A stretch of DNA of 64,000 nt from an uncultured Gammaproteobacteria bacterium (lineage in GTDB: Bacteria > Patescibacteriota > Patescibacteriia > SG8-24). Made by a program: the position numbers and the translations under genes. Shown one piece after another: positions 1 to 64,000 of the stretch; the first letter of the stretch is position 1, and each line of letters opens with the position of its first letter. The notes beneath the pieces were generated by a model. That model was not told the origin of the DNA, did not search any database, and saw only the letters and a list, made by a program, of their open reading frames with translations. The DNA lies in NCBI GenBank assembly GCA_964407925.1, contig CAYOXM010000004.1, positions 12,389 through 76,388 of the forward strand, given 5' to 3'.

Positions 1-759
1 TGCGATGAGCGAAACACGGTCCTTTTTCGCCAGCCAGATGCCGAGCGCGACCGCGAGAAGCGCGCCATACTGCGCCGGCGTCAACGAAAGATACCGCGCG
101 TCCCCGCCAGGGAGGTCCCAGGCGCGGTAAAAATCGAGGACGAACCTCGCCGAACCATAGAATACCATGAATCGCGGAAGGAAGCCTTTCTCCCCTTTCC
201 CCCTCCGCTCGATCGAGACGAACCAGGCAAAAATGGCGAAACCGAGGACAGAGAGAAGCAGGCCGTGATCCAGACGCGCCCCCTCCGGATAACGTACGGA
301 AAGGAAAGAATGCGATAGCGTCCCGGGATGGTCGTGGATTAGGAAACAGCCGATGCGGCCGATGCCGTAACCGAGCGGCAGGACGTACGCCGCCACGTCG
401 CCGTACTTTCGAAAATCGACGCGGCGCAGTTTGGCGAAGAGCAACGCGGCGACTGCTGCGCCGGCGAACCCGCCGAAGCTCGACATGCCCCCTTCCCAGA
501 CGCGAAACAGCTTCCAAGGGTCCGCGAGGAAGGACGCCGGATCATACGCCGCGGCGTGAAATACTCGACCGCCGACGAGTGCGGCAATGACGATCCAAGA
601 CGCGAAATCGAGGAATGTGTCGGCGACAAGGCCTCTCTCGCGCGCCTTGCGCGCGCCGGCCCACGCGGCGGTCAGGATGCCGGCGGCGACGAACAGGCCC
701 CATACCTGGATATGGACCGGCCCGATCGGAATTGCCGTAAGACGGAAAAACGGAATCAT
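1..759 (-). CDS. lgt: prolipoprotein diacylglyceryl transferase (Lgt), partial; start codon in window, gene runs off window start
   Basis: Hand translation of the minus-strand frame from ATG at 757-759 (overlaps ubiB stop as ATGA) gives ~250 uninterrupted codons, hydrophobic multi-TM, with ...PIGPVHIQVWGLF..., ...FRVWEGGMSSFGGF..., ...GYGIGRIGCF... resembling Lgt conserved regions. Absent from the ORF track because no stop lies in the window. Confidence 0.6.
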   Translation of the reverse strand, partial: MIPFFRLTAIPIGPVHIQVWGLFVAAGILTAAWAGARKARERGLVADTFLDFASWIVIAALVGGRVFHAAAYDPASFLADPWKLFRVWEGGMSSFGGFAGAAVAALLFAKLRRVDFRKYGDVAAYVLPLGYGIGRIGCFLIHDHPGTLSHSFLSVRYPEGARLDHGLLLSVLGFAIFAWFVSIERRGKGEKGFLPRFMVFYGSARFVLDFYRAWDLPGGDARYLSLTPAQYGALLAVALGIWLAKKDRVSLIA

Positions 760-2465
760 CGCCCCGGCCGCTTACGGATGAGCGCGAACAGCCACGCGAC
801 GAGCACGAGCGAAACGGCGAAACCGGCCTGGCCGAGCGGCAGCCGCCAGGCCGAAAGCGCGGTATCGAGACGCAGCACGACTGCCGACGCGATGAGAAGC
901 GCGACGGCGAGCACAGCGAGGATGCGGACGTCGTTCTGGCGGTCGAATTCGGCCTTGAGGTCATGCAGCTCCTGCAGGTCGATGCGCACGCCGATCTCGC
1001 CGTGCTCGATCCGCTCGAGGAGCGCCCGCGTCCGCTCGGGAAGGCGCTTCAGGAAATGAAGCGTGTCGAACGCCGACGACTGCAGTTCACGGCTGATTTT
1101 TTCCGGTGCGAATTCTTCGCGCAGGATCTTGCCGACGAATGGGCGGAACTCCGCCTCGAGGTCAATTTCGGGATACAGGCGCATGCCCATCGTCTCGAGC
1201 GTCAGGAACGCCTTGCCGAGCAGCACGAGGTCGGCCGGAAAGGTGATGCCGCGACGGGCGCCAGCGAGCAAGACGTTGTAGAACGCGAACGCGACGCCCT
1301 TGCGGTCCGTCGGCTTGTAGAGCACGCCCGTCACGACGGCACGCACGTCGCGGCCGAACGCCTCGGCATCACCCTCTTCGGGGTTTTCCGCGAGATCGAG
1401 CACGTGCCGAGCGTAACCGTCGACGTCCCTGTTCAGGAAGCAGGCGAAGCAGCTGAGCAGCTCGTAGCGCGATTTTTCGGAAAGCGCGCCGACCATGCCG
1501 AAATCGTACAGACCGAGCCGGGGGCCGCCCTCGCCGCGCAGCGCCACGAGATTGCCGGGGTGCGGATCTGCATGGAAGAATCCGGCGACGAAAAACTGGC
1601 GGAATCCGGCATTCAGCCCCAAGAGCGCGAGCGCCTTGCGGTCGATGCCGGCCTTCGCGAGACCGTCGAGATCGTCCACCTTTACGCCTTCCACGAGGTC
1701 GATGACAAGCACCCCCTTGGTCGTCCGGTCCCAATGCACGCGAGGGATCACGACGGAGGGATCGTCCTTGAACATCTCGCGGAAACGATCCATGTTCGCC
1801 CCCTCCACCTCGAAATCAAGTTCTCGCAGCGTCCAGTCGGCGAACTCCCGCGCGACGCGCGCGGGACGGAAACGCCTGCTTTCCGGAACGTGTTCCTCGA
1901 GAAGCCTCGTGAGGGTCGCGAGGATGTGGATGTCGGTCTTCACCTGCCGCTCGATGCCGGGACGCCGCACCTTCACCGCGACGCGCGACCCGTCGCGAAG
2001 GACGGCACGATGCACCTGCGCGAGCGAGGCGGCGGCGACCGGTTTTTCCTCGAATTCGGCGAAAACGTTTTCGATGGGCTGCCGCAGCTCCTCTTCGACG
2101 ATTTTCTCGGCCACTCCGGGAGCAAGCGGGCGCACCCCGTCCTGGAGCTTGGCGAACTCGGCGGCGAACCGTTCGGGAACGACGTCCGTGCGCATGCTGA
2201 GCACTTGGCCGAGCTTCACCCAGGCGGGCCCGAGCCTTTCGAACGCCCTGCGGAACCGGACCTCGAGCGGCGGCTCCCCGCCGACCCCCGCGCCGTCGGG
2301 AATGCCGACGCGCAGCCTCGCGCGGACGCGCGAGCCGAACGGAACGAGATAGCGGAGCCGCAACTCATCCACGAAAAAAGAAAGCCCTTCCTCGAAGAGC
2401 ACGGTAAGCACGTCCCTGAACCGCTTCAGGTCGCCGGCGGTCTGCTTGAGCGGGTTCAGCGTCAT
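756..2465 (-). CDS. ubiB: UbiB/ABC1 (AarF) family atypical protein kinase; start taken at internal Met (MTLNPLKQ...) not the 609-aa ORF start
   Basis: ORF 756..2585 translation has ABC1/UbiB kinase-like motifs (VAVKVRRPGI, HADPHPGN, DFG) and C-terminal TM helices. The 40-codon N-terminal extension is G/R-rich and probably not coding. Confidence 0.8.
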   Translation of the reverse strand: MTLNPLKQTAGDLKRFRDVLTVLFEEGLSFFVDELRLRYLVPFGSRVRARLRVGIPDGAGVGGEPPLEVRFRRAFERLGPAWVKLGQVLSMRTDVVPERFAAEFAKLQDGVRPLAPGVAEKIVEEELRQPIENVFAEFEEKPVAAASLAQVHRAVLRDGSRVAVKVRRPGIERQVKTDIHILATLTRLLEEHVPESRRFRPARVAREFADWTLRELDFEVEGANMDRFREMFKDDPSVVIPRVHWDRTTKGVLVIDLVEGVKVDDLDGLAKAGIDRKALALLGLNAGFRQFFVAGFFHADPHPGNLVALRGEGGPRLGLYDFGMVGALSEKSRYELLSCFACFLNRDVDGYARHVLDLAENPEEGDAEAFGRDVRAVVTGVLYKPTDRKGVAFAFYNVLLAGARRGITFPADLVLLGKAFLTLETMGMRLYPEIDLEAEFRPFVGKILREEFAPEKISRELQSSAFDTLHFLKRLPERTRALLERIEHGEIGVRIDLQELHDLKAEFDRQNDVRILAVLAVALLIASAVVLRLDTALSAWRLPLGQAGFAVSLVLVAWLFALIRKRPGR

Positions 2466-2920
2466 ATCGCGCCTAGGCGCTCGAGCGCCTTGCGGAAAGC
2501 TTTTACCGCGCCCTTCGCCACGCCCGCGTCCAAGTGATAACTCGCCTCGTGCGCGAGCTGATTGCGCACCTTGTGCGCCCACCACACCTCGCGCAGTTCC
2601 GGATACTTGTACTGCGCGAACTTCAGCCGCTCGCCCATCGTCGTTCCGGCCATCGCGAGCGTCTTGAGCGCGTGATCGAGCAGCTTGTCCGCCTCGAGAA
2701 TCGCGACCTTGCGGTTCATCTCGCCGGGCGACTCGATCATCCGTTCAATCTCCGCCCAGCGCTTGCGCATCGCCTCGCGATCGTCGCTGTCGAACGCGCG
2801 CGACGCGAGCCAGCCTCGTACCTTCGACACCGCGAGCGCCGCAACGACGACGACCATCGCGCCGAGCGCGATGACGCCGAGTGCCGGGATGACGCGCGCG
2901 ATGTCGATGGTGACGGTCAT
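2462..2920 (-). CDS. small N-terminally membrane-anchored hypothetical protein with R-N-x3-H (HEPN-like) motif
   Basis: ORF 2462..2974; likely start at MTVTIDIARV (TM helix follows). Alpha-helical-looking soluble part contains 'WAHKVRNQLAHE'. 4-bp overlap with ubiB start suggests an operon. Confidence 0.55.
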   Translation of the reverse strand: MTVTIDIARVIPALGVIALGAMVVVVAALAVSKVRGWLASRAFDSDDREAMRKRWAEIERMIESPGEMNRKVAILEADKLLDHALKTLAMAGTTMGERLKFAQYKYPELREVWWAHKVRNQLAHEASYHLDAGVAKGAVKAFRKALERLGAI

Positions 2921-2925
2921 AAGCG

Positions 2926-3492
2926 CTACCCCTTCGTCCAGTGCACGCGGACGAGCTTGTCCCCCTCCGACCACGTGATGGTGAGCTTGCCGCCCTTATG
3001 GCTGCGATGCACCTGCTTGCCGATCGCGACCGCGAGCTGGTTCTCGGACGTGTACGCGCGGACGGCGCCGCCGGATTCGGCGATGCGCACGATGCGATCC
3101 ATCGGATCTCGCGCGATGGCGCGCTTGCCGACGTTACGGATGAGGCCGAGAATTTCCACCTTTTCCGTCGGCGAAAATTCGCCGTCGAGGACGACCTCGC
3201 CCGCGTACGCGACCCCCGACGACGTTTTTTTCTTCTGCGCTCTGCACTCCTCGCACATCCCCGCCTTGAGCCAGGTGATGTCCATGTCTCCGGCGAGCAC
3301 TGCCGGCGAATGCCAATGCTTGTCGAAATAGATCGCTCCGCAGCTTCCGCAGCGGATTGCGCCCTCGCGGCCCGCGGACCCCCCCTTATGGAGGTCGCCC
3401 TTGGTGCGCCCGCCCTTCGGTCGCGCCGCGACCGCCTTCGACGTCCCCTTCTTTACGGACTTCTTCGTGATGAGCCGCTTCTGCTTTGGCAT
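2926..3492 (-). CDS. basic-tailed Zn-ribbon protein (CxxC...CxxC), possibly NMD3-like/nucleic-acid binding
   Basis: ORF translation: Lys/Arg-rich N-terminal 45 aa, 'CGSCGAIYFDKHWH...CEEC' zinc-ribbon, ~100-aa C-terminal domain. Family assignment uncertain. Confidence 0.6.
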   Translation of the reverse strand: MPKQKRLITKKSVKKGTSKAVAARPKGGRTKGDLHKGGSAGREGAIRCGSCGAIYFDKHWHSPAVLAGDMDITWLKAGMCEECRAQKKKTSSGVAYAGEVVLDGEFSPTEKVEILGLIRNVGKRAIARDPMDRIVRIAESGGAVRAYTSENQLAVAIGKQVHRSHKGGKLTITWSEGDKLVRVHWTKG

Positions 3493-3502
3493 AGGTTCGC
3501 GG

Positions 3503-4969
3503 TTAGGCGTTTGGAGGAATCAGTTTCCCGGCAAGGCCGGCGGCTCGCTCATAGGCGTGCGCGGCGCCGAGAAGCGTTTTTTCGTCGAAGTGGCGGCCGA
3601 TGAGCTGGAGACCGACTGGCAGGCCAGCGTCGAACCCGCACGGGACGCTGATGCCGGGGAGCCCCGCGACGTTCACCGACACCGTGTAGATGTCGGAAAG
3701 GTACATCGCGAGCGGATCGTCGACCTTCTCGCCGAGCTTCCATGCGGCGGTCGGCGCTGTCGGCGTCGCGATGACGTCGACTTCGGTAAAGGCCTGGCTA
3801 AAGTCGTTGGAAATGAGCCGCCGGACCTTGAGCGCCTTCAGGTAGTACGCGTCGTAATAGCCGGACGAAAGCGCGTACGTTCCCACCATGATGCGGCGGC
3901 GCACCTCGCGCCCGAATCCCTGGCCGCGCGACTTGCGATATGTCTCTTCGAGCGTGCCGCCGGCGACGCGCGTGCCGAAACGGATGCCGTCGAACCGCGA
4001 AAGGTTTGCGCTCACCTCGGACGGCATCAGCACGTAATACACCGCGAGCGCGTGTTCCGCGTGCGGAAGCGACACTTCCTTGATTTCGGCGCCGAGCGAC
4101 TGGAGCGTCGCGACCGCGTCACGGACGGCCTTTTCGACGCCAGGGGCCATGCCGGAGACGAAATACTCCTTCGGCAGGCCGACACGGAGGCCCTTGAGCG
4201 ATTCGGGGAACCGATCGGGCAGCGCCCACCCCGGCTCGAGATCGACGCTCGTCGCATCCATCATGTCACGACCCTCGATGGCGCCGAGCATCAGCGCGGC
4301 GTCCTCGACGGTGCGCGTGAAGGGACCGATCTGGTCGAGGCTCGACGCCATCGCCATGAGGCCGTAACGGGACACGCGGCCGTACGTCGGCTTGAGGCCG
4401 ACGACGCCGCACATCGCGGCAGGCTGGCGGATGGAGCCGCCGGTATCGGAACCCAGCGCGGCGACGGCCGAACCTTCGGCCACGGCGATCGCCGAACCGC
4501 CCGACGATCCGCCCGGGATACGCTCGAGGTCCCACGGATTCTTGGATGGCCCGTGGCAGGAGGTCTCGGTCGATCCGCCCATCGCGAACTCATCGAGGTT
4601 GGTCTTGCCGAGAATGACGGCGCCGGCCTCCTTGAGCCGCCTCACGACGGTCGCGTCATACGGCGCGACGTACTCCTTGATGACGTTCGACGCCGCCGTC
4701 GCGCGGACGCCGGCGACGAGCATGTTGTCCTTAATGGCGACCGGCGCACCGTCGAGCGGCGAAAGCGGTTCGCCCGCCCTTCGCCTGGCGTCGGACGCGG
4801 CAGCGTCAGCGAGCGCCGACTCCTCCGTTATCTCGACGTACGCCTTGGTTGTTCCCGCGTTCTTCTTCGCGACCGCCAAACAGTCCCCGACCGCCTCGGC
4901 CGAAGACCATTCCCCTTTCGCCAGTCCCGCGGAGAGCTCGGCGAGCGTTTTCCTTGCAAGCGACATATG
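3503..4969 (-). CDS. gatA: Glu-tRNA(Gln)/Asp-tRNA(Asn) amidotransferase subunit A
   Basis: ORF 3503..5062; amidase signature region (GGSSGGSAIAVA, DTGGSIRQPA). Start set at MSLARKTLAEL, directly after gatC. Confidence 0.9.
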   Translation of the reverse strand, partial: HMSLARKTLAELSAGLAKGEWSSAEAVGDCLAVAKKNAGTTKAYVEITEESALADAAASDARRRAGEPLSPLDGAPVAIKDNMLVAGVRATAASNVIKEYVAPYDATVVRRLKEAGAVILGKTNLDEFAMGGSTETSCHGPSKNPWDLERIPGGSSGGSAIAVAEGSAVAALGSDTGGSIRQPAAMCGVVGLKPTYGRVSRYGLMAMASSLDQIGPFTRTVEDAALMLGAIEGRDMMDATSVDLEPGWALPDRFPESLKGLRVGLPKEYFVSGMAPGVEKAVRDAVATLQSLGAEIKEVSLPHAEHALAVYYVLMPSEVSANLSRFDGIRFGTRVAGGTLEETYRKSRGQGFGREVRRRIMVGTYALSSGYYDAYYLKALKVRRLISNDFSQAFTEVDVIATPTAPTAAWKLGEKVDDPLAMYLSDIYTVSVNVAGLPGISVPCGFDAGLPVGLQLIGRHFDEKTLLGAAHAYERAAGLAGKLIPPNA

Positions 4970-4974
4970 GCAGA

Positions 4975-5268
4975 TCAGGAAAAGACGGCTTTCACCTTGA
5001 GCATGTCGCCTTCGCGCTCGGGAAATTCGCCGAGCAGCGCGTCCCGCGTCCCTTTCGGGCACGGGGCGGGCTCATCGGCCCCGAAAACGTTTCGCACGGC
5101 GATGCTGTGCGCCATCGGCTCGATACCTTCGGTGTCGACCGTGCCGAGCGCGCCGACGTATTCCAAAATGGACGACAGTTGCCGCGTAAGTGCGTCTTTT
5201 TCCTCGACGGGGAGCTCCAGACGGGCAAGCCGTGCGATGTGTTCGACTTCAGCGGGAGTCAGCGACAT
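4975..5268 (-). CDS. gatC: Glu-tRNA(Gln) amidotransferase subunit C
   Basis: ORF 4975..5313; start at MSLTPAEVEHIARLARL. Typical GatC size, and sits immediately upstream of gatA. Confidence 0.8.
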   Translation of the reverse strand: MSLTPAEVEHIARLARLELPVEEKDALTRQLSSILEYVGALGTVDTEGIEPMAHSIAVRNVFGADEPAPCPKGTRDALLGEFPEREGDMLKVKAVFS

Positions 5269-5275
5269 AGGCAGT

Positions 5276-7431
<2,156 letters not shown>

Positions 7432-8310
7432 CTATGGACAGCTGATGGTACCGCTCTTCACGATGGAACATTCGCTGAACACGACGAAATCGTATACTCC
7501 CGAAAGCGGCGTCTGCCGCGGCAGGGTGATGAGCAGCTTCTGCTCCACACCGGCGAACGTGCCGCGACTGTCGACTTTGACGCGACCGGGGAGGTTCACC
7601 GGCGCGTTCCCCGCGTCGTACCCGCGGATCTGCACGTTCTCGAGCGCCCCCTTTCGGGCGACGAGCCTGATGCGGTACAGCTTGTCCGGCGCCGCGACAG
7701 GGAGCACGGCGGTACCGCCGACGTACTGGTTCACGCCGATGGCCACGTTCGCCGCGTTGAGCGGGTCCCACGCGCCTCCGGGCTGCCAGCCGATGAGCGT
7801 CGCGCCCAGTACCGTACAGCCGGAGCAGGCATCGGTCCACGTCACCTCGACTTTGGCCACGTTCGCGCTCGCCTGCGTATCGGGATTGAAGAGCGCGATT
7901 TCCGTGAAGGAATCCTCGAGGATGGTCCCCGCGTAAATGACGCTCTCCTTGTCGTCGACCGACCGCTTCCATGTCGCGTTGTTGGTGAGGGCGGTGGCGC
8001 TGCTCACCGACGACGGCAGCGTGCCGGTCCGCCGCGCCTTGAACAGGGCGTCTTCCGCGCCGCTTTCGGCCGCGTAGTACGCGACGATGGCGCTGTCGAT
8101 GACGCGGGTCTGCTGGAGCGAACTCAGGATGAGCGAACCCAGACCGACGGACGATATGACGACCGACGACATGACGATGAGCGCCATGAGCAGGACGGTG
8201 CCACGGGAGTCGAAGGCGGAGGGTCGAGAGTGGTGAGTCTCGCGCGCCGAACCTCGCCCCGCGAAAGGACGTTCCACTTTCCACTTTCCGCTTTCCACTG
8301 GACGTACCAT
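7432..8310 (-). CDS. PilX-like minor pilin / pilus-associated protein (PilX_N-type hydrophobic N-terminus); start uncertain
   Basis: ORF 7432..8592; hydrophobic segment 'SRGTVLLMALIVMSSVVISSVGLG' resembles the PilX N-terminal domain. Last gene of the pilin/pseudopilin run. Confidence 0.55.
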   Translation of the reverse strand: MVRPVESGKWKVERPFAGRGSARETHHSRPSAFDSRGTVLLMALIVMSSVVISSVGLGSLILSSLQQTRVIDSAIVAYYAAESGAEDALFKARRTGTLPSSVSSATALTNNATWKRSVDDKESVIYAGTILEDSFTEIALFNPDTQASANVAKVEVTWTDACSGCTVLGATLIGWQPGGAWDPLNAANVAIGVNQYVGGTAVLPVAAPDKLYRIRLVARKGALENVQIRGYDAGNAPVNLPGRVKVDSRGTFAGVEQKLLITLPRQTPLSGVYDFVVFSECSIVKSGTISCP

Positions 8311-8312
8311 AG

Positions 8313-8939
8313 CTATCTCTTGTATTTCCTGTTCGTCGCCGTCGTCTGGAGGTAAACGACGGAACGCTCGGCCTGCCGCTCCGCCGAGCTTTCGAGCATC
8401 AGGACGGCGGTCACGCGCGGCTGGAGGTTGGCGGCATACGTTCCCGTGTTCGGATCGAACGCGTTCGGATCGGTCACGGGACCGATGTAGAACTTCACGT
8501 TGTCCACCTTCACGCCCTTCGGGGTGATCGGCGCCGGCGTTCCCGTGCCGACGGTCACGAGCAGGCACGGCCTGCTGAGCGTGTCCGCGCAATTCGACTC
8601 GTTGCCGGAGTCGCTCACGTGGAAACGAAGCTTCGTGTTCGTGCTGTCGATGAGCGCGAGTTCCCCCTCCGGGACGCCGATGGCGGTTCCGCGCGAAACG
8701 TAATACGCGTAATCGAGCGTCCCGGTGCGCACCTCGCGGACGATCGCCTCCATGGTGAACCGCGCGTCCGCCTGGACGCGTTCCAGGCCGAACATCTTGC
8801 GCTGCGACTTGTTGGCGAGCAGGAAGATGTCCGACGCCGCGACGACGACGGTCGAGAAGATGCCGAGGACGACGAGCAGCTCCATCAGCGTGAAGCCGCG
8901 CGCCGCCGCGATTTTCCGCGCATGGACGGTCCTCCGCAT
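8313..8939 (-). CDS. type IV pilin-like minor pilin (pseudopilin) with class III signal peptide
   Basis: N-terminus MRRTVHARKIAAARG|FTLMELLVVLGIFS: G-1, F+1, E+5 prepilin peptidase motif. Adjacent to the upstream pseudopilin stop. Confidence 0.8.
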   Translation of the reverse strand: MRRTVHARKIAAARGFTLMELLVVLGIFSTVVVAASDIFLLANKSQRKMFGLERVQADARFTMEAIVREVRTGTLDYAYYVSRGTAIGVPEGELALIDSTNTKLRFHVSDSGNESNCADTLSRPCLLVTVGTGTPAPITPKGVKVDNVKFYIGPVTDPNAFDPNTGTYAANLQPRVTAVLMLESSAERQAERSVVYLQTTATNRKYKR

Positions 8940-8940
8940 A

Positions 8941-9615
8941 TCAGCGCCAATTGAACATCCGCTCTTCGACATCGAGCGTGTGCACGCGGCCGGCGACGGC
9001 CCAGCGCATCTTCGAGGTCACGCGCATGCCGATCTTCTCGGCCGCGCCGCAACCGGCGCCGCTCGTCACGATGGTGTAGCCGCCCGCGCCGTTGTCGCAC
9101 AGGGGGTCGGTGACGATCAGCCGGCTGAACCCCGAGACTACGGTACCCGCGGGCTGCGCGGCAGCCTGGACGAACAACCCGACGGTGGCGCCGCCGCCGC
9201 CCGTGGTGTAACGGTACACGCGCGCCGCGTTCGCGGTGATGACGTTCGCGGCCGCGTAGTTGACCGACCACGCGTTCGTCGACGGCGAAAATTCGGCAAT
9301 GCCCGTGTAATCGGTGCCGTTGTACAGCCCGCTGTCGAACTGCTGGCCCGCCAGCCAGTTCGAGTCGCGTATCGCGCGCACCGCCTCGATGCCTTCGCGC
9401 GCCAAATTGCCGGCCATGATGCTCGCCTCGCTCTCCTTTTCGGCCTTGATGGTCCCCGCGACCAGCGTGAGCGCGGACGACACCGCCGTCACGATGATGC
9501 CCGTCGCGATGATCGCCTCGAGCATGCTCTGCCCCCTTTGGCGAAGTCCGCGACCGCGGCGCGGCCGATTGCGCTCCGGCAGGGCGTTGTCCGAAAACGT
9601 CGCGGCGTGAGGCAT
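8941..9615 (-). CDS. type IV pilin-like minor pilin (pseudopilin)
   Basis: N-terminus ...RQRG|QSMLEAIIATGIIVTAV with E+5, followed by a hydrophobic helix. Confidence 0.75.
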   Translation of the reverse strand: MPHAATFSDNALPERNRPRRGRGLRQRGQSMLEAIIATGIIVTAVSSALTLVAGTIKAEKESEASIMAGNLAREGIEAVRAIRDSNWLAGQQFDSGLYNGTDYTGIAEFSPSTNAWSVNYAAANVITANAARVYRYTTGGGGATVGLFVQAAAQPAGTVVSGFSRLIVTDPLCDNGAGGYTIVTSGAGCGAAEKIGMRVTSKMRWAVAGRVHTLDVEERMFNWR

Positions 9616-9616
9616 A

Positions 9617-10237
9617 TCAGTCGGCGTTGACTTGTCCCGTGATGCGGTTCACCGTCACGTTTTTCGTCTGGCCCGTCGCCGCGTGCCGCGTGGTGACGGA
9701 CGCCACGCCGGTCGCCGTCGAACCGTTGAAGTACACCGAAGGTTTCGGCGGCTCGAAGACGATGTCGAGCGTCGCGCCGGCAGCGGGAGAGAGCGTCGAC
9801 ACCTTCACGCTCGGACCAGGCGACGCCGAGTCCGACCGGATGAGTTCGCCCGCGTCATAGGCGCGGTCGCCGTCAAGGTCGGCGAACAGGATGACGCTGC
9901 GGTCGTCCGGCGACGTCGTCGAGAGCCGGATGCCGTAACCGCGCGGCACTTCGACGACGCACGTGCCGCCGCCGCACTCCGCGCTGAGGCCCGACGGGCA
10001 CGTTTGCAGGTCGCGCGTTCCTCCGCGGCAGAACGCCGTCGTTTGGCCGGCGACGGCGAGCGTCTGCGCGCGCCGGATTGCGGTCGCCACGAGCTGGCTC
10101 GACAGTCGCAGCTCGTCACCCTGCCGGCCCGCGCGGAAATTCGCGGTGACGAACGCCGTCACGACGGCGAAAATGCTCATTGAGAGGAGCATCTCGATGA
10201 GCGTGAACCCGCGCAAAATTCCGCGATGGCGCGTCAT
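9617..10237 (-). CDS. type IV pilin-like minor pilin (GspH/FimT-like pseudopilin)
   Basis: N-terminus MTRHRGILRG|FTLIEMLLSMSIFAVV class III signal. Start overlaps the pilD stop by 4 bp. Confidence 0.8.
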   Translation of the reverse strand: MTRHRGILRGFTLIEMLLSMSIFAVVTAFVTANFRAGRQGDELRLSSQLVATAIRRAQTLAVAGQTTAFCRGGTRDLQTCPSGLSAECGGGTCVVEVPRGYGIRLSTTSPDDRSVILFADLDGDRAYDAGELIRSDSASPGPSVKVSTLSPAAGATLDIVFEPPKPSVYFNGSTATGVASVTTRHAATGQTKNVTVNRITGQVNAD

Positions 10238-11016
10238 AGGAGTCCCAAGTACCACTGCGCGATGTCATTTCCCCAGAGCAGGCTCGCGACGGCGCCGACG
10301 GCGAGGAACGTGCCGAACGGTATCTGGCTCTGCCAAGAACGCTTCTTCGAGGCGAGGAGCGCGAGGCCGAACAGCGCGCCGGAGACGTACGCGACGAACA
10401 GCGCGACCAGCGTGAGCGGCAGGCCGAGCATGGCGCCGACGAGCAGGCCGAGGTGGACGTCGCCGCCGCCGATCCACTTCCCTTTCGACAGCCAGAACTG
10501 CAGTTGGAAGATGCCGGCGCCGACGACCGCGCCGAGAACGAGTCCCGGCCACGGCATGCCGAGAGCGAGGTTGCCCGCAAAGACGAGCGCCGCCGCCGGA
10601 AGCGTCACCGACCGCAGGATCAGCATGTAACGGTAATCGAACACGAACACCACGACGAGCGTCGCGATGAAGTACCAGGCGAGCAGGAGTTTCGCGAGCC
10701 CGCGGGCGTCGATGAATCCCGCCTCAGGGATCATCCTCGCGGCCGCGGCGAGGAAGAGGATGCCGGTAGCCGCCTCGATCACGAAGTACGACGGGCTGAT
10801 TCCCGCCTTGCAGTAACGGCATCGTCCGCGGAGCAGCAGGGCCCAACTGACGAGCGGAATCAGGTCCTTCGGCGCGAGTTCGTGCCGGCACGACGTGCAA
10901 TAGGATCGGCCGGACACGAAGCTCTCGCCGGTCCTGAGCCGCCACAGCACCGCGTTAAGAAAGCTCCCGATGACGGTGCCGAACAGGAAGACGAATGCCG
11001 CGAGAACGGGTGACAT
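10234..11016 (-). CDS. pilD: prepilin peptidase (A24 family) / N-methyltransferase
   Basis: 260-aa polytopic membrane protein with N-terminal CxxC...CxxC zinc-binding motif (CTSCRHEL...CRYC) and A24 aspartyl-peptidase-like core. Confidence 0.85.
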   Translation of the reverse strand: MSPVLAAFVFLFGTVIGSFLNAVLWRLRTGESFVSGRSYCTSCRHELAPKDLIPLVSWALLLRGRCRYCKAGISPSYFVIEAATGILFLAAAARMIPEAGFIDARGLAKLLLAWYFIATLVVVFVFDYRYMLILRSVTLPAAALVFAGNLALGMPWPGLVLGAVVGAGIFQLQFWLSKGKWIGGGDVHLGLLVGAMLGLPLTLVALFVAYVSGALFGLALLASKKRSWQSQIPFGTFLAVGAVASLLWGNDIAQWYLGLL

Positions 11017-11045
11017 GGGCGCTTACTGACGCCGAACGGCGCCCG

Positions 11046-11543
11046 TCATTGGATGCCGCTCTCCGTGGCGGTATGAACGCCCGCGGCAAGGTCGCCGACC
11101 TGGGCGCCGATGCAGAACGCGATCGTGTACGCGCCGCCCGCGGGAGCGGTGTAGCCGTAATCGTTTTGACCGGAAGAGCAGGTCCCGTCGACGGGCGTGG
11201 GAGCCTTCGGCACGAGCCCCATGTAGGTCGTGTCGCCAGAGGCGCACGCGGTCTTCCAGCCGCCGTTCGAGCAGAGCGCGCCGTAGCTGCCGCCGGCGCC
11301 GAGAACGATGGCCGACGCGGCAGTCGGGTACCCGTTGTTTTCCGAATAATAGAGTTCGAGCGCCGTCTGGATCTGCTTGACGTCGGCGACGCGCTTCGAG
11401 TCGCGCGACTTCTGGCGCGCGCTGTTCAAGGCGACGACGGCGAGCGTCGAGAGGATGCCGATGATGGCGATGACCACCAAGAGCTCGATGAGCGTGAAGC
11501 CGGCGTATGCCGGTCGTGAGCCGTCGTTGCGCGTTTTTCGCAT
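11046..11543 (-). CDS. pilA: type IV major pilin paralog 1 (PilA-like), 166 aa
   Basis: Real start at internal Met of ORF 11046..11966: MRKTRNDGSRPAYAG|FTLIELLVVIAIIGIL... The upstream 141 codons of the ORF are R/P-rich noise. C-terminal Cys pair. Confidence 0.85.
   Translation of the reverse strand: MRKTRNDGSRPAYAGFTLIELLVVIAIIGILSTLAVVALNSARQKSRDSKRVADVKQIQTALELYYSENNGYPTAASAIVLGAGGSYGALCSNGGWKTACASGDTTYMGLVPKAPTPVDGTCSSGQNDYGYTAPAGGAYTIAFCIGAQVGDLAAGVHTATESGIQ
11348..11498 (-). repeat. ~150-nt near-identical segment shared by the two tandem pilin genes (copy in pilin paralog 1)
   Basis: GAGTTCGAGCGCCGTCTGGATCTGCTTGACGTCGGCGACGCGCTTCGAGTCGCGCGACTTCTGGCGCGCGCTGTTCAAGGCGACGACGGCGAGCGTCGA...GAGCTCGATGAGCGTGAAGCC is present in both genes (few mismatches). 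It encodes GFTLIELLVVIAIIG...QIQTALELY. Confidence 0.75.
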
Positions 11544-11570
11544 AGGGTGACTTACTGTGAATACCGCACC

Positions 11571-11600
11571 AGCATACCATTTTTCGCGCTCAACGGACAA
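11571..11600 (-). promoter_or_regulatory. candidate promoter of pilin paralog 1 (TTGTCC-18-TGGTATGCT)
   Basis: Minus strand TTGTCC ... extended -10 TGGTATGCT ~25 nt upstream of the ATG at 11543; no clear SD. Confidence 0.35.
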
Positions 11601-11614
11601 ATCGCGCGCATACG

Positions 11615-11640
11615 AAAACCCCTGCTCGAGCAGGGGTTTT
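11615..11640. terminator. bidirectional rho-independent terminator between the two pilin genes
   Basis: AAAACCCCTGCTCGAGCAGGGGTTTT: 7-bp G/C-rich stem, 4-nt loop, flanked by A4 and T4; 25 nt downstream of the pilin paralog 2 stop. Confidence 0.75.
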
Positions 11641-11664
11641 CCGGTCCAAAATCCGACGAGCGGA

Positions 11665-12147
11665 TTATTGGATGCCGTTCGGGGTCGCCGTGTGCACGCC
11701 GGCAACGAGGTCGCCGACAGCGCCTCCGAGGCAGAACGCGACCGTATACGTGGTACACGGGGCGGTCGTGCAGGAGTTGAACATGTACGGGTTCGTCGTC
11801 GTGGTGCACGTGCCGTCAAACGGCGTCGGCTTCGCGGGGACCAGACCCATGTAGGTCGTGTCGCCCGAGGCGCACGTGGCCTTCCAGCCGCCGTTCGAGC
11901 AGAGGGCCTTGTAGCTGCCCTGACCGAGTTCCTGCGCTGACGCCACGGCAGGATAGCCGTTCGCATCCGCGAAGTAGAGTTCGAGCGCCGTCTGGATCTG
12001 CTTGACGTCGGCGACGCGCTTCGAGTCGCGCGACTTCTGGCGCGCGCTGTTCAAGGCGACGACGGCGAGCGTCGAAAGCAGGCCGATGATGGCGATGACC
12101 ACCAAGAGCTCGATGAGCGTGAAGCCCTTTTGATTAGATTTCGTCAT
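11665..12147 (-). CDS. pilA: type IV major pilin paralog 2 (PilA-like), 160 aa
   Basis: MTKSNQKG|FTLIELLVVIAIIGLL...; ~55 N-terminal codons are nucleotide-identical to paralog 1. Strong SD (GGGAGGTG) and sigma70-like promoter upstream. Confidence 0.9.
   Translation of the reverse strand: MTKSNQKGFTLIELLVVIAIIGLLSTLAVVALNSARQKSRDSKRVADVKQIQTALELYFADANGYPAVASAQELGQGSYKALCSNGGWKATCASGDTTYMGLVPAKPTPFDGTCTTTTNPYMFNSCTTAPCTTYTVAFCLGGAVGDLVAGVHTATPNGIQ
11973..12123 (-). repeat. ~150-nt near-identical segment (copy in pilin paralog 2)
   Basis: See 11348..11498; direct repeat spacing ~625 nt. Confidence 0.75.
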
Positions 12148-12176
12148 AGTTTCACCTCCCTTACGTTACTTAGGAT

Positions 12177-12193
12177 CTCCCTGATATCAGGAG
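12177..12193 (-). promoter_or_regulatory. palindrome CTCC(C)TGATATCAGGAG in the pilin paralog 2 5' UTR
   Basis: Near-perfect 17-bp inverted repeat centred on GATATC, between the -10 box and the SD. Confidence 0.4.
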
Positions 12194-12243
12194 CCTAAGA
12201 GCGCGGACAAGGTCGCCCTTATCCACATTATTTAGGCTTACCA

Positions 12244-12272
12244 ACTATACCACAGAACGCGCCCTCAAACAA
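12244..12272 (-). promoter_or_regulatory. sigma70-like promoter of pilin paralog 2 (TTGTTT-17-TATAGT)
   Basis: Minus strand: TTGTTT (12267-12272), 17-nt spacer, TATAGT (12244-12249); strong SD GGGAGGTG 6 nt before the ATG at 12147. Confidence 0.55.
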
Positions 12273-12294
12273 AGCGAAAGGGTCAAGCCTCGCC

Positions 12295-13503
12295 CTAGAA
12301 ATTCGAGGCGAGGTTGTACATCGGCAGGATGATCGCCGCGACCATGATGCCCACCGCGAGACCCATGACGAGCATGATAAGCGGTTCGATGGCCGAGACG
12401 AGATTCGAAACGCTGTTCTGCAATTCGCGCGAGTAAAAGCTGGTCAGGCGCTCGAGCACCTCGCCGAGCCGGCCCGTTTCCTCGCCGACGGACATCATCT
12501 GCGGAATCATGCCCGGCACCGATTTCTCCCTGAAAAAGACGGTCGTGATCGAATTGCCGTCAGAAACCTCCTTTTTCGTCTCGAGCAGCTGCCGCTTGTA
12601 GTAATCGTTACCCACGATGTCCGCGCAAATCTCTATGCTCGACGGAATGTCGACGCCGCCGGAAAGCAGAGTGGACATGCTCCGCGTCATGCGAACGATG
12701 TAGATTTTTTCGAGCAGGTCGCCGAAGACCGGGATTTTGAGCTTGGCGCGATCCCACAGGGAACGGCCGGTCGGCGTATTCGTCCACCACCGGAATGCCG
12801 CGCCGCCGAGGAACGCGCCGATGACGATCTGGATGGCGAATTTCTGGAAAAACTTGCTCGTCCCGATGAGCAGCCGCGTCGTCCATGGCAGCGCCGCGCC
12901 GGACTCCGAAAGCACCGCGGTGAGTTTCGGAACGACGAACGTCATCATGACGAAGCCGACGATGACGAGGCCGATGATGATGAAGATCGGGTAAATCATA
13001 GCGCCCTTGATCTGCGTCATCAGGTCGTAGTCGCGCTCCATCTGGTCGGCGAGGTAGTTCATCACGTCCTCGAGACGACCCGTCGTTTCGCCCGAGCGGA
13101 TCATGTTCACGAAGAACGCGGAAAACGCCTTCGGGTGCTTCGCCATCGCCATGGAAAGCGACGTGCCCGACTCAACCTCGTTCGCGACGTCGGCGACGAT
13201 GCCGTTCAGCTTCCTGTTCTGGGTCTGCTTCGCGACCGTCTTGAGCGCTTGGACGATCGGCACCTTCGCGCCCATGAGCACGGAAAACTGACGCGAAAAA
13301 ATGACGATGTCCTTGATCGGGATGCTGTTGAAGAACGGAAGCTCCTTTTCAAAAAGGACCTTTTCCTGATGCTCCTCGATGGAGAGCACGAAAAGGCCCT
13401 TGTCCTTCAGGGTGTCGGTCGCGATGTCCAGGGTATCCGCCTCGACCGCGCCTTGGAGCGCGTTGCCTGCGGCGTCCCGGGCGCGGTAATCGTAGCGCGG
13501 CAT
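12295..13503 (-). CDS. pilC: type IV pilus assembly platform protein PilC (GspF family)
   Basis: 402-aa protein with duplicated GspF domains and three TM segments. Confidence 0.9.
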   Translation of the reverse strand: MPRYDYRARDAAGNALQGAVEADTLDIATDTLKDKGLFVLSIEEHQEKVLFEKELPFFNSIPIKDIVIFSRQFSVLMGAKVPIVQALKTVAKQTQNRKLNGIVADVANEVESGTSLSMAMAKHPKAFSAFFVNMIRSGETTGRLEDVMNYLADQMERDYDLMTQIKGAMIYPIFIIIGLVIVGFVMMTFVVPKLTAVLSESGAALPWTTRLLIGTSKFFQKFAIQIVIGAFLGGAAFRWWTNTPTGRSLWDRAKLKIPVFGDLLEKIYIVRMTRSMSTLLSGGVDIPSSIEICADIVGNDYYKRQLLETKKEVSDGNSITTVFFREKSVPGMIPQMMSVGEETGRLGEVLERLTSFYSRELQNSVSNLVSAIEPLIMLVMGLAVGIMVAAIILPMYNLASNF

Positions 13504-13537
13504 GATTCCTCCCCTCCTGCGGACCGGCGGCCCTTCG

Positions 13538-13924
13538 TTAAGCGATCTTGAGCACCTTCTTGATCTTGTCGACCGCCTCGGCGGGCACGAAATGCGCCTT
13601 GATGAGGTAGTCCACGGCGCCGTCCTGCAGGCCCTTCTCGATGTCTTCCTTCTGGCCGAGGTTGGTGAGCATGATGACCGGGATGTTCTTGGTCGTCTCC
13701 TGCTGCTTCAGTTGCCGAAGCGCCTCGAACCCGTCGAGCTTGGGCATGAGCACGTCGAGCAGGATGAGGTCCGGCAGCTCTTTAAGCGCGGCCTTGACGC
13801 CCTCCTCCCCGTCACGCGCGGTCACGACGGCGAATCCTTCGATTTCGAGCTTGGTCGCGTAAATGCCGGACAGGAACGAGTCGTCATCCACGATGAGCAC
13901 TTTCGCTTTTACGGCGTCTGCCAT
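13538..13924 (-). CDS. single-domain response regulator receiver (CheY/PilH-like)
   Basis: 128 aa; 'KVLIVDDD', 'DLILLDVLMP', 'IPVIMLTN' receiver motifs; no output domain. Embedded between pilB and pilC. Confidence 0.85.
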   Translation of the reverse strand: MADAVKAKVLIVDDDSFLSGIYATKLEIEGFAVVTARDGEEGVKAALKELPDLILLDVLMPKLDGFEALRQLKQQETTKNIPVIMLTNLGQKEDIEKGLQDGAVDYLIKAHFVPAEAVDKIKKVLKIA

Positions 13925-13946
13925 ACGTCATGCGTTCTTTAATCGC

Positions 13947-15698
13947 TCATTCAGCGGTTATTCTGAGCACTTCCTCTATTGTAGTCGAACCCTCCAATGC
14001 CTTCAAGAGGCCGTCCTGCCGCAAGGTGATCGCCCCCTGCCGAACGAGCTGCTCCTTCACCTTGTCCATGGGGAACCCTTGGCTGATGAGCAGTCGCAGG
14101 TCGTCTCCGTACACGATCATCTCGGCGACGGCGACGCGGCCGACGTAGCCGGAGTCGCCGCAACGGACGCAGCCGCGGCCCTTGTGGACGGTCAGCTGCG
14201 GTGCGGCGATGTTCGCGGCGAGCGCGGCCTTGTAGGCCTCGGGAATCGCCGCAAGTTCCTCGCGGACCCGCTTTTCCATCTCCGGCGGCAACGTCGCCGT
14301 CCCCTTGCACCGTTCGCAGATTTTACGCGCGAGACGCTGGGCGATGGCGACGTTCAGCGTCGCGGAAAGCAGGAACGGCTCGACGTGCATGTCGGTCAGG
14401 CGCGGCACCACGCCGAGCGCGTCGTTCGTGTGGAGCGTCGAGAAGATGAGGTGGCCCGTGAGCGCGGCGTGAATGGCGAGCTCGCCGGTCTCGCCGTCAC
14501 GGATTTCGCCGACCATGATGATGTTCGGGTCCTGACGGAGGAGCGCGCGGAGGCCCGTGGCGAAGGTGTACCCGACTTCGTGCCGTATCTGCGACTGGTT
14601 CACGCCCTTGATGTAGTACTCGACCGGGTCCTCGAGGGTCGAGATGTTCACGCCTTCCTCGTTCCGCATGCTGAGGATGGTGAGGAGCGACGTCGATTTT
14701 CCCGAGCCGGTCGGACCGGTGATGAGGAAGATGCCATGCGGCTTGCGAATCTCCTCCTTGATGACCTGGATGTACTCCTTGCGGAAACCGAGCTGCTCGA
14801 GCGTCGGCACGCCGCGCGTCGTGTCGAGGATGCGCATCACCACCTTCTCGGTGTCGGAAAGCGGCATCGTCGATACGCGGAAGTCGATCACCTTGCCGTT
14901 GAAACTTTCGGTGATGCGGCCGTCCTGCGGCACGCGCGTCTCGTCGAGCTTGAGGTTCGCGAGCACCTTGATGCGCGACACGATGGACGGGTGGATGTAC
15001 TTCGGCAGCGTGAGCGAGGTGCGCAGTACGCCGTCGACGCGGTAGCGGACCCGCGTGTCGTCGCCGAACGGCTCGATGTGGATGTCCGAAGCGTTGCCGT
15101 CGACGGCGTGCCGCAGGATGACGGAGACGATGCGCGACACCGGCGCGCCCTTGATGGTCTCCTCGAGCTTCTCGCCCGAAACCGGCTCGACCTTCTTCTC
15201 GGGAACGAATTTCTCCTTCGCGACGGCGAGCGCGCCCTCGACCTCCTTGCCGATTTCCGCGTACTTCTTGAGCGCCGCGTTGAACGAGGCGTTGGAAATG
15301 ATGTGGTACTTCGGACGGAATCCTGCGGTCTGCGCCAAAAAGTCGATGGAGCTCGCGGCCTGCGAATCGCGCGGATCGACCATGCCGACGTGCACGCCCT
15401 CGTCGTCGCGATCGAACGCCACGGCCTTGTTCGTCTCGGCGACGGTCTTCGGGATCAGGTTCAGCACCGCCGCGGCGACGGACTTTCCCGTCAGTTCCGC
15501 GTAGGGCACGCCGAGGACCGTCCCGCGCGCCTTGGCGAGAAATTCCTCATCGACGAGCTTTTTCGCAAGCAAAAGCTCGTCGACCGGGCGACCGGACGCG
15601 GCAATCTCCTCTTGGACGGCCTTCGCCTGCTCGACGGTGATGCGTCCGGCATCGAGCAGGATCTCCAGCAATTCGGTTGACGGGTTGGGCATTGCCAT
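13947..15698 (-). CDS. pilB: type IV pilus assembly ATPase PilB (GspE family)
   Basis: 583 aa; Walker A 'GPTGSGKST', Asp box, His box, tetracysteine motif (CERCK...CVRCG). Confidence 0.95.
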   Translation of the reverse strand: MAMPNPSTELLEILLDAGRITVEQAKAVQEEIAASGRPVDELLLAKKLVDEEFLAKARGTVLGVPYAELTGKSVAAAVLNLIPKTVAETNKAVAFDRDDEGVHVGMVDPRDSQAASSIDFLAQTAGFRPKYHIISNASFNAALKKYAEIGKEVEGALAVAKEKFVPEKKVEPVSGEKLEETIKGAPVSRIVSVILRHAVDGNASDIHIEPFGDDTRVRYRVDGVLRTSLTLPKYIHPSIVSRIKVLANLKLDETRVPQDGRITESFNGKVIDFRVSTMPLSDTEKVVMRILDTTRGVPTLEQLGFRKEYIQVIKEEIRKPHGIFLITGPTGSGKSTSLLTILSMRNEEGVNISTLEDPVEYYIKGVNQSQIRHEVGYTFATGLRALLRQDPNIIMVGEIRDGETGELAIHAALTGHLIFSTLHTNDALGVVPRLTDMHVEPFLLSATLNVAIAQRLARKICERCKGTATLPPEMEKRVREELAAIPEAYKAALAANIAAPQLTVHKGRGCVRCGDSGYVGRVAVAEMIVYGDDLRLLISQGFPMDKVKEQLVRQGAITLRQDGLLKALEGSTTIEEVLRITAE

Positions 15699-15705
15699 AA
15701 CGTCT

Positions 15706-15999
15706 TTACCGCTGCGCCTCGCTCACGAAAGGGTTCGGGGACCCGGCGCCGCCGAGCGCGCGGACGGGAACGTCGCCGAACTGCTTGAGCGACTTATATT
15801 CGATGCGGTCGTAAATCTTGTCCTCGAGCGTCGTCGGCAAGGACAGCCGCGGCGAGCTCGGCGGCAGGGCCGCGTCGTCTCCGCTCGCCCGCGGGAGCAG
15901 CTTGTCTCGATAAAAATACAGCAGGACGACGACGATGATCGCGAGGATCGCGCCGAGGGCGAGGACTTGCTGCTGTTCTTTTTTCATCTTCATAGGCAT
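15706..15999 (-). CDS. small single-TM pilus-locus protein (PilP-like?)
   Basis: ORF 15706..16128; plausible start MPMKMKKEQQQ followed by a TM helix; start abuts the pilO stop. The upstream part of the ORF is R-rich noise. Confidence 0.5.
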   Translation of the reverse strand: MPMKMKKEQQQVLALGAILAIIVVVLLYFYRDKLLPRASGDDAALPPSSPRLSLPTTLEDKIYDRIEYKSLKQFGDVPVRALGGAGSPNPFVSEAQR

Positions 16000-16003
16000 C
16001 GGA

Positions 16004-16597
16004 TCACGGAGCCGGCGGCGGCGCGGCAGCCGCGTCGAGGTAATACGCGCGGAGGACGAGGCCGTAGTTGCCGCTCCCCGGAGTGAACACCACGGCCTGC
16101 ACGTCGAACACGCGGAGCGAACGCTCAAGGTCCATGAGGAAAAGCTTGAACTGTTCGTACGTCCCGCCCACGACGTTCACCGCCGAACGCACGGCGCGCC
16201 GGCCCGTCGGCGACATGACCTTCTCGTCAGGCACGGCGTCGACGGATACGAGCACGAGGTCGTGCGCCCGCGCGAGCGCGTCGAGCTGGACATAGATGTC
16301 AGGCACCCCCGGCTGGAGCGGAACGATAGCCTGCAGCTTCTCCTTCCTTTCGGGATTCAGCTTCTTGAACGTCTGCGCCGACGCGACAATCTGCTTCAGG
16401 TAGGCTTCGTCGTCGGCAATACGCTGCTCGATGGCCTTCGTGTCCAGTGAGCCTCCGGCCAAGAGCGGCCCGATTTTCGGCATGAAAAGCAAGAAGTACG
16501 CGGCGGCGAGATACGCGATCGCAAGCACGGCCGTGATGGCGGGCAGCGCCTTCACGAGTCCTTCCTTCGCCATTGGCTTGTTCTGGGTCTGCGCCAT
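16004..16597 (-). CDS. pilO: PilO-like pilus assembly membrane protein
   Basis: 197 aa, N-terminal TM then coiled-coil/periplasmic domain. Position between the pilN-like gene and pilB. Confidence 0.6.
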   Translation of the reverse strand: MAQTQNKPMAKEGLVKALPAITAVLAIAYLAAAYFLLFMPKIGPLLAGGSLDTKAIEQRIADDEAYLKQIVASAQTFKKLNPERKEKLQAIVPLQPGVPDIYVQLDALARAHDLVLVSVDAVPDEKVMSPTGRRAVRSAVNVVGGTYEQFKLFLMDLERSLRVFDVQAVVFTPGSGNYGLVLRAYYLDAAAAPPPAP

Positions 16598-16600
16598 AGG

Positions 16601-17473
16601 TCAGGGCGTCGATGACGAGCCGCCTTCCGCAGTGCCGCCGGCAGCCGGAACGACGGCCGAATCTTCGGCATCAGGCACGACGTTATCCTGCGGTTGCACG
16701 GGCGCGGGGTTCGGCGTCGGCGACGCGGTGGCGGCGGGAACCGCCGTCACCGACCCCGCGACCTTCTTCCAGACTTCCGGTTTTAACCGGAGGACGAGCG
16801 TGAAGGAAACGCCGGTGACTTCCCCCGTCTCGTTGACGCGCGCCGACGCGGACGACGTGCGGACGTCGGCGACGTTCGGATCCTCGCGGAACTGCACGAT
16901 CTGCTCGGCGACGTCACGATACGTCAGGCCGACGGCATCGACGGTCACCGTGCCGGTGTCGGCATCGCCGCTGAAGTTGAGGTATTTCACGGACGGAATG
17001 GTCTTCTTCTCGAGGAACGCGAAGAAGCTCGACCACGAGACGCGCCGGTCAAGCGCCTCGCCGGCAGCGGCGACCTGCGCCTGATACGCGACGACGTCCT
17101 TCGCCGCCGCCTCCTCCTTGGCGATGCTCTTCGCGAGCGCCTCGACCTTCGCGACGAGCTCGTCGCGATTGCCGGTCCGGGAAGAAAGGGTCTTATTCAC
17201 GTAAAAGTACGCCCCGAGGATGACCGCCGTCTCGATGACGAGGACGAGTGCCAGCGCGAGCAGCCGCTTGCCGGGGTCGGCCTGTTTCTTGCCCTCGAGC
17301 TCGCTCGGCATGAGCGAGACGCGCAAACCGGAAAACACGCCTCCGGACGACGCGGGAGCCGTCCCGGACGCCTTGGCAGCGCCCGGTTTCGCGGCGGCGG
17401 GGACGTACGACTCCATCCCCTCCTCGCCCGGTTTCGATCCGGACCCCGGTTTTCCGCCGTCCAAAAGGCTCAT
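16601..17473 (-). CDS. pilN: PilN-like pilus assembly membrane protein
   Basis: 290 aa; low-complexity cytoplasmic N-terminus, single TM (LLALALVLVIETAVILGAYFYV), Ala/Thr/Pro-rich C-terminal tail. Immediately downstream of pilM. Confidence 0.6.
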   Translation of the reverse strand: MSLLDGGKPGSGSKPGEEGMESYVPAAAKPGAAKASGTAPASSGGVFSGLRVSLMPSELEGKKQADPGKRLLALALVLVIETAVILGAYFYVNKTLSSRTGNRDELVAKVEALAKSIAKEEAAAKDVVAYQAQVAAAGEALDRRVSWSSFFAFLEKKTIPSVKYLNFSGDADTGTVTVDAVGLTYRDVAEQIVQFREDPNVADVRTSSASARVNETGEVTGVSFTLVLRLKPEVWKKVAGSVTAVPAATASPTPNPAPVQPQDNVVPDAEDSAVVPAAGGTAEGGSSSTP

Positions 17474-17483
17474 GGCACGTTGG

Positions 17484-18584
17484 TCATTCGATATCGCGCA
17501 TCGCGAGGCCGACCGTCACCGCGAAGCGCGGGCCGATCTCGTCGAGCACCGGCCGGAGTTCGTCGGAATACACGACGCGCGCCCAAGGGTCGCCGACGTA
17601 CGTCTTGGTGTTCAGCTGCTTCGCGAAAAAGCTCGCGAGCGCGGGAAGCGCCGACGCGCCGCCGGTGAGGATGATTTTCTCAATCGACTTGCCGGTCGAC
17701 TCACCGCCCTGGCCGCCGACGTACAGGTTCATCGAGTACTGCAGTTCGGTGAGCATCGGCGCGATGGCGGCCTCGAAAATCTTGGGAAGGCCCTCGCCGG
17801 GATACAGCGTCGAGACGCTCTTGATGTCGCACTTCATCTGTTCCGCCGCCTTCAGGTCCATCGAGAGCGTCTTCGCCATCGCGCGCGTGAGCGTCGCGCC
17901 GCCCATGTCGAGGCTGCGCGTGACGTACGGGATGCCGTTTTCGACGATGATGATGTTCGTCCGGACGGCGCCGACGTCGACGATCATCGAGGTCGCGCGG
18001 TCCTTGCCGATGAGCGAACGGATGAGCGCGAACGTCTCCGTCTCGAGGCTGACGAGCTCGAGGCCGGCCTGCTTGAAGACGGCGACGTACTTTTGCACCA
18101 TCGTCTTCGACGCTCCGGTAATCAGCACCTGCACCGTCTTCGGTTCGTCCTTCTTGTCCTTGTCCGCCGGCTTCGCGGCCTTGGCCTTCTCGCCGGGCGC
18201 GGTGATCGGCTTGAAGTCGAGCACCATCTCCTCAAGCGGCACGGGGATGAGCTTCTTGGCCTGCCACTGGATCGCCTCGCGAAGCTCCTTTTCGTTGCCC
18301 TTCGGCACGGTGATGACCGAACTGAAAACGGAAGCGATCGGCAAGCCCGCGATGGTACGCATCGTGCTCGTCTTCGCGCGCTGGACGATCTTGCGGAGCA
18401 GGTCAGCCGTTTCCTTCGGGGAATCGACGAGATTCACGGGCTGAACGTCGGGCATCCGTTCGGTGAAGCCGTACGTATGCAAACGCGCCCTCCCTTTCTC
18501 GTTCTGGAGCTCGACCAACTTCACGCCACCGGCGCCCAAGTCGACACCGAGATAGCTTTGCTTCTTAGGGCCGAAAAGTCCCAT
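17484..18584 (-). CDS. pilM: type IV pilus assembly protein PilM (actin-like ATPase fold)
   Basis: 366 aa; 'YLGVDLGAGGVKLVEL' sugar-kinase/actin-fold N-terminus typical of PilM. Confidence 0.85.
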   Translation of the reverse strand: MGLFGPKKQSYLGVDLGAGGVKLVELQNEKGRARLHTYGFTERMPDVQPVNLVDSPKETADLLRKIVQRAKTSTMRTIAGLPIASVFSSVITVPKGNEKELREAIQWQAKKLIPVPLEEMVLDFKPITAPGEKAKAAKPADKDKKDEPKTVQVLITGASKTMVQKYVAVFKQAGLELVSLETETFALIRSLIGKDRATSMIVDVGAVRTNIIIVENGIPYVTRSLDMGGATLTRAMAKTLSMDLKAAEQMKCDIKSVSTLYPGEGLPKIFEAAIAPMLTELQYSMNLYVGGQGGESTGKSIEKIILTGGASALPALASFFAKQLNTKTYVGDPWARVVYSDELRPVLDEIGPRFAVTVGLAMRDIE

Positions 18585-18681
18585 AGTTTCGTACCGTTCT
18601 CCGCTGATGAGTTACCACCTTAGAGTATACACTTTTTTGAGCCCGACGGGAACGACGCCGCCTTAAACGGTGGAAAACCCC

Positions 18682-21600
18682 CTATTGCGGCGCCGAATCG
18701 GCGAAAATAGGCAGAGTTTTGGTCACGTCGCCGAATCCCGGGGGCGGGTTCACGACCGCCCGACCGTCATACACGAACTGCTCCGAACCCTGCGTGACGC
18801 TCTTGTAGGAACGGCTCAGGTGGAACTGCCGCGCGACGATGAGGCCGTGGAGCGTGAACGGATCGGGACTGTCCGAGAGCGGCGGAGCGACGCTCCAAAA
18901 ACCGTCATCGCCGCCGACGTAGAACGCGCCGACGAGGTTCTTGACGGACCCGTCGACGTAGACGTTGCCTTTGGCGTTCGACCCGTCGTCGACGACGATC
19001 CACCCGAGCGACGCCAACTGACGGAGATCGGTGACGGTCGAGGTGTCGTAGAGGAAATCGCCGTTGACGTAGAGATTGCCGCCGTCGACGAATACCGTGC
19101 CGTTCCCCTTCGTGCCGTCGTTGTAAATCGTATGCGCGCCCACCGTGGCGTCGCCGACGACGCGGAAGACCTTCCCGCCCAGCCGGTTCGAGTAGGAATT
19201 GAGCGTCGCGTCGAGCTGGCCGGGAGGGACGTCGATGACCGTGCCGAACTTTCCGGCGCGAAGGCCGGCGAGGTCGAGCTTGCCGAGAACGGACGAGTAC
19301 GCGTTGCCCGATTTCGGCCGATCGAACTTCACCGTCGCGTTCGGTCCGGCGGCGCCGGCTGCGGCGAGCGCGTCACAGGTCTGCGCGCTGTTGAAGTTGA
19401 TGATCACGTCCTTCGCGGTGACGCAGAACGTGGCGTTGTACTGGTTCGCCGGCGGGACGTCCGGCGCGGTGATGCGCTTCTTTGAGAAGACGTTGCCCTG
19501 CAGCGTCTGGAGCCACGGGTAGAGCAGGTTTTCGCAGCGGTTTGCCCCGGTGCAGGCGGGAGACCCCATCACGTCCGTGCAATCGACGTCACGCTTGCAC
19601 TTCTTGATACCGTCCTGACACAACCCGTAGCCCGGGAAGCCCGGCGCGGTGCCGCCGTCCGTGCACTGCGTGTCATCGAAGCAGACCTGGCCGCCGATGG
19701 TGCAGAGCCCCCACGCCGGCTCGCAAACCTGCGGATCAACGTGGTCGGGCGGCAAGAGCGAATAATCCATGCCGATCGACGGGCCGGGACAGGGGTAATC
19801 GCACACTTCGTCGGAATCGCACTCGCAGACGATTTCGGTATCGATCCTGCACCGGCCGTACTGCTTGTTCGGTTCGCAGACGTCGCCCACGCCGTTCGCG
19901 TTCGCGTCCGTCTGGGAGGCGTTCGGCAGGCCAACGCAGTTATCGCACGCCTTCGGCGACGTGGAGTACACGGTCGTATAGAGCCCTTCGGAGGCGCCAT
20001 CAAGGTCAAAATCGGCGTAGGCGCAACCGTTTCCGGGATCCGGGTCGCCGGGACCGGGGACGTCGTTACAGACGAAAATCGCCTTGCGGTTCGACTCCAC
20101 GGTGTCGCCGTCGCTGTCGCGGACGCCGACTGTCACGTAATACATCCCGTCTGGAATGGCAGTCGGAAGCGACACCTCCGCCTGGCACTGCATGGTATTG
20201 CCCGTACCGCCGCCAATCAGCCCGACGAACGTCGCGGTCGGCGGTGGGACGGGTCCGGGCGGACCGCCGACGACGACGCCTGCCGGCGTACGAACGTACA
20301 CCTCGCACGGCTGGTTGAATGAGTCACCGGGTGCGGTAATGAAGTTTGCCGAAACGGTCGTCTTTAGATTACCCGTGCGGAAAAACGGCTTGCCGGGGGT
20401 GACCGTCAGGGCCGAGGTCAGCGCCGGCGTGAGGTTCACGGAAAACGCGGGCGCGGAAAAATACGCGCCGAGGTTGCCAGCGCCGTCCTCCGCGCGCGCC
20501 TGAATCGTCAGCGCCATATCGCTCGGAAACAGGAGGGGTGCCGTGAGGCAATCGGGTCCTGTCGGAAAAACGGTGCCGTTGATCTTCACGTCACAGCGGC
20601 AAATGCCCGACGAAAGGGGCGGCGCTCCCCCGGGATCGGTCGGGACCCCCCGAAACATCCGCATTTGCTGCGAGAGTGACGGGGCGACGCCATAGGGGAC
20701 GCGTATCGTGCCGCCCATGGCGGCTTCCGGTTCGACTTCGATGACCGTCGGGACCGTACTCTCGTACAAGGTAGTCGAAAAATTCACGTCGCCATATTCC
20801 GCGACGTCACCGGGCTGCTTGAGCATCGAAATGCTGATCGGGTAGTTCTTCGTCGCCGCGGGAGTCGCGGGCGTGGCGCAGGTCAGCGTGACGTCGAACG
20901 GTCCGAAATTCCCGCCCGGCGTGTTGTAGATCTGCACGGCGTGGCCGGCGACGGCGAGGAAGGTCAGCCGCGCGTGCGGCAGCCCCGTGACCGAATCCAG
21001 GAGCGTGCAGGTCGGGTTCGCCGCGGCGTACGGGTAATACTTCGCCGCGTCGGTGTTGTCGCCGACGATGATCGTAACCGAAGAATACGTCCCTGACCCG
21101 GTGAACCGGAGCACGTCGGTCGAAGACACGTGCGCAGCGACGCGGACGGTCGCGAGGACGGTGGGATTGTTGCTCGTGAACGCGGTCGGCGCGGTCGAGC
21201 GCGGCACGACCTGGCACGTCGCGTTCGTCCAATTCTTCGGCGCGCAGGTACCGACGCCCCAGCAGCTCGAGTCCGCGCAGTCGATCGCCGCATCCCCGTC
21301 GTTGTCCTTGCCGTCACCGCAGGACGATTCTCCCGCCGGCTGACAGGCCTGCAGCTCGGGACCGAGACTGCCCGCGCACTGGGAGTCCGCGCAATCGACC
21401 TTGGCGTCCGAGTCGTTGTCGAAGCCGTCGCCGCACTCGTCGTTCGTGTCCTCCGCCGTCGCGCACATCGCCGCATGCCCGAGACTGCCGAGGTTAGGCC
21501 TGTTCGCCGCCCCCGCGTCGGCGGCGCAGTCCGTCACGTCCGCGCAGTCCTTGATGACGTCAGTGTCGTTGTCGCTGCCGTCGGCGCAAGAATCGTACGT

Positions 21601-23007
21601 GACGTCCTCGCGCGACGGGCACGGCCCGCAATTGCCGAACTTCCGCTTGCAATCGGTATCCGCGCAATCCTGCGGCCCGTCACCGTCGTCGTCGAAGGCG
21701 TTGCCGCAGTACTGATAGCGCTGGCCGAGGTCGAATTCCTTGTCGTAACAGACCTTGGAGGTGTCGAGCGGGTTGACGACGCCCTTGCAGTCGGTGTCGG
21801 CGCAATCCGAAAGGTGGTCGAGGTCGTCATCGACGCCGTTGAAGCACTGCGCGTCGGCATCAACGCCTCCCGCCGTCTTGTTCTCGCTCGCGGGGCAGGC
21901 GGCGTTGCCGGCGCAATCGTAATCCAGGCAGCGGAGCTCGCCGCCCACGGTGATTTCGCCGCCGGTCAGCGGCGCGTTGTCCCACGAGGGGTCGTAGCTC
22001 TTGTCCTTGTCGTTGTCGATGAAATCGGAGCAGCTCGTCTCCGTGGCGGGGCAGCCAAAAGCCGTTTTCTTCCAACAGATGGTGTTGACGTTGCCGCCCG
22101 CCGTCACGTCGAAGACGTTATCGACGCAGTCGGAAAGGCCGTCGGCGTCGTTGTCGAACGCGTCGCCGCACGTCGTAAGGCCGGTCTCGTTGCCGAACTG
22201 GCAAAGCGCCGTGCCCGACGGCTGCCCGACCTTGTTGTTGCAGCTGCTGTCGAGGCAGTCCGGCTTGCCGTCGGCGTCGTTGTCGAATCCGTCGTTGCAG
22301 GTGTTCTCCGGCTGCTCGCAGAGCGCGCCGCTCCCGACATTGCCCGTCTTGCCGGAACACTGCACGTCGGCACAGTCGCCGCCGAAGTCGAGATCGTTAT
22401 CGATGGCATCGGCGCAGGGGAAATCCATGCCCGAAATCGCGCCCCACGACGTCGATTCGTCACCGTTCGACGGCGCGCCCGCGTCGACGTAGAACGTGAG
22501 CGTCTGGCCGCCCGTATCGCCGTTCTGGATGACGCTCAGGCTGAAGTCGTAGGAACCCGCGGCGAGGCCGGAGAACTTCACGCTCATCACCTGGTCGACG
22601 ATGCACCCGGCGCATCCGTCGTTGTCCTTGCGCTCATAGGCGGTGCGTCCCGGATTCACGTCCTCGAGCGGCAGGATGACCGCGCTGTTCGTCGGATTCG
22701 CGTACTTGTCCCAAGTCGTGAAGGCGGGAAGGTCGAACAGGATGTACGAGACGAGACCCGCGGTGCTGTACACGCCGCCGTTCAGACGGACCTTGAGTTC
22801 GCCGCTCGGCGAAAGATGCTGGGTGTACGAGTAGTTCACGGTCTGCCCGCCGACGACCATCGATCCGGTACAGACGTTGCCCGCGCAGGGCGTGCCCGAG
22901 ACGAGCGCGCGCGCCGGCATGGCCGAACGCGCGCCAAACCAGACGACCGTCGCGAGGACGAAGGCCGACATGATGCCGATGGCGGTGGCGCGCGGGGCGG
23001 TCCTCAT
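18682..23007 (-). CDS. giant secreted repeat protein (1441 aa) with 9 or more MopE/thrombospondin-type-3-like Cys-framed Asp-rich repeats; candidate pilus-associated adhesin
   Basis: Start at MRTAPRATAIGIMSAFVLATVVWFGARSAMPARA (signal peptide). Repeats CADAIDNDLDFGGDCADVQC, CNDGFDNDADGKPDCLDSSC, CGDAFDNDADGLSDCVDN, CFNGVDDDLDHLSDCADTDC, CGNAFDDDGDGPQDCADTDC, CADGSDNDTDVIKDCADVTDC, CGDGFDNDSDAKVDCADSQC, CGDGKDNDGDAAIDCADSSC; later a TSP3-like 'QTDANANGVGDVCE' and Cys-rich segments. Confidence 0.8.
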   Translation of the reverse strand: MRTAPRATAIGIMSAFVLATVVWFGARSAMPARALVSGTPCAGNVCTGSMVVGGQTVNYSYTQHLSPSGELKVRLNGGVYSTAGLVSYILFDLPAFTTWDKYANPTNSAVILPLEDVNPGRTAYERKDNDGCAGCIVDQVMSVKFSGLAAGSYDFSLSVIQNGDTGGQTLTFYVDAGAPSNGDESTSWGAISGMDFPCADAIDNDLDFGGDCADVQCSGKTGNVGSGALCEQPENTCNDGFDNDADGKPDCLDSSCNNKVGQPSGTALCQFGNETGLTTCGDAFDNDADGLSDCVDNVFDVTAGGNVNTICWKKTAFGCPATETSCSDFIDNDKDKSYDPSWDNAPLTGGEITVGGELRCLDYDCAGNAACPASENKTAGGVDADAQCFNGVDDDLDHLSDCADTDCKGVVNPLDTSKVCYDKEFDLGQRYQYCGNAFDDDGDGPQDCADTDCKRKFGNCGPCPSREDVTYDSCADGSDNDTDVIKDCADVTDCAADAGAANRPNLGSLGHAAMCATAEDTNDECGDGFDNDSDAKVDCADSQCAGSLGPELQACQPAGESSCGDGKDNDGDAAIDCADSSCWGVGTCAPKNWTNATCQVVPRSTAPTAFTSNNPTVLATVRVAAHVSSTDVLRFTGSGTYSSVTIIVGDNTDAAKYYPYAAANPTCTLLDSVTGLPHARLTFLAVAGHAVQIYNTPGGNFGPFDVTLTCATPATPAATKNYPISISMLKQPGDVAEYGDVNFSTTLYESTVPTVIEVEPEAAMGGTIRVPYGVAPSLSQQMRMFRGVPTDPGGAPPLSSGICRCDVKINGTVFPTGPDCLTAPLLFPSDMALTIQARAEDGAGNLGAYFSAPAFSVNLTPALTSALTVTPGKPFFRTGNLKTTVSANFITAPGDSFNQPCEVYVRTPAGVVVGGPPGPVPPPTATFVGLIGGGTGNTMQCQAEVSLPTAIPDGMYYVTVGVRDSDGDTVESNRKAIFVCNDVPGPGDPDPGNGCAYADFDLDGASEGLYTTVYSTSPKACDNCVGLPNASQTDANANGVGDVCEPNKQYGRCRIDTEIVCECDSDEVCDYPCPGPSIGMDYSLLPPDHVDPQVCEPAWGLCTIGGQVCFDDTQCTDGGTAPGFPGYGLCQDGIKKCKRDVDCTDVMGSPACTGANRCENLLYPWLQTLQGNVFSKKRITAPDVPPANQYNATFCVTAKDVIINFNSAQTCDALAAAGAAGPNATVKFDRPKSGNAYSSVLGKLDLAGLRAGKFGTVIDVPPGQLDATLNSYSNRLGGKVFRVVGDATVGAHTIYNDGTKGNGTVFVDGGNLYVNGDFLYDTSTVTDLRQLASLGWIVVDDGSNAKGNVYVDGSVKNLVGAFYVGGDDGFWSVAPPLSDSPDPFTLHGLIVARQFHLSRSYKSVTQGSEQFVYDGRAVVNPPPGFGDVTKTLPIFADSAPQ

Positions 23008-24674
23008 GGTTTTTTGGTCACGTCGCCCGTCGCCCCGCAGCACAGGTCGCCGGACTGCGCGCCGGGGGAGAAGCAGTCGTCGGTTCCGCTCGCGTTATAC
23101 TTCGCCGCGCTCGTGCAGTCGCAATCGAAGTACCCGTCGTTGGCGTCGCCGTAGCCGCACTCGAGCCCGTCGACGATCTGATGGAGCGCGGGCTGGGAAA
23201 TCGTCCCCTGCCGCGTGCAGCACAGCGTCCCGCTCCCGAGCACGTAGGCGGGATCGGAGCAATCGATGATGCCGTCGCCCGCCTGACCCCAGGTGCACCG
23301 CGTGCGCGGCAGCGTCTGGCCCGAACACTGGTAGGACACGCCCTTGCAATAACGGTCAGCACAGTCGACGTACCCGTTCCCGTCGTTGTCGATCGTGTCG
23401 GCGCAGTTGCCCTCGACGGGAATGCCGCGCCGCATCGCGAGCGCGAACGACGCGTCGCCGGTGAAGTCGCACTGCGCGGCGTTCTTGAAGTAGTTGTCGG
23501 GAAAACCCGCGTTGCACTTGATGGCGAGATACTGGTCCTGCTGGGCGTCGAGGCCGGTCCAGGTGTTGCCGTGCGCGAATACCGGCTTGCGCGACGTCGT
23601 GGCGTCGATGATTTCGCGGCACTTGCCCGCGACTTCGTCGCAAATCTCCGTTCCCGCGGCGCATTGCGCGTCCGAAACGCAGGCCGACCCGTTCGCGTAC
23701 CCGGCGATGAGGCATTTGTTCAGGTACCAGAGGCTGTTCTGCTGGATGTTGTCCGCCGCGACCACCGTGTAGTCGAGCGTCGTGGTGCTGCCGCGCACGG
23801 TCGAGGTCATGACCTTGTTCACGATGCGCTTCGACGCGTCAGGGAGCAGGATCTCGCATTCCAGAAACTGATTTACGGCGGCGGAAAAACCCTGGAAGGT
23901 CACGGACATCTTGTTCCGGTGGGTGCCGGGGTACGTGCACGTCCCCGCGACGGTATCGCACTTGAGGAGCGGCGGCGTCGTGCAGTTCGCGTCGCTCACG
24001 CACGGCGGCATCGCCGTCGCGGTCGGTTCGTATATGCCCTCGGGACGCCGGACGGTGCCGAGGTCCGCAAGCACCCACGACGTGTTGGCGATACTGAAAT
24101 CGATCCAACCAATGCCGGTGCCGTCGGAATTGCCGCTCCACGCCCAGTGGTCGCCCGCCGCGCCTTTGGTGAAGTTGCCGTTCACGTTGTTGAGCACGAC
24201 GTGGTAATTGGAGGTCACGCAGTCGTCCGCGCCGACGTCTTTGTCGCAATTCAGCGAAATCCAGCCGTTCGCGCCGAGACTGACCACTTGCGCCCATCCC
24301 CAGAACTGATCCTGTTTGGCGTTGAACGTGCCGCGGTACTGCGCGTACGGCGCGCCGCCCTCCGGCGTCGTGCCCGTGCAGGTCGTGCCGAAGCAGATCC
24401 ACCCCATCGTTTCCGACCACGCCCAGCCGGTGAGGTCGCCGCGATCGGGGAAGCCGGGGGCGTTATCGATTGCCAAACCGTAATCCGCCGTCGCACAAGT
24501 AGCGTCGTTCGTGCAGTTGAGCGAGACCCAACCGATGGTTCCCGACCACGCCCAGCCGGTGACGTTGTCGGAGGTACCGGCGAACGCGCCTTGCGCGGCA
24601 AAAAAAACTCCGGCGGTAACGCCCAGCATTACCGAAAAAAATCGTATGGCGGCTCCCTTAAAAATGGGTCCCAT
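23004..24674 (-). CDS. secreted repeat protein (556 aa) with 4x GWAWS...GWI(S/D)(L/F) repeats and one MopE-like motif
   Basis: Start MGPIFKGAAIRFFSVMLGVTAGVFFAAQGAFA (signal peptide). Repeats TGWAWSGTIGWVSLNC, TGWAWSETMGWICFG, FWGWAQVVSLGANGWISLNC, DHWAWSGNSDGTGIGWIDFS; CADTIDNDGNGYVDCADRYC. Stop overlaps the giant-protein start (ATGA). Confidence 0.75.
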   Translation of the reverse strand: MGPIFKGAAIRFFSVMLGVTAGVFFAAQGAFAGTSDNVTGWAWSGTIGWVSLNCTNDATCATADYGLAIDNAPGFPDRGDLTGWAWSETMGWICFGTTCTGTTPEGGAPYAQYRGTFNAKQDQFWGWAQVVSLGANGWISLNCDKDVGADDCVTSNYHVVLNNVNGNFTKGAAGDHWAWSGNSDGTGIGWIDFSIANTSWVLADLGTVRRPEGIYEPTATAMPPCVSDANCTTPPLLKCDTVAGTCTYPGTHRNKMSVTFQGFSAAVNQFLECEILLPDASKRIVNKVMTSTVRGSTTTLDYTVVAADNIQQNSLWYLNKCLIAGYANGSACVSDAQCAAGTEICDEVAGKCREIIDATTSRKPVFAHGNTWTGLDAQQDQYLAIKCNAGFPDNYFKNAAQCDFTGDASFALAMRRGIPVEGNCADTIDNDGNGYVDCADRYCKGVSYQCSGQTLPRTRCTWGQAGDGIIDCSDPAYVLGSGTLCCTRQGTISQPALHQIVDGLECGYGDANDGYFDCDCTSAAKYNASGTDDCFSPGAQSGDLCCGATGDVTKKP

Positions 24675-24691
24675 ACTCGTGCTTGAGTATA
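24675..24691 (-). promoter_or_regulatory. TATACT -10 box 11 nt upstream of the GWAWS-repeat protein ATG (leaderless or short-leader transcript?)
   Basis: Minus strand ...TTTTTCGTGCTATACTCAAGCACGAGT-ATG; no SD. Confidence 0.35.
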
Positions 24692-24694
24692 GCA

Positions 24695-24725
24695 CGAAAA
24701 ATAGCCGATTTCACGGCTATTTTTA
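24695..24725. terminator. rho-independent terminator after rnhA (perfect 11-bp stem)
   Basis: AAAAATAGCCG-atttca-CGGCTATTTTT; on the minus strand the hairpin is followed by TTTTTCG. It lies between the rnhA stop and the GWAWS-protein start. Confidence 0.75.
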
Positions 24726-24748
24726 CCCCTGTGGACAGTTTTTTCGCC

Positions 24749-25153
24749 TTACGACGAATGACGGTCGAGCGCCTCATTGACGAGCCGGTCGGCGTCCTTG
24801 TTTTTTTCCCGCCGAACGTGGGTGAAACGCACTTTTTTGAAGCCCAATTTCAGGTTATGGACGCGCATGAAGAGCGCCGCGATGCCGGGGTTGCGGACGC
24901 GGTACTCGCCGTTGAGCTGTTTTACGGCCAGCTCCGAGTCCATGTACATCTCGACCTCATCGGCACCGAGCTCCTTGGCATGCTCGAGTCCGTCGATGAT
25001 CGCCATGTATTCGGCGTAATTGTTGGTCTGGGTCCCGAGGAAGCGGCCGTGCTCCTTGAGGACGGTGCCGTCCTCGGCGGTAAGGTAGGCGCCGCAGGCC
25101 GCAGGCCCCGGATTGCCGCGGCTGCCGCCGTCGGTGTGAATGATGATTTTCAT
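24749..25153 (-). CDS. rnhA: ribonuclease HI
   Basis: Start MKIIIHTDGGSRGNPGPAACG (RNase H type 1 DEDD catalytic region: TDGGS..., EYMAI, NKDADRL). Confidence 0.85.
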   Translation of the reverse strand: MKIIIHTDGGSRGNPGPAACGAYLTAEDGTVLKEHGRFLGTQTNNYAEYMAIIDGLEHAKELGADEVEMYMDSELAVKQLNGEYRVRNPGIAALFMRVHNLKLGFKKVRFTHVRREKNKDADRLVNEALDRHSS

Positions 25154-25245
25154 TGGCTGAGGTTCAGAGCTTGAGGGTTCAGAGGTCAAAGGTTTACACG
25201 CTCTAACCTTTGAAGCTCTGAAACTCTACCCTTTTCTTCCGTCTG
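25154..25245 (-). repeat. intergenic imperfect-palindrome element B, abutting rnhA ATG and containing the recJ stop codon
   Basis: Plus strand: GAGGTTCAGAGCTTGAGGGTTCAGAGGTCAAAGGTT-tacacgctct-AACCTTTGAAGCTCTGAAACTCTACCCTTTTC. Long imperfect hairpin; recJ reads through it, and the TGA stop lies in AGGTCAAAGG. Confidence 0.7.
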
Positions 25246-26985
25246 CCGCACGTCGACAAGCTTGAGTTGGATTTCCTTGCGGCCGTTCCAGGCGTTGATG
25301 CCGATCTCGACGACCGCGTCGACGGTCATGCCGGGCATCAGCCCCTCCGCCTTTTCGACAAAATTAAAACCGATGAGCTTCGCCTCCTTGGGAAGGTCGC
25401 CGCGCGCGGTCATGCGGACGGTCTTGCCGTTCTTGCCGATCATGTCGACCGCGGAGAGCAGCAGGCCGCGGAGCAGGAATTTCGGCCGCGGGTTGCCCTC
25501 GCCGAAGGGTTCGAGCTTGGCAAGCCAGTCGACGAGTTCCCACGTCACCTGACTCATGCGGAGTTCCGCGTCGATGTCGACGACGGGACGCAAATCCTTG
25601 CCGGCGAGCTGCTCCTCGGCGTAGGCCTCGATCGCCGCGACGAACCCGCGGTAATTTTCCTCCCCCTCGATGGTGAGGCCGCAGGCTTGCGGGTGACCGC
25701 CGTAGCGCGCGAGAAATTTCTGCGCGCCGTCCATGCCGGCGACGAGATTGAACCCGGGGACGCTGCGCCCGGAACCGACGATATGCCCGTCGTCGTTGCC
25801 GAAGACGAACGCCGGAACGCCGAATTCGGCGGTGATCTTCCCGGCGACGAGTCCGACGATGCCCGCCGACCAGCCGTCACCGCAGACGCAGTGGACCTTG
25901 CGGCCCGGCGGCGCGGCGGCGACTTCGGCGCGCGCGGCATTCATGATCTGCTCGGTGTATTTCTGGCGGTCGCGGTTCACCTGGTCGAGCTTGGCCGCCG
26001 CGGCGGTCGCCTCCTCGTCGGTCTCGGCCATCAGGCACTTGAACGCGAGCTCGGCGTGCTCCATGCGCGAGGCGGCGTTGATGCGCGGTCCGATGGAGAA
26101 ACCGACCGACGTCGTGTCGAGCGAACCGAACTCGAGCCCCGCGACTTCGATCAGCTTGCGCAGCCCCGGACGCCGCGTCTTGTTGAGCACCACGAGGCCG
26201 TACCGCTCGAGCGTGCGGTTCTCCCCGACGAGCGGCATCACGTCGGTGACGGTCGCGATGGAGACGAGGTCCAGGAGCCACTTGTCGTACCCCGGCTCAA
26301 ACGGCGAGCCCTGCTTGGCGCAATACGCGATAAACCCGCAGGCGAACTTGAACGCCACGCCGACCGCGGCGAGCTTCTTGTACGGATACGTCTCGCCATC
26401 GACGAGCGGGTGCAGGATGACGCACTCAGGGATGCGTTCGGGAATCTGGTGATGGTCAACGACGATGGTGTCCATCCCCTTTTCCGACGCAAGCGCGATC
26501 TCGGCAGCGCAGCCGATGCCGCAATCGACGGTGATCATCACCCTGTTACCCGCGGCCGCGAGCGCCTCGACCGTCGCCGGCCGCACGCCGTAGCCTTCTT
26601 TTTCGCGATGCGGGATGTAGCTCGTGAAGAGCGACGGATCCTTGCCGAGACGTTTTGCCGCGTCACGGAAGGTGGTCATGAGCACGACCGAACCCGTCAC
26701 GCCGTCAGCGTCGTAGTCGCCGTGAATGACGACCTTTTCGCCATCACGAATCGCGCGCCAGACGCGCTCGCAGGCCCGTTCCATGTCGCGGAAAAGGTAC
26801 GGGTCGTGGATGTCCTGGCCGTAGTCAGGCAAAAGGAACTCGTCCACCGCTTCTTGCGTGGTGATGCCGCGGTTCGCAAGGAGCGCAAGCGCGACGGGAT
26901 GGATTTCGGGAAATCGGGCGCGCAGTTCCTCGGACGGAGGCGGCGCGACCTGCCAGCGGGATCGCATAACCCGTTCAGCATACAC
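25186..26985 (-). CDS. recJ: single-stranded-DNA-specific exonuclease RecJ
   Basis: 599 aa; DHH motifs (VIHGDYDADGV, DHH), DHHA1 domain. The C-terminal ~20 aa and the stop codon lie inside intergenic repeat element B. Confidence 0.9.
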   Translation of the reverse strand: MYAERVMRSRWQVAPPPSEELRARFPEIHPVALALLANRGITTQEAVDEFLLPDYGQDIHDPYLFRDMERACERVWRAIRDGEKVVIHGDYDADGVTGSVVLMTTFRDAAKRLGKDPSLFTSYIPHREKEGYGVRPATVEALAAAGNRVMITVDCGIGCAAEIALASEKGMDTIVVDHHQIPERIPECVILHPLVDGETYPYKKLAAVGVAFKFACGFIAYCAKQGSPFEPGYDKWLLDLVSIATVTDVMPLVGENRTLERYGLVVLNKTRRPGLRKLIEVAGLEFGSLDTTSVGFSIGPRINAASRMEHAELAFKCLMAETDEEATAAAAKLDQVNRDRQKYTEQIMNAARAEVAAAPPGRKVHCVCGDGWSAGIVGLVAGKITAEFGVPAFVFGNDDGHIVGSGRSVPGFNLVAGMDGAQKFLARYGGHPQACGLTIEGEENYRGFVAAIEAYAEEQLAGKDLRPVVDIDAELRMSQVTWELVDWLAKLEPFGEGNPRPKFLLRGLLLSAVDMIGKNGKTVRMTARGDLPKEAKLIGFNFVEKAEGLMPGMTVDAVVEIGINAWNGRKEIQLKLVDVRQTEEKGRVSELQRLERVNL

Positions 26986-27011
26986 GAGCGTCGCGGTTCG
27001 GGGCAGGCACG

Positions 27012-27038
27012 AAAAAGCGCCCCGCGCAAGGGGCGCTT
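27012..27038 (-). terminator. rho-independent terminator downstream of lepA/small ORF
   Basis: Minus strand GCGCCCCTTGCGCGGGGCGC followed by TTTTTCG. Confidence 0.7.
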
Positions 27039-27044
27039 CCGCCG

Positions 27045-27191
27045 CTAGCTCGTGAACGCCGGGGAGATCATCCCCATGACGGTCACGATGGCGACGAACG
27101 CGTAGAGGGCGATGACGAGCGCGCGCTTGACGGCGCGCTTGCGAATTTTCGTCTTGGAAAGCGTCGGAAACGTGAGTGCGGGGAACTTCAT
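27045..27191 (-). CDS. possible small hydrophobic protein (48 aa)
   Basis: Hand-found ORF (below the track's size cut-off): MKFPALTFPTLSKTKIRKRAVKRALVIALYAFVAIVTVMGMISPAFTS, followed by a strong terminator hairpin. Coding status unproven. Confidence 0.25.
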   Translation of the reverse strand: MKFPALTFPTLSKTKIRKRAVKRALVIALYAFVAIVTVMGMISPAFTS

Positions 27192-27201
27192 TGCGGTACG
27201 G

Positions 27202-29007
<1,806 letters not shown>

Positions 29008-29013
29008 AGGACG

Positions 29014-30645
29014 CTATGACTCCGGAGTCAGGTTCTCCCCCTCCTGGCGGATGCCGGCGGGAATGACGGCGACGCGGCGGCGGAGCATGGCGACCGCCAT
29101 CTTCGCCTCCTCGAGACCGAGCGCCGACGCGACCGCGACGTAGGTCATGATGCCGGCGACGCCGGCGACCGCGCCCTGCGTGAGGATGCCGACGAACGAA
29201 CGCATGTCGACCGCGCTGCCGAGCACGACCTTCGCCGTCTGTACCGCCGCGGCCATGCAGAGCGCCGCGACGCTCATGAGCGCGAGGTCGCGGAACATCC
29301 GCCGCTCGTCGAGGTCGCCCGTACGATGACGCAGGTACGCCCAGAGCAGGACGAAATTCAGGATGCAGCCCGCGGAAAACGCGAGGGCGAGGCCGGGCGT
29401 GCCCATCCCGAGCGCGACGAGCTTCCAGGCGATGACACGTTCGAAGACGACGGAGGCCGCCGCGGCGAAGAGCGGCGTGCGCATGTCCCGGATGGCGAAG
29501 AAGGCGCGCGCGACGAGGGGCAGGAGCGCCTGCGCGAAGAGCGACAGCGTGAAAAACGAGAGCGTGTCGGCGGTATCGACGGTGTCCTTCCAGTCGAACC
29601 GCCCGGTACCGAGCACGACGCGGACGATCTGCGCGCGCAGAAGCAGCAGGAGGATAGTCGCGGGGACCACGAGGAACAGGACCGTCCGCACCGTCTTGGC
29701 GAAGGCAGCGACGAATTCGCCGTTCTTCCCTTTCGCGGCGAGCTCGGATATCAGCGGGAACGCTGCGACGGCGAACGAGATGCCGAGGACGCCGACCGGG
29801 AAGCTTTGCAGGTTGTTCGCGAGGCTGAACGTGGCGAGGCCTCCCGCGCCGACGGTCGAGGCGATTCCCGTGAGCAGGAGGAGGTTGACCTGGCTCACGG
29901 CAAGCGTCGCGGTACGCGGCAGCATCAGCCTGCCGATTTCGCGGACGCCCTCGTCGTGAAACGCGAGACGCGGCCGGTAGCGGTAGCCGAGGCCGCGGCA
30001 GGCGGCGAGCTGGAAGGCGAAATGCAGGAACGACCCCGCCGCCACGCCGACGGCGACGCCCTCTATGCCGAGCGACGGCGCGAGCGCGACGACGCCGACG
30101 ATGATGCCGACGTTGTAGGCGATCGGCGCGAGCGCGTACACGAGAAAACGGCGATGCGTCTGCAAGATTCCGCCGAGTACGCTCGACAGGCCGAGAAATA
30201 CCGGGGAAAGGAACATCACGCGCGTGAGTCCGACGGCGAGCTCGCGCTGGCCGTTTCCGAATCCCGGCGTCAAGAACGGCACGATGACGCCCGCGAAGAT
30301 GATGCCGAGCGCGGAAAGCGCGATCAGCGCGAGACCGAGGATCGTGAGAAGCGACGATGCGAGGTCGTTCGCGGCGTCGTTCCCCCGTTCGCCGTCAGCG
30401 AGAAATTTCGAAAACACGGGGATGAATCCCGCCGTGATGGCGCCGAGGACGAAAAGGTTGTAGATGAAATCCGGCGCACGAAAGGCGGCATAATACGCAT
30501 CCAGCTCCGGCCCGGCGCCGAACGTGCCAGAAAGCAGCCGGTCGCGGATGACACCGGCCAGGCGGCTGACAAGCGATGCCGCTCCCAGGAGAAACGCGGC
30601 AAAGGTCACGGTCGTGGATTTCAGCCCGAGGACCCGCTTCAACAT
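29014..30645 (-). CDS. murJ: lipid II flippase MurJ (MviN)
   Basis: ~540-aa polytopic membrane protein with MurJ/MOP-superfamily features; start at MLKRVLGLKS. Confidence 0.85.
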   Translation of the reverse strand: MLKRVLGLKSTTVTFAAFLLGAASLVSRLAGVIRDRLLSGTFGAGPELDAYYAAFRAPDFIYNLFVLGAITAGFIPVFSKFLADGERGNDAANDLASSLLTILGLALIALSALGIIFAGVIVPFLTPGFGNGQRELAVGLTRVMFLSPVFLGLSSVLGGILQTHRRFLVYALAPIAYNVGIIVGVVALAPSLGIEGVAVGVAAGSFLHFAFQLAACRGLGYRYRPRLAFHDEGVREIGRLMLPRTATLAVSQVNLLLLTGIASTVGAGGLATFSLANNLQSFPVGVLGISFAVAAFPLISELAAKGKNGEFVAAFAKTVRTVLFLVVPATILLLLLRAQIVRVVLGTGRFDWKDTVDTADTLSFFTLSLFAQALLPLVARAFFAIRDMRTPLFAAAASVVFERVIAWKLVALGMGTPGLALAFSAGCILNFVLLWAYLRHRTGDLDERRMFRDLALMSVAALCMAAAVQTAKVVLGSAVDMRSFVGILTQGAVAGVAGIMTYVAVASALGLEEAKMAVAMLRRRVAVIPAGIRQEGENLTPES

Positions 30646-30804
30646 AGATGAAACTCCGGGCACCGATGCGGCATCCGAATCCGGTTGAGTATAAGCAGAA
30701 AATAAGGCGAAAGCAAGGGAGCACCCGTGTGAACTTGACCTGACGGCCGTTCATTGCGCAGGATAAGGCGGCCGTCCTCCGAAACGGCAGAAATAGAGGA
30801 CCGG

Positions 30805-31200
30805 ATGGACCGAGAAAAACGCCTGCTCGCCTGCGAAACCGCCGGCTCTATCGCCTGGTTCGCCATGGACGCGAGCTGGATGCTGGGCCTGCCGGTCCCG
30901 GCCGCCAGCCTCGCCGTTCCGACGGTGCTGCTCAACCTGCTCATTTTCCGGTGGACCGTCCGGACCTGGCCGAACCTGCTCGTCACCGCGGCGATGGCCG
31001 CATGGGCCTGCATGAACGTCCTGTGGATGTGCGCCGACCTGAAGCTCGTCGCCTGGGGACTCCCCGTCGCGAAGGGCTTCTGCGTCGCCGGCGGCATCCT
31101 CCTCGCCGCCGCGCTCATCGGCGCGACGCGCTGGACTGACGCGCTCGAGGCGCTCCTGCGACGGTTCCGCCGGCTGCGTCTCCGCAGCCGCGAAAAATAA
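30805..31200 (+). CDS. hypothetical small integral membrane protein
   Basis: Internal Met start (MDREKRLLACE...) of ORF 30754..31200; four predicted TM helices. One of the few plus-strand genes; followed by a bidirectional terminator. Confidence 0.5.
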   Translation: MDREKRLLACETAGSIAWFAMDASWMLGLPVPAASLAVPTVLLNLLIFRWTVRTWPNLLVTAAMAAWACMNVLWMCADLKLVAWGLPVAKGFCVAGGILLAAALIGATRWTDALEALLRRFRRLRLRSREK

Positions 31201-31227
31201 ACGGTCCGCCCAGGGCGGACCGTTTTC
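31201..31227. terminator. bidirectional terminator between convergent membrane-protein gene and ackA
   Basis: ACGGTCCGCCC-AGG-GCGGACCGT followed by TTTTCTT on plus; A-rich/T-rich on the other side. Confidence 0.75.
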
Positions 31228-32382
31228 TTATTGCTTGAGCGCCCGTTTCGCTTCCGTGGCGATCATCAGCTCCTCGTTCGTCGGAACGACGAGCACTTTC
31301 GTCCTCCCGGGAAGCTTCAGCATGCCCATCACTTTCTTGCGGATGTCCTCGCTCCGTTCGCCGACGCCGGCAGTGAACACGACCGCGTCCGCGCCGCCCA
31401 TGAGCGTCGCATACGAACCGACGTATCGCGCGACGTCGTAGCAGAACATCTCGATGGCGAGGTTCGCGCGGTATTTCGTCTCCGCCGACGGCTTTTCCGC
31501 GAGCTTGTAGCCGGGAATCTTGTATCCTGCCGCGCTCATCACGTCGCGCAGATCCTTGTACCCCGATACGCCGAGGAGGCCGGACTGCTTGTTGAGCACG
31601 TCGTCGACCTGCTGCTCGGTCATCCCGAACGTGCGGATCATGTACAGCGGGATCGCTGGATCGATGTCGCCGCAGCGCGTGGACATGGTAAGGCCCTCGA
31701 GCGGGGTGAAGCCCATCGTCGTGTCGAACGCCTTGCCGTTCATGACCGCGGTGACGGACGAGCCCGACCCGAGGTGGCACGAAACGATTTTCGCCCTTCT
31801 GTAGGGCTTTTTCAGCATTTTCGCCGCCTGCTCGGTGACGTAGCGGTGCGAGATGCCGTGGAACCCGTACTTCCGGATCTTGTGCTTGGCGTAGTACTCC
31901 CACGGCAGCGCGTACATGAACGCGAAATCGGGAATCGTCTTGTAAAAGGCGGTGTCAAACACCGCGACGTTCGCGGCGCGGGGCAAAAGCGTTCGGCAAG
32001 AGTCGATGCCGGAGAGGTTCGGCGGGTTATGGAGCGGTGCGAGACGGTTGTAGGCGCGCAGTTTCTCGAGGTTCGCGTCCGTAATGACGGTCGGTTCGGT
32101 AAATTCCTCTCCGCCATGCACGACGCGGTGACCGAAGGTGACGATGCGCTTCGTATCGATGCCGCCGTTCACGAGCGCGGAAAAGACCTTCGTGAGCGCG
32201 TCCTTGTGGTCGGGTACCGCGTCAAACTCGAGCTTCTTTTCATCCGCGCCGACCGCGACCTTCATGAACGGCTTATCGAGACCGATGCGCTCGACAAGGC
32301 CGCCAGCGAGCTCCTTGAGGCTCTTCGCCTCGAACAGCTTGAATTTCAGGCTCGAGCTGCCGGAATTGACGACGAAAATCAT
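31228..32382 (-). CDS. ackA: acetate kinase
   Basis: 384 aa; 'MIFVVNSGSSSLKFKLF' N-terminus and full-length acetate/propionate kinase family features. Confidence 0.95.
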   Translation of the reverse strand: MIFVVNSGSSSLKFKLFEAKSLKELAGGLVERIGLDKPFMKVAVGADEKKLEFDAVPDHKDALTKVFSALVNGGIDTKRIVTFGHRVVHGGEEFTEPTVITDANLEKLRAYNRLAPLHNPPNLSGIDSCRTLLPRAANVAVFDTAFYKTIPDFAFMYALPWEYYAKHKIRKYGFHGISHRYVTEQAAKMLKKPYRRAKIVSCHLGSGSSVTAVMNGKAFDTTMGFTPLEGLTMSTRCGDIDPAIPLYMIRTFGMTEQQVDDVLNKQSGLLGVSGYKDLRDVMSAAGYKIPGYKLAEKPSAETKYRANLAIEMFCYDVARYVGSYATLMGGADAVVFTAGVGERSEDIRKKVMGMLKLPGRTKVLVVPTNEELMIATEAKRALKQ

Positions 32383-32395
32383 ACGCGTTGCCGGT

Positions 32396-33037
32396 TCAGA
32401 CGTCGCCGAAGAAATGCGCCGCCTCGCCGTCTGCCGGATGCACGCCGACGATCTCGCCCATCGCGCCCTGCGCGTCGAGCGACGCCGCGTTTGCCTCGTC
32501 CGTGTCGAGGTGGATGTTCATCCGGAACGACGGGTGGACGCGGACGATGACCTCGCGCGCGATGAACGGCGTATGTCCGGGAATCGACACGTCAAGCACG
32601 TCGCCGGTCTTGAGACCGAGTTCGGCGGCCTCGGTGTCTGAGCAGTGCAGATGGCGCTGGTCGTTGATGACGCCTTCCTTGAGTTCGATACTCCCCTTCG
32701 GCCCGACGAGCGTGACGCCACCGCCCGAACCCGCGAGGTCGCCGGAGAGCCGGAGCGGGGTCTCGACGCCGAGCGTCCGCCCGTCGCTCCACGCGAGCTC
32801 GACCTGCGTCTGCTTGCGGCACGGCCCGAGGATGCGCGCGGAAACCTCCCCCTTCGGCCCTTTCACCCCGACTTTTTCCTCGTAGGCGAACTGGCCCGTC
32901 TGGGAAAGTTCCTTGATCGGCTTCATCTGGTAGCCGGCGCCGAAAAGCGCGTCCTGATCGGCCTGCGACAAGTGAACGTGGCGGGCGGAATACTCGATGC
33001 GTACTTGGCGTCCGAGCGCTTTGTGCTGATCTGACAT
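32396..33037 (-). CDS. pduL: PduL-type phosphate acyltransferase (phosphotransacetylase/propanoyltransferase)
   Basis: ~213 aa with duplicated PduL motifs (ARHVHLS ... QRHLHCS). Immediately upstream of ackA. Confidence 0.75.
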   Translation of the reverse strand: MSDQHKALGRQVRIEYSARHVHLSQADQDALFGAGYQMKPIKELSQTGQFAYEEKVGVKGPKGEVSARILGPCRKQTQVELAWSDGRTLGVETPLRLSGDLAGSGGGVTLVGPKGSIELKEGVINDQRHLHCSDTEAAELGLKTGDVLDVSIPGHTPFIAREVIVRVHPSFRMNIHLDTDEANAASLDAQGAMGEIVGVHPADGEAAHFFGDV

Positions 33038-33071
33038 AGGCATGAGGTTACGCGATACAGGATAGCACGGT

Positions 33072-34424
33072 TCACATGAATACGGAGGCGAGCCCGAGGA
33101 AGACGAAGAAGCCGCAGCAATCGGTGAGCGTCGTGACGAAAACGGTCGAAGCGAGCGCGGGATCGATGCGCATGCGCTTCATGATGACGGGGACCGCGAC
33201 GCCGCCGAGCCCGGCGACGAGAAGGTTGGCGGTCATGGCAACGAGGATGACGCCGGCGAGGCGGGCGTTGCCCGTCCACGCGTAGGCGATGCCGCCCATG
33301 ATGACGCCGTTCGCGAGGCCGTTCAGCGTCCCGGCGGCGACCTGCTTCGCGACGGCATGGAGGGTGTTCAGGTGCCGAAGCTCGCCGAGCGCGATCGCGC
33401 GGACGACGACGCCGAGCGTCTGCGTCGCGGCGTTGCCGCCCATCCCCGCGATGATCGGCATGTAGGCGGCGAGGATGACGATGCGCTGGATGGTGTCCTC
33501 GAACAGGCTCACGACCCCGGCGGCGAGCACGGCCGTCGCGAGGTTGACGATGAGCCACGGGAGACGCCTGCGGACGGTGAGGAGCACGGGATCGCTGATG
33601 CGATCGTCCTCGTCCACGCCGGTGAGTCGGGAGATGTCTTCCGCGTACTCCTTCTCCATGACCTCGAAAATGTCGTCGGCGGTCACGATGCCGAGCACGC
33701 GCCCCTTGGGCCCGACGACCGGGAGCTCGATGGCGTTATGCTCGTCGAACACCTGCGCCATCTCCTCCTGGTCCATCGTCGGCGGCACGCTCACGACGGC
33801 GGCGTTCATGAGGTCGCCGAGTTTCGCGTCGGCCGCGGCGGTGAGGAGCCGCATGAGCGGCAGCGTGCCGACGAGCGCGTCCTTGTCGTCGGTGACGTAC
33901 ACCTGATGCGACTTCGGTTTCGTCGCCGACTCGCGCGCGATCTGCCGGCGCGCCTCGTCGACGGTGGCGTCCGCGCGGATGCGGAACGCCTCATGCTTCA
34001 TGCGACCGCCGGCGGTCTCCTCGCCGAAAACGAGCAGCGGCATGAGGCCGTGCGGGTCGTTTTTCCTGAGCTCCGCGATGACGCGGTCGCGCTGCCCGTC
34101 CTTGAGCAGCTGAATGAGGTCGACGGCGTCGTCGGATTCGGCCGCGTCGATCATCGCGGCCACTTCCGCCTGCGAAAGCGCGGGGAGCACCGCGTCCTGC
34201 GAGTACTCGCTGAGCTTCAGGAGGACGCGGGAATGCCGCTCCGCGGGGAGCCCCTTGAACATCCTGCGTTTCTCGTGGACGGACAGCGAATCAACGACGT
34301 GGATGACGTCCTCGTCGCCCATCTTCGCGAGCAGTTCGCGGAGCAGCGCGTCCTGGTTGCGGAACAGCATCTCCCTCGCGCGGTCGGCGAACCCCTTCCA
34401 ATTCAGCATCGTCGGTAACGGCAT
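33072..34424 (-). CDS. mgtE: magnesium transporter MgtE
   Basis: 450 aa; N domain, tandem CBS domains, C-terminal 5-TM MgtE channel domain (AYMPIIAGMGGNAATQTL). Confidence 0.9.
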   Translation of the reverse strand: MPLPTMLNWKGFADRAREMLFRNQDALLRELLAKMGDEDVIHVVDSLSVHEKRRMFKGLPAERHSRVLLKLSEYSQDAVLPALSQAEVAAMIDAAESDDAVDLIQLLKDGQRDRVIAELRKNDPHGLMPLLVFGEETAGGRMKHEAFRIRADATVDEARRQIARESATKPKSHQVYVTDDKDALVGTLPLMRLLTAAADAKLGDLMNAAVVSVPPTMDQEEMAQVFDEHNAIELPVVGPKGRVLGIVTADDIFEVMEKEYAEDISRLTGVDEDDRISDPVLLTVRRRLPWLIVNLATAVLAAGVVSLFEDTIQRIVILAAYMPIIAGMGGNAATQTLGVVVRAIALGELRHLNTLHAVAKQVAAGTLNGLANGVIMGGIAYAWTGNARLAGVILVAMTANLLVAGLGGVAVPVIMKRMRIDPALASTVFVTTLTDCCGFFVFLGLASVFM

Positions 34425-34473
34425 ACGTGCGGCAGTATAACAAAACCGCGGGAATCAATCCCGCGGCGCACGC

Positions 34474-34965
34474 TCATTTATCCACCACTTCGTACTCCTT
34501 GATCGGCTCGTCCGTATACCGGAGGAAGCCGCGCATGAGCCGCGCGACGAGCGTCTTGTCCTTCGACTTGCCGAATTTCTTGAGCCTGTCCTTCGACGTC
34601 CGGAAATGCGTGACCGCCCACTCGATGACGACCGCATTCATCCGCACGACGGCACCGAGCGGTCCGGTGCTGAACAGCTTCGACTCAAGCCGCTTGTTGG
34701 TGATTTCAATGGCGTGGTCCGGACAGACGCGCTCGCACGTCTCGCAGCCGATGCACTTGTCGAGATCGATGTAAATCGCCGGTTCGCCGAGCATGCCGAG
34801 CTCCTTGTCGTGCCAGGAAATCGCGTTCACCGGGCATTTCACGATGCACGAACCGCAGGACTTGCAGAGGTTCGTAAACCGCGTCACGCGAATCTTCGAG
34901 GTCTCCGCGACCTTCGGGGCGAAGCGCATCGGGCCGGTCGAATTGTCGGTCGGAGTGGTTCCCAT
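34474..34965 (-). CDS. porD: 2-oxoacid:ferredoxin oxidoreductase delta subunit (2x[4Fe-4S] ferredoxin) with ~65-aa C-terminal extension
   Basis: Two CxxCxxCxxxCP motifs (CKSCGSCIVKCP; CIGCETCERVCP). Start may be MRFAPKV (34929). Follows porG. Confidence 0.8.
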   Translation of the reverse strand: MGTTPTDNSTGPMRFAPKVAETSKIRVTRFTNLCKSCGSCIVKCPVNAISWHDKELGMLGEPAIYIDLDKCIGCETCERVCPDHAIEITNKRLESKLFSTGPLGAVVRMNAVVIEWAVTHFRTSKDRLKKFGKSKDKTLVARLMRGFLRYTDEPIKEYEVVDK

Positions 34966-34966
34966 A

Positions 34967-35521
34967 TCATTTGACGAGGTCGTAGCCGACGTTGAACGCC
35001 TTCTCGTTGAGGTCCTTGAGCGAGGGATCCTTCTCGTACTTGTCCTTGAACGTCTTCTCGAGCGCCTTGCCGAACGACGCCTTGTCGAGCACCGGCGTGA
35101 GCTTCAGCATCGCGCCCATCACGATCATGTTGAACGTCCGCGGCTTCTTGAGCTGCAGTTTCGCGATATTGCCCGCGTCGACGAGGTGCGGCGCCCACTG
35201 CCGGACGCGCGAGACGTCATGCACGAGCGTGCTGTTCACGACGACCTTCGTGCCTTCCTGCAGGTACTCGAACGTGCGGTCGATGGCGCGCTGCGACATG
35301 GCGACCCACAGGTCTGCCTTGGCGAACTTCGGAAACGGGATCGGCTCGTCGCCGATCTGCGCGAACGCGATGGAAATTCCGCCGCGTTTCTCGGTACTGA
35401 AGTACGGCACGTAGAGCGTCTGCTTCCCCTGCATCCACGCGGCATACGCCATGATTTTCGCGATCGAAAGCACGCCCTGCCCGCCCTCGCCGCTAATGAC
35501 GATCTTGAACGGCTCGGCCAT
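34967..35521 (-). CDS. porG: 2-oxoacid:ferredoxin oxidoreductase gamma subunit
   Basis: 184 aa; 'IVISGEGGQGVLSIAKIMAYAA' PFOR gamma-family N-terminus. Confidence 0.85.
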   Translation of the reverse strand: MAEPFKIVISGEGGQGVLSIAKIMAYAAWMQGKQTLYVPYFSTEKRGGISIAFAQIGDEPIPFPKFAKADLWVAMSQRAIDRTFEYLQEGTKVVVNSTLVHDVSRVRQWAPHLVDAGNIAKLQLKKPRTFNMIVMGAMLKLTPVLDKASFGKALEKTFKDKYEKDPSLKDLNEKAFNVGYDLVK

Positions 35522-35522
35522 A

Positions 35523-36266
35523 TCAGTAGGTCTTCACGGGGTAGACGCCGGCGAGCGTGTTCTCGAGGAAATCGAACGTCTTCCAGGGGTTGTCCATCGT
35601 CTTCCAGTTCAGCGTGCACGGCGAGAGCACTTCGACGAAGGTAAACCCGCGCCCCTCCTTGTGGAACGTAAGCGCGTCCGTCATCAGCTTGCGCAGGCCA
35701 ATCTGCCGGCTCGTGATGCCGCGCGCCACGAACGCGTTCGGGTTCACCTGACGGATCATCTCGGGACCCTTCATGTAATACTGGTCGGCGCCGCACGGAG
35801 CGGTGTCGACGACCATGCCCGGGAGCGTGGTCGGCGCTTCTTGACCTCCGGTCATGGCGTACACGGCGTTGTTCACCACGATGACCATGATCTTCTCGTC
35901 ACGAATGGCCGCGTTCATGAGGTGCCCGCCGCCGATGGCGTACCCGCCGCCGTCACCGACGTACGCGACGGTCAGCGCCTTCGGATTGGCGCGTTTGAAC
36001 CCGACCATCGTCGGGATGGTTCGGCCGTGGTGCGTCTCGATGGTGTCGACATTGAAGTAGTCCCAAGCGAGGAGCGAGCAGCCGATGTCGACGCCGAAGG
36101 CGAGCTCCTTCTGGATACCAAGGTCGTCGATGGCATGACCGAGCGCCTTGAGCACTTCCGGATGCCCGCAGCCGGGACAGAAGAGGTGCGGCTTGGATTC
36201 GATCCGCACGCATTTCGGAAACGCCATCTTCACCTCGCTCTTGTCCATGAAAAGTTTCTTCGCCAT
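35523..36266 (-). CDS. porB: 2-oxoacid:ferredoxin oxidoreductase beta subunit (TPP-binding)
   Basis: 247 aa; 'CPGCGH' and 'GDGGGYAIGG' TPP-binding motifs. Confidence 0.9.
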   Translation of the reverse strand: MAKKLFMDKSEVKMAFPKCVRIESKPHLFCPGCGHPEVLKALGHAIDDLGIQKELAFGVDIGCSLLAWDYFNVDTIETHHGRTIPTMVGFKRANPKALTVAYVGDGGGYAIGGGHLMNAAIRDEKIMVIVVNNAVYAMTGGQEAPTTLPGMVVDTAPCGADQYYMKGPEMIRQVNPNAFVARGITSRQIGLRKLMTDALTFHKEGRGFTFVEVLSPCTLNWKTMDNPWKTFDFLENTLAGVYPVKTY

Positions 36267-36267
36267 A

Positions 36268-37398
36268 TCATTGTCCGGACGCGAACGTGACGAGTTCGGT
36301 CGGCGTTATGCCCATCGACGGCCGTTCGTATCCCACGACCGGCGCGGACGCGTGGCCGTACAGGGAGTTGCGGACGAAGCGGCCGAGCTGGTCGAGGGCG
36401 GATTCGGGCACGAGGATTTTCCGCGCGCCTTTCGCGGCGGCACGAAGGGCATCGTCGGGGAACGGCCGGAGCGTGATCGGACGGAACAGCCGGGCCTTCA
36501 CGCCCCTCTCTGCCAGCGTCTTGATCGCGGCGCGCGCCGAAGCCGCGACGATGCCGTGCGCGACGATGAGCAGGTCCGCGTCCTTGTCGCCGAACTCCTC
36601 GTGCGCCGCGACCTGCGGCGCCATCTTGTCCCACGCCTCCTTGATTTCCATGTTGACGGCGAGCGTCTCCTCTTCGAGGTTCAGGCAGTTGCGGAAACAG
36701 TCGTACGACGTGCCGTCGGGCCCCTTGCGGATGTGCATTTCCGGCGACGGAACGAGCCCCTCGAGCGGCCGCGTACGGCTCTTCTCGAGCATGTACGCCT
36801 CGGTCGGTTCCATGACGATGCCCTTCTCTTCGGGCGAATACACCTCGACCTCCCCCATCATCTTGTTAAGGTAGCCGTCGGAAAGCAGGAAGGTCGGAAA
36901 CCGGTACTTCCAGGCGATGTCGAAAACCTTGATGCCGAAATCGTACAGCTCCTGAAGCGTCGACGGGGAATAGACGATTCGGTAGCCGTTGCCGTTGCCG
37001 CCGTAACAGGCGAGGTTCACCTCGGACTGCGAATAAATGACGGTGGACGTCGACGGGCCGCCGCGCTGGCCGATGTACGCGACGACGGGAAGGCGCATCG
37101 CTTCCGCCATTGAAAACGCGTCCTGCATCAGGACGTGGCCGGGACCGCCGGTCGCGGTAAAACTCTTCACGCCGGCGAGCACGGCGCCGAGCAGCATGAA
37201 GCTCGCGCCGATCTCGTCCTCGGCCTGGAGGAACACGAGACCGTCCTTCTTGCCCTTATCGCCGCACGATTCTTTGGACCAGAAATGCAGGATCTCCGAC
37301 GTCGGTGTGATCGGATAGCCGTACATCGCCTTCACGCCCGCCGCCAAAGCCGCGCGCCCGAGCGCCTCGTTGCCCATGAGGAATTTCTTCTCAGCCAT
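36268..37398 (-). CDS. porA: 2-oxoacid:ferredoxin oxidoreductase alpha subunit
   Basis: 376 aa; 'MGNEALGRAALAAGVKAMYGYPITPTSEI' typical PFOR/KOR alpha N-terminus. Confidence 0.9.
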   Translation of the reverse strand: MAEKKFLMGNEALGRAALAAGVKAMYGYPITPTSEILHFWSKESCGDKGKKDGLVFLQAEDEIGASFMLLGAVLAGVKSFTATGGPGHVLMQDAFSMAEAMRLPVVAYIGQRGGPSTSTVIYSQSEVNLACYGGNGNGYRIVYSPSTLQELYDFGIKVFDIAWKYRFPTFLLSDGYLNKMMGEVEVYSPEEKGIVMEPTEAYMLEKSRTRPLEGLVPSPEMHIRKGPDGTSYDCFRNCLNLEEETLAVNMEIKEAWDKMAPQVAAHEEFGDKDADLLIVAHGIVAASARAAIKTLAERGVKARLFRPITLRPFPDDALRAAAKGARKILVPESALDQLGRFVRNSLYGHASAPVVGYERPSMGITPTELVTFASGQ

Positions 37399-37447
37399 GC
37401 GGATGCAGTTAGCTACGGGGACACTATACCACGGTCACGGTGGCCGT

Positions 37448-37475
37448 GGGGACTGTCCCTATGGGGACAGTCCCC
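37448..37475 (-). promoter_or_regulatory. tandem palindromic boxes GGGGACTGTCCC-TAT-GGGGACAGTCCCC upstream of porA (candidate operator)
   Basis: Each 11-12-bp box (GGGAC-N-GTCCC) is itself a perfect palindrome. They sit ~20 nt upstream of a TATAGT -10-like box (37423-37428) and ~50 nt upstream of the porA ATG. Confidence 0.5.
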
Positions 37476-37513
37476 TGTGGATAACGAAAGACCGGCTTTC
37501 GCCGGCCTGCGTT

Positions 37514-37849
37514 TCAGTCAAAATTATCCGCCCAAGGCGAACGCTCCTCCTCGCGCATCCAGTACAGCTCGCCGCCCTCCGCGACGACGGTCACCGCCTT
37601 GAGGCGTTGACCTTCGGCACCGACGACGTTCTCTCCCGTCGCGGCCTCGAACTGCGCGCCGTGCCAGCTGCACACCAGTTTCTTCTCACCGTCATAGCGG
37701 ACGGCGCCGCCCATGTGCGGGCACTTGTTCTCGAAGGCCTTGAGCTCGCCCTTCACGTTGGCGACGAGAATCATCTTCCCTTGCGCGACGAACGTCTTGC
37801 CGCGTCCCGCAGGGACGTCGCCCGTTTTCCCCAACAGTATCTTCTGCAT
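37514..37849 (-). CDS. Rieske [2Fe-2S] domain protein (small, soluble)
   Basis: Internal start MQKILLGKTGD; 'CPHMGG ... CSWHGAQF' Rieske motifs. The upstream part of ORF 37514..37957 is R/E-rich noise. Confidence 0.75.
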   Translation of the reverse strand: MQKILLGKTGDVPAGRGKTFVAQGKMILVANVKGELKAFENKCPHMGGAVRYDGEKKLVCSWHGAQFEAATGENVVGAEGQRLKAVTVVAEGGELYWMREEERSPWADNFD

Positions 37850-37851
37850 GG

Positions 37852-38583
37852 TCAGGCGTTCTGCGGCTCTTTCTTCTTCGCCGCCTTCTCGTGCCCGAAG
37901 GTGTAGTTGAAGATGTCGGACTTCACCTTGCCGCGCGTGCGCATGTACACCTCGCACATCAGGTACTTCACGGCGATGTTCAGGCGTCCGTCGCGGTCGA
38001 AACGGCGGACGGACACCGGAATCTTGTAGGTCTTGAGCAGGCCGAACTTCGCGACCTTGCCGATGCGGTTCACGTAGTCATGATCCTCGGCCAGCTTGAT
38101 TTCGGGATCGAAGCCGCCGATTTTGTCGTGAATCGCCTTGCGCGCGAAAATGCAGAACCCCGGCGCGTGCGGCAACGTCTCCTGCGTGACGAACATGAAG
38201 TAGTTGAAGACCTCGTGGAACACCTTGTCGATCTTCTTCTCGGAGATCGGGTCGATCTTGCAGGTCGCGGCGCCGAAGGTGCGCTTCTCGAATTCGGCGA
38301 CGGTCATCTGCAGGAACCACGGGTCGGGCAGGACGACGTCCGCATCGAGGAACAGGAGGTTCTCGCCCTTGGCCGCGGCGGCGCCGTTGTTGCGGCCGAC
38401 GGCGACCTTGCCGCCCTCGACCACGCGCGCGCCAAAAGAGGCCGCGATTTCGCGTGTCTTATCCGCCGAGTTCGCGTCGGCGACGATGATCTCGTAGTCC
38501 TTGTAGGTCTGGCCCTGAATGGACCGGAGCAGAAACGGGAGATATTCCTCTTCGTTGTACGTCGGGATGACGATGGAAAGCAT
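37852..38583 (-). CDS. family 2 glycosyltransferase
   Basis: Start at MLSIVIPTYNEEEYL (canonical GT2 N-terminus), DAD/DxD motif (LFLDADVV). The longer ORF to 38778 crosses an AT-rich promoter region and overlaps the spoU-like gene, so it was rejected. Confidence 0.8.
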   Translation of the reverse strand: MLSIVIPTYNEEEYLPFLLRSIQGQTYKDYEIIVADANSADKTREIAASFGARVVEGGKVAVGRNNGAAAAKGENLLFLDADVVLPDPWFLQMTVAEFEKRTFGAATCKIDPISEKKIDKVFHEVFNYFMFVTQETLPHAPGFCIFARKAIHDKIGGFDPEIKLAEDHDYVNRIGKVAKFGLLKTYKIPVSVRRFDRDGRLNIAVKYLMCEVYMRTRGKVKSDIFNYTFGHEKAAKKKEPQNA

Positions 38584-38668
38584 AGGATGGTCCGTCACAG
38601 CGTAGCAGGAGCGAGTGCCGCATGGGAAGGGCGTTTCGCTCTGCCGCACGCGGCGGGCAGGACCAAAG

Positions 38669-38697
38669 AATATAGCAGAAACTAGCGAAAAAGTCAA
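38669..38697 (-). promoter_or_regulatory. sigma70-like promoter of the GT2-Rieske operon (TTGACT-17-TATATT)
   Basis: Minus strand TTGACTTTTTCGCTAGTTTCTGCTATATT in an AT-rich gap; ~85-nt leader. Confidence 0.55.
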
Positions 38698-38764
38698 TGG
38701 TTTTGCCAGGTATGCGGCAACAAAAAAGGCCTTGATTAGCGATTTTTTTGCGTCTCCGGAAAGC

Positions 38765-39226
38765 CTATTTTGGCGCACCCGACAACGCGTAGAGGGCTAC
38801 ACCGCAGGCGACCGCGACATTGAAGGATTCCTTGATCCCGACCATGGGAATTTCGACCGTCGCCTCGAGCCGTTTTCGGAGTGCGGGAGAGAGCCCACGC
38901 ACTTCGTTTCCGACGACGAGCGCGAGTTTCTTCGGCGGGCGATATCCGCCGATGGGCACCGAACCGGCGCACCGTTCGAGGCCGACTCCGGCATACCCCT
39001 CTTTCTTCAATCGCTCCACCACGCGCCAGGCATGACCGCTCTTCTCCCATGGGACCGCGAGTTCCGCGCCGAGCGCGACTTTCTTGAGACCGTTCTGCTC
39101 CGGCGTTCCCGTAATGCCGCACAGGAAAATTTTTTTCACGCCGAAACCGTCGGCGGTCCGGAACATCGAACCAACGTTATGCAAAGAACGGATGTTATCG
39201 AGGACGAGGACGATATCTGGACGCAT
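38765..39226 (-). CDS. SpoU/TrmH-family RNA 2'-O-methyltransferase
   Basis: 153 aa; SPOUT motifs (LVLDNIRSLHNVGSMFRTADGFG; LVVGNEVRGLS; NVAVACGVALY). Confidence 0.85.
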   Translation of the reverse strand: MRPDIVLVLDNIRSLHNVGSMFRTADGFGVKKIFLCGITGTPEQNGLKKVALGAELAVPWEKSGHAWRVVERLKKEGYAGVGLERCAGSVPIGGYRPPKKLALVVGNEVRGLSPALRKRLEATVEIPMVGIKESFNVAVACGVALYALSGAPK

Positions 39227-39228
39227 GG

Positions 39229-40572
39229 GTGAAAATCGGCTATCCTCCGCAGGATATGAAATTCGGCGACAAGGCCGTCCTGAAAATCACGGACGTCGAC
39301 AAGAAGGGACGGGGCTGCGGTCTCGTCGGCGAGCGCGCGGCCTGCGCCAACTTTACCGTTCCCGGCGAGGAAGTCGAGGCTCGGCTCGTCGCGCGGCGGC
39401 ACGGCATGCTGCGGATGGAAATCGAGAACGTCCTCGTCGCGTCGCCGCACCGCGTCGCTCCCCGCTGCCCGTACGCCGGCAAATGCGGCGGCTGCGCGTG
39501 GCAGCAGTTTGATTACGCCTACCAGCTCTCTCTGAAACGCGATCTCGTAAACCGCGCGTTCGCAGCCGGAGGACTCGCGGAACGCATCGACGCAGTCATC
39601 CCCGCGCCAGACCTCTTTTATTATCGCAACCGGATGGACTACTGCGTCGGTTGGAAGGGCGAAGTCGGCCTCAAGGAACCCGGCAGGTGGAACGCCTACG
39701 TGGACTTGGACGAATGCCACCTGCTTTCCCCCGATGCCGTCAAGGCGATAGGACGGTTCAGGTCGTGGATGCGCGAGAATGCCGTCGCGCCCTGGGACGC
39801 GAAGCGGCAGACGGGCTACGCGCGATACCTCGTCATCCGCGAAGGCAAGAATACCGGCCGGCGCATGATAACGGTCGTCACGTCCGAGGGGACGCTGCCC
39901 GGAAGGGACGGGCTTGTCGCGGCGCTCGCCGAATTCGCGACGACCGTCTACCACGGGATAAATCCGACCGTCACCGACCTTTCGACCGCCTCGCGCCTGG
40001 AACTGCTCCACGGGGAACAGTTCCTCGAGGAGACGGTCGACGGCCGCACGTTCGCCATCCATCCGAATTCTTTCTTTCAGACGAACACCGCGATGGCCGA
40101 ACGGCTCGTCGGAACGGTCCGCTCGTTCATCGGGGAACGGAAACCGCGCGCTCTCCTCGACCTGTACTGCGGCGTCGGCCTGTTCGGCATCTGCCTTGCC
40201 GGCGACGCGACGAAGGTCGTCGGCGTCGAAATCGACGGGCAGGCGATCGACATGGCACGCGAGAACGCGAAACGGAACGGCGTCGCCAACGCGGCGTACT
40301 TCGCCGACAAGGCCGAAGGGCTCGTCTGGGAAAAGGAGCGGCCCGACCTCGTCATCGTCGATCCGCCACGCGCCGGCCTGCACCACAAGGTCGTCGCGAC
40401 GCTTCTCGCCAACGCCCCCGAGCGCATCGCCTACGTCTCGTGCAACTACGAGAGTTTCGTCCGGGACTTCAAGGACCTCGCCGCCAAGTACCGCATCGCG
40501 GAAGTCGCCGCCCTCGACCTGTTCCCCCATTCCGCGCATGTCGAACTCGTCGCGATGCTGGAACGAAAATGA
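39229..40572 (+). CDS. rlmD: 23S rRNA (uracil-C5)-methyltransferase RlmD/RumA family (TRAM + [4Fe-4S] + SAM MTase)
   Basis: 447 aa; Cys cluster 'CPYAGKCGGCAWQQ', SAM-binding 'LLDLYCGVGLFG', catalytic 'VIVDPPRAGL'. Start may be the second Met (39256). Confidence 0.85.
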   Translation: MKIGYPPQDMKFGDKAVLKITDVDKKGRGCGLVGERAACANFTVPGEEVEARLVARRHGMLRMEIENVLVASPHRVAPRCPYAGKCGGCAWQQFDYAYQLSLKRDLVNRAFAAGGLAERIDAVIPAPDLFYYRNRMDYCVGWKGEVGLKEPGRWNAYVDLDECHLLSPDAVKAIGRFRSWMRENAVAPWDAKRQTGYARYLVIREGKNTGRRMITVVTSEGTLPGRDGLVAALAEFATTVYHGINPTVTDLSTASRLELLHGEQFLEETVDGRTFAIHPNSFFQTNTAMAERLVGTVRSFIGERKPRALLDLYCGVGLFGICLAGDATKVVGVEIDGQAIDMARENAKRNGVANAAYFADKAEGLVWEKERPDLVIVDPPRAGLHHKVVATLLANAPERIAYVSCNYESFVRDFKDLAAKYRIAEVAALDLFPHSAHVELVAMLERK

Positions 40573-40589
40573 CCGCGCCGGCGCGGTCA
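40570..40589 (+). terminator. perfect 20-bp palindrome overlapping the rlmD stop codon, followed by a T-rich tract (terminator)
   Basis: TGACCGCGCC|GGCGCGGTCA then TTGCGTTTTC. Confidence 0.6.
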
Positions 40590-40612
40590 TTGCGTTTTCA
40601 GGGGAAAGAAAA

Positions 40613-40646
40613 CCGGTTCGCGAAGCGAAACCGGCGAAGTTTTTTT
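40613..40646. terminator. second hairpin + T7 run (terminator; could serve either strand)
   Basis: CCGGTTCGCGAAGCGAAACCGG followed by CGAAGTTTTTTTCG; on the minus strand the same hairpin is followed by TTTTCTTTCCCC. Confidence 0.55.
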
Positions 40647-41089
40647 CGAAATTGCCTCAATTGAGGCAGGTCAGCGTCCCGTCGGGGACGAGGGACAGGA
40701 GGGTCCAAGGCAGCATGCGTGCGACGGACCGGGGAACGGACCATCGGGGAAGATCGTGAGCGAGAGTGCCGCAACGGCGGATTTTCCTTGCGGTAGCGGT
40801 GCGCTCGTGGCGCTCCGCCACACCTTCGAGGATTTCCGTACGCAGCCTGTTGGCCTCGCGTCGCGTCGTCTTATTCGTCATCTTAGCCTCCGATGAGGAA
40901 TGCGCATCGCGTGAACGTGTCTCGTGCGGGGCTTGCGACCCCGCAGGCCGAAACCCTCCCGGACCCCTTTGCGCTGGTGTCGAGGAACGATGACTTAAGC
41001 CTAGCGGGGCCGAACGGCCCTGTCAACGCCGGCGAACCCCGCCGACTGGCATAATCACGGCGGAACGGGTACGCTCTCCGCGTAAACCT

Positions 41090-41950
41090 ATGGCTGATAA
41101 ACTCAAAAAATCCGGCCTCGCCGTTCTCGTCGGGCGATCGAACGTGGGCAAGTCCACGCTCCTCAACTCGCTCGTCGGCACCAAGGTCGCCATCACGACG
41201 CCCAAGCCGCAGACCACGCGGCATATCATCCAAGGCGTCGTCCACGACCCGCGCGGGCAGGTCGTCTTCGTCGACACTCCCGGCATCTTCACGCGCATCC
41301 CCGATACGCTGACGGCGAAGCTGAACGAGAAGGCGAAGGACGCCCTCGACGGCATCGACGTCCTGCTGTACGTCGTCGATCCCACGCGCCACGTCGGCGA
41401 CGAGGAGAAGGCAGTCCACCGCCTCGTGCGGAACGCGACGGTTCCGAAAATCCTCGTCATCAACAAGAGCGACCTGAAGGGCCCCTACGCCGACGAATAT
41501 CGGGCATGGGAGGAAGAGTTCGACGAGGTCATCGAAATCTCCGCGCTCAATCGCCGCAACCTGAAGGCGCTCGTCGACGCGATCTTCGGCTACCTGAAAG
41601 AGGGTGAGCCGCTCTACCCGCCGGACCAGATTTCCGGCGTCGAAAACCGGTTCTGGCTCGAGGAGCTTTTCCGCGAAAAGGTGTTCATGAAGATGCACGA
41701 GGAAATCCCCTACACCACCGCCGTGCACGTGAGCGAAGTCGCGGCGCGCGACAACGGCGTGACGTACGTCCGCGCGACGATCGTCACGACGTCGCCGCGA
41801 TACAAAAAGATGCTCATCGGCGCCGGCGCGCGGACCGTCAAGGACATCGGCCGGGCCGTGCGCAAGGAACTCGAGGAGGTCAGCGGAAAAAAATATTTCA
41901 TCGACCTCGACGTGCAGGTCGAAGAGCGCTGGCAGGAACGGTTCGAATGA
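41090..41950 (+). CDS. era: GTPase Era
   Basis: 286 aa; G1 'GRSNVGKSTL', 'DTPG', 'NKSD', C-terminal KH domain. Confidence 0.95.
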   Translation: MADKLKKSGLAVLVGRSNVGKSTLLNSLVGTKVAITTPKPQTTRHIIQGVVHDPRGQVVFVDTPGIFTRIPDTLTAKLNEKAKDALDGIDVLLYVVDPTRHVGDEEKAVHRLVRNATVPKILVINKSDLKGPYADEYRAWEEEFDEVIEISALNRRNLKALVDAIFGYLKEGEPLYPPDQISGVENRFWLEELFREKVFMKMHEEIPYTTAVHVSEVAARDNGVTYVRATIVTTSPRYKKMLIGAGARTVKDIGRAVRKELEEVSGKKYFIDLDVQVEERWQERFE

Positions 41951-42071
41951 TGGAGAGGTTGAAAGGTTGAGAGTTAATAAGGTTAAAAGACCCGATTGAA
42001 TTTCGCTTACCTCTCAACCTTTTAACCTTTCAACCTTTTAACCTTGCTGCCGCCTGTTATACTGCCCCCGT
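41951..42071 (+). repeat. intergenic imperfect-palindrome element C between era and the LOG gene
   Basis: GGAGAGGTTGAAAGGTTGAGAGTTAATAAGGTTAAAAG ... CTTACCTCTCAACCTTTTAACCTTTCAACCTTTTAACCTTG, then TGTTATACT (extended -10-like) 8 nt before the ATG. Confidence 0.7.
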
Positions 42072-42797
42072 ATGTCCATCATCAAGAAGCATTCCGACGA
42101 GCACAAGCCGCGGCTGGACGAGGAGATGAAGAAAGTCGACGTCTGCGCGTCGCCGTATACCGACTTCCGCTCCGGCGCGAGTTGGCGCATCTTCCGCATC
42201 ATGGCGGAATTCATCGAAGGGTTCGAATTTCTCGCCGACCTCAAGAAGGAAGTCTCGATTTTCGGCTCGGCGCGCTCGAAGCCGACCGACCACTGGTACA
42301 AGGAATCGCGCAAGCTCGGCACGCTGCTCGGCCGCGCCGGATTCACGATGATCACGGGGGGCGGTCCGGGCATCATGGAAGCGGCGAACCGCGGCGCCGT
42401 GGAGGCCGGGGCGGTGTCGGTCGGACTGAACATCGAACTCCCCCAGGAGCAGCGGGTCAACCGCTACGTCCGCAAACCGAAGAACTTCCATTATTTCTTC
42501 ACGCGAAAGGTGATGCTGTCGGTGTCGTCGCAGGCCTACATCTTCTTCCCCGGCGGCTTCGGCACGATGGACGAGTTCATGGAACTCATCACGCTCATAC
42601 AGACGAAGAAGATGTGCCCCATCCCCCTCGTCCTCGTCGGCAAGGAGTACTGGACGGGACTCTTCACGTGGGTGAAGCGGGCGATGATCGACGAGGGGTA
42701 CATTTCCGCCGAGGACCTCAACCTGTTCAAAATCGTCGATACCGCCGAGGAGGCGTTCGACATCGTGAAAGACTCGCAGGAACGCGCGTACTTCTAG
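42072..42797 (+). CDS. LOG-family (TIGR00730) protein, putative cytokinin/nucleotide riboside 5'-monophosphate phosphoribohydrolase
   Basis: 241 aa; 'ITGGGPGIMEAANRGA' and 'FPGGFGTMDEF' LOG motifs. Confidence 0.85.
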   Translation: MSIIKKHSDEHKPRLDEEMKKVDVCASPYTDFRSGASWRIFRIMAEFIEGFEFLADLKKEVSIFGSARSKPTDHWYKESRKLGTLLGRAGFTMITGGGPGIMEAANRGAVEAGAVSVGLNIELPQEQRVNRYVRKPKNFHYFFTRKVMLSVSSQAYIFFPGGFGTMDEFMELITLIQTKKMCPIPLVLVGKEYWTGLFTWVKRAMIDEGYISAEDLNLFKIVDTAEEAFDIVKDSQERAYF

Positions 42798-42821
42798 CAC
42801 GGCGCGCCGCGAAGAAAAAAC

Positions 42822-42852
42822 CGCCCCGCGGAAGCGCGGGGCGGTTTTATTT
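42822..42852. terminator. bidirectional terminator between the LOG gene and the convergent membrane-protein gene
   Basis: AAAAAA-CCGCCCCGCG-GAAG-CGCGGGGCGG-TTTTATTTT. Confidence 0.8.
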
Positions 42853-42857
42853 TCGGG

Positions 42858-43853
42858 TCAGTGCGCGCGTTTCTCGGGGTCACGGCCCTTGTAATACGTG
42901 TCGCCGTAGGCGAAAAGGACGAACAGGATGCCGAGGATCGGCAGGTGGCCGACGAGCTCGCTCGCCCCGAGAAAAATGACGCTTCCCATGAACACCGGCG
43001 CAAGGAGGACGGCGGAGAGCCGCGTGAGGAATCCGAACGCCTCGAACAAGCCGATGGTCGCCTCGATGACCACGAGCAGGAAGACGTACAGTTCGCGCGA
43101 GAGTTCCGCCCCCGTCCATCCCAGAATCACGAACGGGTTGAAATTCGGAAATTTGTCCATGAGCGAAAAATGCAGGTCCGGCCGGCGCCACTTGAGCAAC
43201 CCGAGCCAGAACACCGTGATGCCCGTGATGATCCTGAGCGCGACGTACGCCTTCTTGCGCTGCTCGGCCGTCGAGACGATCGGCTTGCCGAGGAACCAGT
43301 CCATCGAGAAACGGCCGCGGGAAAACGCGAGCAGGTACACGCCGATGCCGAGGTAATGGAGGTAGTCGAGCGCGTCGATCCACGGGAACAGCGCGAATGT
43401 CGCGAGGAAGAGCGCGATGACGCCCATCGCCGCAGCCTGCGTGAACAGGCCGATGAGCAGGAGCACGCCGATGGCGGATTGGCATCCGAGGAGCACGGTC
43501 GCGGCGGCGCCGTGCGGGAGGACGAAATTCGGCGCGAGCAGCGCGCCGCGGTACGACATCACGAGCAGCGTGACCGCCGTCGACACGGCAAGCACGCCGG
43601 CCGCGTAGTCGCGGAGCGGGCGGATTTTCTTCTCGTACCTGCCGTACGCGGGAAGTTTCTCGTACCACCGGTCGACGAACCAGCCGACGACCGTGAGCGC
43701 GGCGACCGCGGCGACCGCGCCGTACGTCCACCCGTTCGCGGTGACGAAAAAATCCGGCACCGGCGCGGTGACCGGGTCGACGGGGACGAACCATTTTTCA
43801 TGCGCCTGCGCCGCAGGCACGACGAGGCCGGCCAGCCGATCGAAGAGGCTCAT
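42858..43853 (-). CDS. hypothetical polytopic membrane protein
   Basis: Likely start MSLFDRLAGLV within ORF 42858..43943; 8 or more predicted TM helices; no recognised family. Confidence 0.55.
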   Translation of the reverse strand: MSLFDRLAGLVVPAAQAHEKWFVPVDPVTAPVPDFFVTANGWTYGAVAAVAALTVVGWFVDRWYEKLPAYGRYEKKIRPLRDYAAGVLAVSTAVTLLVMSYRGALLAPNFVLPHGAAATVLLGCQSAIGVLLLIGLFTQAAAMGVIALFLATFALFPWIDALDYLHYLGIGVYLLAFSRGRFSMDWFLGKPIVSTAEQRKKAYVALRIITGITVFWLGLLKWRRPDLHFSLMDKFPNFNPFVILGWTGAELSRELYVFLLVVIEATIGLFEAFGFLTRLSAVLLAPVFMGSVIFLGASELVGHLPILGILFVLFAYGDTYYKGRDPEKRAH

Positions 43854-43927
43854 GCCGCCATCATACCACGGCTCGCCGGCGGCGCGCACGCCGAATAAAA
43901 AAATCCCCCTCAGCGAGGGGGACGGCG

Positions 43928-44719
43928 TCACGGGCAGCCGCACTCCGGATCGAAATCCGTATTGCAGCCGTCAGTACGCGGCGAGAGGTGCATGAGCGTG
44001 TAGCCCCAGCGCCAGCCGAGGCCGCCCGCCATGTATCCGTAGGCGAGCTGGTCGTAGGTGACGTCGAAGACGCCGTTGTAAGGATCGATCACGCGGTACG
44101 TCGACTTGCCGTACGCCGACGGACCGTAACCGCTCACGACGACGACGTGCCCCGCGAACGAGTTCAGGTACCCGACGATGATCGGCCTGCCGTTCGAGAG
44201 CTCGATACGCACTGCGGTCTCGCTGATGCCGCTGTCGAGCGCGGTGCCGTGGATGCCGAGCGTGGTGCCGAGGATGTACTCCATCTGCGGCTGGGGCGCC
44301 GGCTGGTTGCACGGTTGGTAGCCGCAGGCCGCGTAGTTGCAACAGACGGGCTGGGAAAAGCCGGCCTTGTACGAGGCGAGCTGGCACTCGCCCGCAGCGA
44401 TGCCGTAGTAGTTCGCCACCATCGTGATGGTCGCGGCCCAGCACCACTGCTGGCAGTACTGCGCGAGCGGGGTGACCGGAAGCAGGACGCCGTCGGGATC
44501 GGGCGAGAGCCGGTCGCCGCAGTACCCGCCCGGATTCGGGCCGGGTCCCGGTCCGGGTTTCCCAGGAGCATAGCCGCAGTCGCGCGGACAGGTATACGGC
44601 GATTCGTAGTTGTTGCAGGCGCCATCGCCGCAGTACGGCGCGGGCGGTCCGCAACTCGCTGCGACGAGCGCGACGATGGCGACGGCGACGATCGACCAAA
44701 TGGCGTTCAAAGTACGCAT
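43928..44719 (-). CDS. papain-like (C1/C39-like) cysteine peptidase lipoprotein
   Basis: Internal start MRTLNAIWSIVAVAIVALVAAS|CG (lipobox). Gly/Pro-rich linker, 'QQWCWAATITM' (catalytic Cys context), 'AGHVVVVSGYG' (His), 'GWRWGY' (Asn/Trp region). Own promoter and strong SD upstream. Confidence 0.65.
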   Translation of the reverse strand: MRTLNAIWSIVAVAIVALVAASCGPPAPYCGDGACNNYESPYTCPRDCGYAPGKPGPGPGPNPGGYCGDRLSPDPDGVLLPVTPLAQYCQQWCWAATITMVANYYGIAAGECQLASYKAGFSQPVCCNYAACGYQPCNQPAPQPQMEYILGTTLGIHGTALDSGISETAVRIELSNGRPIIVGYLNSFAGHVVVVSGYGPSAYGKSTYRVIDPYNGVFDVTYDQLAYGYMAGGLGWRWGYTLMHLSPRTDGCNTDFDPECGCP

Positions 44720-44765
44720 GAGCCTCCTCCTTGTCTTGTCCGTCCGGCTCTGAACGGGACTGCGC

Positions 44766-44794
44766 AGCGTAGCCGAAAAACGAACTCCCGTCAA
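44766..44794 (-). promoter_or_regulatory. promoter of the papain-like lipoprotein gene (TTGACG-17-TACGCT) with strong SD
   Basis: Minus strand TTGACGGGAGTTCGTTTTTCGGCTACGCT; AAGGAGGAGG 5 nt before the ATG. Confidence 0.5.
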
Positions 44795-44804
44795 CCCGTC
44801 AGGC

Positions 44805-44843
44805 AAAAGAAAACCGCCCGCGCACACGAAAGTGCGGGGCGGT
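44805..44843 (-). terminator. terminator downstream of nadE
   Basis: Minus strand CCGCCCCGCAC-TTTCGTG-TGCGCGGGCGG followed by TTTTCTTTTG. Confidence 0.65.
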
Positions 44844-44851
44844 CGCGCGAA

Positions 44852-46924
44852 TCAGCGAATCGCGTCGGGAACGTTCGCCTCGAGCTCGTCGAGCCACATC
44901 CGTGCCGTGGCGTCCGACGGCATCCGCCAGTCGCCGCGCGGCGAGATTGCCGTGAGGCCGACCTTCGGACCGTCGGGCAGGCACGAACGCTTGAACTGGC
45001 TGCCGACGAAACGCTGAAGGAACAGCCGCAGCCAGCGTTTGACGGTCGCGAGGTCGTACTTCCCGTCGAAGGCGTGGAGCGCCAGCCGCGCGATGCGCGA
45101 CGGACGGTAGCCCCAGCGGACCGTGCAGTAGCCGAAGAAGTCGTGGAGCTCGTACGGCCCGATGATCGACTCCGTCTTCTGCGCGATCTTCCCGTGCTCG
45201 TCCGGCGGAAGGAGTTCCGGGGAAATCTCCGTGTCGAGGACGTCCTTGAGGACCGCCCGGACTTCGGGCTCCTTCGCGTAGATGACTTCCGCCGTCCAGC
45301 CGATGAGGAACGAGATGAGCGTCTTCGGGACGCCCGCGTTCACGCCGTAGTGGCTGGCATGGTCGCCGAACATCGTGCACCAGCCGAGCAGGAGCTCGGA
45401 CAAGTCGCCGGTGCCGAGCACCATCGCGCCCTCGAATCCGGAGACCGAAAAGAGCACGTGCTTCCTCGACCACGCCTGGACGTTCTCGAAGAACGTCCGA
45501 CGGCGCAGGGTCACGACGCTCGCGTCCCCCGCGGCGATGCCGGCCTTGATCTCCGCGATGAAGGCGCCGGCGTCGTCGATGCCGAGGTCACGGAAGGTCT
45601 GCGAGGAGAGGTCGCGGATAGAAATTTCCCGGAACGTCCCGCCGATCGCCTTGATGAGCCGACAGGCGTTCTGATAGGTCCGGTCCGTGGTCCCGAAGCC
45701 GGGCATGGTGACGCCGACGATGTTCGTGCGCGGCAGACCAAGCAGGTCCATGGCATAGGCAGCCACGAGAATCGCCTGCGTCGAGTCCTGCCCGCCGGAG
45801 ACGCCGATGACGAGCTTGCGCATATCCGGGCGGAGCGACTCGAGCTTCCGCGCGAGCGCCGTCGCCTGGATCATGAACGTCTCCCGGCACCGCTCGTCCC
45901 GCCGCTTGGGGTCTGACGGCACGAAGGGGTGCGGTTCGACGGAGCGCTTGAGCGCGCGGTACGTCGCCGCCGCCGCGCCGGATTCCGTACGGTGGCGGAA
46001 CGCCGCGGTGCGGAACGGCGTACGGCGGTCGCTCGCATTCTGGTGGAACGAGCTCTGCCGGATGCGATCCTGTTGCAGCGATTCGAGGTCCACGTCGACG
46101 ACCGCGCTCGCGCCCTTGAGCGAGAACCGTTCGGTCCGCGCGACGAGCGCGCCGCGTTCGGCGACGTACCCGTCGCCGTCCCACGAAAGGTCGGTCGACG
46201 ACTCGCCGAAACCCGCGGCGCTGTACATTTGCACCGCGAGATTGCGTCCGGACGATCCCACGACGAGCTGCTCGCGGTACTCGGCCTTGCCGATCGTGAT
46301 GTTCGACGCCGACAGGTTGGCGAGCACGGTCGCGCCCGCGAGGGCGGCGACGGTCGACGGCGGAATCGGGACCCAGATGTCCTCGCACACTTCCGTATGC
46401 AGGACGAATCCCGAACCGTCGGTCGCCGCGACGAGGACGTCGGTACCGAACGGCACGACGTCCTCGTGGATGCGAATTTCCCTGCTGCGCGCCTCGCATC
46501 CGCGGGCGAAGTGCCGGAGTTCGTAGAACTCGCGGTACTCGGGCGGGTACGACTTCGGCGCGACGGCGATGACGTGGCCGTTCTGGCAGGTGACCGCGCA
46601 GTTGTAGACGGCGTCGTCCACGAGGAGCGGCATGCCTACCGAGAACAGCAGGTCGCGCCAACGGGTCGAATTCGCCAGAATCGAACTCAAGGCGCGCAAG
46701 GCGCCTTCGAGCAGGACCTGCGAATGGAACAGGTCGGCGCAACTGTAACCGGTGAGCCCGAGCTCGGGACAGAGCGCGTAGCAGGCGCCGTCCTTGTATG
46801 CGACGTCGAGCGCGTCGACGTGCGCTGCGGCGTTCGCCGCGGGATCGGCAACGGTCACGCGCGGAATGACGACCGCGACGCGACTGAAACCGTGTTCGAG
46901 TACGTTCAAGAAATCGTCTGACAT
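44852..46924 (-). CDS. nadE: glutamine-dependent NAD+ synthetase (nitrilase-like glutaminase domain + NAD synthetase domain)
   Basis: ~690 aa long-form NadE: N-terminal CN-hydrolase domain, C-terminal PP-loop 'GVSGGQDST'. Start chosen at the second Met (MSDDF), preceded by GAAGGAGG. Confidence 0.9.
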   Translation of the reverse strand: MSDDFLNVLEHGFSRVAVVIPRVTVADPAANAAAHVDALDVAYKDGACYALCPELGLTGYSCADLFHSQVLLEGALRALSSILANSTRWRDLLFSVGMPLLVDDAVYNCAVTCQNGHVIAVAPKSYPPEYREFYELRHFARGCEARSREIRIHEDVVPFGTDVLVAATDGSGFVLHTEVCEDIWVPIPPSTVAALAGATVLANLSASNITIGKAEYREQLVVGSSGRNLAVQMYSAAGFGESSTDLSWDGDGYVAERGALVARTERFSLKGASAVVDVDLESLQQDRIRQSSFHQNASDRRTPFRTAAFRHRTESGAAAATYRALKRSVEPHPFVPSDPKRRDERCRETFMIQATALARKLESLRPDMRKLVIGVSGGQDSTQAILVAAYAMDLLGLPRTNIVGVTMPGFGTTDRTYQNACRLIKAIGGTFREISIRDLSSQTFRDLGIDDAGAFIAEIKAGIAAGDASVVTLRRRTFFENVQAWSRKHVLFSVSGFEGAMVLGTGDLSELLLGWCTMFGDHASHYGVNAGVPKTLISFLIGWTAEVIYAKEPEVRAVLKDVLDTEISPELLPPDEHGKIAQKTESIIGPYELHDFFGYCTVRWGYRPSRIARLALHAFDGKYDLATVKRWLRLFLQRFVGSQFKRSCLPDGPKVGLTAISPRGDWRMPSDATARMWLDELEANVPDAIR

Positions 46925-47052
46925 GCCGCGATCCTCCTTCGCCATGCTGGTTGACGTTGCGTCGTTGTAAGGAGCGGGTCCTCCTTTCTCCGTGCCGCTG
47001 CGGCAAGCGGCGCGGGGAAAGGAGGCCGTGCCCGGAAAGGCACGGCGCGACC

Positions 47053-48015
47053 TCAGTCGTCGATCTGGTCGTCCGCCTCGTCGTCATCGTCGAAGATGAC
47101 GCGGGCGATCGAGCGATTCAGCGAGATGACTTCGAAAGGAGCGAGCTTCTCCACCTTGGCGGCGGTCTTGGGGCAGGAATCCGTGATCCACACCTTGGTA
47201 AATCCGGCATTCAGGAATTTCTTCCATGAGTCCTTCGGACAGCTGGCATGCGTCGCGAAGGCGCTCACCTTCGACGCGCCCGCGTCGAGGAGCGCCTTGC
47301 CGCACTCGATGGTCGTGCCGCCGGACTTGATGATGTCGTCGACGATGACCACGTGACGGCCGCGCACCTCGCCCTCGCGGACCGTGACGATGCGCCTGTC
47401 GCCGTCACGGACCTTGTCGCAGATCACGAGAGGAAACGCGCGGTCGCCCTTCTTCGATCCGTCGAACATCGCCTTGAACCGCTTCCAGGCGCCGATGTCG
47501 GGAAACGCGATCGACACGTCTTCGCCCTCGAGCGCGGTCTTCAGGTACTTCGTGCCGGTCTTGTACCGGGTCACGACGTTGTCGCCGAAGTAGTGCCGCT
47601 GGCCGAGCGCGTGGATGTCGTAGAGCACGACCTCCACGGGACCGCTCCGGCAGAGCGGCGTGGCGGAAAGCATCCGCGCGAACGTCTTCGCGGTGACCAC
47701 TTGGCTTTCGGTGTCGCCGCGCTCGAGCGTCCCGGTCGGGTAGTACGGCATGATCACCTTGATCTCCCTCGCGCCGAGGCGAGGCAAGGTATAGATGACG
47801 CTCAGCTGGCCGAAGACGTCCTCGACCGAGTCGAACGAGGCGAGAAAGGCGGCGCGCTTCTGGCGGATGCGCTCCTCCTTGCCGACGAAGACGTTCGGCC
47901 ACCCGTCCTCGAACGTCTTCCAGGAAATCTTGCCAAGGTGGATCTTGTCGTTCGCCTCGCAGATCTTCTGCGCGAGGCCCTTCATCTGCGGGCAGTGGAA
48001 AAGGACCGCTTCCAT
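47053..48015 (-). CDS. prs: ribose-phosphate pyrophosphokinase (PRPP synthetase) with acidic C-terminal tail
   Basis: Start MEAVLFHCPQMKGLAQKI; PRPP-binding 'VVIVDDIIKSGGT'. Unusual DDDDEADDQIDD tail. Confidence 0.8.
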   Translation of the reverse strand: MEAVLFHCPQMKGLAQKICEANDKIHLGKISWKTFEDGWPNVFVGKEERIRQKRAAFLASFDSVEDVFGQLSVIYTLPRLGAREIKVIMPYYPTGTLERGDTESQVVTAKTFARMLSATPLCRSGPVEVVLYDIHALGQRHYFGDNVVTRYKTGTKYLKTALEGEDVSIAFPDIGAWKRFKAMFDGSKKGDRAFPLVICDKVRDGDRRIVTVREGEVRGRHVVIVDDIIKSGGTTIECGKALLDAGASKVSAFATHASCPKDSWKKFLNAGFTKVWITDSCPKTAAKVEKLAPFEVISLNRSIARVIFDDDDEADDQIDD

Positions 48016-48084
48016 CGTGTTCCCTCCTGACTGATGTCGCACGTGCACACTTCCGCGTTTCGTCCTCGGCAGCCGACGACCGTC

Positions 48085-48125
48085 GGCAACCGAGGAAAAA
48101 CGCGGAGACGGCAGACCGTCTCCGC
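48085..48125 (-). terminator. terminator downstream of pncB, upstream of prs
   Basis: Minus strand GCGGAGACGG-TCTG-CCGTCTCCGC-GTTTTT, then a second nested hairpin and the AGGAGGG SD of prs. Coordinates approximate. Confidence 0.6.
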
Positions 48126-48130
48126 GCGGC

Positions 48131-49393
48131 TCATACCACGCACTCGCGCCGTTCTACGTTGGCGTACCCGAAAATCTTTTTGAAGAGATCGACGGTCGCC
48201 GCGTCGCCCGAGGCCTTGTCGAGATTGTTCGACAGCTTCACGAGCGGATGCCCGTTGGCCTCGGTCGCCTTCACGACGAACGAACCGAACGTCGGCAGTC
48301 CCGTGTCGTTCGAGAGCGTCGTCCCCCATCCCGGCTTCATCGCCTTGAAGCGATTGCGAAAGGTGAGATGGAGCGCGATGACCGAATCGACGTCGAGCCC
48401 GTCGGTCGGGTTCAGGACCTTCGTCCGCGGGTCGACGCCGTGCGACCTGAGGTACGCCTCGAGCATCTCTCCCTCGTGGAACGGATTGCCCGAGTCGACC
48501 TTGTAGACGTTCCAGGCCGCGGCGCGTTCGGCGCCGAAGTCCTCGAAGAACGCCTTGGAGCCGTACGTGTCGAGCACCGCCGTGCTCCAGCGCGGGCCGA
48601 ACGTCGCCATCCAGTCGTCCATGAACTTCATGTGCGACGCGCGGATTTCCGCCCGGAGTCCCCAGTGGATGCCGGAATAGACCATCGGGCCTTGATGCGC
48701 GAACGTGCCGATGACCGGCCAGCCGAGTTCCTTGGCCATCCAGACGTGCGAGATGCCGGCCAGTTGTCCGGGGATTTCCCGGACGAGCGTCTCGTCGATG
48801 AACCGCGACAGTTCGTAGCTGAATTGCCGCCGCAGGCCGAACTCCCCGAACTGGAGGTCCGGGTACTGCCGCAGGAGCTCGATCTTGCGACCGAGCCTGC
48901 GGCCGGCCTCGGCCCAGAGCCGGCGTTCCGTGACGCCATGCTGACGCATCACCCACTCGCCGTTCAGCTTGGTGATGATCGGCAGGATGAAGGTTTCCCA
49001 GTCCATGCCGTCGCACCAGGCGCCATGCGGCTCGATGCGATATGTCGGCCCGTCGGGCGACGCGACCTTCTCGATGTCGATCGCCGACAGCCAGTTCGTC
49101 TGGAGATAGCCGAGATACTCGTCGGGCAGGAAGCCGTTCGGGACGCCGACGCCGAACTTGGCGCGGAGCCACTCGATTTCCTCCGCCGTGTAGGCGAGAC
49201 GGCTGACATGCCCGATCTCCTCGCGGAGCCGGCCCTCGTCAATGCGTTCGCCGAGCACGATGCCCTTGGAGCGGTTCTTGAATCCCCAGCGGACGTGGAC
49301 GTCGCGATGCCGCAGCCAGGCGAAGTAGCCCATGGTGACGTAGTACCAGTCCTTCTGCAGGCGGCTGCTCACGATCGGCTTGTCGTTGGTCAT
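48131..49393 (-). CDS. pncB: nicotinate phosphoribosyltransferase
   Basis: 420 aa; NAPRTase-family length and features. Own SD (GGAGGAG) and TACAAT -10-like box upstream. Confidence 0.85.
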   Translation of the reverse strand: MTNDKPIVSSRLQKDWYYVTMGYFAWLRHRDVHVRWGFKNRSKGIVLGERIDEGRLREEIGHVSRLAYTAEEIEWLRAKFGVGVPNGFLPDEYLGYLQTNWLSAIDIEKVASPDGPTYRIEPHGAWCDGMDWETFILPIITKLNGEWVMRQHGVTERRLWAEAGRRLGRKIELLRQYPDLQFGEFGLRRQFSYELSRFIDETLVREIPGQLAGISHVWMAKELGWPVIGTFAHQGPMVYSGIHWGLRAEIRASHMKFMDDWMATFGPRWSTAVLDTYGSKAFFEDFGAERAAAWNVYKVDSGNPFHEGEMLEAYLRSHGVDPRTKVLNPTDGLDVDSVIALHLTFRNRFKAMKPGWGTTLSNDTGLPTFGSFVVKATEANGHPLVKLSNNLDKASGDAATVDLFKKIFGYANVERRECVV

Positions 49394-49509
49394 GTCTCCT
49401 CCAAAATCGGGGCGTGGTATGGATTGTAACGATCAGGCTTGATCTTCCGCGGGCGACCGGATGTCACCGGCGGAAGAAGAAGGGCAAGCGCGAGGCTTGC
49501 CGTGCCGCG

Positions 49510-50037
49510 CTAGGCGGCGAGCGCGTTCCATTCGCTGCGGAGCATCGACATGCGCACCATGTCGTGATACACGCCGTCGAGCAGGTACTCCTGGCGAAGG
49601 ACGCCCTCCTGGACGAAGCCCATCTTGGCGTACGTCGTCCGTGAACGGACGTTCTCGACGAAAACGTTCAGGTAGACCTTGTTGAGGTCGAGCTGCGTGG
49701 GATCGAAGGCCACGGCGAGCGCCGCGCTGATCGCCGCCCTGCCATACCCCTTGCCGCGGTCATCCTTCCGGAAGACGAGCAGGCCGAGACGGGCGGTGCG
49801 AAGGTGCTCGTCGATCTCATGGAGGCCGACCGTGCCGACGAGGACGCCGTCGGCATCCACGCCCCACAGCCGCTCGGCGGGATTCGCGAGCACCTTTTCG
49901 AGGTATGCGCGCTGCCGTGGGACCGTCACCGGCGCGGAGAAGAACTTGAGGTTCCTCGTCGCCCCGGGATCGAGCGCGTCGACCATGCGCGCGGCGTCAT
50001 CCGCACTCACGGGAACCAACCGGATCGTCATGGCTTC
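49510..50037 (-). CDS. GNAT family N-acetyltransferase (RimJ/RimL-like)
   Basis: Internal start MTIRLVPVSADD of ORF 49510..50511 (the upstream 158 codons are R-rich noise). 'LLVFRKDDRGKGYGRAAI' acetyl-CoA binding motif. Confidence 0.8.
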   Translation of the reverse strand, partial: EAMTIRLVPVSADDAARMVDALDPGATRNLKFFSAPVTVPRQRAYLEKVLANPAERLWGVDADGVLVGTVGLHEIDEHLRTARLGLLVFRKDDRGKGYGRAAISAALAVAFDPTQLDLNKVYLNVFVENVRSRTTYAKMGFVQEGVLRQEYLLDGVYHDMVRMSMLRSEWNALAA

Positions 50038-50042
50038 CTCCT

Positions 50043-51431
50043 TCACGGAAACAGGTCTTCGGCGAGTTTTGCCGCCATGTCGCGATGCGGCGAGAAGGCG
50101 ATCTCGACCGAGGCCACGCGACTCGGCCGAATGCGCATCGCGCAGACTTCGCCGCGGTCCTGGCCGTCGACGAACGCGCGGATCGGACGCTTCCGGAAAT
50201 CGAGCGATGCGATCTCGACCGACGAATCGAGCGAGAGCGGCGCCGACTTCCAGCCGCGCGGCGAGAACACGTTGTTGCCGACGATGAGCCAGCCGCGCGT
50301 GTCGACGAGGAGCGGCGTCGCGCCCATCGAGCGCGCGTAACCGGTGGAACCGGCCGCGGTGCTCACGAGCGCGCCATCCGCGACGAGCTTTTCGATGCGC
50401 GCGTGGCCGTCGACTTTCACCTCGAGCCAGGCGCACTGCCCGGTGCCGCAGGCGACCCACGCGTCGTTGAACGCGTAGGAGCCGAAACGGTCGCCGCGCA
50501 GGTCCTGGCACTCGACGTAAAGCTGCGGGAGCTGCTGCACGCGGAGACTGTCGAAGAAGAAGCCGGGATCCTGCAGGTCGTCGTCGATCTCGTTCAGCAG
50601 ATATCCGCGGTGTCCCGCGTTCAGCCCGACGAACGGCAGGCGGCGACGCCAGTGCTTGCGGATGGCCCGCAGCATGGTGCCGTCGCCGCCGATGGCGACG
50701 AAGCAGTTGGCCGAATCTTCCGTCGTCGCGATGCCGGACAGCCGTTCTGCCAGCGCCTTCGCGCGCGGATTGCGCTCGTCGACGAAGACGAACGGTCGCG
50801 GGTCACCGAGGCGCAAGGTCGTCGTCTGCGACGGCGTGCCGCCGCGGTACAGGTTGTACCGCTCCATGTAGGCCGCGACCTCCGGGACGACCCGGTCGGC
50901 ATACGGTTGCCGCCGGAACGCCCGTTCGCGGACGTCAGTGCTCGAACCGCCGTTCATGCCGTCGATCACGATGCGCTGCGGCGGGAGGTCTGCGGGGTTG
51001 CAGGGGAAGTCGTTGCGCGTCATCACGACGAAGCGGCAGGTACGCCACAGGCGCTCCCCCTCCTCCCACTGCCGCTGGATGGGCGACTGCCCGTCCTTGC
51101 CGCCGGCAATCAGGTCCGTGCCGACCACGTGCCAGATTTCGCCGCCTTCTCGCAAACCGTACAGCTCGTCGAGCCGGTGGGTCTTCGTGAAGGTGGCGTG
51201 CTCGAGGTCGAACAAGTCGACCTGCGCCTTGGGGATGCCGCGGAAGGTCAGGTCCGCCATCACCGCCCGATGGACGGGCTCGATGTCGTTGGTCTGCTCC
51301 TTGTCCGGGCGCGGCCCGCACGGGATGACGATGATCTTTTCGAAATGCGGGACGAGCGCCGCGGCGACGTCGCGATGATGCGCCGCCGACGGGTTGAAAC
51401 TCCCGCCGAACAGGGCGACTTTTGCGGTCAT
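50043..51431 (-). CDS. nadD-nadK: fusion protein: NaMN/NMN adenylyltransferase (NadD-like) N-terminal domain + NAD kinase (NadK) C-terminal domain
   Basis: N-terminus 'VALFGGSFNPSAAHHRD' (nucleotidyltransferase (H/T)xGH-type motif, NadD-like). C-terminal half 'NCFVAIGGDGTMLRAI', 'NDAWV', 'TAAGSTGYARSMGATPL' (NAD kinase GGDG and conserved C-terminal motifs). Confidence 0.8.
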   Translation of the reverse strand: MTAKVALFGGSFNPSAAHHRDVAAALVPHFEKIIVIPCGPRPDKEQTNDIEPVHRAVMADLTFRGIPKAQVDLFDLEHATFTKTHRLDELYGLREGGEIWHVVGTDLIAGGKDGQSPIQRQWEEGERLWRTCRFVVMTRNDFPCNPADLPPQRIVIDGMNGGSSTDVRERAFRRQPYADRVVPEVAAYMERYNLYRGGTPSQTTTLRLGDPRPFVFVDERNPRAKALAERLSGIATTEDSANCFVAIGGDGTMLRAIRKHWRRRLPFVGLNAGHRGYLLNEIDDDLQDPGFFFDSLRVQQLPQLYVECQDLRGDRFGSYAFNDAWVACGTGQCAWLEVKVDGHARIEKLVADGALVSTAAGSTGYARSMGATPLLVDTRGWLIVGNNVFSPRGWKSAPLSLDSSVEIASLDFRKRPIRAFVDGQDRGEVCAMRIRPSRVASVEIAFSPHRDMAAKLAEDLFP

Positions 51432-51463
51432 TGCGCACCTCTTGGATGGAGGTCAAGGAACGT

Positions 51464-51490
51464 TTGCCGCAAGCGACATGCTTGCGGCAA
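51464..51490 (-). promoter_or_regulatory. perfect 11-bp inverted repeat TTGCCGCAAGC-N5-GCTTGCGGCAA upstream of nadD-nadK (candidate operator)
   Basis: Located ~35 nt upstream of the ATG, just upstream of a TTGACC box and the AGAGGTG SD; not followed by a U-run, so unlikely to be a terminator. Confidence 0.5.
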
Positions 51491-51590
51491 GAGAGCTTGC
51501 GCCGACGCCGCCGTCAGCGGAAATTCTCTGAAAAGATATCCGAGGACGGACCGCGCACGGCGGTCCGCCCCGGGGTCGTGACGAAAGGGA

Positions 51591-52376
51591 TCACTTTGCC
51601 GCGAGCTGGTCGGCGACGATGATGCGCACGCCGGCGTCTGCCATGAGCAGCGTCATCTTCTCCTCGAGGCCGGGAATCGGCACCGAGCGCGTCGCGTCCT
51701 TGATGACGCAGACCTCGAAGCCGCGCTTGGCGAAACCGAGGGCGCTGTAGCCGACGCAGTGGGTGAAGGCGTTGCCGTCCATGAAGACGCGCTTCACGCC
51801 CTCGTCCCGCATCTGCTCCGCAAGACCGGTCGTCCTGCCGAGGTTGTCGCTCTCGGCGCTGTACGAGTCGCACAGCGGGTCGTACCCCTTGAGGAGCACG
51901 AGACGGAAACCGAGGTCGCGGAGCGCGGGATGGAGCTCGGCCTCTTCGGAACCGATCCCGCCGTGCTCCGGCCAGAGCGTCTGCTTCTTGTCGGTCGTCC
52001 CCTCGAGGTAGTGCATCAGGTCGAACAGGCTGATGCCTGCCGCGCGAATGACGGCGGACGGATCCGTGCCGTCATTGATCCAGCCGAGCACGCGGTCGAG
52101 GGTGAGGTCGTCGTACGGCTTGAAGCCGACGTACGACGACACCCAGGAGACGTGCCCTCGCGGATGCTGGTCGAGCGAGGCGAACCGCCGCTCGACCGGG
52201 AAGAACGACGTATTCCGGAGGACGACGGGGAGAATCTCGTGGCCGCCGGGTACCGGGAGCCCGCCGCCTTTGACCGGCTTTCCGTCCCAGGAATGGTCGG
52301 GCATGAAAGCGGTCTGGACGTCGGTGTGAAGGATTGCATCGGTCTCCGGATCGATGACGATTGTGCCGTTATGCAT
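51591..52376 (-). CDS. pncA: isochorismatase-family nicotinamidase
   Basis: Internal start MHNGTIVIDPETDA...; 'VQTAFMPDHSWDGKP' and Cys-containing 'THCVGYSALGF' typical of PncA-like nicotinamidases. Confidence 0.7.
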   Translation of the reverse strand: MHNGTIVIDPETDAILHTDVQTAFMPDHSWDGKPVKGGGLPVPGGHEILPVVLRNTSFFPVERRFASLDQHPRGHVSWVSSYVGFKPYDDLTLDRVLGWINDGTDPSAVIRAAGISLFDLMHYLEGTTDKKQTLWPEHGGIGSEEAELHPALRDLGFRLVLLKGYDPLCDSYSAESDNLGRTTGLAEQMRDEGVKRVFMDGNAFTHCVGYSALGFAKRGFEVCVIKDATRSVPIPGLEEKMTLLMADAGVRIIVADQLAAK

Positions 52377-52407
52377 CGGACGTTCCTTTCGTGGTGGAAG
52401 GAGCTGA

Positions 52408-52460
52408 TATCCGCCGACTTTGGCGAAAAAACGCGAAGGCGGATAACGCCGAACGCTATC
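52408..52460 (-). promoter_or_regulatory. inverted repeats upstream of pncA (TATCCGCC-N22-GGCGGATA; GATAACGCC-G-AACGCTATC): candidate NrtR/regulator site
   Basis: Two overlapping IR systems in the 119-nt nrtR-pncA gap; the second is a 9-1-9 IR with one mismatch. Confidence 0.4.
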
Positions 52461-52495
52461 GCGTTTCTGACCTTCCGTCAAGGCGGCCGACCGCC

Positions 52496-53167
52496 TTAAA
52501 AGAGCGCGATGTCCGCCTTCCTGCGCGACCGGAAACGGTACAACGCCGCGGGACGATGCGCGCCGCCGCGATCACGCTTTCCGGTATCGGCGAGAAGGTC
52601 GAGGGAGAGGATTTTTTTGCGGAAGTTCCGCTTGTCGAGCGTACGGCCGAGGATGGCCTCGTACGTCGCCTGGAGCGCCGAGAGCGTGAATGCCTCGGGA
52701 AGCAGGCTCCACGCCACGTTCGCGTACTGCAACTTCGCCCGGACGCGCCCGAGCGCGTACCGGAGCATGGACTCGTGGTCGTATGCGAGCCTCGGCAGCG
52801 CGCCGACGGGCCAGAAGCGCACGTCGGCGTACTTCTCGGAGGTACGCAAGCGGACGCCGTCGTGCGGCACGAGCGCGAATGAAGCGATGCTCACCACGCG
52901 GCCGAACGGGTCGCGGCGGGGATCGTCAAACGTGGCGAGCTGCTCGAGGTAGAGGTCGGTGACGCCGGTCTGCTCGCGCAGGATGCGGCGCGCGGCGTCC
53001 TCCGACGTCTCGTCGTCGCCCAGCAGGCCGCCCGGCATCGCCCACCGCCCGGCGAACGGCTTCTTTTTCATCTGGATGAGCAGGACGTGCAGCTCCCCTC
53101 CGCGCACCGTAAAAATGGCGGCATCGACGGCGACCTTGATGTCCTGAGACGAGGGGTGGCGCGGCAT
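52496..53167 (-). CDS. nrtR: Nudix-related transcriptional regulator of NAD metabolism (NrtR-like): Nudix domain + C-terminal winged-helix-like domain
   Basis: 223 aa; N-terminal Nudix fold with degenerate Nudix box (GRWAMPGGLLGDDETSEDAARRILREQTG), ~80-aa C-terminal extension ending ...ALYRF. Sits at the head of the pncA/nadD/pncB/nadE cluster. Confidence 0.6.
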   Translation of the reverse strand: MPRHPSSQDIKVAVDAAIFTVRGGELHVLLIQMKKKPFAGRWAMPGGLLGDDETSEDAARRILREQTGVTDLYLEQLATFDDPRRDPFGRVVSIASFALVPHDGVRLRTSEKYADVRFWPVGALPRLAYDHESMLRYALGRVRAKLQYANVAWSLLPEAFTLSALQATYEAILGRTLDKRNFRKKILSLDLLADTGKRDRGGAHRPAALYRFRSRRKADIALF

Positions 53168-53262
53168 GGTCGTTAGTTAGTGTTCGATGGACGTAAAGTA
53201 GCACCACCCGCCCCGGCGGTCAACCCGCGGCAAAGAAAAAAGGGCCGACGTCGTCGGACCTC

Positions 53263-53913
53263 TCAGTGCGCCGCGCGCGCCGGCACTTCGCCGCCGTTCG
53301 GCAGACAGCAACGGGCGCGCATCCATCCCTTCCCCGCCCCGAAAGCCTCGTGCGGGAACCAGACGACGGCGTCCTGAAGCACCATGCCGCCCCTGCCGAC
53401 CCGGGAATTGCCGCGGACGAAACTCAGCCGAAGCGGCCGCAGTTCCTCCTCGACGACCTGCGCTACGGCAGTCACCGTCAGCGCGCCGAGCAGATGCCGC
53501 TCGTCGCCGCGGGCGCCGCCGTCGACCGCGATGCACGGCGTCGGATCGATTTCCGCCACGGGACGCCGGTCGCGCGTCGTGAGCGCGTCCTTCCCGGGGT
53601 CATAGACGCACCAGGCCGCGCCGAGCAGGTACACGCGCAGCACGAGCGGACCGGTGACGATCACCTGATGGTCAGGCGCGGCCTCGTGGTACTTCCGGAT
53701 GCCCGCCCACTTCTCGTACGACTGCCTGCGGGCGGGGTCGGGCCACGGGACGGCGGCGTCGGACCACGTCGCGACGCCGTTGCCGAAACGCTTCGCGAGA
53801 CGGCCGACGAGCGTCGAGTACGCGCCGAAGACGCGCGCGAAGTTGAACAGCGGACCCTCGACGAGTGCCGCTCCGCCGGAAATGACGTAACGGCTCGGAC
53901 CGGTCATGCGCAT
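53263..53913 (-). CDS. conserved hypothetical protein, paralog A (WC(V)YDP ... FPH motif family)
   Basis: 216-aa ORF; clear paralogy to 54517..55176 (ALVEG..F, WP(D/E)P, YLLG..WCV(Y/H)DP, (W/T)FPH..(F/Y)G.GKG). Followed by a terminator. Confidence 0.6.
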   Translation of the reverse strand: MRMTGPSRYVISGGAALVEGPLFNFARVFGAYSTLVGRLAKRFGNGVATWSDAAVPWPDPARRQSYEKWAGIRKYHEAAPDHQVIVTGPLVLRVYLLGAAWCVYDPGKDALTTRDRRPVAEIDPTPCIAVDGGARGDERHLLGALTVTAVAQVVEEELRPLRLSFVRGNSRVGRGGMVLQDAVVWFPHEAFGAGKGWMRARCCLPNGGEVPARAAH

Positions 53914-54027
53914 TCCTTTCGCAAGGAGCTGTCGGTAAGGATGGCAGGATTACCGCCCTTGTCAACGCCCTGTTCCCCTTCCCGCGGCACGATGTTATCA
54001 TCGGCGCACCGCCCTACGGAGAACGCC

Positions 54028-54453
54028 ATGAAAACGAGAGTCGAGGGAAAACGCGTCATCGTGAGCTTGGAGCGCGGCGATGCCGTGCGCGCGTCGGTCG
54101 AGGCCGTCGCCAAGGAGCGCGGCATTCTCGGCGCCGCGGTGACCGCCATCGGCGCGATCGAGAATCCGGAGCTCGGTTTCTACCGGCTCGACGAAAAACG
54201 CTACGAACGCAAGCGGTTCCCCGGCATCTGGGAGCTGGTGAGCCTGCTCGGCAATGTCACGGCGAAGGACGGCGAGCCGTTCATGCACGCGCACGTCGCC
54301 ATCGGCGGTCCGGATTTCGCCGTCTACGGCGGCCACCTCTTCGACGCCACGACCGGCGTCGTCGTGGAGCTCGTCATCGAACCGTTCGACCGCCCGCTCG
54401 AACGCGTCCTCTGCGAGGACATCGGCCTCCACCGCTGGGAGCCGCAACGCTGA
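54028..54453 (+). CDS. PPC/DUF296 domain protein
   Basis: Internal Met of the GC-frame ORF 53266..54453; 141 aa with PPC-domain features (AIGAIENPELGFY; HAHVAIGGPDFAVYGGHLFDATTGVVVELVI). GGAG SD 9 nt upstream; terminator downstream. Confidence 0.7.
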   Translation: MKTRVEGKRVIVSLERGDAVRASVEAVAKERGILGAAVTAIGAIENPELGFYRLDEKRYERKRFPGIWELVSLLGNVTAKDGEPFMHAHVAIGGPDFAVYGGHLFDATTGVVVELVIEPFDRPLERVLCEDIGLHRWEPQR

Positions 54454-54455
54454 TA

Positions 54456-54483
54456 CCCCCCCGCTGCCGCGGGGGCTTTTTTT
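54456..54483 (+). terminator. terminator after the PPC/DUF296 gene
   Basis: CCCCCCGC-TGC-CGCGGGGG-CTTTTTTT. Confidence 0.8.
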
Positions 54484-54485
54484 AA

Positions 54486-54512
54486 AAAAACAGCCCCGCA
54501 AAATGCGGGGCG
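54486..54512 (-). terminator. terminator after paralog B (convergent with the previous)
   Basis: Minus strand GCCCCGC-ATTTT-GCGGGGC followed by TGTTTTTTT. Confidence 0.75.
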
Positions 54513-54516
54513 CCGG

Positions 54517-55176
54517 TCAGTTCGCCTTCTGGTCCGTATCCGCAGGGTCGCCGTCGGGTTCGACGCAGCGCACGCGGACGAAGTCGCGGCCTTTGCCGTA
54601 GACGGCGTGCGGGAACGTCACGTACGCGACGAGCAGCGCGCGTCCGGTGGCGCGATCGACTCGCGGCCCGCTCGCCTCGAAAGCGAGCCCGAGATGCGCA
54701 AGATTCGCCGTGACGATACGGCGCGCGACAGCGATGTCGCGCTCGTCCGCCATGCCGTACTGGTTCGGCCCGATCTGCTCGCCGTAAATGCAGACGACCG
54801 GTTGCGGCTCGAGGTCGGCGACGTCCTCCCCGAGCGGCGTGGTGATGCGTCCGGTCGCGGGATCATGCACGCACCAGGTCTTGCCGAGCAGGTACGCCTT
54901 CACGGTCATCCTGCCCATCACATGCACGAGCGCCTCGTCCACGACCTCGTAGAGTTCCGCCATCCCGTACCAGGCCTTGCGTGCCGTCGCCTTTCCCGGC
55001 TCGGGCCAAGGAATCTTTTTCTGATGCGCCGGGTGGGCCGTCGAAAGCGTCGTCGCGCCGTCAGCGAACTCCTCGGCGAGCGCGCCGACGAGCTCCTCGT
55101 AGGCATCGAGGATGACGTTCAGGTCGAAACGATTTCCCTCAACGAGGGCGTAACCGTGCATCACGCGCGGGTTCAT
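54517..55176 (-). CDS. conserved hypothetical protein, paralog B
   Basis: C-terminal 219 codons of the artefactual 1167-aa ORF 54517..58020 (a different frame from PBP1A): MNPRVMHGYALVEGNRFDL...WCVHDP...TFPHAVYGKGRDF; paralog of 53263..53913; terminator downstream. Confidence 0.6.
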   Translation of the reverse strand: MNPRVMHGYALVEGNRFDLNVILDAYEELVGALAEEFADGATTLSTAHPAHQKKIPWPEPGKATARKAWYGMAELYEVVDEALVHVMGRMTVKAYLLGKTWCVHDPATGRITTPLGEDVADLEPQPVVCIYGEQIGPNQYGMADERDIAVARRIVTANLAHLGLAFEASGPRVDRATGRALLVAYVTFPHAVYGKGRDFVRVRCVEPDGDPADTDQKAN

Positions 55177-55292
55177 CGGCGTGCTCCTTTCTTTGGAAGG
55201 GACTTGTCCAAGCTTTGCCCTTTCCGCGAGCCTCGTCAACCCCGCGCCGCAAAAGAAAAACCGTCCCGCAATTCTGCGGGACGGCCTGCCGT

Positions 55293-57923
55293 TCAGAACG
55301 GCGACGAGTCGTCGAAGTTTCCGGTCGGCATGGTGCCGACCATCAGCCGCTGCGGCATCCGCCCGCGCTGGAACGGCATGAGCTCTCCCCACGGCGACCG
55401 CACCAGCGTGACGTCGTCCGGCACGGGGAATTCCCGCGCCGGCGTCTCCGGATGCGCCGCCTTCATGAAGGCGAGCCAGATCGGCAGCGCGACGCCGCCG
55501 CCCGTGGCTTCCTTGATGATGGGCTGCGGGGTCATGCGCCCCACCCAGACGCCGACGACGAGGTCCGTGGTGAAACCCATGAACCAGACGTCGCGGAAGT
55601 CGTTGGTGGTACCGGTCTTCGCGGCGGCGGGCCTCTGGAGCTCGCGCACGCGCCTGCCGGTGCCTTGCTCGACCACGCCCTTCATCAGGTACGTGAGCGC
55701 GTAGGCGTCGCCGGCCGGAACGGCCTGCGGCAGTTTCTCCCTCGGCACGGGGTCGTACCGGTAGAGTTCCTTGCCGTCGGCGTCGAGCACGGACGTCAGG
55801 AAGATGCCCGCCTGCTCCGCGCCGGGATGGCGCGGCATCTGCTTTCCGCCGGACGCGATCGTCGCGTAGGCGTAGGTATGCTCCCACGGCGAGAGCTCGG
55901 CCGAACCGACCGCGAGCGGCAGGACGCGTTCGAGCGGCGACGTGATGCCGACCGTCCGCATCGTGCGGATGACCTCCTCGATGCCGTACTTGTAGGCGAG
56001 GCGGACCGAGACGGAGTTCAGCGAGAGCGCGAGCGCCGTCCGGAGGTTCACCATGCCGTAGTACTGCGTCACCGTGTTCGGGCCGCGGTAATTCTGCGGA
56101 CACCAGATGCCGGACGCCGACGGGTAACAACTCGGCCCGTCGAGCACCGTCTCGTCGACCGTCATGCCGTGCATGAGCCCGGTGAGGTAGACGTAGGGCT
56201 TGATCGACGAGCCCGGCTGCCGGTGCGCCATCGTCGCGGCGTTGTACTGGCTCTCGGTGAAGTCGTAGCCGCCGACGAGCGCCTTGAGCTCGCCGGTGTT
56301 CGGGTCGACCGCGACGAGCGCCGACTGGAGCGCCTCGGGATGATCCGGACCGCTCGTGCGGCGCGCGGCGAGCGCGTAGCGCGTGAGGTTCGGCGTCTTG
56401 CCCTTGGGAGCGCCGACGGTTTCGAGCGTCGCGATCTGGACGGACATCAGGTCGCCGACCGCGACTGCGGCCTTCGCCTTCGCCTCCCATTTCGCGACGC
56501 GCGCGGCATCGTCGGGATGCAGCGGGAACGCGGTCCCGCGGACGCAGACCGTCGGCGTGCCGCCGACCGACGCGACGCGCGCCATTTCGATGGCGCCGTC
56601 GACGACGGGTTCGGCGGGGCCGTTGCAGCCCGCGTACTTGGGATCCTTGCCTTCCGGACCGTTCCAGCCGATGCGCCGCTCGAGATCGATGAGCCCGCGT
56701 CGGACCGCCGATTCGGCCGCCCGCTGCATGCGCATATCGATCGTCGTGCGGACCGTGAGCCCCTTCTCGAAGACGGCTTCGTTGCCGTACATCCGCTTGA
56801 GCTCGCGTCGCACGTGATCGCAGAAGTACGGCGCGGCCGTGCGGTTGAGCGGGTCCTCGTGATAGATCATCACGATCTCCTGGGCGCGGGCCTCGTCGGC
56901 CTGCGCCTGGGTGATGGCCCCGGTCTCGACCATCCGTCCGAGCACGTACGCCTGTCTGGCGCGCGCACGATCGTAGTGGGCGTACGGCGAGTCGCGCGAC
57001 GGCGCGCGGGGCAATCCCGCGAGCAGCGCCGCCTCCGCTACCGTGAGCTGGCTCACGTCCTTCGCGAAATAGGTCTGTGCCGCCGCCTGGACGCCGTAGG
57101 CGCCGTGGCCGAGGAAGACGTGGTTCAGGTAGACCTCGAGGATCTTGTCCTTCGACATCGTCTTCTCGATCTCGACGGCGAGCACGATTTCCTGGAGCTT
57201 GCGACGGTAGGTCTTCTCGTTGTTCTTGAGAATGACCTGTTTGATCGCCTGCTGGGTCAGCGTGGACGCGCCCTGCTTGGTGTCGCCGCTCTCGAAGTTC
57301 ACCGACGCCGCGCGGATGATGGCGACGGGATCGATGCCGGTGTGCGTGTAGAAGCTCTTGTCCTCCGCGGCAATGAACGCCTGGCGGACGTGGTTCGGGA
57401 TGCGTTCGAGCGGCACGCGCACGCGGTTCTCGAGCGTGAACGTGCAGACGAGCTCGTTGTCCGCGGAATATACCTGCGTCGTGACCGGCGGACTGTACGC
57501 GACGAGCGCGTTCAAGTCCGACGGCACGCCTTCGGCGATCTTCTTGCGCGCATAGGGCAGCGAGAGCGAACCGAGGAGCGCGAGGCAGGCGAAGAAGAGC
57601 GCGAGCGACCGGAACAGCGCGAAGCGCTTTCCCGGCAGCTCGATCTTCACGATGCGCCAAAAGATGATGCGACCGAATCGCTTCATCTTCCTGCGCTTCT
57701 CCCTGGGCACGCCGCGGATGCGCCATGCCCAACGGTTCGGCGGACGCGTCCTGTAGGGCGGTCCGGCGAGGAGGGCGAAGGCGGCGAAGGCGACCGCGGC
57801 GGGGACGGAGAGCAGGCTGGTACCGACGAACGACTGAACGTTTCGCCAGACCAGCCATGCGCACAGGCCCGCGCCGCAGAGCCAGAGGACGATTCTCACC
57901 CGACGGGCGAACTGGGGCTTCAT
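55293..57923 (-). CDS. mrcA: class A penicillin-binding protein (PBP1A; transglycosylase + transpeptidase)
   Basis: 876 aa; GT51 motifs (EDKSFYTHTGID, GASTLTQQ), transpeptidase SxxK (SSIKP), SxN, KTGT. N-terminal TM; start could be a downstream Met. Confidence 0.9.
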   Translation of the reverse strand: MKPQFARRVRIVLWLCGAGLCAWLVWRNVQSFVGTSLLSVPAAVAFAAFALLAGPPYRTRPPNRWAWRIRGVPREKRRKMKRFGRIIFWRIVKIELPGKRFALFRSLALFFACLALLGSLSLPYARKKIAEGVPSDLNALVAYSPPVTTQVYSADNELVCTFTLENRVRVPLERIPNHVRQAFIAAEDKSFYTHTGIDPVAIIRAASVNFESGDTKQGASTLTQQAIKQVILKNNEKTYRRKLQEIVLAVEIEKTMSKDKILEVYLNHVFLGHGAYGVQAAAQTYFAKDVSQLTVAEAALLAGLPRAPSRDSPYAHYDRARARQAYVLGRMVETGAITQAQADEARAQEIVMIYHEDPLNRTAAPYFCDHVRRELKRMYGNEAVFEKGLTVRTTIDMRMQRAAESAVRRGLIDLERRIGWNGPEGKDPKYAGCNGPAEPVVDGAIEMARVASVGGTPTVCVRGTAFPLHPDDAARVAKWEAKAKAAVAVGDLMSVQIATLETVGAPKGKTPNLTRYALAARRTSGPDHPEALQSALVAVDPNTGELKALVGGYDFTESQYNAATMAHRQPGSSIKPYVYLTGLMHGMTVDETVLDGPSCYPSASGIWCPQNYRGPNTVTQYYGMVNLRTALALSLNSVSVRLAYKYGIEEVIRTMRTVGITSPLERVLPLAVGSAELSPWEHTYAYATIASGGKQMPRHPGAEQAGIFLTSVLDADGKELYRYDPVPREKLPQAVPAGDAYALTYLMKGVVEQGTGRRVRELQRPAAAKTGTTNDFRDVWFMGFTTDLVVGVWVGRMTPQPIIKEATGGGVALPIWLAFMKAAHPETPAREFPVPDDVTLVRSPWGELMPFQRGRMPQRLMVGTMPTGNFDDSSPF

Positions 57924-57967
57924 TTAAGGCTCCTTGTGCGGTCGTTTTGACGGTAAAAAGGACGTGA

Positions 57968-58020
57968 TTCCCGCGTGGCGGGAACATCACAAGGTAGACC
58001 CTCTTCGTCGAAAAAGTCAA
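57968..58020 (-). promoter_or_regulatory. PBP1A promoter region (TTGACT-18-TACCTT) plus 5' UTR hairpin TTCCCGC-GTG-GCGGGAA
   Basis: Shares the 12-mer TTGACTTTTTCG with the GT2-Rieske promoter; the hairpin lies between the -10 and the CAAGGAG SD. Confidence 0.45.
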
Positions 58021-58033
58021 CCGGCCGGAGGAT

Positions 58034-58064
58034 AAAAAAGAGCCCCTTTCGTGAAGAAAGGGGC
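58034..58064 (-). terminator. terminator downstream of the TPR protein gene
   Basis: Minus strand GCCCCTTTC-TTCAC-GAAAGGGGC followed by TCTTTTTTAT. Confidence 0.8.
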
Positions 58065-58068
58065 CGTC

Positions 58069-60228
58069 TCATTTGGCAGGTCGGACCTTGAGGGTCCAAC
58101 CGTCGTGAAGGAACGGGGTGCGAAGCGAGCCGTCGCCGCACGTACCGCCCTTCGTGCGGAGGCACAGGCGGTGCGGGCCGAGCCGGGCGAAGAACGTCAT
58201 CTTCATCCCGGGAAGGACGCTGCCGAGATCCTCCCCGTCGATGACCACCGTGAGTTCCGCCTTGCCATCGACGTTGTCGACGGTGAAGCGGATCTTCCGC
58301 CCCTTGTCGGGTTCGATCTGCGGCGTGAACGGCATCGAGTACTGCGGCGGCTTGACCTCCGGCAGCGTGACGCGCCGGTCGGCGTCCCTCTTCGCCACCG
58401 CCTCAAGCGTCGAGGCAGTGAGCGGGCCGTCGTACGTCTCGCACTTGTACTGACGGTAGAGCGGCAGGAGGACGTTGTTGAACGACCCGCGCATCTCGCG
58501 CACGTCGCGTTCGGCCTTCGCCGTCGCGTCGAGCACCGCCTTCATCGCGTCCGCCTCGTCCGGCGTGAGCGCCGCACCCTCGCCGCCGCGCCCCGCTTTC
58601 GCGATGCGCGCCGACATGTGCGCGAGCCACGTCCCGAGTTCGGCGTGCCGCTTGCCCTGCTCCCTTGCGAGGAGCGCGGACGATGCGGCCGCGCCGTCGA
58701 GGCAGCCCTTTTCCTTGTTGAGGTGCAGGTCGAAAACCGCGTCGTTCGTCGCCTTCTGGAAAGTCGCTCTCGCGTCCTCCATCGTGCCGACGGTCGCCGT
58801 GCTTTCGATGATCGCCCTCAGAAGCTCCTCGCCCCCGAGCGGACCGTTCGCCTGCGTCTCGCCGTCGAGTATCGCGCGGAGCCGAGGATCATCCGGCGCG
58901 AGCCGGGCCGCCTCCTTGTACTCCTTGAGCGCCTCCTTGGCATCGCCGGCCTGCGTCCGCAGGTCGCCACGGAACTTGCGCAGCCGCGCTTCCTTGGGGA
59001 AGCGAGCGAGCGCCGAACCGAGGGCGTCGTACGCGGCATCGCGGTCGCCGGCGGCGCGCAGGCATGCGGCCTCGAGGAACACGACGTTGACATCGCCGGG
59101 AACGAGCTTGGCGACCTCGTGCAGCTCGCCGGCGGCGTCGCGGTAGCGACGGTAACCGGCGTAGAGCGTGGCGAGCTCGCGGCGTGCCTCGACGTGCGTC
59201 GGCCAGAGCGTACGGGCGTCCTCGAAGGCGATGATCGCCTTCGGTTTCAGCTCGAGCGCGATGAGCGACATGCCGAGCCAGTACCGCGTGTCGCCGTCGA
59301 ACGGCCGGACCCCGGCCGCGCGTTCGAGGTATCCTCGGGCGATGTCGGGATTCTTCTCGTGGAGCTCGAGCTTGCCGAGCGCCACGAGCGACCGCACGTC
59401 CTTGGGACGCTTCTCCACCGCGAACTCGTAGTGGAGCCGCGCCAGGCGGCGCTTGTCCGCCTCCTCGAGGAGGTGAGCGTAAAAGCGCTGCGCTTCGGCG
59501 TGCGCGGGATCGATGCGCACCGCGACCTCGGCCATGCCGAGCGCGGTGTCACCGCTGCCGTCGTCCTTGTCCGCGAAGTAGCGGACCAGGGCGCGCGAGT
59601 ACTTCAGGAACGCGAACGCGTCTCCCGTCGGCGGCGTTTCGACGGCTTTCGCCGTCTCCGCCGCGAGCGGGTGACCGCCTGCGGCGAACGCGTCCGCGAC
59701 GGCTTTCGCGAAGAGCGCCTGTACGCGCGCCTGGGACTGCGTGCGAACCGTCCGTCCCGACGCGGTCTTCACCTCGTCGGTGAGATCGCCGGACGCCGTT
59801 CCGCTGCCGACGAGCCTCGCGCCTTCGGGGCGCGCTTCGTAAAGCTCGACGACGAACGTCCACTGCCACGTCTGACCGCTCATGCGGCCGGTGAGGAAGT
59901 GGGTCGCGCCGCGCGACGCGGCGAGCGCGTTCGCGGCGGCGACGTCGAACGGCGTCCCCGCCGCAGGGTACAGTCGCGCCTGTTCCTTCGTCAGGATCAG
60001 CGGACCGTTCAGCGGTTCGACGCCAGGATCGTCCTCGAGCCGTTCCGCGACGATCGCGGGAAGGCCCGTCGCGAGCGCCGAGAGCGACCGCGCCGCCGCC
60101 CCGTTCTGGAGCGGCGTCACGAGCAGCTTGATGCGCGTCGCGGGGACGGCCGGTTGCGCCTTGGCGACATGGACGTCCAAGACGAACGTAAAGAGCAGTA
60201 CGCAAAGAAACAGGATCAGCTTGCGCAT
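58069..60228 (-). CDS. secreted tetratricopeptide-repeat (TPR) protein
   Basis: Start MRKLILFLCVLLFTFVLDVHVAKA (signal peptide); multiple TPR-like helical repeats; strong terminator downstream. Confidence 0.7.
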   Translation of the reverse strand: MRKLILFLCVLLFTFVLDVHVAKAQPAVPATRIKLLVTPLQNGAAARSLSALATGLPAIVAERLEDDPGVEPLNGPLILTKEQARLYPAAGTPFDVAAANALAASRGATHFLTGRMSGQTWQWTFVVELYEARPEGARLVGSGTASGDLTDEVKTASGRTVRTQSQARVQALFAKAVADAFAAGGHPLAAETAKAVETPPTGDAFAFLKYSRALVRYFADKDDGSGDTALGMAEVAVRIDPAHAEAQRFYAHLLEEADKRRLARLHYEFAVEKRPKDVRSLVALGKLELHEKNPDIARGYLERAAGVRPFDGDTRYWLGMSLIALELKPKAIIAFEDARTLWPTHVEARRELATLYAGYRRYRDAAGELHEVAKLVPGDVNVVFLEAACLRAAGDRDAAYDALGSALARFPKEARLRKFRGDLRTQAGDAKEALKEYKEAARLAPDDPRLRAILDGETQANGPLGGEELLRAIIESTATVGTMEDARATFQKATNDAVFDLHLNKEKGCLDGAAASSALLAREQGKRHAELGTWLAHMSARIAKAGRGGEGAALTPDEADAMKAVLDATAKAERDVREMRGSFNNVLLPLYRQYKCETYDGPLTASTLEAVAKRDADRRVTLPEVKPPQYSMPFTPQIEPDKGRKIRFTVDNVDGKAELTVVIDGEDLGSVLPGMKMTFFARLGPHRLCLRTKGGTCGDGSLRTPFLHDGWTLKVRPAK

Positions 60229-60377
60229 GGCTACCCTCCTCCGGGTCGGTAGCTGGCTCCAGCAACCGTGGGTTTGAGCCGATTTCGGTCTATCAAGGTT
60301 TCCCGCGGGCGTCAATCGAAAAATAGAAATCGAGCCGCAGTACTGCGGCTCGAATTTCGGCCAATCTCCGCATCGTT

Positions 60378-61580
60378 TTAGGCGACCTTCCGGCGCCGGA
60401 CGAGGCAGACGAAAGACTTCAAGTAGGCGGATTCGGGGAAATAGACGGAGAGTGGATGGTCGGCGGACTGACGTACCGTTTCAAGGATGCGGAGATCGAC
60501 GCCAGCCTGCACCGACGCGCGCCGCAGGATGAAAGCGAGGTCCTCTTCAGGAAGGAAGTGCGAGCAGCTCGAGGTGACGAAGATGGCACCGTCCTCGGCG
60601 AGACGCAGCGCGGCGCGATTCAGAAAGTGGTAGGCCTTTTTCCCCTCTTCCGCGTCCTTGCGGCTCTTGATGAGCGCCGGAGGGTCGAGGATGATCATGC
60701 CGAAACGCTCGCCCGCCTTGTCGGAGAGGAACTGGAAGGCGTCCGCCTCGACCGTCGTGAACTTTTCCGGCGCGACCCCGTTCGCTTGGGCATGCGCCGC
60801 GCATGCGGCGAGTGCGGACGCGGAAGAGTCGACGTTCACGACCTCGTCCGCGCCGCCCTTGATGGCGGCGACGCCGGTCGCGCCGCCGTACGAGAACAGG
60901 TTCAACGCGCGACGCCCCCTGGCGTACCGCGCGACGACGGCGCGGAGATCCTTCTGATCGAGGAAAAATCCCGTTTTCTGTCCCTCCTTCACGTCGACCG
61001 CGAAATGCATGCCGCGCTCGTCGAAGACGACATTCTCGGGGAGCACGCCGTACCGCAGGCCGACCTCGTCGTGAAGCCCCTCTTCCTTGCGCACGGCGAT
61101 GTCGCTCCGCTCATAAATGGCGACCGGCGAAAAAACCTCGACGAGGGCGGTCACGACGTCGTCGCGCAGCCGGTCCATGCCGGCGGTCGAAAGCTGGATG
61201 ACGATGACGTCGTCATAACGGTCGACGACGAGGCCTGGGAGGCCATCCGCCTCGCCGAACACGACGCGGTAGCCGGTCGTGTCCGTGTCGGGGCCGAGGC
61301 CGACCAAACGACGCGCGGCATCGGCTTCCTTTATGCGCGCCTTGAGAAAGGCGGCGTCGATGACGGCGTTCTCGAAGGCGAACAGCCGGACGGCAATGGA
61401 CGATTTGGCCGAGTATGTACCCGTGCCGACGATGGCGCCGTCGGGACCGGCGACGTTGATGATTGCCCCATGTTCGACGTCGTCAGGACGACGCTCAAGC
61501 GCGCCCGAGAAGATCCACGGGTGCTTGAAGGCGGCATTCGCCATCTTGGTTTTCTGAAGCGTCGCGACGGGATAGGACAT
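60378..61580 (-). CDS. rlmI: 23S rRNA m5C methyltransferase RlmI/RlmK-like (PUA + SAM-dependent MTase)
   Basis: Internal start MSYPVATLQKTK of ORF 60378..61847 (upstream part is R/S-rich noise). SAM-binding 'ALNLFSYGGATGVAA', 'ILDPPAL'. Confidence 0.8.
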   Translation of the reverse strand: MSYPVATLQKTKMANAAFKHPWIFSGALERRPDDVEHGAIINVAGPDGAIVGTGTYSAKSSIAVRLFAFENAVIDAAFLKARIKEADAARRLVGLGPDTDTTGYRVVFGEADGLPGLVVDRYDDVIVIQLSTAGMDRLRDDVVTALVEVFSPVAIYERSDIAVRKEEGLHDEVGLRYGVLPENVVFDERGMHFAVDVKEGQKTGFFLDQKDLRAVVARYARGRRALNLFSYGGATGVAAIKGGADEVVNVDSSASALAACAAHAQANGVAPEKFTTVEADAFQFLSDKAGERFGMIILDPPALIKSRKDAEEGKKAYHFLNRAALRLAEDGAIFVTSSCSHFLPEEDLAFILRRASVQAGVDLRILETVRQSADHPLSVYFPESAYLKSFVCLVRRRKVA

Positions 61581-61659
61581 AGGCGTGCGAAAAAATATTC
61601 GTGAATGACGGTCGAGCGTAGCACGCTCCGTCGCCCCGGTCAATGGCGGCACCGCCTCC

Positions 61660-62202
61660 TCAGGATTTCCTCGCCTGTCGCGAGAGCACGGCGATTTCCA
61701 CGGCGACGAGCGCCGCCGCGAGCGCGTACAGCGCAGGAAACGACCGCTCCTGCGCGCCGTCGCCCGGGCTCGCGCCCCCTTCGGTGACAGACGCGGCGAC
61801 CACGGTGAGCGGGAAGGTCTGTTCCGCCATCGTCTCGCCTGCGACATCGAGAAACCGCGCGGCGAGCTCGTACTCCCCCGCCGCCGGGAACGTCTGCGTG
61901 AACGTCACGTTCCTGCCGAACGCGCGCAGCGTTCCCGCGAAAGCGATCTTGTCGCCCGAGGAAATCCGCACCCAGACGCTGCCGAAGTCCGCCGCCTTGT
62001 CCGCGTCCTTGTCGACGAGATTGAACGCCAGCGCGGCCGGCTCGCCCGCGACGAACGTCTCGGGCGACCAACCGACGTCGATGAGGTACTTTCCGACCGC
62101 GGCGTCTGCGCCGCCGGCCATGTGCGCCATCGTCGCCGCGGGCATGAAAACGGCCGTCATCGCGCACGCCGCCGCCGCGACCATGGTGAGAATTTTCAGC
62201 AT
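61660..62202 (-). CDS. hypothetical secreted/membrane-anchored protein
   Basis: 180 aa; N-terminal signal peptide (MLKILTMVAAAACAMTAVFMPAATMAHMAGG), C-terminal TM (ALYALAAALVAVEIAVL). Confidence 0.5.
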   Translation of the reverse strand: MLKILTMVAAAACAMTAVFMPAATMAHMAGGADAAVGKYLIDVGWSPETFVAGEPAALAFNLVDKDADKAADFGSVWVRISSGDKIAFAGTLRAFGRNVTFTQTFPAAGEYELAARFLDVAGETMAEQTFPLTVVAASVTEGGASPGDGAQERSFPALYALAAALVAVEIAVLSRQARKS

Positions 62203-62246
62203 ACTGCGGCATGATAGCGCGGAGCCGCGCTTCGCGGAAGTCGCGG

Positions 62247-62804
62247 CTACCCGCCGTCAGGCCCGTTCTCCTTGAGCAGTTCCGCGAAACGCTTCTTGGC
62301 CTTCGCGAGCTTGGGGTTGATGACGACTTGGCAGTATGGTTCGTCCTTGTTGTTGGCGTAATAATTCTTATGGTAGTCCTCGGCGGGATAGAACGCCGCT
62401 AGCGGCTCGAGCGAGGTCACGATCGGGTCGCCGCCGGGATGATCCTTCTCAAGCCCGGCGATGAACGCCGCGGCAGCCGCCCTCTGTTCCTCGTCGACGT
62501 AGAAAACCGCTGAACGGTACTGCGTGCCGACGTCGTTTCCCTGACGATTGAGCGTCGTCGGGTCGTGCGTCGCGAAAAACACGGAAAGCAGGTCATCGAA
62601 CGCGATGAGCCCCTCGTCATACGCGACGCGAATGACTTCGGCGTGACCGGTGCGTCCCGTGCACACTTGGTCGTACGTCGGATTCGGCACCGTGCCCCCG
62701 GCGTATCCCGGTTCGACCGCCGTGACGCCGCGCAGCATCTTGAAAATCGCCTCAGTGCACCAGAAGCAACCGCCGCCGAATACCGCCTGTTTCGTTTCGC
62801 TCAT
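62247..62804 (-). CDS. msrA: peptide methionine sulfoxide reductase MsrA
   Basis: 185 aa; 'AVFGGGCFWCTEAIF' catalytic motif. Confidence 0.95.
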   Translation of the reverse strand: MSETKQAVFGGGCFWCTEAIFKMLRGVTAVEPGYAGGTVPNPTYDQVCTGRTGHAEVIRVAYDEGLIAFDDLLSVFFATHDPTTLNRQGNDVGTQYRSAVFYVDEEQRAAAAAFIAGLEKDHPGGDPIVTSLEPLAAFYPAEDYHKNYYANNKDEPYCQVVINPKLAKAKKRFAELLKENGPDGG

Positions 62805-63571
62805 AATCCGAAAATCCTTACCGCGTTCTTAGAGAATACGTCCGCGTCGGCGCCGAAAACCTTCTTCGCGACGGCGACGTATGACGACTGATCGCTGATG
62901 GGCCAATCGGTCCCGAAGAGCAGCCTGTCCGTGCCTCCAGCGACGCGAACGAAATCGCGAACGACATCGGCGAAATGCGCGCGATGTTTCGCGTCGAACG
63001 CCCCGTAGACGAATCCGGAACAGTCCGCGTGAACGTTCTTGTTCTTATACACCACCTCGGCCGCGTCGATCTGCCACGGGTAGCCCATGTGCGCTATTAC
63101 GATGGGCAGTTCGGGCATTTCGGTCGCGATTTCGTCGACGTGCAGCGGGTGCGCGAAACGCAGCTTGGCGACGTGCACGCGGCTGTACGTGTCGCCGCTG
63201 TGAAAAATCGCCGGCCGCTTGAATTCGGCGAGCAGCTTCAGGTACGGACGCAGCACCTTGTCGTACGGGTAGAAATACTCGTATCCGGGATAAAATTTCA
63301 TGGCGTGAATTTGCCCCTTCTCGAGCCAGCCGCCGACGGTCTTGAGCGAGGGCCGTTTCGCGAGCGGCGAAATCGCGCCGACGGGAAAAAGCCTGTCGCG
63401 GTACGACGCGACCGCCTCGATGAGCGCCTCGGTCGAGCATTGGTTGATGCGTCCCGCGAACACCATTGCCTTCGCGATGCCGGCTTTTCGCATCGACGCG
63501 ACGAGCGAAGCCGGCCGCGCGTCGATGGCGCCGCCGAACCCGATGTGCACGTGACTGTCGATGATGAGCAT
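62801..63571 (-). CDS. amidohydrolase-2 family (TIM-barrel metal-dependent hydrolase)
   Basis: 256 aa; 'LIIDSHVHIGF' metal-binding HxH start, later His/Asp ligands. 4-bp overlap with msrA. Confidence 0.75.
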   Translation of the reverse strand: MLIIDSHVHIGFGGAIDARPASLVASMRKAGIAKAMVFAGRINQCSTEALIEAVASYRDRLFPVGAISPLAKRPSLKTVGGWLEKGQIHAMKFYPGYEYFYPYDKVLRPYLKLLAEFKRPAIFHSGDTYSRVHVAKLRFAHPLHVDEIATEMPELPIVIAHMGYPWQIDAAEVVYKNKNVHADCSGFVYGAFDAKHRAHFADVVRDFVRVAGGTDRLLFGTDWPISDQSSYVAVAKKVFGADADVFSKNAVRIFGL

Positions 63572-63634
63572 GGCGAAAGTATACAGCCGCGAACGCGCCG
63601 TGAAAAGAAAAAATCCGCCGACGGGCGGACGTTC

Positions 63635-64000
63635 TCAGGCGGCGAGCGGGCGCGGCAACCAGACGGACAGCGCATCGGGAACGCGGAGCGCCCCGGCCGA
63701 ACCGGCGGCCGCGATGGCGGCGCGCATGCACTGGTACTCGACCGCGAAGTCGTGCGTGCCCGCGCACCAACCGACGGGATCGGCGGAGGCGGCGCGAATC
63801 ACGTCTTCGGGCGAGAGCCAGCGGAACTCGTCCACTTCGCCCGGCTGCGGGACGAGCGTGGCGTCACGGTCGGCGACGGTGACGAACTCCCGCACCCAAA
63901 GGCGCGCGTTCTCGAGGCGCGTGGTGCGCCACGAAAGCAGCGTGCCGCCGGCAGGCGCGATGCCAGCCTCCTCGTACAGCTCCTTCTCGGCGTTCGTCTC
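63635..64000 (-). CDS. NUDIX hydrolase, 3' part (gene continues beyond window end)
   Basis: The frame is open to the window end; hand translation of the last 100 nt gives ...ETNAEKELYEEAGIAPAGG... (Nudix box-like E-x2-EE-x-G-I). The track shows only the Met-initiated fragment 63635..63895. Confidence 0.65.
   Translation of the reverse strand, partial: ETNAEKELYEEAGIAPAGGTLLSWRTTRLENARLWVREFVTVADRDATLVPQPGEVDEFRWLSPEDVIRAASADPVGWCAGTHDFAVEYQCMRAAIAAAGSAGALRVPDALSVWLPRPLAA

Follow-up and report, generated by a model that had tools for sequence, protein, structure and literature searches.

Seven co-directional open reading frames on the minus strand span positions 44852-53167 of the window (the whole stretch of 64,000 nucleotides analyzed), as an earlier note had stated. 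The locus raises the question of whether these genes form a NAD salvage and recycling cluster and whether, as that note claimed, they make up one supra-operon headed by an NrtR-type regulator with a shared operator. From sequence comparisons, we consider it likely that the locus is a conserved NAD(P) salvage/recycling cluster, organized in several transcription units, of a high-GC lineage whose relatives include MAGs labelled Patescibacteria or Parcubacteria. Clusters of this type are known from bacteria; three members of the present one are unusual, namely a fusion protein for two enzymatic steps, a PRPP synthase of the plant type and an acetyltransferase.

Proteins encoded by the cluster

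Pfam and NCBIfam searches showed the claimed domains in all seven proteins, which bears out the functions proposed for nrtR, pncA, the nadD-nadK fusion, the GNAT gene, pncB, prs and nadE (Table 1). These assignments rest on homology and gene context, and several scores lie under the NCBIfam equivalog cut-offs: NrtR 144 bits against 400 (NF050029), PncA 76 against 174, PncB 264.7 against 379 and 189.7 against 269.55, NadK 136 against 211, and NadD 61.5 against 112.

Table 1. Predicted genes and regulatory features of the locus, with their positions in the window.
Feature	Position	Strand	Description
Putative nrtR promoter	53195-53223	-	TTGACC (53223-53218), 17-nt spacer, TACTTT (53200-53195); read from sequence
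Predicted NrtR operator	53175-53199		25-bp imperfect palindrome ACTTTACGT-N7-ACACTAACT (minus-strand reading), GT-N7-AC core
nrtR	52496-53167	-	Nudix-related transcriptional regulator, 223 aa
pncA	51591-52376	-	Nicotinamidase, 261 aa from ATG 52376; PF00857 Isochorismatase
Hairpin in fusion leader	51464-51490	-	Perfect, 11-bp arms, TTGCCGCAAGC-ATGTC-GCTTGCGGCAA
nadD-nadK fusion	50043-51431	-	CTP_transf_like and NAD_kinase N- and C-terminal domains; Pfam, NCBIfam
GNAT gene	49510-50031	-	SpeG-like N-acetyltransferase, 173 aa; PF13302 Acetyltransf_3, 63.1 bits
Terminator-like hairpin after GNAT gene	49483-49501	-	GGCAAGC-N5-GCTTGCC then CTTCTTCTT; scan
pncB	48131-49393	-	Nicotinate phosphoribosyltransferase, 420 aa; NAPRTase_N and NAPRTase
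Intrinsic-terminator-like hairpin after pncB	48100-48127	-	12 pairs then TTTTT; scan and fold
prs	47053-48015	-	Class II PRPP synthase, 320 aa from ATG 48015; acidic C-terminal tail DDDDEADDQIDD
Tandem hairpins between prs and nadE	46980-47047	-	Second pairs CCUCCUUUC with GAAAGGAGG; fold z-score -4.4
nadE	44852-46945	-	Glutamine-dependent NAD synthetase, long form, 697 aa; PF00795 CN_hydrolase and PF02540 NAD_synthase
Terminator-like hairpin and T-run after nadE (cluster end)	44803-44843	-	Read from sequence

The Nudix and winged-helix architecture ascribed to NrtR was found by profile search (PF00293 NUDIX, 62.3 bits; PF21906 NrtR_WHD, 94.9 bits with a cut-off of 27; PF19368, 55.9 bits), and the C-terminal DNA-binding domain is thus present. 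NrtR also matched the PDB structures 5bs6 (BtAraR, 150 bits) and 3gz5 (Shewanella NrtR, 118 bits). Its Nudix box is degenerate, with RILREQ where REUXEE is expected. Furthermore, a methionine that is invariant in the clade aligns with Arg41 of Shewanella NrtR, a contact for the ADP-ribose phosphate, which makes the effector uncertain.

PncA is similar to the nicotinamidase 2wt9 (4e-21), and the catalytic Asp/Lys/Cys residues and the D-x-H-P-x-x-H metal site (Asp-His-His) all align, with an insertion of about 35 residues relative to solved PncA structures. The predicted starts of PncA, Prs and the GNAT protein were slightly corrected; that of PncA agrees with the gene calls of 261-262 residues in loci L088 and L089. 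PncB shows the domains PF04095 (98.2 bits) and PF17767 (47.8 bits), and its six PDB matches are all NAPRTases, with 1ybe on top (1.5e-59). NadE is the long glutamine-dependent form, as proposed (NF002730, 821.2 bits, cut-off 473); a second ATG at 46924 shows a better ribosome-binding site. The GNAT protein is related to the SpeG structure 7kwh (3.7e-17), and its ATG lies 11 nt past the stop codon of the fusion gene, with AGGAGG upstream. Homologues of nadA, nadB, nadC, pnuC and nadR were not found in the 64-kb window by tblastn (E ≤ 1e-3), and a Pfam survey of about 40 ORFs of the window likewise showed no de novo NAD genes, in agreement with the absence of nadA/B/C that the earlier note had reported. 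The step from there to an obligate salvager is not supported by a 64-kb part of a contig of about 78.5 kb.

Operator of nrtR and transcription units

The predicted NrtR operator overlaps the -10 hexamer of the putative nrtR promoter. It is the sole match in 64 kb to ACTTNGTGT-N7-ACACNAAGT with up to three mismatches (chance expectation 0.04), and in a matrix scan of the window it scored 24.5, against 6.6 for the runner-up site and 16.3 for the top of 20 shuffles. Its geometry agrees with the 21-bp GT-N7-AC motif of NrtR (Rodionov et al. 2008, PMC2330246). The promoter was missed by a strict consensus scan and is therefore one that we infer; TTGAC-N17-TACTTT is kept in L064, L005 and L013.

Orthologous boxes were located 2-18 nt upstream of nrtR in eight loci (L009, L064, L005, L013, L022, L045, L086 and L080) and about 2-5 nt upstream in L176 and L089. 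Additional boxes were found between nrtR and pncA in L089 and upstream of pnuC-nadR in L045, L054 and L086, and in L119 a nadE-nrtR-GNAT operon has a box across its -10. These positions at NAD genes suggest that the NrtR proteins of the clade control such genes. Since the only predicted operator of the window overlaps the -10 of the regulator's own promoter, autorepression of nrtR is predicted, which a NAD-derived effector would lift; by analogy with characterised NrtRs, this effector is probably ADP-ribose.

The earlier note expected a shared palindromic operator, and this was not found: the nrtR promoter carries the single site of the window. No NrtR box was detected upstream of pncA, the fusion gene, pncB, prs or nadE in the window, L088, L009, L064, L013 or L176. 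Promoters of the same five genes were not found by the strict scan and are at most candidates by eye, and a promoter-like TTGACG-N17-TA(A/G)CGT is conserved upstream of pncA. Hairpins, some of them terminator-like, follow pncA, the GNAT gene, pncB, prs and nadE, and four spacers contain stable hairpins with fold z-scores of -2.5 to -5.0. The tandem hairpins between prs and nadE keep their layout in six loci with compensatory changes, a hairpin identical to the one after the GNAT gene stands downstream of a Nudix gene in L064, and the leader upstream of the fusion gene is conserved, with a spacer z-score of -5.0. The hairpin after nadE is missing from the gapless scan list because its stem has one bulge.

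Transcription of all seven genes from the nrtR promoter as one NrtR-repressed and co-regulated supra-operon is unlikely. In its favor, the genes all point the same way and lie 11-159 nt apart, a lone NrtR box heads the array, the hairpin downstream of nrtR has no T-run, and L089 carries its second box upstream of pncA. Several inter-gene hairpins also have poor T-tracts (CTTCTTCTT, CTCCTTTCC), so that read-through is possible. However, the six other genes of the cluster have no operator in the window, a strong terminator follows pncB, and the stable hairpins of the four spacers and the conserved promoter-like sequence upstream of pncA point to internal boundaries. On its sequence, the cluster is a set of several predicted transcription units and not one demonstrated NrtR operon; what stands of the earlier claim is the box at the nrtR promoter, while the other genes have none and hairpins divide most of them. 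Since no T-run accompanies the hairpin after nrtR, transcripts started at the nrtR promoter may read through into pncA; the remaining genes would be separate units behind conserved hairpin-rich spacers, not directly controlled by NrtR in this genome.

Conservation of the gene order

The seven-gene order is identical in the relatives L088 and L089 (83-91% identity), it is retained with one gene swapped in L176, L009, L064 and L008, and partial versions were found in L013, L011, L010, L001 and L005. At least 10 loci from related MAGs share the gene order, two of them with the public label Parcubacteria or Patescibacteria. The arrangement is not due to chance. More distant clusters contain added pnuC-nadR and an ADP-ribosylglycohydrolase, and the common theme of near and distant clusters, as judged from their gene families, is NAD and ADP-ribose turnover.

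The GNAT gene, which had been singled out as an unusual member, encodes a SpeG-like protein and is kept only in L088 and L089, the closest relatives of the window. In L176, L009, L008 and L064 the slot between the fusion gene and pncB contains a Nudix hydrolase gene. This hydrolase is probably an ADP-ribose pyrophosphatase and would fit a cycle in which nicotinamide as well as ADP-ribose is reused.

It is very unlikely that the genes adjoin simply because a small genome has inherited their order, as single-copy housekeeping neighbors lacking functional or regulatory coupling. Flanking genes that have no tie to NAD (PBP1A, Era, a LOG-family gene and two genes of unknown function) are syntenic in L005, L009, L064 and L089, and the fusion gene, whose family is widespread in Verrucomicrobiota, Acidobacteriota, Planctomycetota and Patescibacteria, is solitary in most phyla. 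However, the NAD genes also stand together with no window-type flanks detected in three loci that their source labels assign to other taxa, L013 (Vicinamibacterales), L008 (Binatia) and L011, as well as in the distant low-GC clusters L045, L054, L086 and L099. Furthermore, the swapped-in accessory genes (Nudix, ADP-ribosylglycohydrolase, pnuC-nadR) are related to NAD or ADP-ribose, and NrtR boxes are located inside such clusters.

Proposed route, Prs and the NadD-NadK fusion

Family membership and conserved catalytic residues suggest the following route for the salvage cluster. PncA would deamidate the nicotinamide freed by NAD-consuming enzymes, the class II PRPP synthase would supply PRPP, and PncB would form NaMN from nicotinate and PRPP. 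The N-terminal domain of the fusion would then convert NaMN to NaAD, NadE would amidate NaAD to NAD with glutamine, and the C-terminal domain of the fusion would phosphorylate NAD to NADP. In the related loci, if the Nudix protein is an ADP-ribose pyrophosphatase, ADP-ribose could be recycled through ribose-5-phosphate to PRPP; in the subclade of the window, the SpeG-like GNAT takes this slot.

The regulons described for NrtR (PMC2330246) include nrtR-pncA-pncB-nadD-nadE and nrtR-prs-nadV. As in the cluster, a Nudix and winged-helix regulator adjoins pncA, pncB, nadD and nadE, the operator is a GT-N7-AC palindrome, and its overlap with the promoter implies repression. Unlike those regulons, the cluster includes a PRPP synthase and a GNAT gene, shows an NrtR box only at the nrtR promoter and has nadD fused to nadK, so that it would reach NADP. 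The nrtR-prs-nadV operons of Shewanella, Acinetobacter and Cytophaga also link a dedicated prs to NrtR-associated nicotinamide salvage; here, in contrast, the partner is PncB (the deamidated route) instead of NadV, and prs has no NrtR box in front. The Prs of the cluster belongs to class II.

Prs scored 136.7 bits with TIGR01251 (cut-off 113), and its start agrees with the gene calls in L088 and L089. Homology places it among the PRPP synthases of class II: it shows 46-50% identity to plant PRS4, and its loop LPYYPTGTLER, common to plant and Desulfobacterales homologues, is the counterpart of the TTMER motif of class II. With the class II enzymes of spinach, Arabidopsis (PRS3/PRS4) and bacteria (PMC13252144), it shares the xTGT(L/M)ER nucleotide-binding loop that replaces RQDRK and the retained ribose-5-phosphate loop DDxxxxGGT. 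It differs from them in its embedding in a NAD cluster and in the acidic tail, which is confined to the lineage of the window. The tail noticed earlier is a lineage-specific appendage, and the presumed oddity of Prs is explained by its class.

A Prs-family gene also adjoins a nicotinamide/nicotinate phosphoribosyltransferase-family gene in the phage NARP1 pathway (Adps and Namat; bioRxiv 10.1101/2024.02.11.579819), where NAD is likewise rebuilt from its breakdown products. Identity of Prs with phage Adps was rejected, since Prs lies outside the phage group (≤29% identity to any phage record). It is hardly credible that the locus is a bacterial, deamidated analogue of NARP1, in which the Prs-like protein would pyrophosphorylate ADP-ribose and the PncB-like protein would join ADPR-PP and nicotinate into NaAD: the close neighborhood of a dedicated Prs paralogue, a type II phosphoribosyltransferase and a regulator of the NrtR family, the response of characterised NrtR-family members to ADP-ribose, the first annotation of phage Adps as Prs and the match of PHROG 619 to Prs (5e-30) would agree with it, but Prs resembles a class for which PRPP synthase activity has been demonstrated far more than any phage protein, its partner is of the PncB (NAPRTase) type and not of the Nampt/Namat type, direct formation of NaAD would make the NadD domain that is present superfluous, and the Nudix protein of the relatives, if it splits ADP-ribose, would supply ribose-5-phosphate to a normal Prs. 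Unlike NARP1, the salvage cluster has NadD and NadE, and the canonical Preiss-Handler route would therefore be complete.

In the fusion, residues 1-197 correspond to a NadD-type NaMN adenylyltransferase, which can be aligned over its full length to NadD of mycobacteria (PDB 5db4), and residues from about 215 to 462 to a NAD kinase. Across 25 family members there is no variation in the motifs GGSFNP..HH, S-x-x-I-R-E, GGDG, NxGHxG and DG..GST.Y, and the HxGH motif of adenylyltransferases is altered to A/G-x-H-H. NadM-Nudix (Synechocystis, Francisella) and NadR (NMNAT and RNam kinase) also join an NMN/NaMN adenylyltransferase to a second activity of the NAD pathway; unlike in these proteins, the partner domain is a NAD kinase, and via NaMN the two steps would be non-consecutive because NadE acts between them. 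A literature search found no paper on a NadD-NadK fusion, and databases annotate the family as NAD kinase.

Composition of the NAD(P) gene cluster

The genes nrtR, pncA, a nadD-nadK fusion, a GNAT acetyltransferase gene, pncB, prs and nadE lie co-directionally on the minus strand at 44852-53167, according to the ORF listing, a GC3-based gene map and the Pfam and NCBIfam profiles. The seven-gene NAD cluster claimed in an earlier note is present over this span, with small corrections of start codons. Judged from its sequence, the region probably encodes a Preiss-Handler salvage and recycling cluster which extends to NADP and is headed by an autoregulated NrtR. Nicotinamide would be rebuilt to NAD and NADP by neighbouring genes and, in relatives carrying a Nudix gene, ADP-ribose would probably be rebuilt too. 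A tblastn search using NadA, NadB and NadC from E. coli, and PnuC, NadR and ADP-ribosylglycohydrolase from relatives, found no homologue of these proteins (C-terminal part for NadC) in the window or in ten loci of the lineage. The Pfam survey agrees with the absence of the de novo genes nadA, nadB and nadC from the window, as the earlier note had stated.

Alignment of PncA to solved nicotinamidases (PDB: 2wt9 and 3r2j) shows an intact Asp/Lys/Cys triad and D-x-H-P-x-x-H metal site, as well as an insertion of about 35 residues relative to them; its score against the NF008623 equivalog is 75.9 bits, below the cut-off of 174. PncB contains the NAPRTase N-terminal and catalytic domains (PF17767 and PF04095), is closest to NAPRTases and not to Nampt or QPRT (six of six PDB matches), and is under both the TIGR01514 and NF003704 cut-offs. 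NadE is, as had been proposed, the glutamine-dependent long form, with a nitrilase-like glutaminase domain (PF00795) in the N-terminal part and a synthetase domain (PF02540) in the C-terminal part. The majority of the remaining proteins fall short of the NCBIfam equivalog cut-offs; these are divergent members of their families.

The N-terminal domain of the fusion protein aligns end to end with mycobacterial NadD. The ISSTxxR motif is kept as GSSTDVRE, and each of the 25 aligned members has A/G-x-H-H in place of HxGH. Apart from this change, the catalytic motifs of both domains are invariant, including the NAD kinase motifs GGDG, NxGxxG and DG...GSTAY of the C-terminal domain. The protein scores 136 bits against NF003406, below the cut-off of 211. 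Among the candidates scored, the fusion family contains 887 proteins at E<=1e-5, of which more than 120 are full-length at >=50% identity, and source labels place it in at least four phyla: Verrucomicrobiota (including the cultured Brevifollis gellanilyticus), Acidobacteriota, Planctomycetota and Patescibacteria. A literature search found no paper describing a NadD-NadK fusion, and this widespread protein is worth bench testing.

Features of the NAD cluster, its surroundings and the compared loci (L numbers, from other genomes or MAGs)
Feature	Position	Strand	Description
NrtR	52496-53167	-	NUDIX 62.3 bits (cut-off 21.1), NrtR_WHD 94.9 bits (cut-off 27)
PncA, isochorismatase-fold protein	ORF to 52481, true start ATG 52376	-	aligns to solved nicotinamidases
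NadD-NadK fusion, 462 aa	50043-51431	-	NadD-type N-terminal domain, NAD kinase C-terminal domain
GNAT	49510-50031	-	start 11 nt past the fusion stop, behind AGGAGG
PncB	48131-49393	-	all PDB matches NAPRTases, best 1ybe at 1.5e-59
Prs	47053-48015	-	TIGR01251 136.7 bits (cut-off 113)
NadE, long form	44852-46945	-	NF002730 821.2 bits (cut-off 473)
Structured spacers	46946-47052, 48016-48130, 49394-49509, 51432-51590	-	tandem stable hairpins each
NrtR box	53175-53199		nrtR promoter
Inverted repeat ATAGCG-N5-CGTTAT	52443-52459		overlaps putative pncA -10; ATAACG-N5-CGTTAT in L088 and L089
Second NrtR box of L089	L089 8822-8846		near-perfect, AGTTATTGTTAATACTACAATAACT
nadE-nrtR-GNAT of L119	L119 8022-11144		NrtR box overlaps TATAAT -10 before these genes
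Slot NUDIX hydrolase	L176 4047-4745; L009 11453-12148; L064 11512-12249; L008 about 2908-3567
Distant cluster versions	L045 7063-8646; L054 6793-8537; L086 3955 and 11383-13156		second NrtR box before pnuC-nadR
UnkA and UnkA2, about 216 aa	53263-53913 and 54517-55176	-	paralogues, 35% identical, no Pfam match
Large ORFs, 1453 and 563 aa	18682-23043 and 23004-24695	-	coding-like GC3, no Pfam match
Cysteine-rich protein	43928-44827	-	C39/C70-like papain-fold peptidase domain, directly downstream of nadE
LigA	5276-7348	-	NAD-dependent DNA ligase, only NAD consumer identified in the window

NrtR, its predicted operator and the structured spacers

Profile searches bore out the NrtR-type architecture read from the sequence, with an N-terminal Nudix fold (PF00293) and a C-terminal winged-helix DNA-binding domain (PF21906), and the protein aligns full length to BtAraR (5bs6) and SoNrtR (3gz5). 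Its score against the NF050029 equivalog is 144 bits, with a cut-off of 400, and among solved structures it is closest to the arabinose sensor BtAraR, whose Arg86 and His131 have conserved equivalents in the protein. Effectors vary across the NrtR family and include ADP-ribose, NAD and arabinose. Arg41 of Shewanella NrtR contacts the phosphate of ADP-ribose, and the alignment shows an invariant Met at this position in the present NrtR clade. The Nudix box is degenerate, with RILREQ where REUXEE is expected, and the protein is predicted to be a non-hydrolytic sensor with an impaired Nudix signature; non-catalytic NrtRs likewise have a degenerate Nudix box (PMC4666351). A scan of JGI metagenomes with the NrtR profile gave only distant NrtRs (<=61% identity) and no close orthologues for covariation.

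Alignment of the window with L009, L064, L005 and L013 shows a conserved palindrome, ACTTTGTGT-N7-ACACTAAGT, upstream of nrtR, which sits directly after, and overlaps, a TTGAC-N17-TACTTT promoter. The predicted operator at the nrtR promoter has a GT-N7-AC core, which is the geometry described for the NrtR motif of about 21 bp (PMC2330246). The window box has three mismatches to the consensus and has no second match in the 64 kb, where chance alone predicts 0.04 matches; in a 12-site matrix it scores 24.5, compared with 6.6 for the next site and 16.3 for the best of 20 shuffles. The idea of an operator shared by all seven genes did not hold, as the pattern and two weight matrices gave one site only, at nrtR, and none before the six further cluster genes. 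At the level of predicted sites, NrtR autoregulation is all that is visible in the window. The hairpin after nrtR lacks a T-run, and read-through into pncA is therefore likely. An inverted repeat over the pncA -10 was rejected as the motif of a second regulator, since the cluster contains no further copy of it.

The same box is found upstream of nrtR in the distant loci L022, L045, L086 and L080, as well as in L176 and L089. Furthermore, extra boxes lie between nrtR and pncA in L089, before pnuC-nadR in L045, L054 and L086, and over the -10 of a nadE-nrtR-GNAT operon in L119, which indicates that NrtR proteins of this clade do control NAD genes. In L089, the closest long relative, the second box belongs to a segment of about 100 nt that the window and L088 lack.

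Hairpins, some of them terminator-like, follow pncA (weak), GNAT, pncB (12 pairs and TTTTT), prs and nadE, and a TTGACG-N17-TA(A/G)CGT element lies upstream of pncA in the window, L088 and L089. On the basis of these hairpins and this promoter-like element, the cluster is best regarded as a set of several transcription units. The four spacers before the fusion gene, pncB, prs and nadE are unusually structured, with fold z-scores of -5.0 before the fusion gene, -4.4 before nadE, and -4.7 and -2.5 for the other two. Their layout is a terminator-like stem followed by a second helix, in which the pyrimidine tail of the first stem serves as 5' arm and a purine or Shine-Dalgarno-like run as 3' arm; before nadE this layout is kept in six loci with compensatory changes. 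These spacers, and not NrtR, might control the enzyme genes as undescribed attenuator or riboswitch leaders sensing an NAD-related metabolite, a reading that we consider very improbable. Known riboswitches and sRNAs were ruled out by the Rfam scan, which gave nothing at the gathering threshold anywhere in the window and, for the cluster at E<=5, no more than three weak matches of the level expected by chance, and a tRNA search found none.

The PRPP synthase and the accessory slot

Within the Preiss-Handler cluster, PRPP would be supplied by a synthase of class II, a type characterized by phosphate independence and a broad range of diphosphoryl donors. Prs shares 46-50% identity with plant PRS4 and also with Desulfobacterales homologues, and obtains 73 bits against the class I enzyme of B. 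subtilis. Its loop LPYYPTGT(L/M)ER, of which PTGTLER is conserved across the alignment, is common to the plant and Desulfobacterales homologues and corresponds to the TTMER motif that class II enzymes have in place of RQDRK (PMC13252144). A tblastn comparison with 50,697 phage records gave 26 matches, all at <=29% identity. The identity to plant PRS4, the class II loop and the low identity to phage proteins argue that Prs is a class II PRPP synthase and not Adps. The "unusual acidic-tailed Prs" of the earlier note is right as to the tail, which is real and limited to the window lineage; the enzyme itself is of class II. The adjacency of prs and pncB could also be read as the phage NAD pathway NARP1, formed by Adps and Namat; this reading was rejected because of the class II identity, the phage search, which leaves Prs outside the phage Adps clade, and the adjacent gene, which is not a Nampt-type Namat but NAPRTase-type. 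A role in anti-phage defence was dismissed, since PADLOC gave only marginal matches to phosphoribosyltransferase loops. Prs, as a "plant-type" PRPP synthase of class II devoted to NAD recycling, is worth bench testing.

The GNAT protein shows a PF13302 domain (63.1 bits) and matches PDB entries of the spermidine N-acetyltransferase SpeG at about 1e-17; its 66.7 bits against NF011709 are below the cut-off of 218, and polyamine specificity is therefore not implied. This cluster GNAT is confined to the window, L088 and L089. In the unrelated locus L119 (41% G+C), a GNAT 31% identical to that of the window (1e-30) shares an operon with nrtR, in the order nadE-nrtR-GNAT, which shows that this type of acetyltransferase recurs inside NrtR operons and hints that it may be truly linked to NAD homeostasis. 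The SpeG-like GNAT could be an enzyme that modifies NrtR or an intermediate of the NAD pathway; acetylation of mycobacterial NrtR is known but non-enzymatic (PMC6800001). The window NrtR has a Lys, in RAKLQY, that corresponds to K134 of MsNrtR. Its recurrence in NrtR operons makes it worth bench testing.

In L176, L009, L008 and L064, exactly the place of the GNAT is taken by a NUDIX hydrolase of about 231-245 residues with an intact catalytic box, plausibly an ADP-ribose pyrophosphatase. Such an enzyme would supply Prs with ribose-5-phosphate and so close the recycling loop that PMC2330246 proposed. L064 also has an extra DUF1152 gene between pncB and prs.

The cluster resembles published NrtR regulons, among them nrtR-pncA-pncB-nadD-nadE and nrtR-prs-nadV; it differs from them in that nadD is fused to nadK, Prs is of class II, the accessory slot is held by a GNAT or a Nudix hydrolase, and the enzyme genes of the window have no NrtR boxes. 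It offers a compact genomic picture of a way in which a small-genome bacterium can keep its NAD(P) pool closed and does not overturn the current understanding of NAD metabolism.

Conservation, lineage and neighbouring genes

Related loci were reached through homologues of the fusion protein and Prs. According to the tblastn survey, L088 and L089 have the identical order of all seven genes, with protein identities of 83-91%; L176, L009, L064 and L008 keep this order with another gene in the GNAT slot, and shortened versions occur in L013, L011, L010, L001 and L005. The arrangement is more than chance. NAD neighbours within 10 kb were found in only about 15 of 80 genome loci carrying the fusion, which marks clustering as a feature of the window lineage and a few others, and the fusion gene is usually stand-alone in Verrucomicrobiota, Acidobacteriota and Planctomycetota. 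The distant clusters of L045, L054 and L086 carry two further genes between fusion and pncB, first one for an ADP-ribosylglycohydrolase and then a short ORF read as Nudix-like and without Pfam match.

Relatives carry the source names "Candidatus Parcubacteria bacterium" and "Patescibacteria group bacterium". Other genes of the window (type IV pilus genes, 2-oxoacid:ferredoxin oxidoreductase, acetate kinase, PduL-type phosphotransacetylase, MurJ and LigA) fit a Patescibacteria/Parcubacteria lifestyle, and the lineage appears Patescibacteria-like and fermentative. The G+C content of the window is 65%, which is unusually high for these groups. LigA releases NMN, not nicotinamide, and none of the window genes was recognised as an NMN deamidase. 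The two large ORFs adjoin the type IV pilus gene block (8941-18584).

The UnkA family is rare: a set of 1.84 billion proteins yielded 60 representatives at E<=1e-3. From a 41-sequence alignment, AlphaFold built a confident model (pLDDT 93.3, pTM 0.88), for which Foldseek gave no match in PDB at E<=1e-3. The UnkA pair adjoins nrtR in L005, L009, L064 and L089; more distant members of the family do not lie close to NAD genes, and both genes were therefore rejected as members of the NAD cluster. On the other side of the cluster, the C39/C70-like peptidase gene is also a neighbour in L088 and L176.

Follow-up and report, generated by a model that had tools for sequence, protein, structure and literature searches.

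NadD and NadK are essential, near-universal enzymes and antibiotic targets that are normally separate proteins. The locus studied here raises the question whether the two can also be made as a single polypeptide and, if so, what such a protein would do. It lies in a stretch of 64,000 nucleotides, called the window below, for which a sequence-only reading had proposed one 462-aa protein consisting of a NadD-like and a NadK part. This proposal holds: the intact open reading frame, the profiles, the PDB sequence search and the predicted fold all agree with it.

Architecture of the fused gene

The gene and its parts are as follows.

50043..51431, minus strand: nadD~nadK fusion gene, 462 aa plus TGA stop (open reading frame list, sequence, Pfam/NCBIfam domains, AF2 model)
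50832..51431, minus strand: NadD-like adenylyltransferase domain, residues 1-200 (TIGR00482, PDB phmmer, Foldseek)
51375..51407, minus strand: GGSFNPSAAHH, a modified (H/T)xGH ATP-binding motif, residues 9-19 (aligned to mycobacterial NadD)
50046..50825, minus strand: short-type NAD kinase domain, residues 203-462, the start being approximate (PRK04761, PDB matches, Foldseek)
50679..50690, minus strand: GGDG catalytic motif, residues 248-251 (read from the sequence)

With an AAGAGG ribosome-binding site 6 nt 5' of its ATG at 51431, the reading frame extends without internal stop as far as the TGA at 50043-50045. It is no product of chance: a protein identical to the 462-aa fusion is already present in a public collection, and the best homologues match it over practically the whole length. 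All motifs cited earlier could be located: besides GGSFNPSAAHH and GGDG, the kinase half contains NDAWV (residues 322-326) and the Gly-rich stretch ADGALVSTAAGSTGYARSMGATP (residues 351-373).

Three independent methods were used to identify the domains, i.e., profiles, PDB sequence search and predicted fold. Pfam recognized CTP_transf_like (residues 7-170), NAD_kinase (228-278) and NAD_kinase_C (333-426), all above the gathering scores (for the NAD kinase models PF01513 and PF20143, 33.0 vs. 25.5 and 23.9 vs. 23.7, respectively). The NCBIfam NadD model TIGR00482 matched residues 7-195 over its positions 1-194 of 194 (E = 1e-16), and the NAD kinase model PRK04761 matched residues 216-459 over positions 10-253 of 257 (E = 1e-39). 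The scores were 61.5 bits for the N half (curated equivalog cut-off, 112.45) and 136 bits for the C half (cut-off, 211), and no NCBIfam NAD kinase equivalog cut-off was reached; as both halves stay below these cut-offs, the protein represents a divergent subfamily. In the PDB, NadD of Mycobacterium abscessus and M. tuberculosis matched residues 5-199 (phmmer), and NAD kinases matched the C half with E values down to 9e-12. For the N domain, all significant NCBIfam and PDB sequence matches were NadD, the few weak PDB matches (E > 0.005) including PPAT.

The AF2 model of the whole protein was confident and continuous across the junction (pLDDT 91, pTM 0.90), and the latter value suggests a defined packing between the two domains. 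The NadD domain modelled alone (pLDDT 92) showed a Rossmann-like nucleotidyltransferase fold with the NadD-specific C-terminal helical subdomain, and its best 50 Foldseek matches in the PDB were all NadD (TM 0.72-0.85). The kinase domain was predicted to have the complete two-lobed NAD kinase fold; the best 50 PDB fold matches listed were NAD or NADH kinases, with target-normalised TM values of 0.73-0.82 to the NAD kinases of M. tuberculosis, Thermotoga maritima, Listeria monocytogenes and Pseudomonas aeruginosa. By sequence comparison and predicted fold, the N half is confirmed as a complete NadD-type adenylyltransferase domain, and the C half as a complete short-type NAD kinase domain with GGDG, ND and GSTxY motifs. 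The suspicion that the N domain might turn out to be a cytidylyltransferase or another nucleotidyltransferase has not been borne out, since the significant matches and the 50 best fold matches were NadD.

Residues 1-200 are homologous over the full length to NadD of Escherichia coli, Bacillus subtilis, B. anthracis and M. tuberculosis (TM of the predicted fold up to 0.85), with which they share the second His of HxGH, the GxD motif, a Trp, the SSTxxR motif (GSSTDVRER in the fusion, corresponding to the (I)SSTxxR type) and the C-terminal helix ending in LY. GGSFNPSAAHH aligns to GGTFDPIHNGH of mycobacterial NadD, its second His being H19. The shared Trp, W122, is invariant across an alignment of 30 sequences (A1) and aligns with W117 of M. 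tuberculosis NadD, which we take to be the pyridine-stacking Trp. However, there are also clear differences. Ala takes the place of the first His of HxGH (G or A in ~80% of 229 homologues, a minority having canonical HxGH or TxxH), an additional His stands at the Gly position, PCGPRPDK is found where NadD has a PPHK-type motif, and a conserved insertion of eight residues (112-119) immediately precedes W122. Judged from the alignment, the replacement of the first His or the insertion could alter the activity or specificity of the domain. NadD domains of this type were seen only joined to NAD kinase.

The kinase half has the size (~260 aa) and two-lobed fold of the short NAD kinases (the alphaproteobacterial type of PRK04761, L. 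monocytogenes NADK1, T. maritima NadK) as well as their GGDG, N(E/D) and DG...GST(A)Y motifs, and is ~30% identical to the Paracoccus and Sinorhizobium enzymes; in contrast to them, it carries an N-terminal NadD domain and scores below the PRK04761 cut-off. The combination of an NAD-pathway enzyme with a second NAD-related activity is known in principle from NadR, NadM-Nudix and the archaeal NADP phosphatase/NAD kinase (PRK14076), but none of the NCBIfam models of these multi-domain enzymes matched the whole fusion. NadR combines an NMN adenylyltransferase with a ribosylnicotinamide kinase and a helix-turn-helix domain. Its kinase is a P-loop enzyme acting before the adenylyltransferase, whereas the kinase of the fusion has a true NAD kinase fold and would act two steps after it.

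Spread and conservation of the fusion

At least 229 full-length homologues of ~460 aa were found in Verrucomicrobiota, Acidobacteriota, Planctomycetota, Myxococcota and other phyla, so that the same fusion does occur in related genomes, as the sequence-only reading had asked; the best 120 are 455-492 aa long, with a query coverage of 98-100%. The NadD-NAD kinase fusion is kept in hundreds of bacterial species, about 294 species-level genomes encoding it. That two neighbouring genes had been merged by a sequencing frameshift or a misassembly is a practically negligible possibility: more than 200 homologues, taken from independent assemblies that include complete chromosomes and cultured strains (e.g., Brevifollis gellanilyticus NBRC 108608), show the same architecture and length, the junction sequence RYxLYRG is conserved, and AF2 models the junction with confidence.

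The fused form is the norm; 'split' copies are rare, and each goes back to one nonsense or frameshift lesion in the fused gene. In one locus (L084) the gene is interrupted by an in-frame TAG within IRERLFR, and in another (L085) it is broken in the same region by what looks like a frameshift. Natural split pairs as a sign of recent fusion were considered as well, but the short 'stand-alone' matches are contig-end fragments (e.g., P0229, from a contig of 1035 bp), and no true split form was found among these matches and the two broken copies. An origin of the fusion from phages or plasmids was rejected, as no full-length match was found in 50,697 phage and 72,556 plasmid records; the kinase half alone matched ordinary NAD kinases there (~25-32% identity).

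Among the 229 full-length homologues (identity to the fusion down to 30%), the presumed catalytic positions of the NadD half are kept at 94% (H19), 89% (D106), 92% (S164) and 97% (R168). In the kinase half, conservation reaches 98-100% for GGDG, 93% for N322 and D323, 96% for D352, and 100, 96, 89 and 94% for G361, S362, T363 and Y365 of the Gly-rich motif. The NadD and kinase halves have practically the same mean identity to the query (49.5 and 48.7%, respectively), and their divergence is correlated (r = 0.75), indicating comparable selection on the protein as one unit.

A distant branch (33-43% identity) behaves differently. Several of its members have lost the key His (H19 is D or Q in P0181, P0213, P0230 and P0232), and some of them possess an additional canonical NadD domain: that of P0181 scores 128 bits with TIGR00482, above the cut-off, and Pfam detects an extra NadD domain also in P0213 and P0251. 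These sequences suggest that the NadD-like domain can turn non-catalytic in this branch.

Genomic context and putative regulation

In the window, the fusion gene is part of a same-strand cluster with the order nrtR-pncA-[nadD~nadK]-GNAT-pncB-prs-nadE. Its other members and a palindrome are listed below.

52496..53167, minus strand: nrtR, Nudix-related regulator, first gene of the cluster (Pfam NUDIX and NrtR_WHD, 94.9 bits)
51591..52481, minus strand: pncA-like nicotinamidase, 296 aa (Pfam Isochorismatase; NCBIfam nicotinamidase/pyrazinamidase PRK11609, E = 4e-21)
51464..51490, no strand assigned: perfect 27-bp palindrome TTGCCGCAAGC-GACAT-GCTTGCGGCAA, 33-59 nt upstream of the fusion start codon
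49510..50031, minus strand: GNAT acetyltransferase (Pfam Acetyltransf_3 and Acetyltransf_1)
48131..49393, minus strand: pncB-like nicotinate phosphoribosyltransferase (Pfam NAPRTase_N and NAPRTase; NCBIfam PRK05321)
47053..48048, minus strand: prs, ribose-phosphate diphosphokinase, for PRPP supply (TIGR01251, Pfam Pribosyltran_N)
44852..46945, minus strand: nadE, glutamine-dependent NAD+ synthase (Pfam CN_hydrolase and NAD_synthase; NCBIfam PRK02628)

NadD and NAD kinase catalyze the third and the fifth steps from nicotinamide to NADP, and NadE the step between them; according to the annotations, all other steps of this route are encoded on the strand of the fusion. The assignments of prs (TIGR01251, 136.7 bits; cut-off, 113) and nadE (PRK02628, 821 bits; cut-off, 473) exceed the curated cut-offs. 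The pncB-like protein (PRK05321, E = 1e-78) and the regulator (NCBIfam 'ADPR responsive transcriptional repressor', E = 4e-42) stay below theirs, and in the pncA-like translation the DVQ...KG...DSYS...C motifs are readable. No second nadD or nadK was found in the window, where HMMs of each half matched the fusion alone. The GNAT gene starts 11 nt past the fusion stop and is preceded by AGGAGG. An interpretation of prs and pncB as the phage-type NARP1 enzymes Adps and Namat was rejected: Prs exceeds the ordinary TIGR01251 cut-off, and the window protein is of the PncB type (PRK05321/TIGR01514), whereas Namat is Nampt-like (PMC12774641). NARP3 is a PnuC/NadR system and unrelated to this cluster.

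The NrtR gene (Nudix and NrtR winged-helix domains) thus clusters here with NAD biosynthesis genes, and the same gene set and regulator family constitute the published 'universal plus salvage I' NrtR regulons, e.g., nrtR-pncA-pncB-nadD-nadE in Clostridium acetobutylicum and P. aeruginosa (PMC2330246). In contrast to these regulons, the window cluster additionally contains prs and, in the window only, the GNAT gene. A term search of the regulon paper revealed no mention of NAD kinase (PMC2330246).

The surroundings of the fusion (±10 kb around each match) were surveyed in 80 related genome loci. On the same strand, an NrtR-type regulator was found in 12 of them, as in the known NrtR regulons, PncA in nine, PncB in eight (with a type-II NAPRTase in six more), NadE in nine and Prs in four. 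At least one of these NAD-related neighbours is present in 19 loci and none in the remaining 61; the GNAT gene, occurring in a single locus, is not conserved. The gene order is nrtR-pncA-fusion-pncB-nadE in one locus (L009) and pncA-fusion-pncB-nadE in another (L007). With the queries used, no separate nadD was detected in the 80 loci.

The 27-bp palindrome upstream of the fusion gene is possibly an operator or a leader hairpin. Its core GCAAGC-N5-GCTTGC has only two copies in the window, the second (49484-49500) lying upstream of pncB. These were the only strong palindromes found, and both lack the GT-N7-AC core; an NrtR-type operator (21-bp palindrome with this core) was not recognized here. 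Note that NrtR motifs vary by lineage, so that this result neither shows nor excludes control by NrtR. A search for riboswitches and other known RNAs in the 159-nt leader (Rfam, 44000-54600) gave nothing relevant.

Proposed function and alternatives

We regard it as fairly probable that the fusion combines an NaMN adenylyltransferase and an NAD kinase as a bifunctional enzyme of an NrtR-type salvage operon, both activities and the preference for NaMN being deduced from homology and gene context. The N-terminal NadD-type domain would adenylylate a pyridine mononucleotide and thereby, most probably, convert NaMN to NaAD, the separate NadE protein from the same cluster would then amidate the product, and the C-terminal short-type kinase domain would phosphorylate NAD to NADP. 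The reactions of the two fused domains are not consecutive. It had been pointed out from the sequence that NadE acts between them, and a nadE gene is indeed present in the cluster; the channelling from NaMN to NADP proposed along with this is unlikely in that form, since the cluster encodes NadE as a protein of its own, five genes downstream of the fusion.

In this genome, the fusion fills the position of the plain nadD in known NrtR regulons, so that the cluster would extend to NADP and encode the whole route nicotinamide → nicotinate → NaMN → NaAD → NAD → NADP as well as the supply of PRPP; an ADP-ribose-responsive NrtR repressor probably controls the cluster. The likely gain would be that the capacities to form NAD and NADP are expressed and assembled together at a fixed ratio of 1:1. 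As NAD kinases are oligomers, the NadD domains would presumably be displayed on a kinase core. We infer the preference for NaMN over NMN from the PncA, PncB and NadE neighbours and from the lack of another nadD in the operon.

Alternatively, the N domain could mainly be an NMN adenylyltransferase, with NMN → NAD → NADP as consecutive steps and possibly a direct hand-over of NAD between the sites. Consecutive steps are often joined in fusions, and the pTM of the model suggests a fixed arrangement of the domains. Furthermore, the eukaryotic dual-specificity NMNAT motif is GSFNPITxxH, to which GSFNP of the fusion is nearer than to the bacterial GGTFDPxHxGH, and the insertion beside the presumed pyridine-stacking Trp could shift specificity. 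Nevertheless, we consider this unlikely: the recurrent neighbours PncA, PncB and NadE represent the deamidated route, which needs an NaMN-specific step, no NMN-producing gene (NadV, NadR, PnuC or other) recurs in the 80 loci, and the best sequence and fold matches are all NaMN-preferring bacterial NadD.

It is quite unlikely that one of the domains is a non-catalytic ligand-sensing or scaffolding module, e.g., an NAD(P)(H)-binding kinase fold exerting feedback on NadD or a degenerate NadD fold regulating the kinase. The replaced first His of HxGH in most members and the changes in the distant branch, with H19 lost and NadD domains added, would fit such a role. Crystal structures of M. tuberculosis NadD in complex with NADP (4s1o, 4ybr, 5das) show that NadD folds can bind the product of the kinase. 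On the other hand, in the clade of the window the catalytic residues of both domains are ~90-100% kept, the two halves evolve at equal rates, and the salvage operons possess no other nadD.

That both active sites act successively on one molecule, either through NaAD → NAADP and subsequent amidation or through NAD made from NMN and handed to the kinase, seems very doubtful to us; if true, there would be a dedicated pathway in which salvaged pyridine is committed to NADP instead of to the NAD pool. The first of these variants, in which the kinase phosphorylates NaAD to NAADP and NadE or another amidase then forms NADP, is highly improbable. It would follow a simple fusion logic, the product of the first domain being the substrate of the second, NadE is frequently adjacent, and nothing in the sequence speaks against it; however, the domain carries the standard motifs and belongs to the NAD kinase family as an ordinary member, known NAD kinases use NaAD poorly, and we know of no precedent for this order. 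If correct, it would be a new order of the final steps of NADP biosynthesis.

The stable fusion across several phyla implies that some lineages physically tie NADP formation to NAD synthesis. In NrtR-type operons, the control of nicotinamide salvage, which presumably responds to ADP-ribose, would extend to the supply of NADP; the NrtR literature searched does not describe such a link. The fusion is a test case for the partition of salvaged pyridine between NAD and NADP, with its distant branch also for NadD-type domains that change specificity or turn regulatory, and for the way in which such proteins should be annotated. Should the activities prove ordinary, the outcome would be a useful annotation correction and a neat operon rather than a new principle.

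The sequence-only reading had not recognized the fusion as characterised, and full-text literature searches for a NadD-NadK fusion likewise found no paper on this architecture. The fusion proteins are labelled "NAD(+)/NADH kinase" in databases, and with this kinase-only name a pathway reconstruction would overlook what is perhaps its only nadD. The architecture is nevertheless neither rare nor hidden, as the automatic annotation of JGI already names some members 'NAD kinase/nicotinic acid mononucleotide adenylyltransferase'.

Domain composition of the fused protein

Positions 50043-51431 (minus strand) hold an uninterrupted open frame of 462 codons (ATG to TGA), with an AAGAGG ribosome-binding site immediately 5' of it. 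The motifs that the sequence-only reading had named are all found in the product, together with three Pfam domains:

Features of the nadD~nadK product
Residues 7-170, CTP_transf_like (Pfam, above gathering score)
Residues 9-19, GGSFNPSAAHH
Residues 228-278, NAD_kinase (Pfam, above gathering score)
Residues 248-251, GGDG
Residues 322-326, NDAWV
Residues 333-426, NAD_kinase_C (Pfam, above gathering score)
Residues 351-373, ADGALVSTAAGSTGYARSMGATP

Among NCBIfam models, TIGR00482 (NadD) matched over its full length (residues 7-195, E = 1e-16) and PRK04761 (short 'alphaproteobacterial' NAD kinase) at residues 216-459 (E = 1e-39), both scores lying below the curated equivalog cut-offs. Both domains can be placed in well-known families, as members or at the least as divergent relatives.

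The proposed NadD-like identity of the N-terminal half is borne out by predicted fold and by alignment. In a PDB sequence search, residues 5-199 align end to end with mycobacterial NadD, the C-terminal ...LY helix included, and the best 50 Foldseek matches in the PDB to an AlphaFold model of this domain alone (pLDDT 92) are all NaMN adenylyltransferases (TM 0.72-0.85); this rules out a cytidylyltransferase or another kind of nucleotidyltransferase. As a NadD, however, the domain is divergent. At HxGH, the window protein has Ala in place of the first His (Gly or Ala in ~80% of the fusion family), 94% of the family retain the second, catalytic His, and PCGPRPDK stands where a PPHK-type motif would be expected in a usual NadD. 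Furthermore, a conserved 8-residue insertion precedes W122, which is aligned to W117 of M. tuberculosis NadD, presumably the Trp stacking on the pyridine ring.

The C-terminal half is an NAD kinase domain, as had likewise been read from the sequence: besides the PRK04761 match, the C-terminal part of the full-length model (pLDDT 91, pTM 0.90) resembles the NAD kinases of M. tuberculosis, T. maritima, L. monocytogenes and P. aeruginosa (target-normalised TM 0.73-0.82), and conservation among homologues is 98-100% for GGDG, 93% for the ND motif and 86-100% for the residues of DG...GSTxY.

The NAD gene cluster and its counterparts

Every gene from 53167 down to 44852 is encoded by the minus strand, neighbouring genes being 11-159 nt apart, in the following order:

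Genes of the NAD cluster
First, minus strand, nrtR (NUDIX and NrtR_WHD domains)
51591-52481, minus strand, second, pncA-like nicotinamidase
50043-51431, minus strand, third, nadD~nadK fusion
49510-50031, minus strand, fourth, GNAT acetyltransferase
Fifth, minus strand, pncB-like NAPRTase
Sixth, minus strand, prs
Seventh, minus strand, nadE, glutamine-dependent (PRK02628, 821 bits vs a cut-off of 473)

Judging from this gene list, the cluster would cover the route nicotinamide → nicotinate → NaMN → NaAD → NAD → NADP, as well as PRPP supply. In C. acetobutylicum and P. aeruginosa, the published NrtR regulons are ordered nrtR-pncA-pncB-nadD-nadE, so the fusion occupies the place of nadD; NAD kinase is never mentioned in that paper (PMC2330246).

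The association with NAD genes is not peculiar to the window. Within ±10 kb of the homologue in 80 related genome loci, same-strand neighbours encode NrtR (12), PncA (9), PncB (8, plus 6 with type-II NAPRTase), NadE (9) and Prs (4), at least one of them being present in 19 of the 80 (e.g., nrtR-pncA-fusion-pncB-nadE in L009, pncA-fusion-pncB-nadE in L007). At the other 61, mostly from Verrucomicrobiota, the fusion sits among unrelated genes with lineage-specific synteny and has the appearance of a core gene passed on by vertical descent. A different nucleotide-related context is found in L003 (Planctomycetota MAG JAOSKN010000003.1), where a gene for an 891-aa A_deaminase + NUDIX protein (7329-10004) overlaps the fusion start by 4 nt, with His_Phos_1 and CN_hydrolase genes just upstream of it.

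Several further features of the window cluster were noted. The pncA-like protein has 296 aa vs ~210 aa in typical nicotinamidases and appears to carry a large insertion; its profile matches are confined to the C-terminal 130 residues, and the N-terminal DVQ catalytic-Asp motif is still visible. The GNAT gene, inserted between the fusion and pncB, starts 11 nt past the fusion stop with its own AGGAGG site; the top NCBIfam match of its product is spermidine N1-acetyltransferase, well below cut-off, and only one of the 80 loci (L064) has a homologue. The gene 24 nt downstream of nadE (43928-44827, minus strand) codes for a papain-like cysteine protease (Peptidase_C70, AvrRpt2-like, and C39_2). 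Just upstream of nrtR lie the genes of two paralogues, 216 and 219 aa long (53263-53913 and 54517-55176, both minus strand; 35% identity, E = 2e-38), which match nothing in Pfam, NCBIfam, PHROG or PDB sequences; homologues occupy the equivalent place upstream of nrtR in L005 and L061, and the pair may belong with the NAD cluster as an uncharacterised partner.

A palindromic core, GCAAGC-N5-GCTTGC, has exactly two occurrences in the 64 kb (0.32 expected), and both fall within the cluster: one at 51464-51490, within a perfect 27-bp palindrome (33-59 nt 5' of the fusion ATG), the other at 49484-49500, in the gap that separates the GNAT gene from pncB. The GT-N7-AC core known from published NrtR sites is missing; the element might serve as an operator or form a hairpin in RNA. 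Immediately 3' of pncA, a hairpin is followed by a T-rich run (51538-51570), and comparable elements follow pncA in L004, L005 and L061, a hint that nrtR-pncA may be transcribed separately from fusion...nadE. The leaders of the latter three loci share a short element, CGCGGCGTGCC(C/T)CG, which is absent from the window.

Proposed function and derived forms

We consider the fusion to be probably a bifunctional NaMN adenylyltransferase/NAD kinase with two non-consecutive reactions: the N domain would adenylylate NaMN and the C domain would phosphorylate NAD, the intervening NadE step, pointed out in the sequence-only reading, being supplied by the same cluster. The most plausible benefit would be that the capacities to form NAD and NADP are present at a fixed ratio and assemble together, in a putative oligomeric arrangement; in NrtR-type operons, the fusion would also subject NADP supply to the control that governs nicotinamide salvage. 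NadR differs in that its P-loop ribosylnicotinamide kinase acts ahead of the adenylyltransferase, and NadM-Nudix and the archaeal NADP phosphatase/NAD kinase are distinct fusions.

A preference of the N domain for NMN would make both steps consecutive; the eukaryote-like GSFNP motif and the insertion close to the substrate site favour it, but the PncA/PncB/NadE context argues for NaMN, and we regard a preference for NMN as unlikely. Slightly less likely still is that one domain is non-catalytic or regulatory, a reading suggested by a distant branch of the family (33-43% identity; P0181, P0213, P0251, P0176, P0186, P0196, P0230 and P0232, all from outside the window) in which the key His is replaced by Asp or Gln in several members. 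Three of its clusters (P0181, P0213, P0251) have an extra NadD-type domain upstream (in P0181, the one scanned with NCBIfam, TIGR00482 scores 128 bits, above cut-off), one adds a CobT-like phosphoribosyltransferase domain, and most carry a ~90-aa N-terminal extension that is weakly MazG-like (E ~1e-3 in two of three sequences tested). Phosphorylation of NaAD to NAADP by the kinase domain, whose sole support is the logic of the fusion, is very improbable. The most probable function is two ordinary activities summed; the operon context is neat, and some of the derived forms are intriguing.

Occurrence of the fusion

The fusion in one polypeptide is real, given its intact frame and the same-length homologues in many genomes; an artefact is practically inconceivable. 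A public collection already holds an identical protein, and the best 120 homologues (455-492 aa) share 50-85% identity at 98-100% query coverage. When 1.84 billion cluster representatives were searched exhaustively, 275 clusters were found at E ≤ 1e-30, with more than 100 full-length members among the best 150. Relatives are encoded by 294 stretches of the species-representative genome set, some on complete chromosomes, in phyla including Verrucomicrobiota (Brevifollis gellanilyticus NBRC 108608, Prosthecobacter, Chthoniobacter, Luteolibacter, Akkermansiaceae), Acidobacteriota, Planctomycetota, Myxococcota and Bdellovibrionota; phage and plasmid collections gave no match to the architecture. 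In an alignment of 229 full-length members, both halves are equally conserved (mean identity to the query 49.5% vs 48.7%) and their divergence is correlated (r = 0.75).

The fusion is ancient, widespread and unstudied: we found no description of a NadD-NadK architecture in the literature, in keeping with the earlier remark that it was not recognisable as characterised, and NCBIfam has no dedicated model. Database labels vary ('NAD(+)/NADH kinase', 'nicotinate nucleotide adenylyltransferase', JGI 'NAD kinase/nicotinic acid mononucleotide adenylyltransferase').

All apparent cases of stand-alone halves proved to be artefacts (e.g., P0229, from a 1-kb contig), and inspection of this fragment and of the apparent split copies L084 and L085 revealed no natural two-gene form, both copies being interrupted fused genes. 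In L084, a single in-frame TAG (3875-3877) stands in place of the Glu codon within the conserved IRERLFR; the rest of the gene is intact, and pseudogene formation, a sequencing error or stop-codon recoding could each account for it. The L085 gene is broken at the same place.

Follow-up and report, generated by a model that had tools for sequence, protein, structure and literature searches.

A rare, undescribed protein family represented by two diverged paralogs beside an nrtR gene cluster in an uncultured bacterium

Organization of the locus

The locus of interest lies within a 64-kb stretch of DNA that we refer to as the window. It contains two homologous genes on the (−) strand, one at 54517-55176 that codes for an acidic protein of 219 residues (pI 5.4), denoted B in what follows, and one at 53263-53907 that codes for a basic protein of 214 residues (pI 9.4), denoted A. 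The length of A is that obtained with the ATG called by NCBI at 53907; the open reading frame itself, 53263-53913, is two codons longer (216 residues). A gene for a PPC/DUF296 protein of 141 residues is found between them on the (+) strand (54028-54453), oriented tail-to-tail with B and head-to-head with A and separated from the latter by a 120-bp divergent spacer. The middle gene clearly belongs to the PPC/DUF296 family (PF03479, the PCC domain of Pfam, E = 1.7e-28), with a score of 99.7 bits that is well above the gathering cutoff of 25 and an alignment covering profile positions 3-116 of 117, and shows no sequence relationship with A or B. Upstream of B and on the same strand is the gene for the cell-wall synthase PBP1A (55293-57923, (−)), while nrtR (52496-53167) lies downstream of A and is followed by a PncA-like gene of the isochorismatase family and by a gene for a cytidylyltransferase-NAD kinase fusion.

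A preliminary description of this DNA had taken A and B to be diverged paralogs, as is borne out by a BLASTP comparison in which they share 35% identity across 205 residues with E = 2e-38, far beyond chance. The motifs quoted at that time, WCVYDP/WCVHDP and FPHEAFGAGK/FPHAVYGKGR, and the divergent and convergent arrangement about the PPC gene are likewise confirmed in the open reading frames. B contains the motifs WPEPG, VVDEALVH, KAYLLGKTWCV, LEPQP, FPHAVYGKGR and RVRCV and terminates in Asn; in the A protein of the window VVDEALVH and the C129/Y131 motifs are gone, FPH is retained and the last residue is His rather than Asn. No members of the family beyond A and B were found in the 64-kb window.

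Each of the genes had also been credited with its own terminator, and a hairpin scan does place one after B (54493-54511, (−)), one after the PPC gene (54458-54475, (+)), these two forming a back-to-back pair, and one after A (53245-53257, (−)), where it separates the paralogs from nrtR. B is isolated from PBP1A by the intrinsic terminator of the latter, with a 13-bp stem (55258-55287, (−)). Equivalents of the PBP1A terminator (hairpin plus T-run) are seen by eye in four of the related loci considered below (L001, L003, L004 and L005), and equivalents of the terminator between A and nrtR are present in the same four loci. Visual inspection further suggests that B is preceded by a promoter-like element (TTGACG, 17 nt, AAAGCT; 55211-55239, (−)), whose −35 TTGAC and AAAGCT boxes are both conserved in L001, and that A has one in the divergent PPC-A spacer (TTGACA, 17 nt, ATCCTT; 53937-53965, (−)), where the stretch TTGACA...TCCTGCCATCCTTA is shared by the window and L001. 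The −10 box is weak in both elements. Because a consensus scan did not report these elements we consider both as putative. A search for riboswitches and sRNAs with Rfam at E ≤ 1 over positions 46000-58500 returned two chance-level matches only, and RNAalifold calculations on 7 sequences of the pncA leader gave no credible consensus structure.

Rarity of the family and selection on its members

A and B gave no match to Pfam or NCBIfam at E ≤ 1, a Pfam scan of 56 family members at E ≤ 0.1 was equally without a match, and so were scans of PADLOC 2.0 and PHROGs 4 in which the queries were A, B and as many as 56 members. Sequence and profile searches of the PDB produced chance-level matches only, the best being to bS6m (E = 0.043). 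The proteins thus belong, as had been suspected, to an undescribed family that lies outside every library searched (Pfam-A, NCBIfam 20, PADLOC 2.0, PHROGs 4, PDB and BFVD), and it is because of its position outside every described family tested that we class it as new. Orphan families of this sort are common in metagenomes and in uncultured bacteria. A role in anti-phage defence or as a phage protein is not supported, given the lack of PADLOC and PHROGs matches and of any family relative among IMG/VR viral contigs; a narrower alignment retrieved 6 metagenome loci, none of them viral.

The family is very rare. A search with B matched 12 proteins among 5.8 billion and the same kind of search with A matched 4, while an exhaustive search with the family profile, run against 1.84 billion cluster representatives, yielded 67 clusters (35 below 1e-30), all of them single-domain proteins of ∼200-230 residues with no fusions. 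Between the window and L001, B has a dN/dS of 0.15 and A one of 0.32, as compared with 0.15-0.20 for the neighboring PBP1A, PPC, NrtR and PncA genes (0.17 for PPC). The family is real, and both copies are under purifying selection.

Gene order in related loci

In order to place the window among its relatives we make use of loci drawn from Logan, JGI and GTDB assemblies and annotated by tblastn, with neighborhoods that cover ∼20 loci of the 67-cluster family, most contigs being shorter than 2 kb. The nearest relatives, L001 and L016, are 75-80% identical to the window at the protein level. L001 is the only locus outside the window with the complete B-PPC-A arrangement (B 79% identical), and L016 carries PPC-A (A 75% identical). 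In eight other loci (L003, L004, L005, L010, L012, L015, L019 and L020), of which L004 is a Candidatus Binatia MAG, B and A lie side by side and no PPC gene intervenes. The B-A junctions in L003, L004 and L005 are only 11-12 nt long, include an RBS and have no intervening terminator, and in L019 and L020, which belong to another lineage, a B-clade protein (P0026) and an A-clade protein (P0040) are encoded 8 nt apart. Two family members are also found in tandem in L022, from a very distant clade, where the genes overlap by 4 nt and the products are 26% identical; the first of these aligns to the family profile with an hhalign probability of 98.8%. This tandem pair is independent of the B/A pair. 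Single-copy members are present in L002, L006, L007, L009, L011 and L013.

As the PPC gene accompanies the pair in none but the closest relatives and B and A are adjacent elsewhere, PPC is a recent, lineage-specific insertion that split an older two-gene B-A operon. The preliminary description had instead seen the three genes as a fixed triad that could be a functional module, made up of two enzymes and a small binding protein. The synteny of the trio in relatives, which it proposed as a check, holds for L001 and, in part, for L016, but fails for the eight loci in which B and A are paired without PPC, and these include every locus with a B less than 50% identical to that of the window. The PPC gene is also on the opposite strand with a terminator of its own. 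While the trio in the window and L001, the PPC-A arrangement of L016, the 120-bp divergent spacer shared by PPC and A and the purifying selection on PPC noted above would all be in keeping with a three-gene module, synteny has already largely refuted it and we regard it as highly improbable.

Relation to the NAD and envelope genes

The published consensus for NrtR operators (Rodionov et al. 2008, PMC2330246) is a 21-bp palindrome built around a GT-N7-AC core. A candidate operator of this type, with the 21-bp length and the GT-N7-AC core, overlaps the −10/+1 region of nrtR in the window (53177-53197), and a TTAGTGT-N7-ACACTAA-like palindrome overlaps the −10/+1 region of the nrtR promoter in all 8 of the loci that carry nrtR. 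A weight matrix built from these 8 sites scores the nrtR promoters at 22-31 bits; in 12 loci no NrtR site of at least 12 bits was found upstream of A or B. Within the 64-kb window the site at nrtR is the only one. It marks the start of the NrtR-controlled region, downstream of the pair, and by the test of an upstream operator A and B are not members of the regulon.

What the pair has in common with the published regulon (PMC2330246) is that it adjoins an nrtR-pncA-nadM/nadK-pncB-prs cluster with the operator at the nrtR promoter, and it has to be asked whether A and B are accessories of NAD salvage or of NrtR, for example as a two-subunit enzyme or binder for a pyridine nucleotide or ADP-ribose. 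The window, L001, L003, L004, L005, L012 and L015 all have the pair just upstream of nrtR-pncA-nadM/nadK(-GNAT-pncB-prs), the A gene of L016 is likewise directly upstream of the NAD cluster, and in L005 the pair stays by nrtR even though PBP1A is absent upstream; moreover, the residues H190, D18, D123 and R201 (B numbering) are retained family-wide. There are also differences from the regulon. Wherever the locus was inspected, a terminator stands between A and nrtR, the NrtR box is present at nrtR in 8/8 loci and upstream of A or B in 0/12, the genes that come after the L019 pair are unrelated and lie on the opposite strand, and L019, L013 and the single-copy loci are all unlinked from NAD genes. 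Linkage to the NAD genes extends to 8 loci of one lineage, with PBP1A proteins that are 64-69% identical, so that it may be inherited synteny. Given a sole NrtR operator at nrtR and terminators that isolate the pair, we take the NAD link to be one of synteny only and consider a role in NAD metabolism unlikely. The position beside the NrtR cluster that had been remarked upon earlier is therefore retained as synteny, with no regulatory link found.

Similar considerations apply to PBP1A, from which one might suppose the pair to be a cytoplasmic factor for cell-envelope synthesis. Downstream of PBP1A, in the same orientation, one finds the pair or a lone B-like gene in the window, L001, L003, L004, L010, L013 and L014, with L013 having a single B-like gene near PBP1A and neither A nor nrtR. 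A distant single member (L007/L008) resides among genes for Mur ligases, an FtsI-type PBP, FtsEX and DivIC, with HtrA-like and CDP-alcohol phosphatidyltransferase genes upstream of it, and in another clade the family gene invariably comes after a prepilin-like gene (L002, L009 and L017). Yet PBP1A ends in a strong terminator, a separate promoter-like element precedes B, the proteins lack a signal peptide or membrane segment in a hydropathy scan, PBP1A is not upstream in L005, and the PBP1A-linked loci again belong to a single lineage. Three such contexts are not significant, given how common envelope genes are, and we judge an envelope function to be about as unlikely as one in NAD salvage. 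The remaining contexts are diverse, with members of the family after the prepilin-like gene, among the dcw-type genes of L007 or among unknown genes (L006, L011), and Pfam searches of the genes neighboring single-copy members were uninformative save for one thioredoxin-like protein. As the contexts outside of the one lineage are unrelated, no firm functional link can be drawn from them, and adjacency of the pair to its neighbors is best read as inherited synteny.

Divergence of the two paralogs

In neighbor-joining trees the B-types and A-types fall into separate clades, with the single-copy members closer to the B-types. The two proteins of L019 divide in the same manner, L019_1 (P0026) grouping with B-types and L019_2 (P0040) with A-types. 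The trees are crude, and the fast-evolving A-types of the window and L001 change position between two runs, probably because of long branches. This topology indicates that the pair derives from an old duplication.

The copies differ markedly in charge. In all seven of the B/A pairs B is acidic, with pI values of 4.8-5.4 and net charges of −6 to −10; its partner A has pI values of 9.3-9.8 and net charges of +5 to +9, making it basic. These pairs are just 30-45% identical to each other. Single-copy members are mildly acidic, and the asymmetry is weak in L019 (pI 7.1 and 8.6) and L022 (4.8 and 6.0). A-types evolve faster and shed motifs of the B-types, with FPH becoming FPR, FPP or FTD in several cases and VVDEALVH gone. 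A further feature is the C-terminal Asn, which is the last residue of 32 of 83 family proteins, including 7/7 B-types and 6/8 A-types, and which is found ∼15 residues past the cysteine of RVRC at the end of a variable tail of low pLDDT. A docking tail and a C-terminal modification are both possibilities for the role of this residue.

Predicted structure and conserved residues

AlphaFold2 models of B (pLDDT 90.5, pTM 0.87) and A (pLDDT 88.3, pTM 0.85) are confident and have an identical order of strands and helices, beta-alpha-beta-beta-alpha-beta-beta-beta ... alpha-beta-beta. Foldseek searches of the PDB with both models and of BFVD with B returned nothing at E < 0.001, with best TM scores of 0.15-0.25, so that within the limits of Foldseek on these two databases the predicted fold appears to be without a detectable relative. 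An internally duplicated two-domain architecture was also considered and is not supported by hhalign of the half-profiles (probability 0.4%, E = 0.17).

Residue conservation was computed over 56 diverse members. In B numbering, P126 is invariant, G98 and F188 are conserved at 98%, G196 at 91%, G194 at 89%, G14 at 88% and P189 at 86%, followed by W69, L97 and G132 (82%), W57, H190 and C204 (79%), D18 (77%), R201 (73%) and D123 and R203 (70%). The residues retained across the family are thus mostly Gly, Pro and aromatic, to which D18, D123, H190, R201 and C204 are added at 70-80%. The Trp, Cys and Asp of WCVxDP had been put forward as possible catalytic positions and this proposal is not supported, since C102 is less than 60% conserved and replaced by Leu, Ala, Thr or Val and both W101 and P106 vary widely across the family. 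C129 is variable, H190 is missing in several A-types, and C102, C129, C204 and H190 show neither the covariation nor the four-way co-conservation of a metal or disulfide site. With the Cys and Pro of WCVxDP unconserved and the cysteines not covarying with H190, a Cys/His(/Asp) hydrolase is unsupported, there being no invariant nucleophilic Cys or general-base His family-wide. If there is a site, then D18, D123, H190 and R201 may form it.

The order of secondary structure elements in A and B is one that we take to resemble the HORMA topology, raising the question of whether they act as peptide-binding adaptors of a HORMA-like (or roadblock/longin-like) kind and form heterodimers in the manner of Atg13-Atg101 or Mad2-p31comet, with the Asn tail as a safety belt or closure element. 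Pairing of paralogs and a flexible tail would fit, and the Atg13 HORMA domain (4j2g_B) tops the list of PDB matches for A and is at rank 17 for B. These Foldseek matches are, however, at noise level (E 0.1-0.5, probability 0.06-0.08, TM 0.15-0.17, rmsd ∼18 Å), no second HORMA structure is among the top 50 matches listed, the Pfam and PADLOC scans, which presumably include HORMA models, gave no match, and no Trip13/Pch2-like ATPase is seen nearby. In neither a profile match nor a global superposition on solved HORMA domains do A and B qualify as members, and a HORMA-like adaptor is, in our estimation, very unlikely, if marginally less so than the three-gene module.

A possible heteromer of A and B

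The reading that we favor, with a probability of roughly 45%, is that A and B form a soluble, cytoplasmic, stand-alone heteromer of this alpha+beta family. The ancestral arrangement would have been a small, translationally coupled B-A operon, standing alone and bounded by terminators, into which PPC inserted between B and A in the lineage of the window, A gaining a promoter of its own. B would be the ancestral-like subunit, and the competent one if a ligand or catalytic site exists, with any such site built from D18, D123, H190 and R201; A would be the diverged, basic partner of acidic B, often having lost the histidine. The flexible C-terminal tail of ∼14 residues, in which the last residue is usually Asn, probably docks on the partner or on a client protein. 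Physical association of the two proteins, the division of roles between the subunits and the docking of the tail are all inferred. If the models hold, the family bears the marks of an obligate two-subunit protein, in that the duplication is old, the genes have stayed adjacent, the products are oppositely charged and one copy is degenerate. Single-copy members exist, so heteromerization is not obligatory for the fold. Against a heteromer is the separate transcription of B and A in the lineage of the window, which loosens stoichiometric coupling, and the basic A could instead be a binder of nucleic acid or an anionic ligand that acts independently of B.

There are precedents for such an organization in the Atg13-Atg101 HORMA pair and in ARPC2-ARPC4 of Arp2/3, diverged paralogs of one fold that have been kept together over the long term, with one copy conserved and the other evolving faster and losing motifs, as for B and A. 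4j2g_B and 1tyq_D are weak top Foldseek matches for both of our models. There is no significant similarity (TM 0.15-0.25), however, and the analogy is one of organization only, to a pairing of A and B that is itself proposed.

Concluding remarks

The practical outcome of this analysis is a corrected first reading of the locus, in which PPC is not a partner of the paralogs and their adjacency to the NAD cluster is not regulatory. The significance of the pair is limited by the great rarity of the family, by the lack of an assignable function and by the existence of many comparable orphan families. It is also rather unlikely, somewhat more so than the NAD and envelope roles considered above, that A and B constitute a heteromer with a new fold in which a D18/D123/H190/R201 site and a mobile Asn tail perform a new activity. 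Were this the case, the pair would be a small-molecule enzyme or sensor feeding the NAD/ADP-ribose metabolism next door or, alternatively, a tail-docking adaptor that acts like the HORMA closure switch while being unrelated to HORMA. If the models hold, A and B represent a compact, confidently foldable family with no relative in sequence or structure in the curated libraries searched and with an unusual conserved C-terminal Asn. In an uncultured lineage that is related to Candidatus Binatia MAGs, the pair would then offer structural genomics, and the search for a new activity, a tractable target.

Candidate Regulatory Elements and Gene Content of the NAD-Salvage Cluster

All eight of the nrtR-carrying loci contain a candidate NrtR operator, a 21-bp palindrome resembling TTAGTGT-N7-ACACTAA with a GT-N7-AC core, and in every case it is positioned over the -10/+1 region of nrtR. 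Because of this overlap the candidate operator implies that nrtR would be autoregulated. The window copy, in the nrtR promoter, lies at 53177-53197 and is the sole NrtR site in the 64 kb, with none at pncA, nadM/nadK or the paralog pair A and B; candidate operators also lie at 13552-13572 of L001, the closest related locus, and at 2581-2601 of the related locus L016. A second candidate NrtR site, a better match, is found in both L001 and L016 immediately 3' of the nrtR stop codon. These two loci also carry an extra orphan gene of 181-188 aa between A and nrtR (L001 12166-12732; L016 1216-1761), the copies of which are 45% identical and have no Pfam match. The window lacks a gene of this type, and nrtR directly follows A.

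The PncA-like protein (51591-52376, minus strand) is atypical, with a length of 261 aa and an isochorismatase match that is weak (33 bits, E 5.8e-8) and confined to the C-terminal part; it can be called a nicotinamidase only tentatively. The ∼85 nt leader of the gene (52377-52470, minus strand) is conserved in seven loci, even where PncA identity falls to 45%, and includes an invariant element, ACCTTCCACCA...GAAAGG, that is predicted to be able to sequester the ribosome-binding site. Upstream of this element is a stem, TTATCCGCC/GGCGGATAA, for which at least one apparent compensatory change is seen (TCCGCG/CGCGGA in L012, another of the related loci). A comparison of the leader with Rfam gave no match, and RNAalifold returned no credible consensus structure for the seven leader sequences. 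The leader may be a cis-regulatory RNA.

By eye only, we noted that several genes have a CTCCTT-like stretch 5-10 nt 5' of an AAGGA(G) ribosome-binding site, with which it could pair. Such stretches lie 5' of B at 55177-55200, of A at 53908-53930 and of pncA at 52377-52400, occur in L001 too, and may be a general trait of the translation initiation regions of this organism.

A perfect 11-bp inverted repeat, TTGCCGCAAGC-ATGTC-GCTTGCGGCAA, adjoins the nadM/nadK -35 box just upstream of it (51464-51490, minus strand). L001 retains the same arms, with ATTCC as spacer in place of ATGTC, and the repeat was not found in L003 or L005, two further related loci. It is unrelated to the NrtR box, and may serve nadM/nadK as operator or RNA hairpin.

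The label of L005 (GenBank JAVHQX010000025.1), 'Patescibacteria group bacterium', or its binning, looks doubtful, since the contig is GC-rich (GC3 ∼0.9) and shares the RlmI/pair/NrtR/PncA/NadM-NadK synteny with the Candidatus Binatia MAG L004.

The nadM/nadK gene itself (50043-51431, minus strand) encodes a 462-aa fusion of a cytidylyltransferase-like domain (NadM/NadD-type adenylyltransferase) to a complete NAD kinase (PF01467, PF01513 and PF20143), and this fusion is kept in L001, L003, L005, L012, L015 and L016. Such an arrangement would let one polypeptide carry out the final reactions leading to NAD and NADP.
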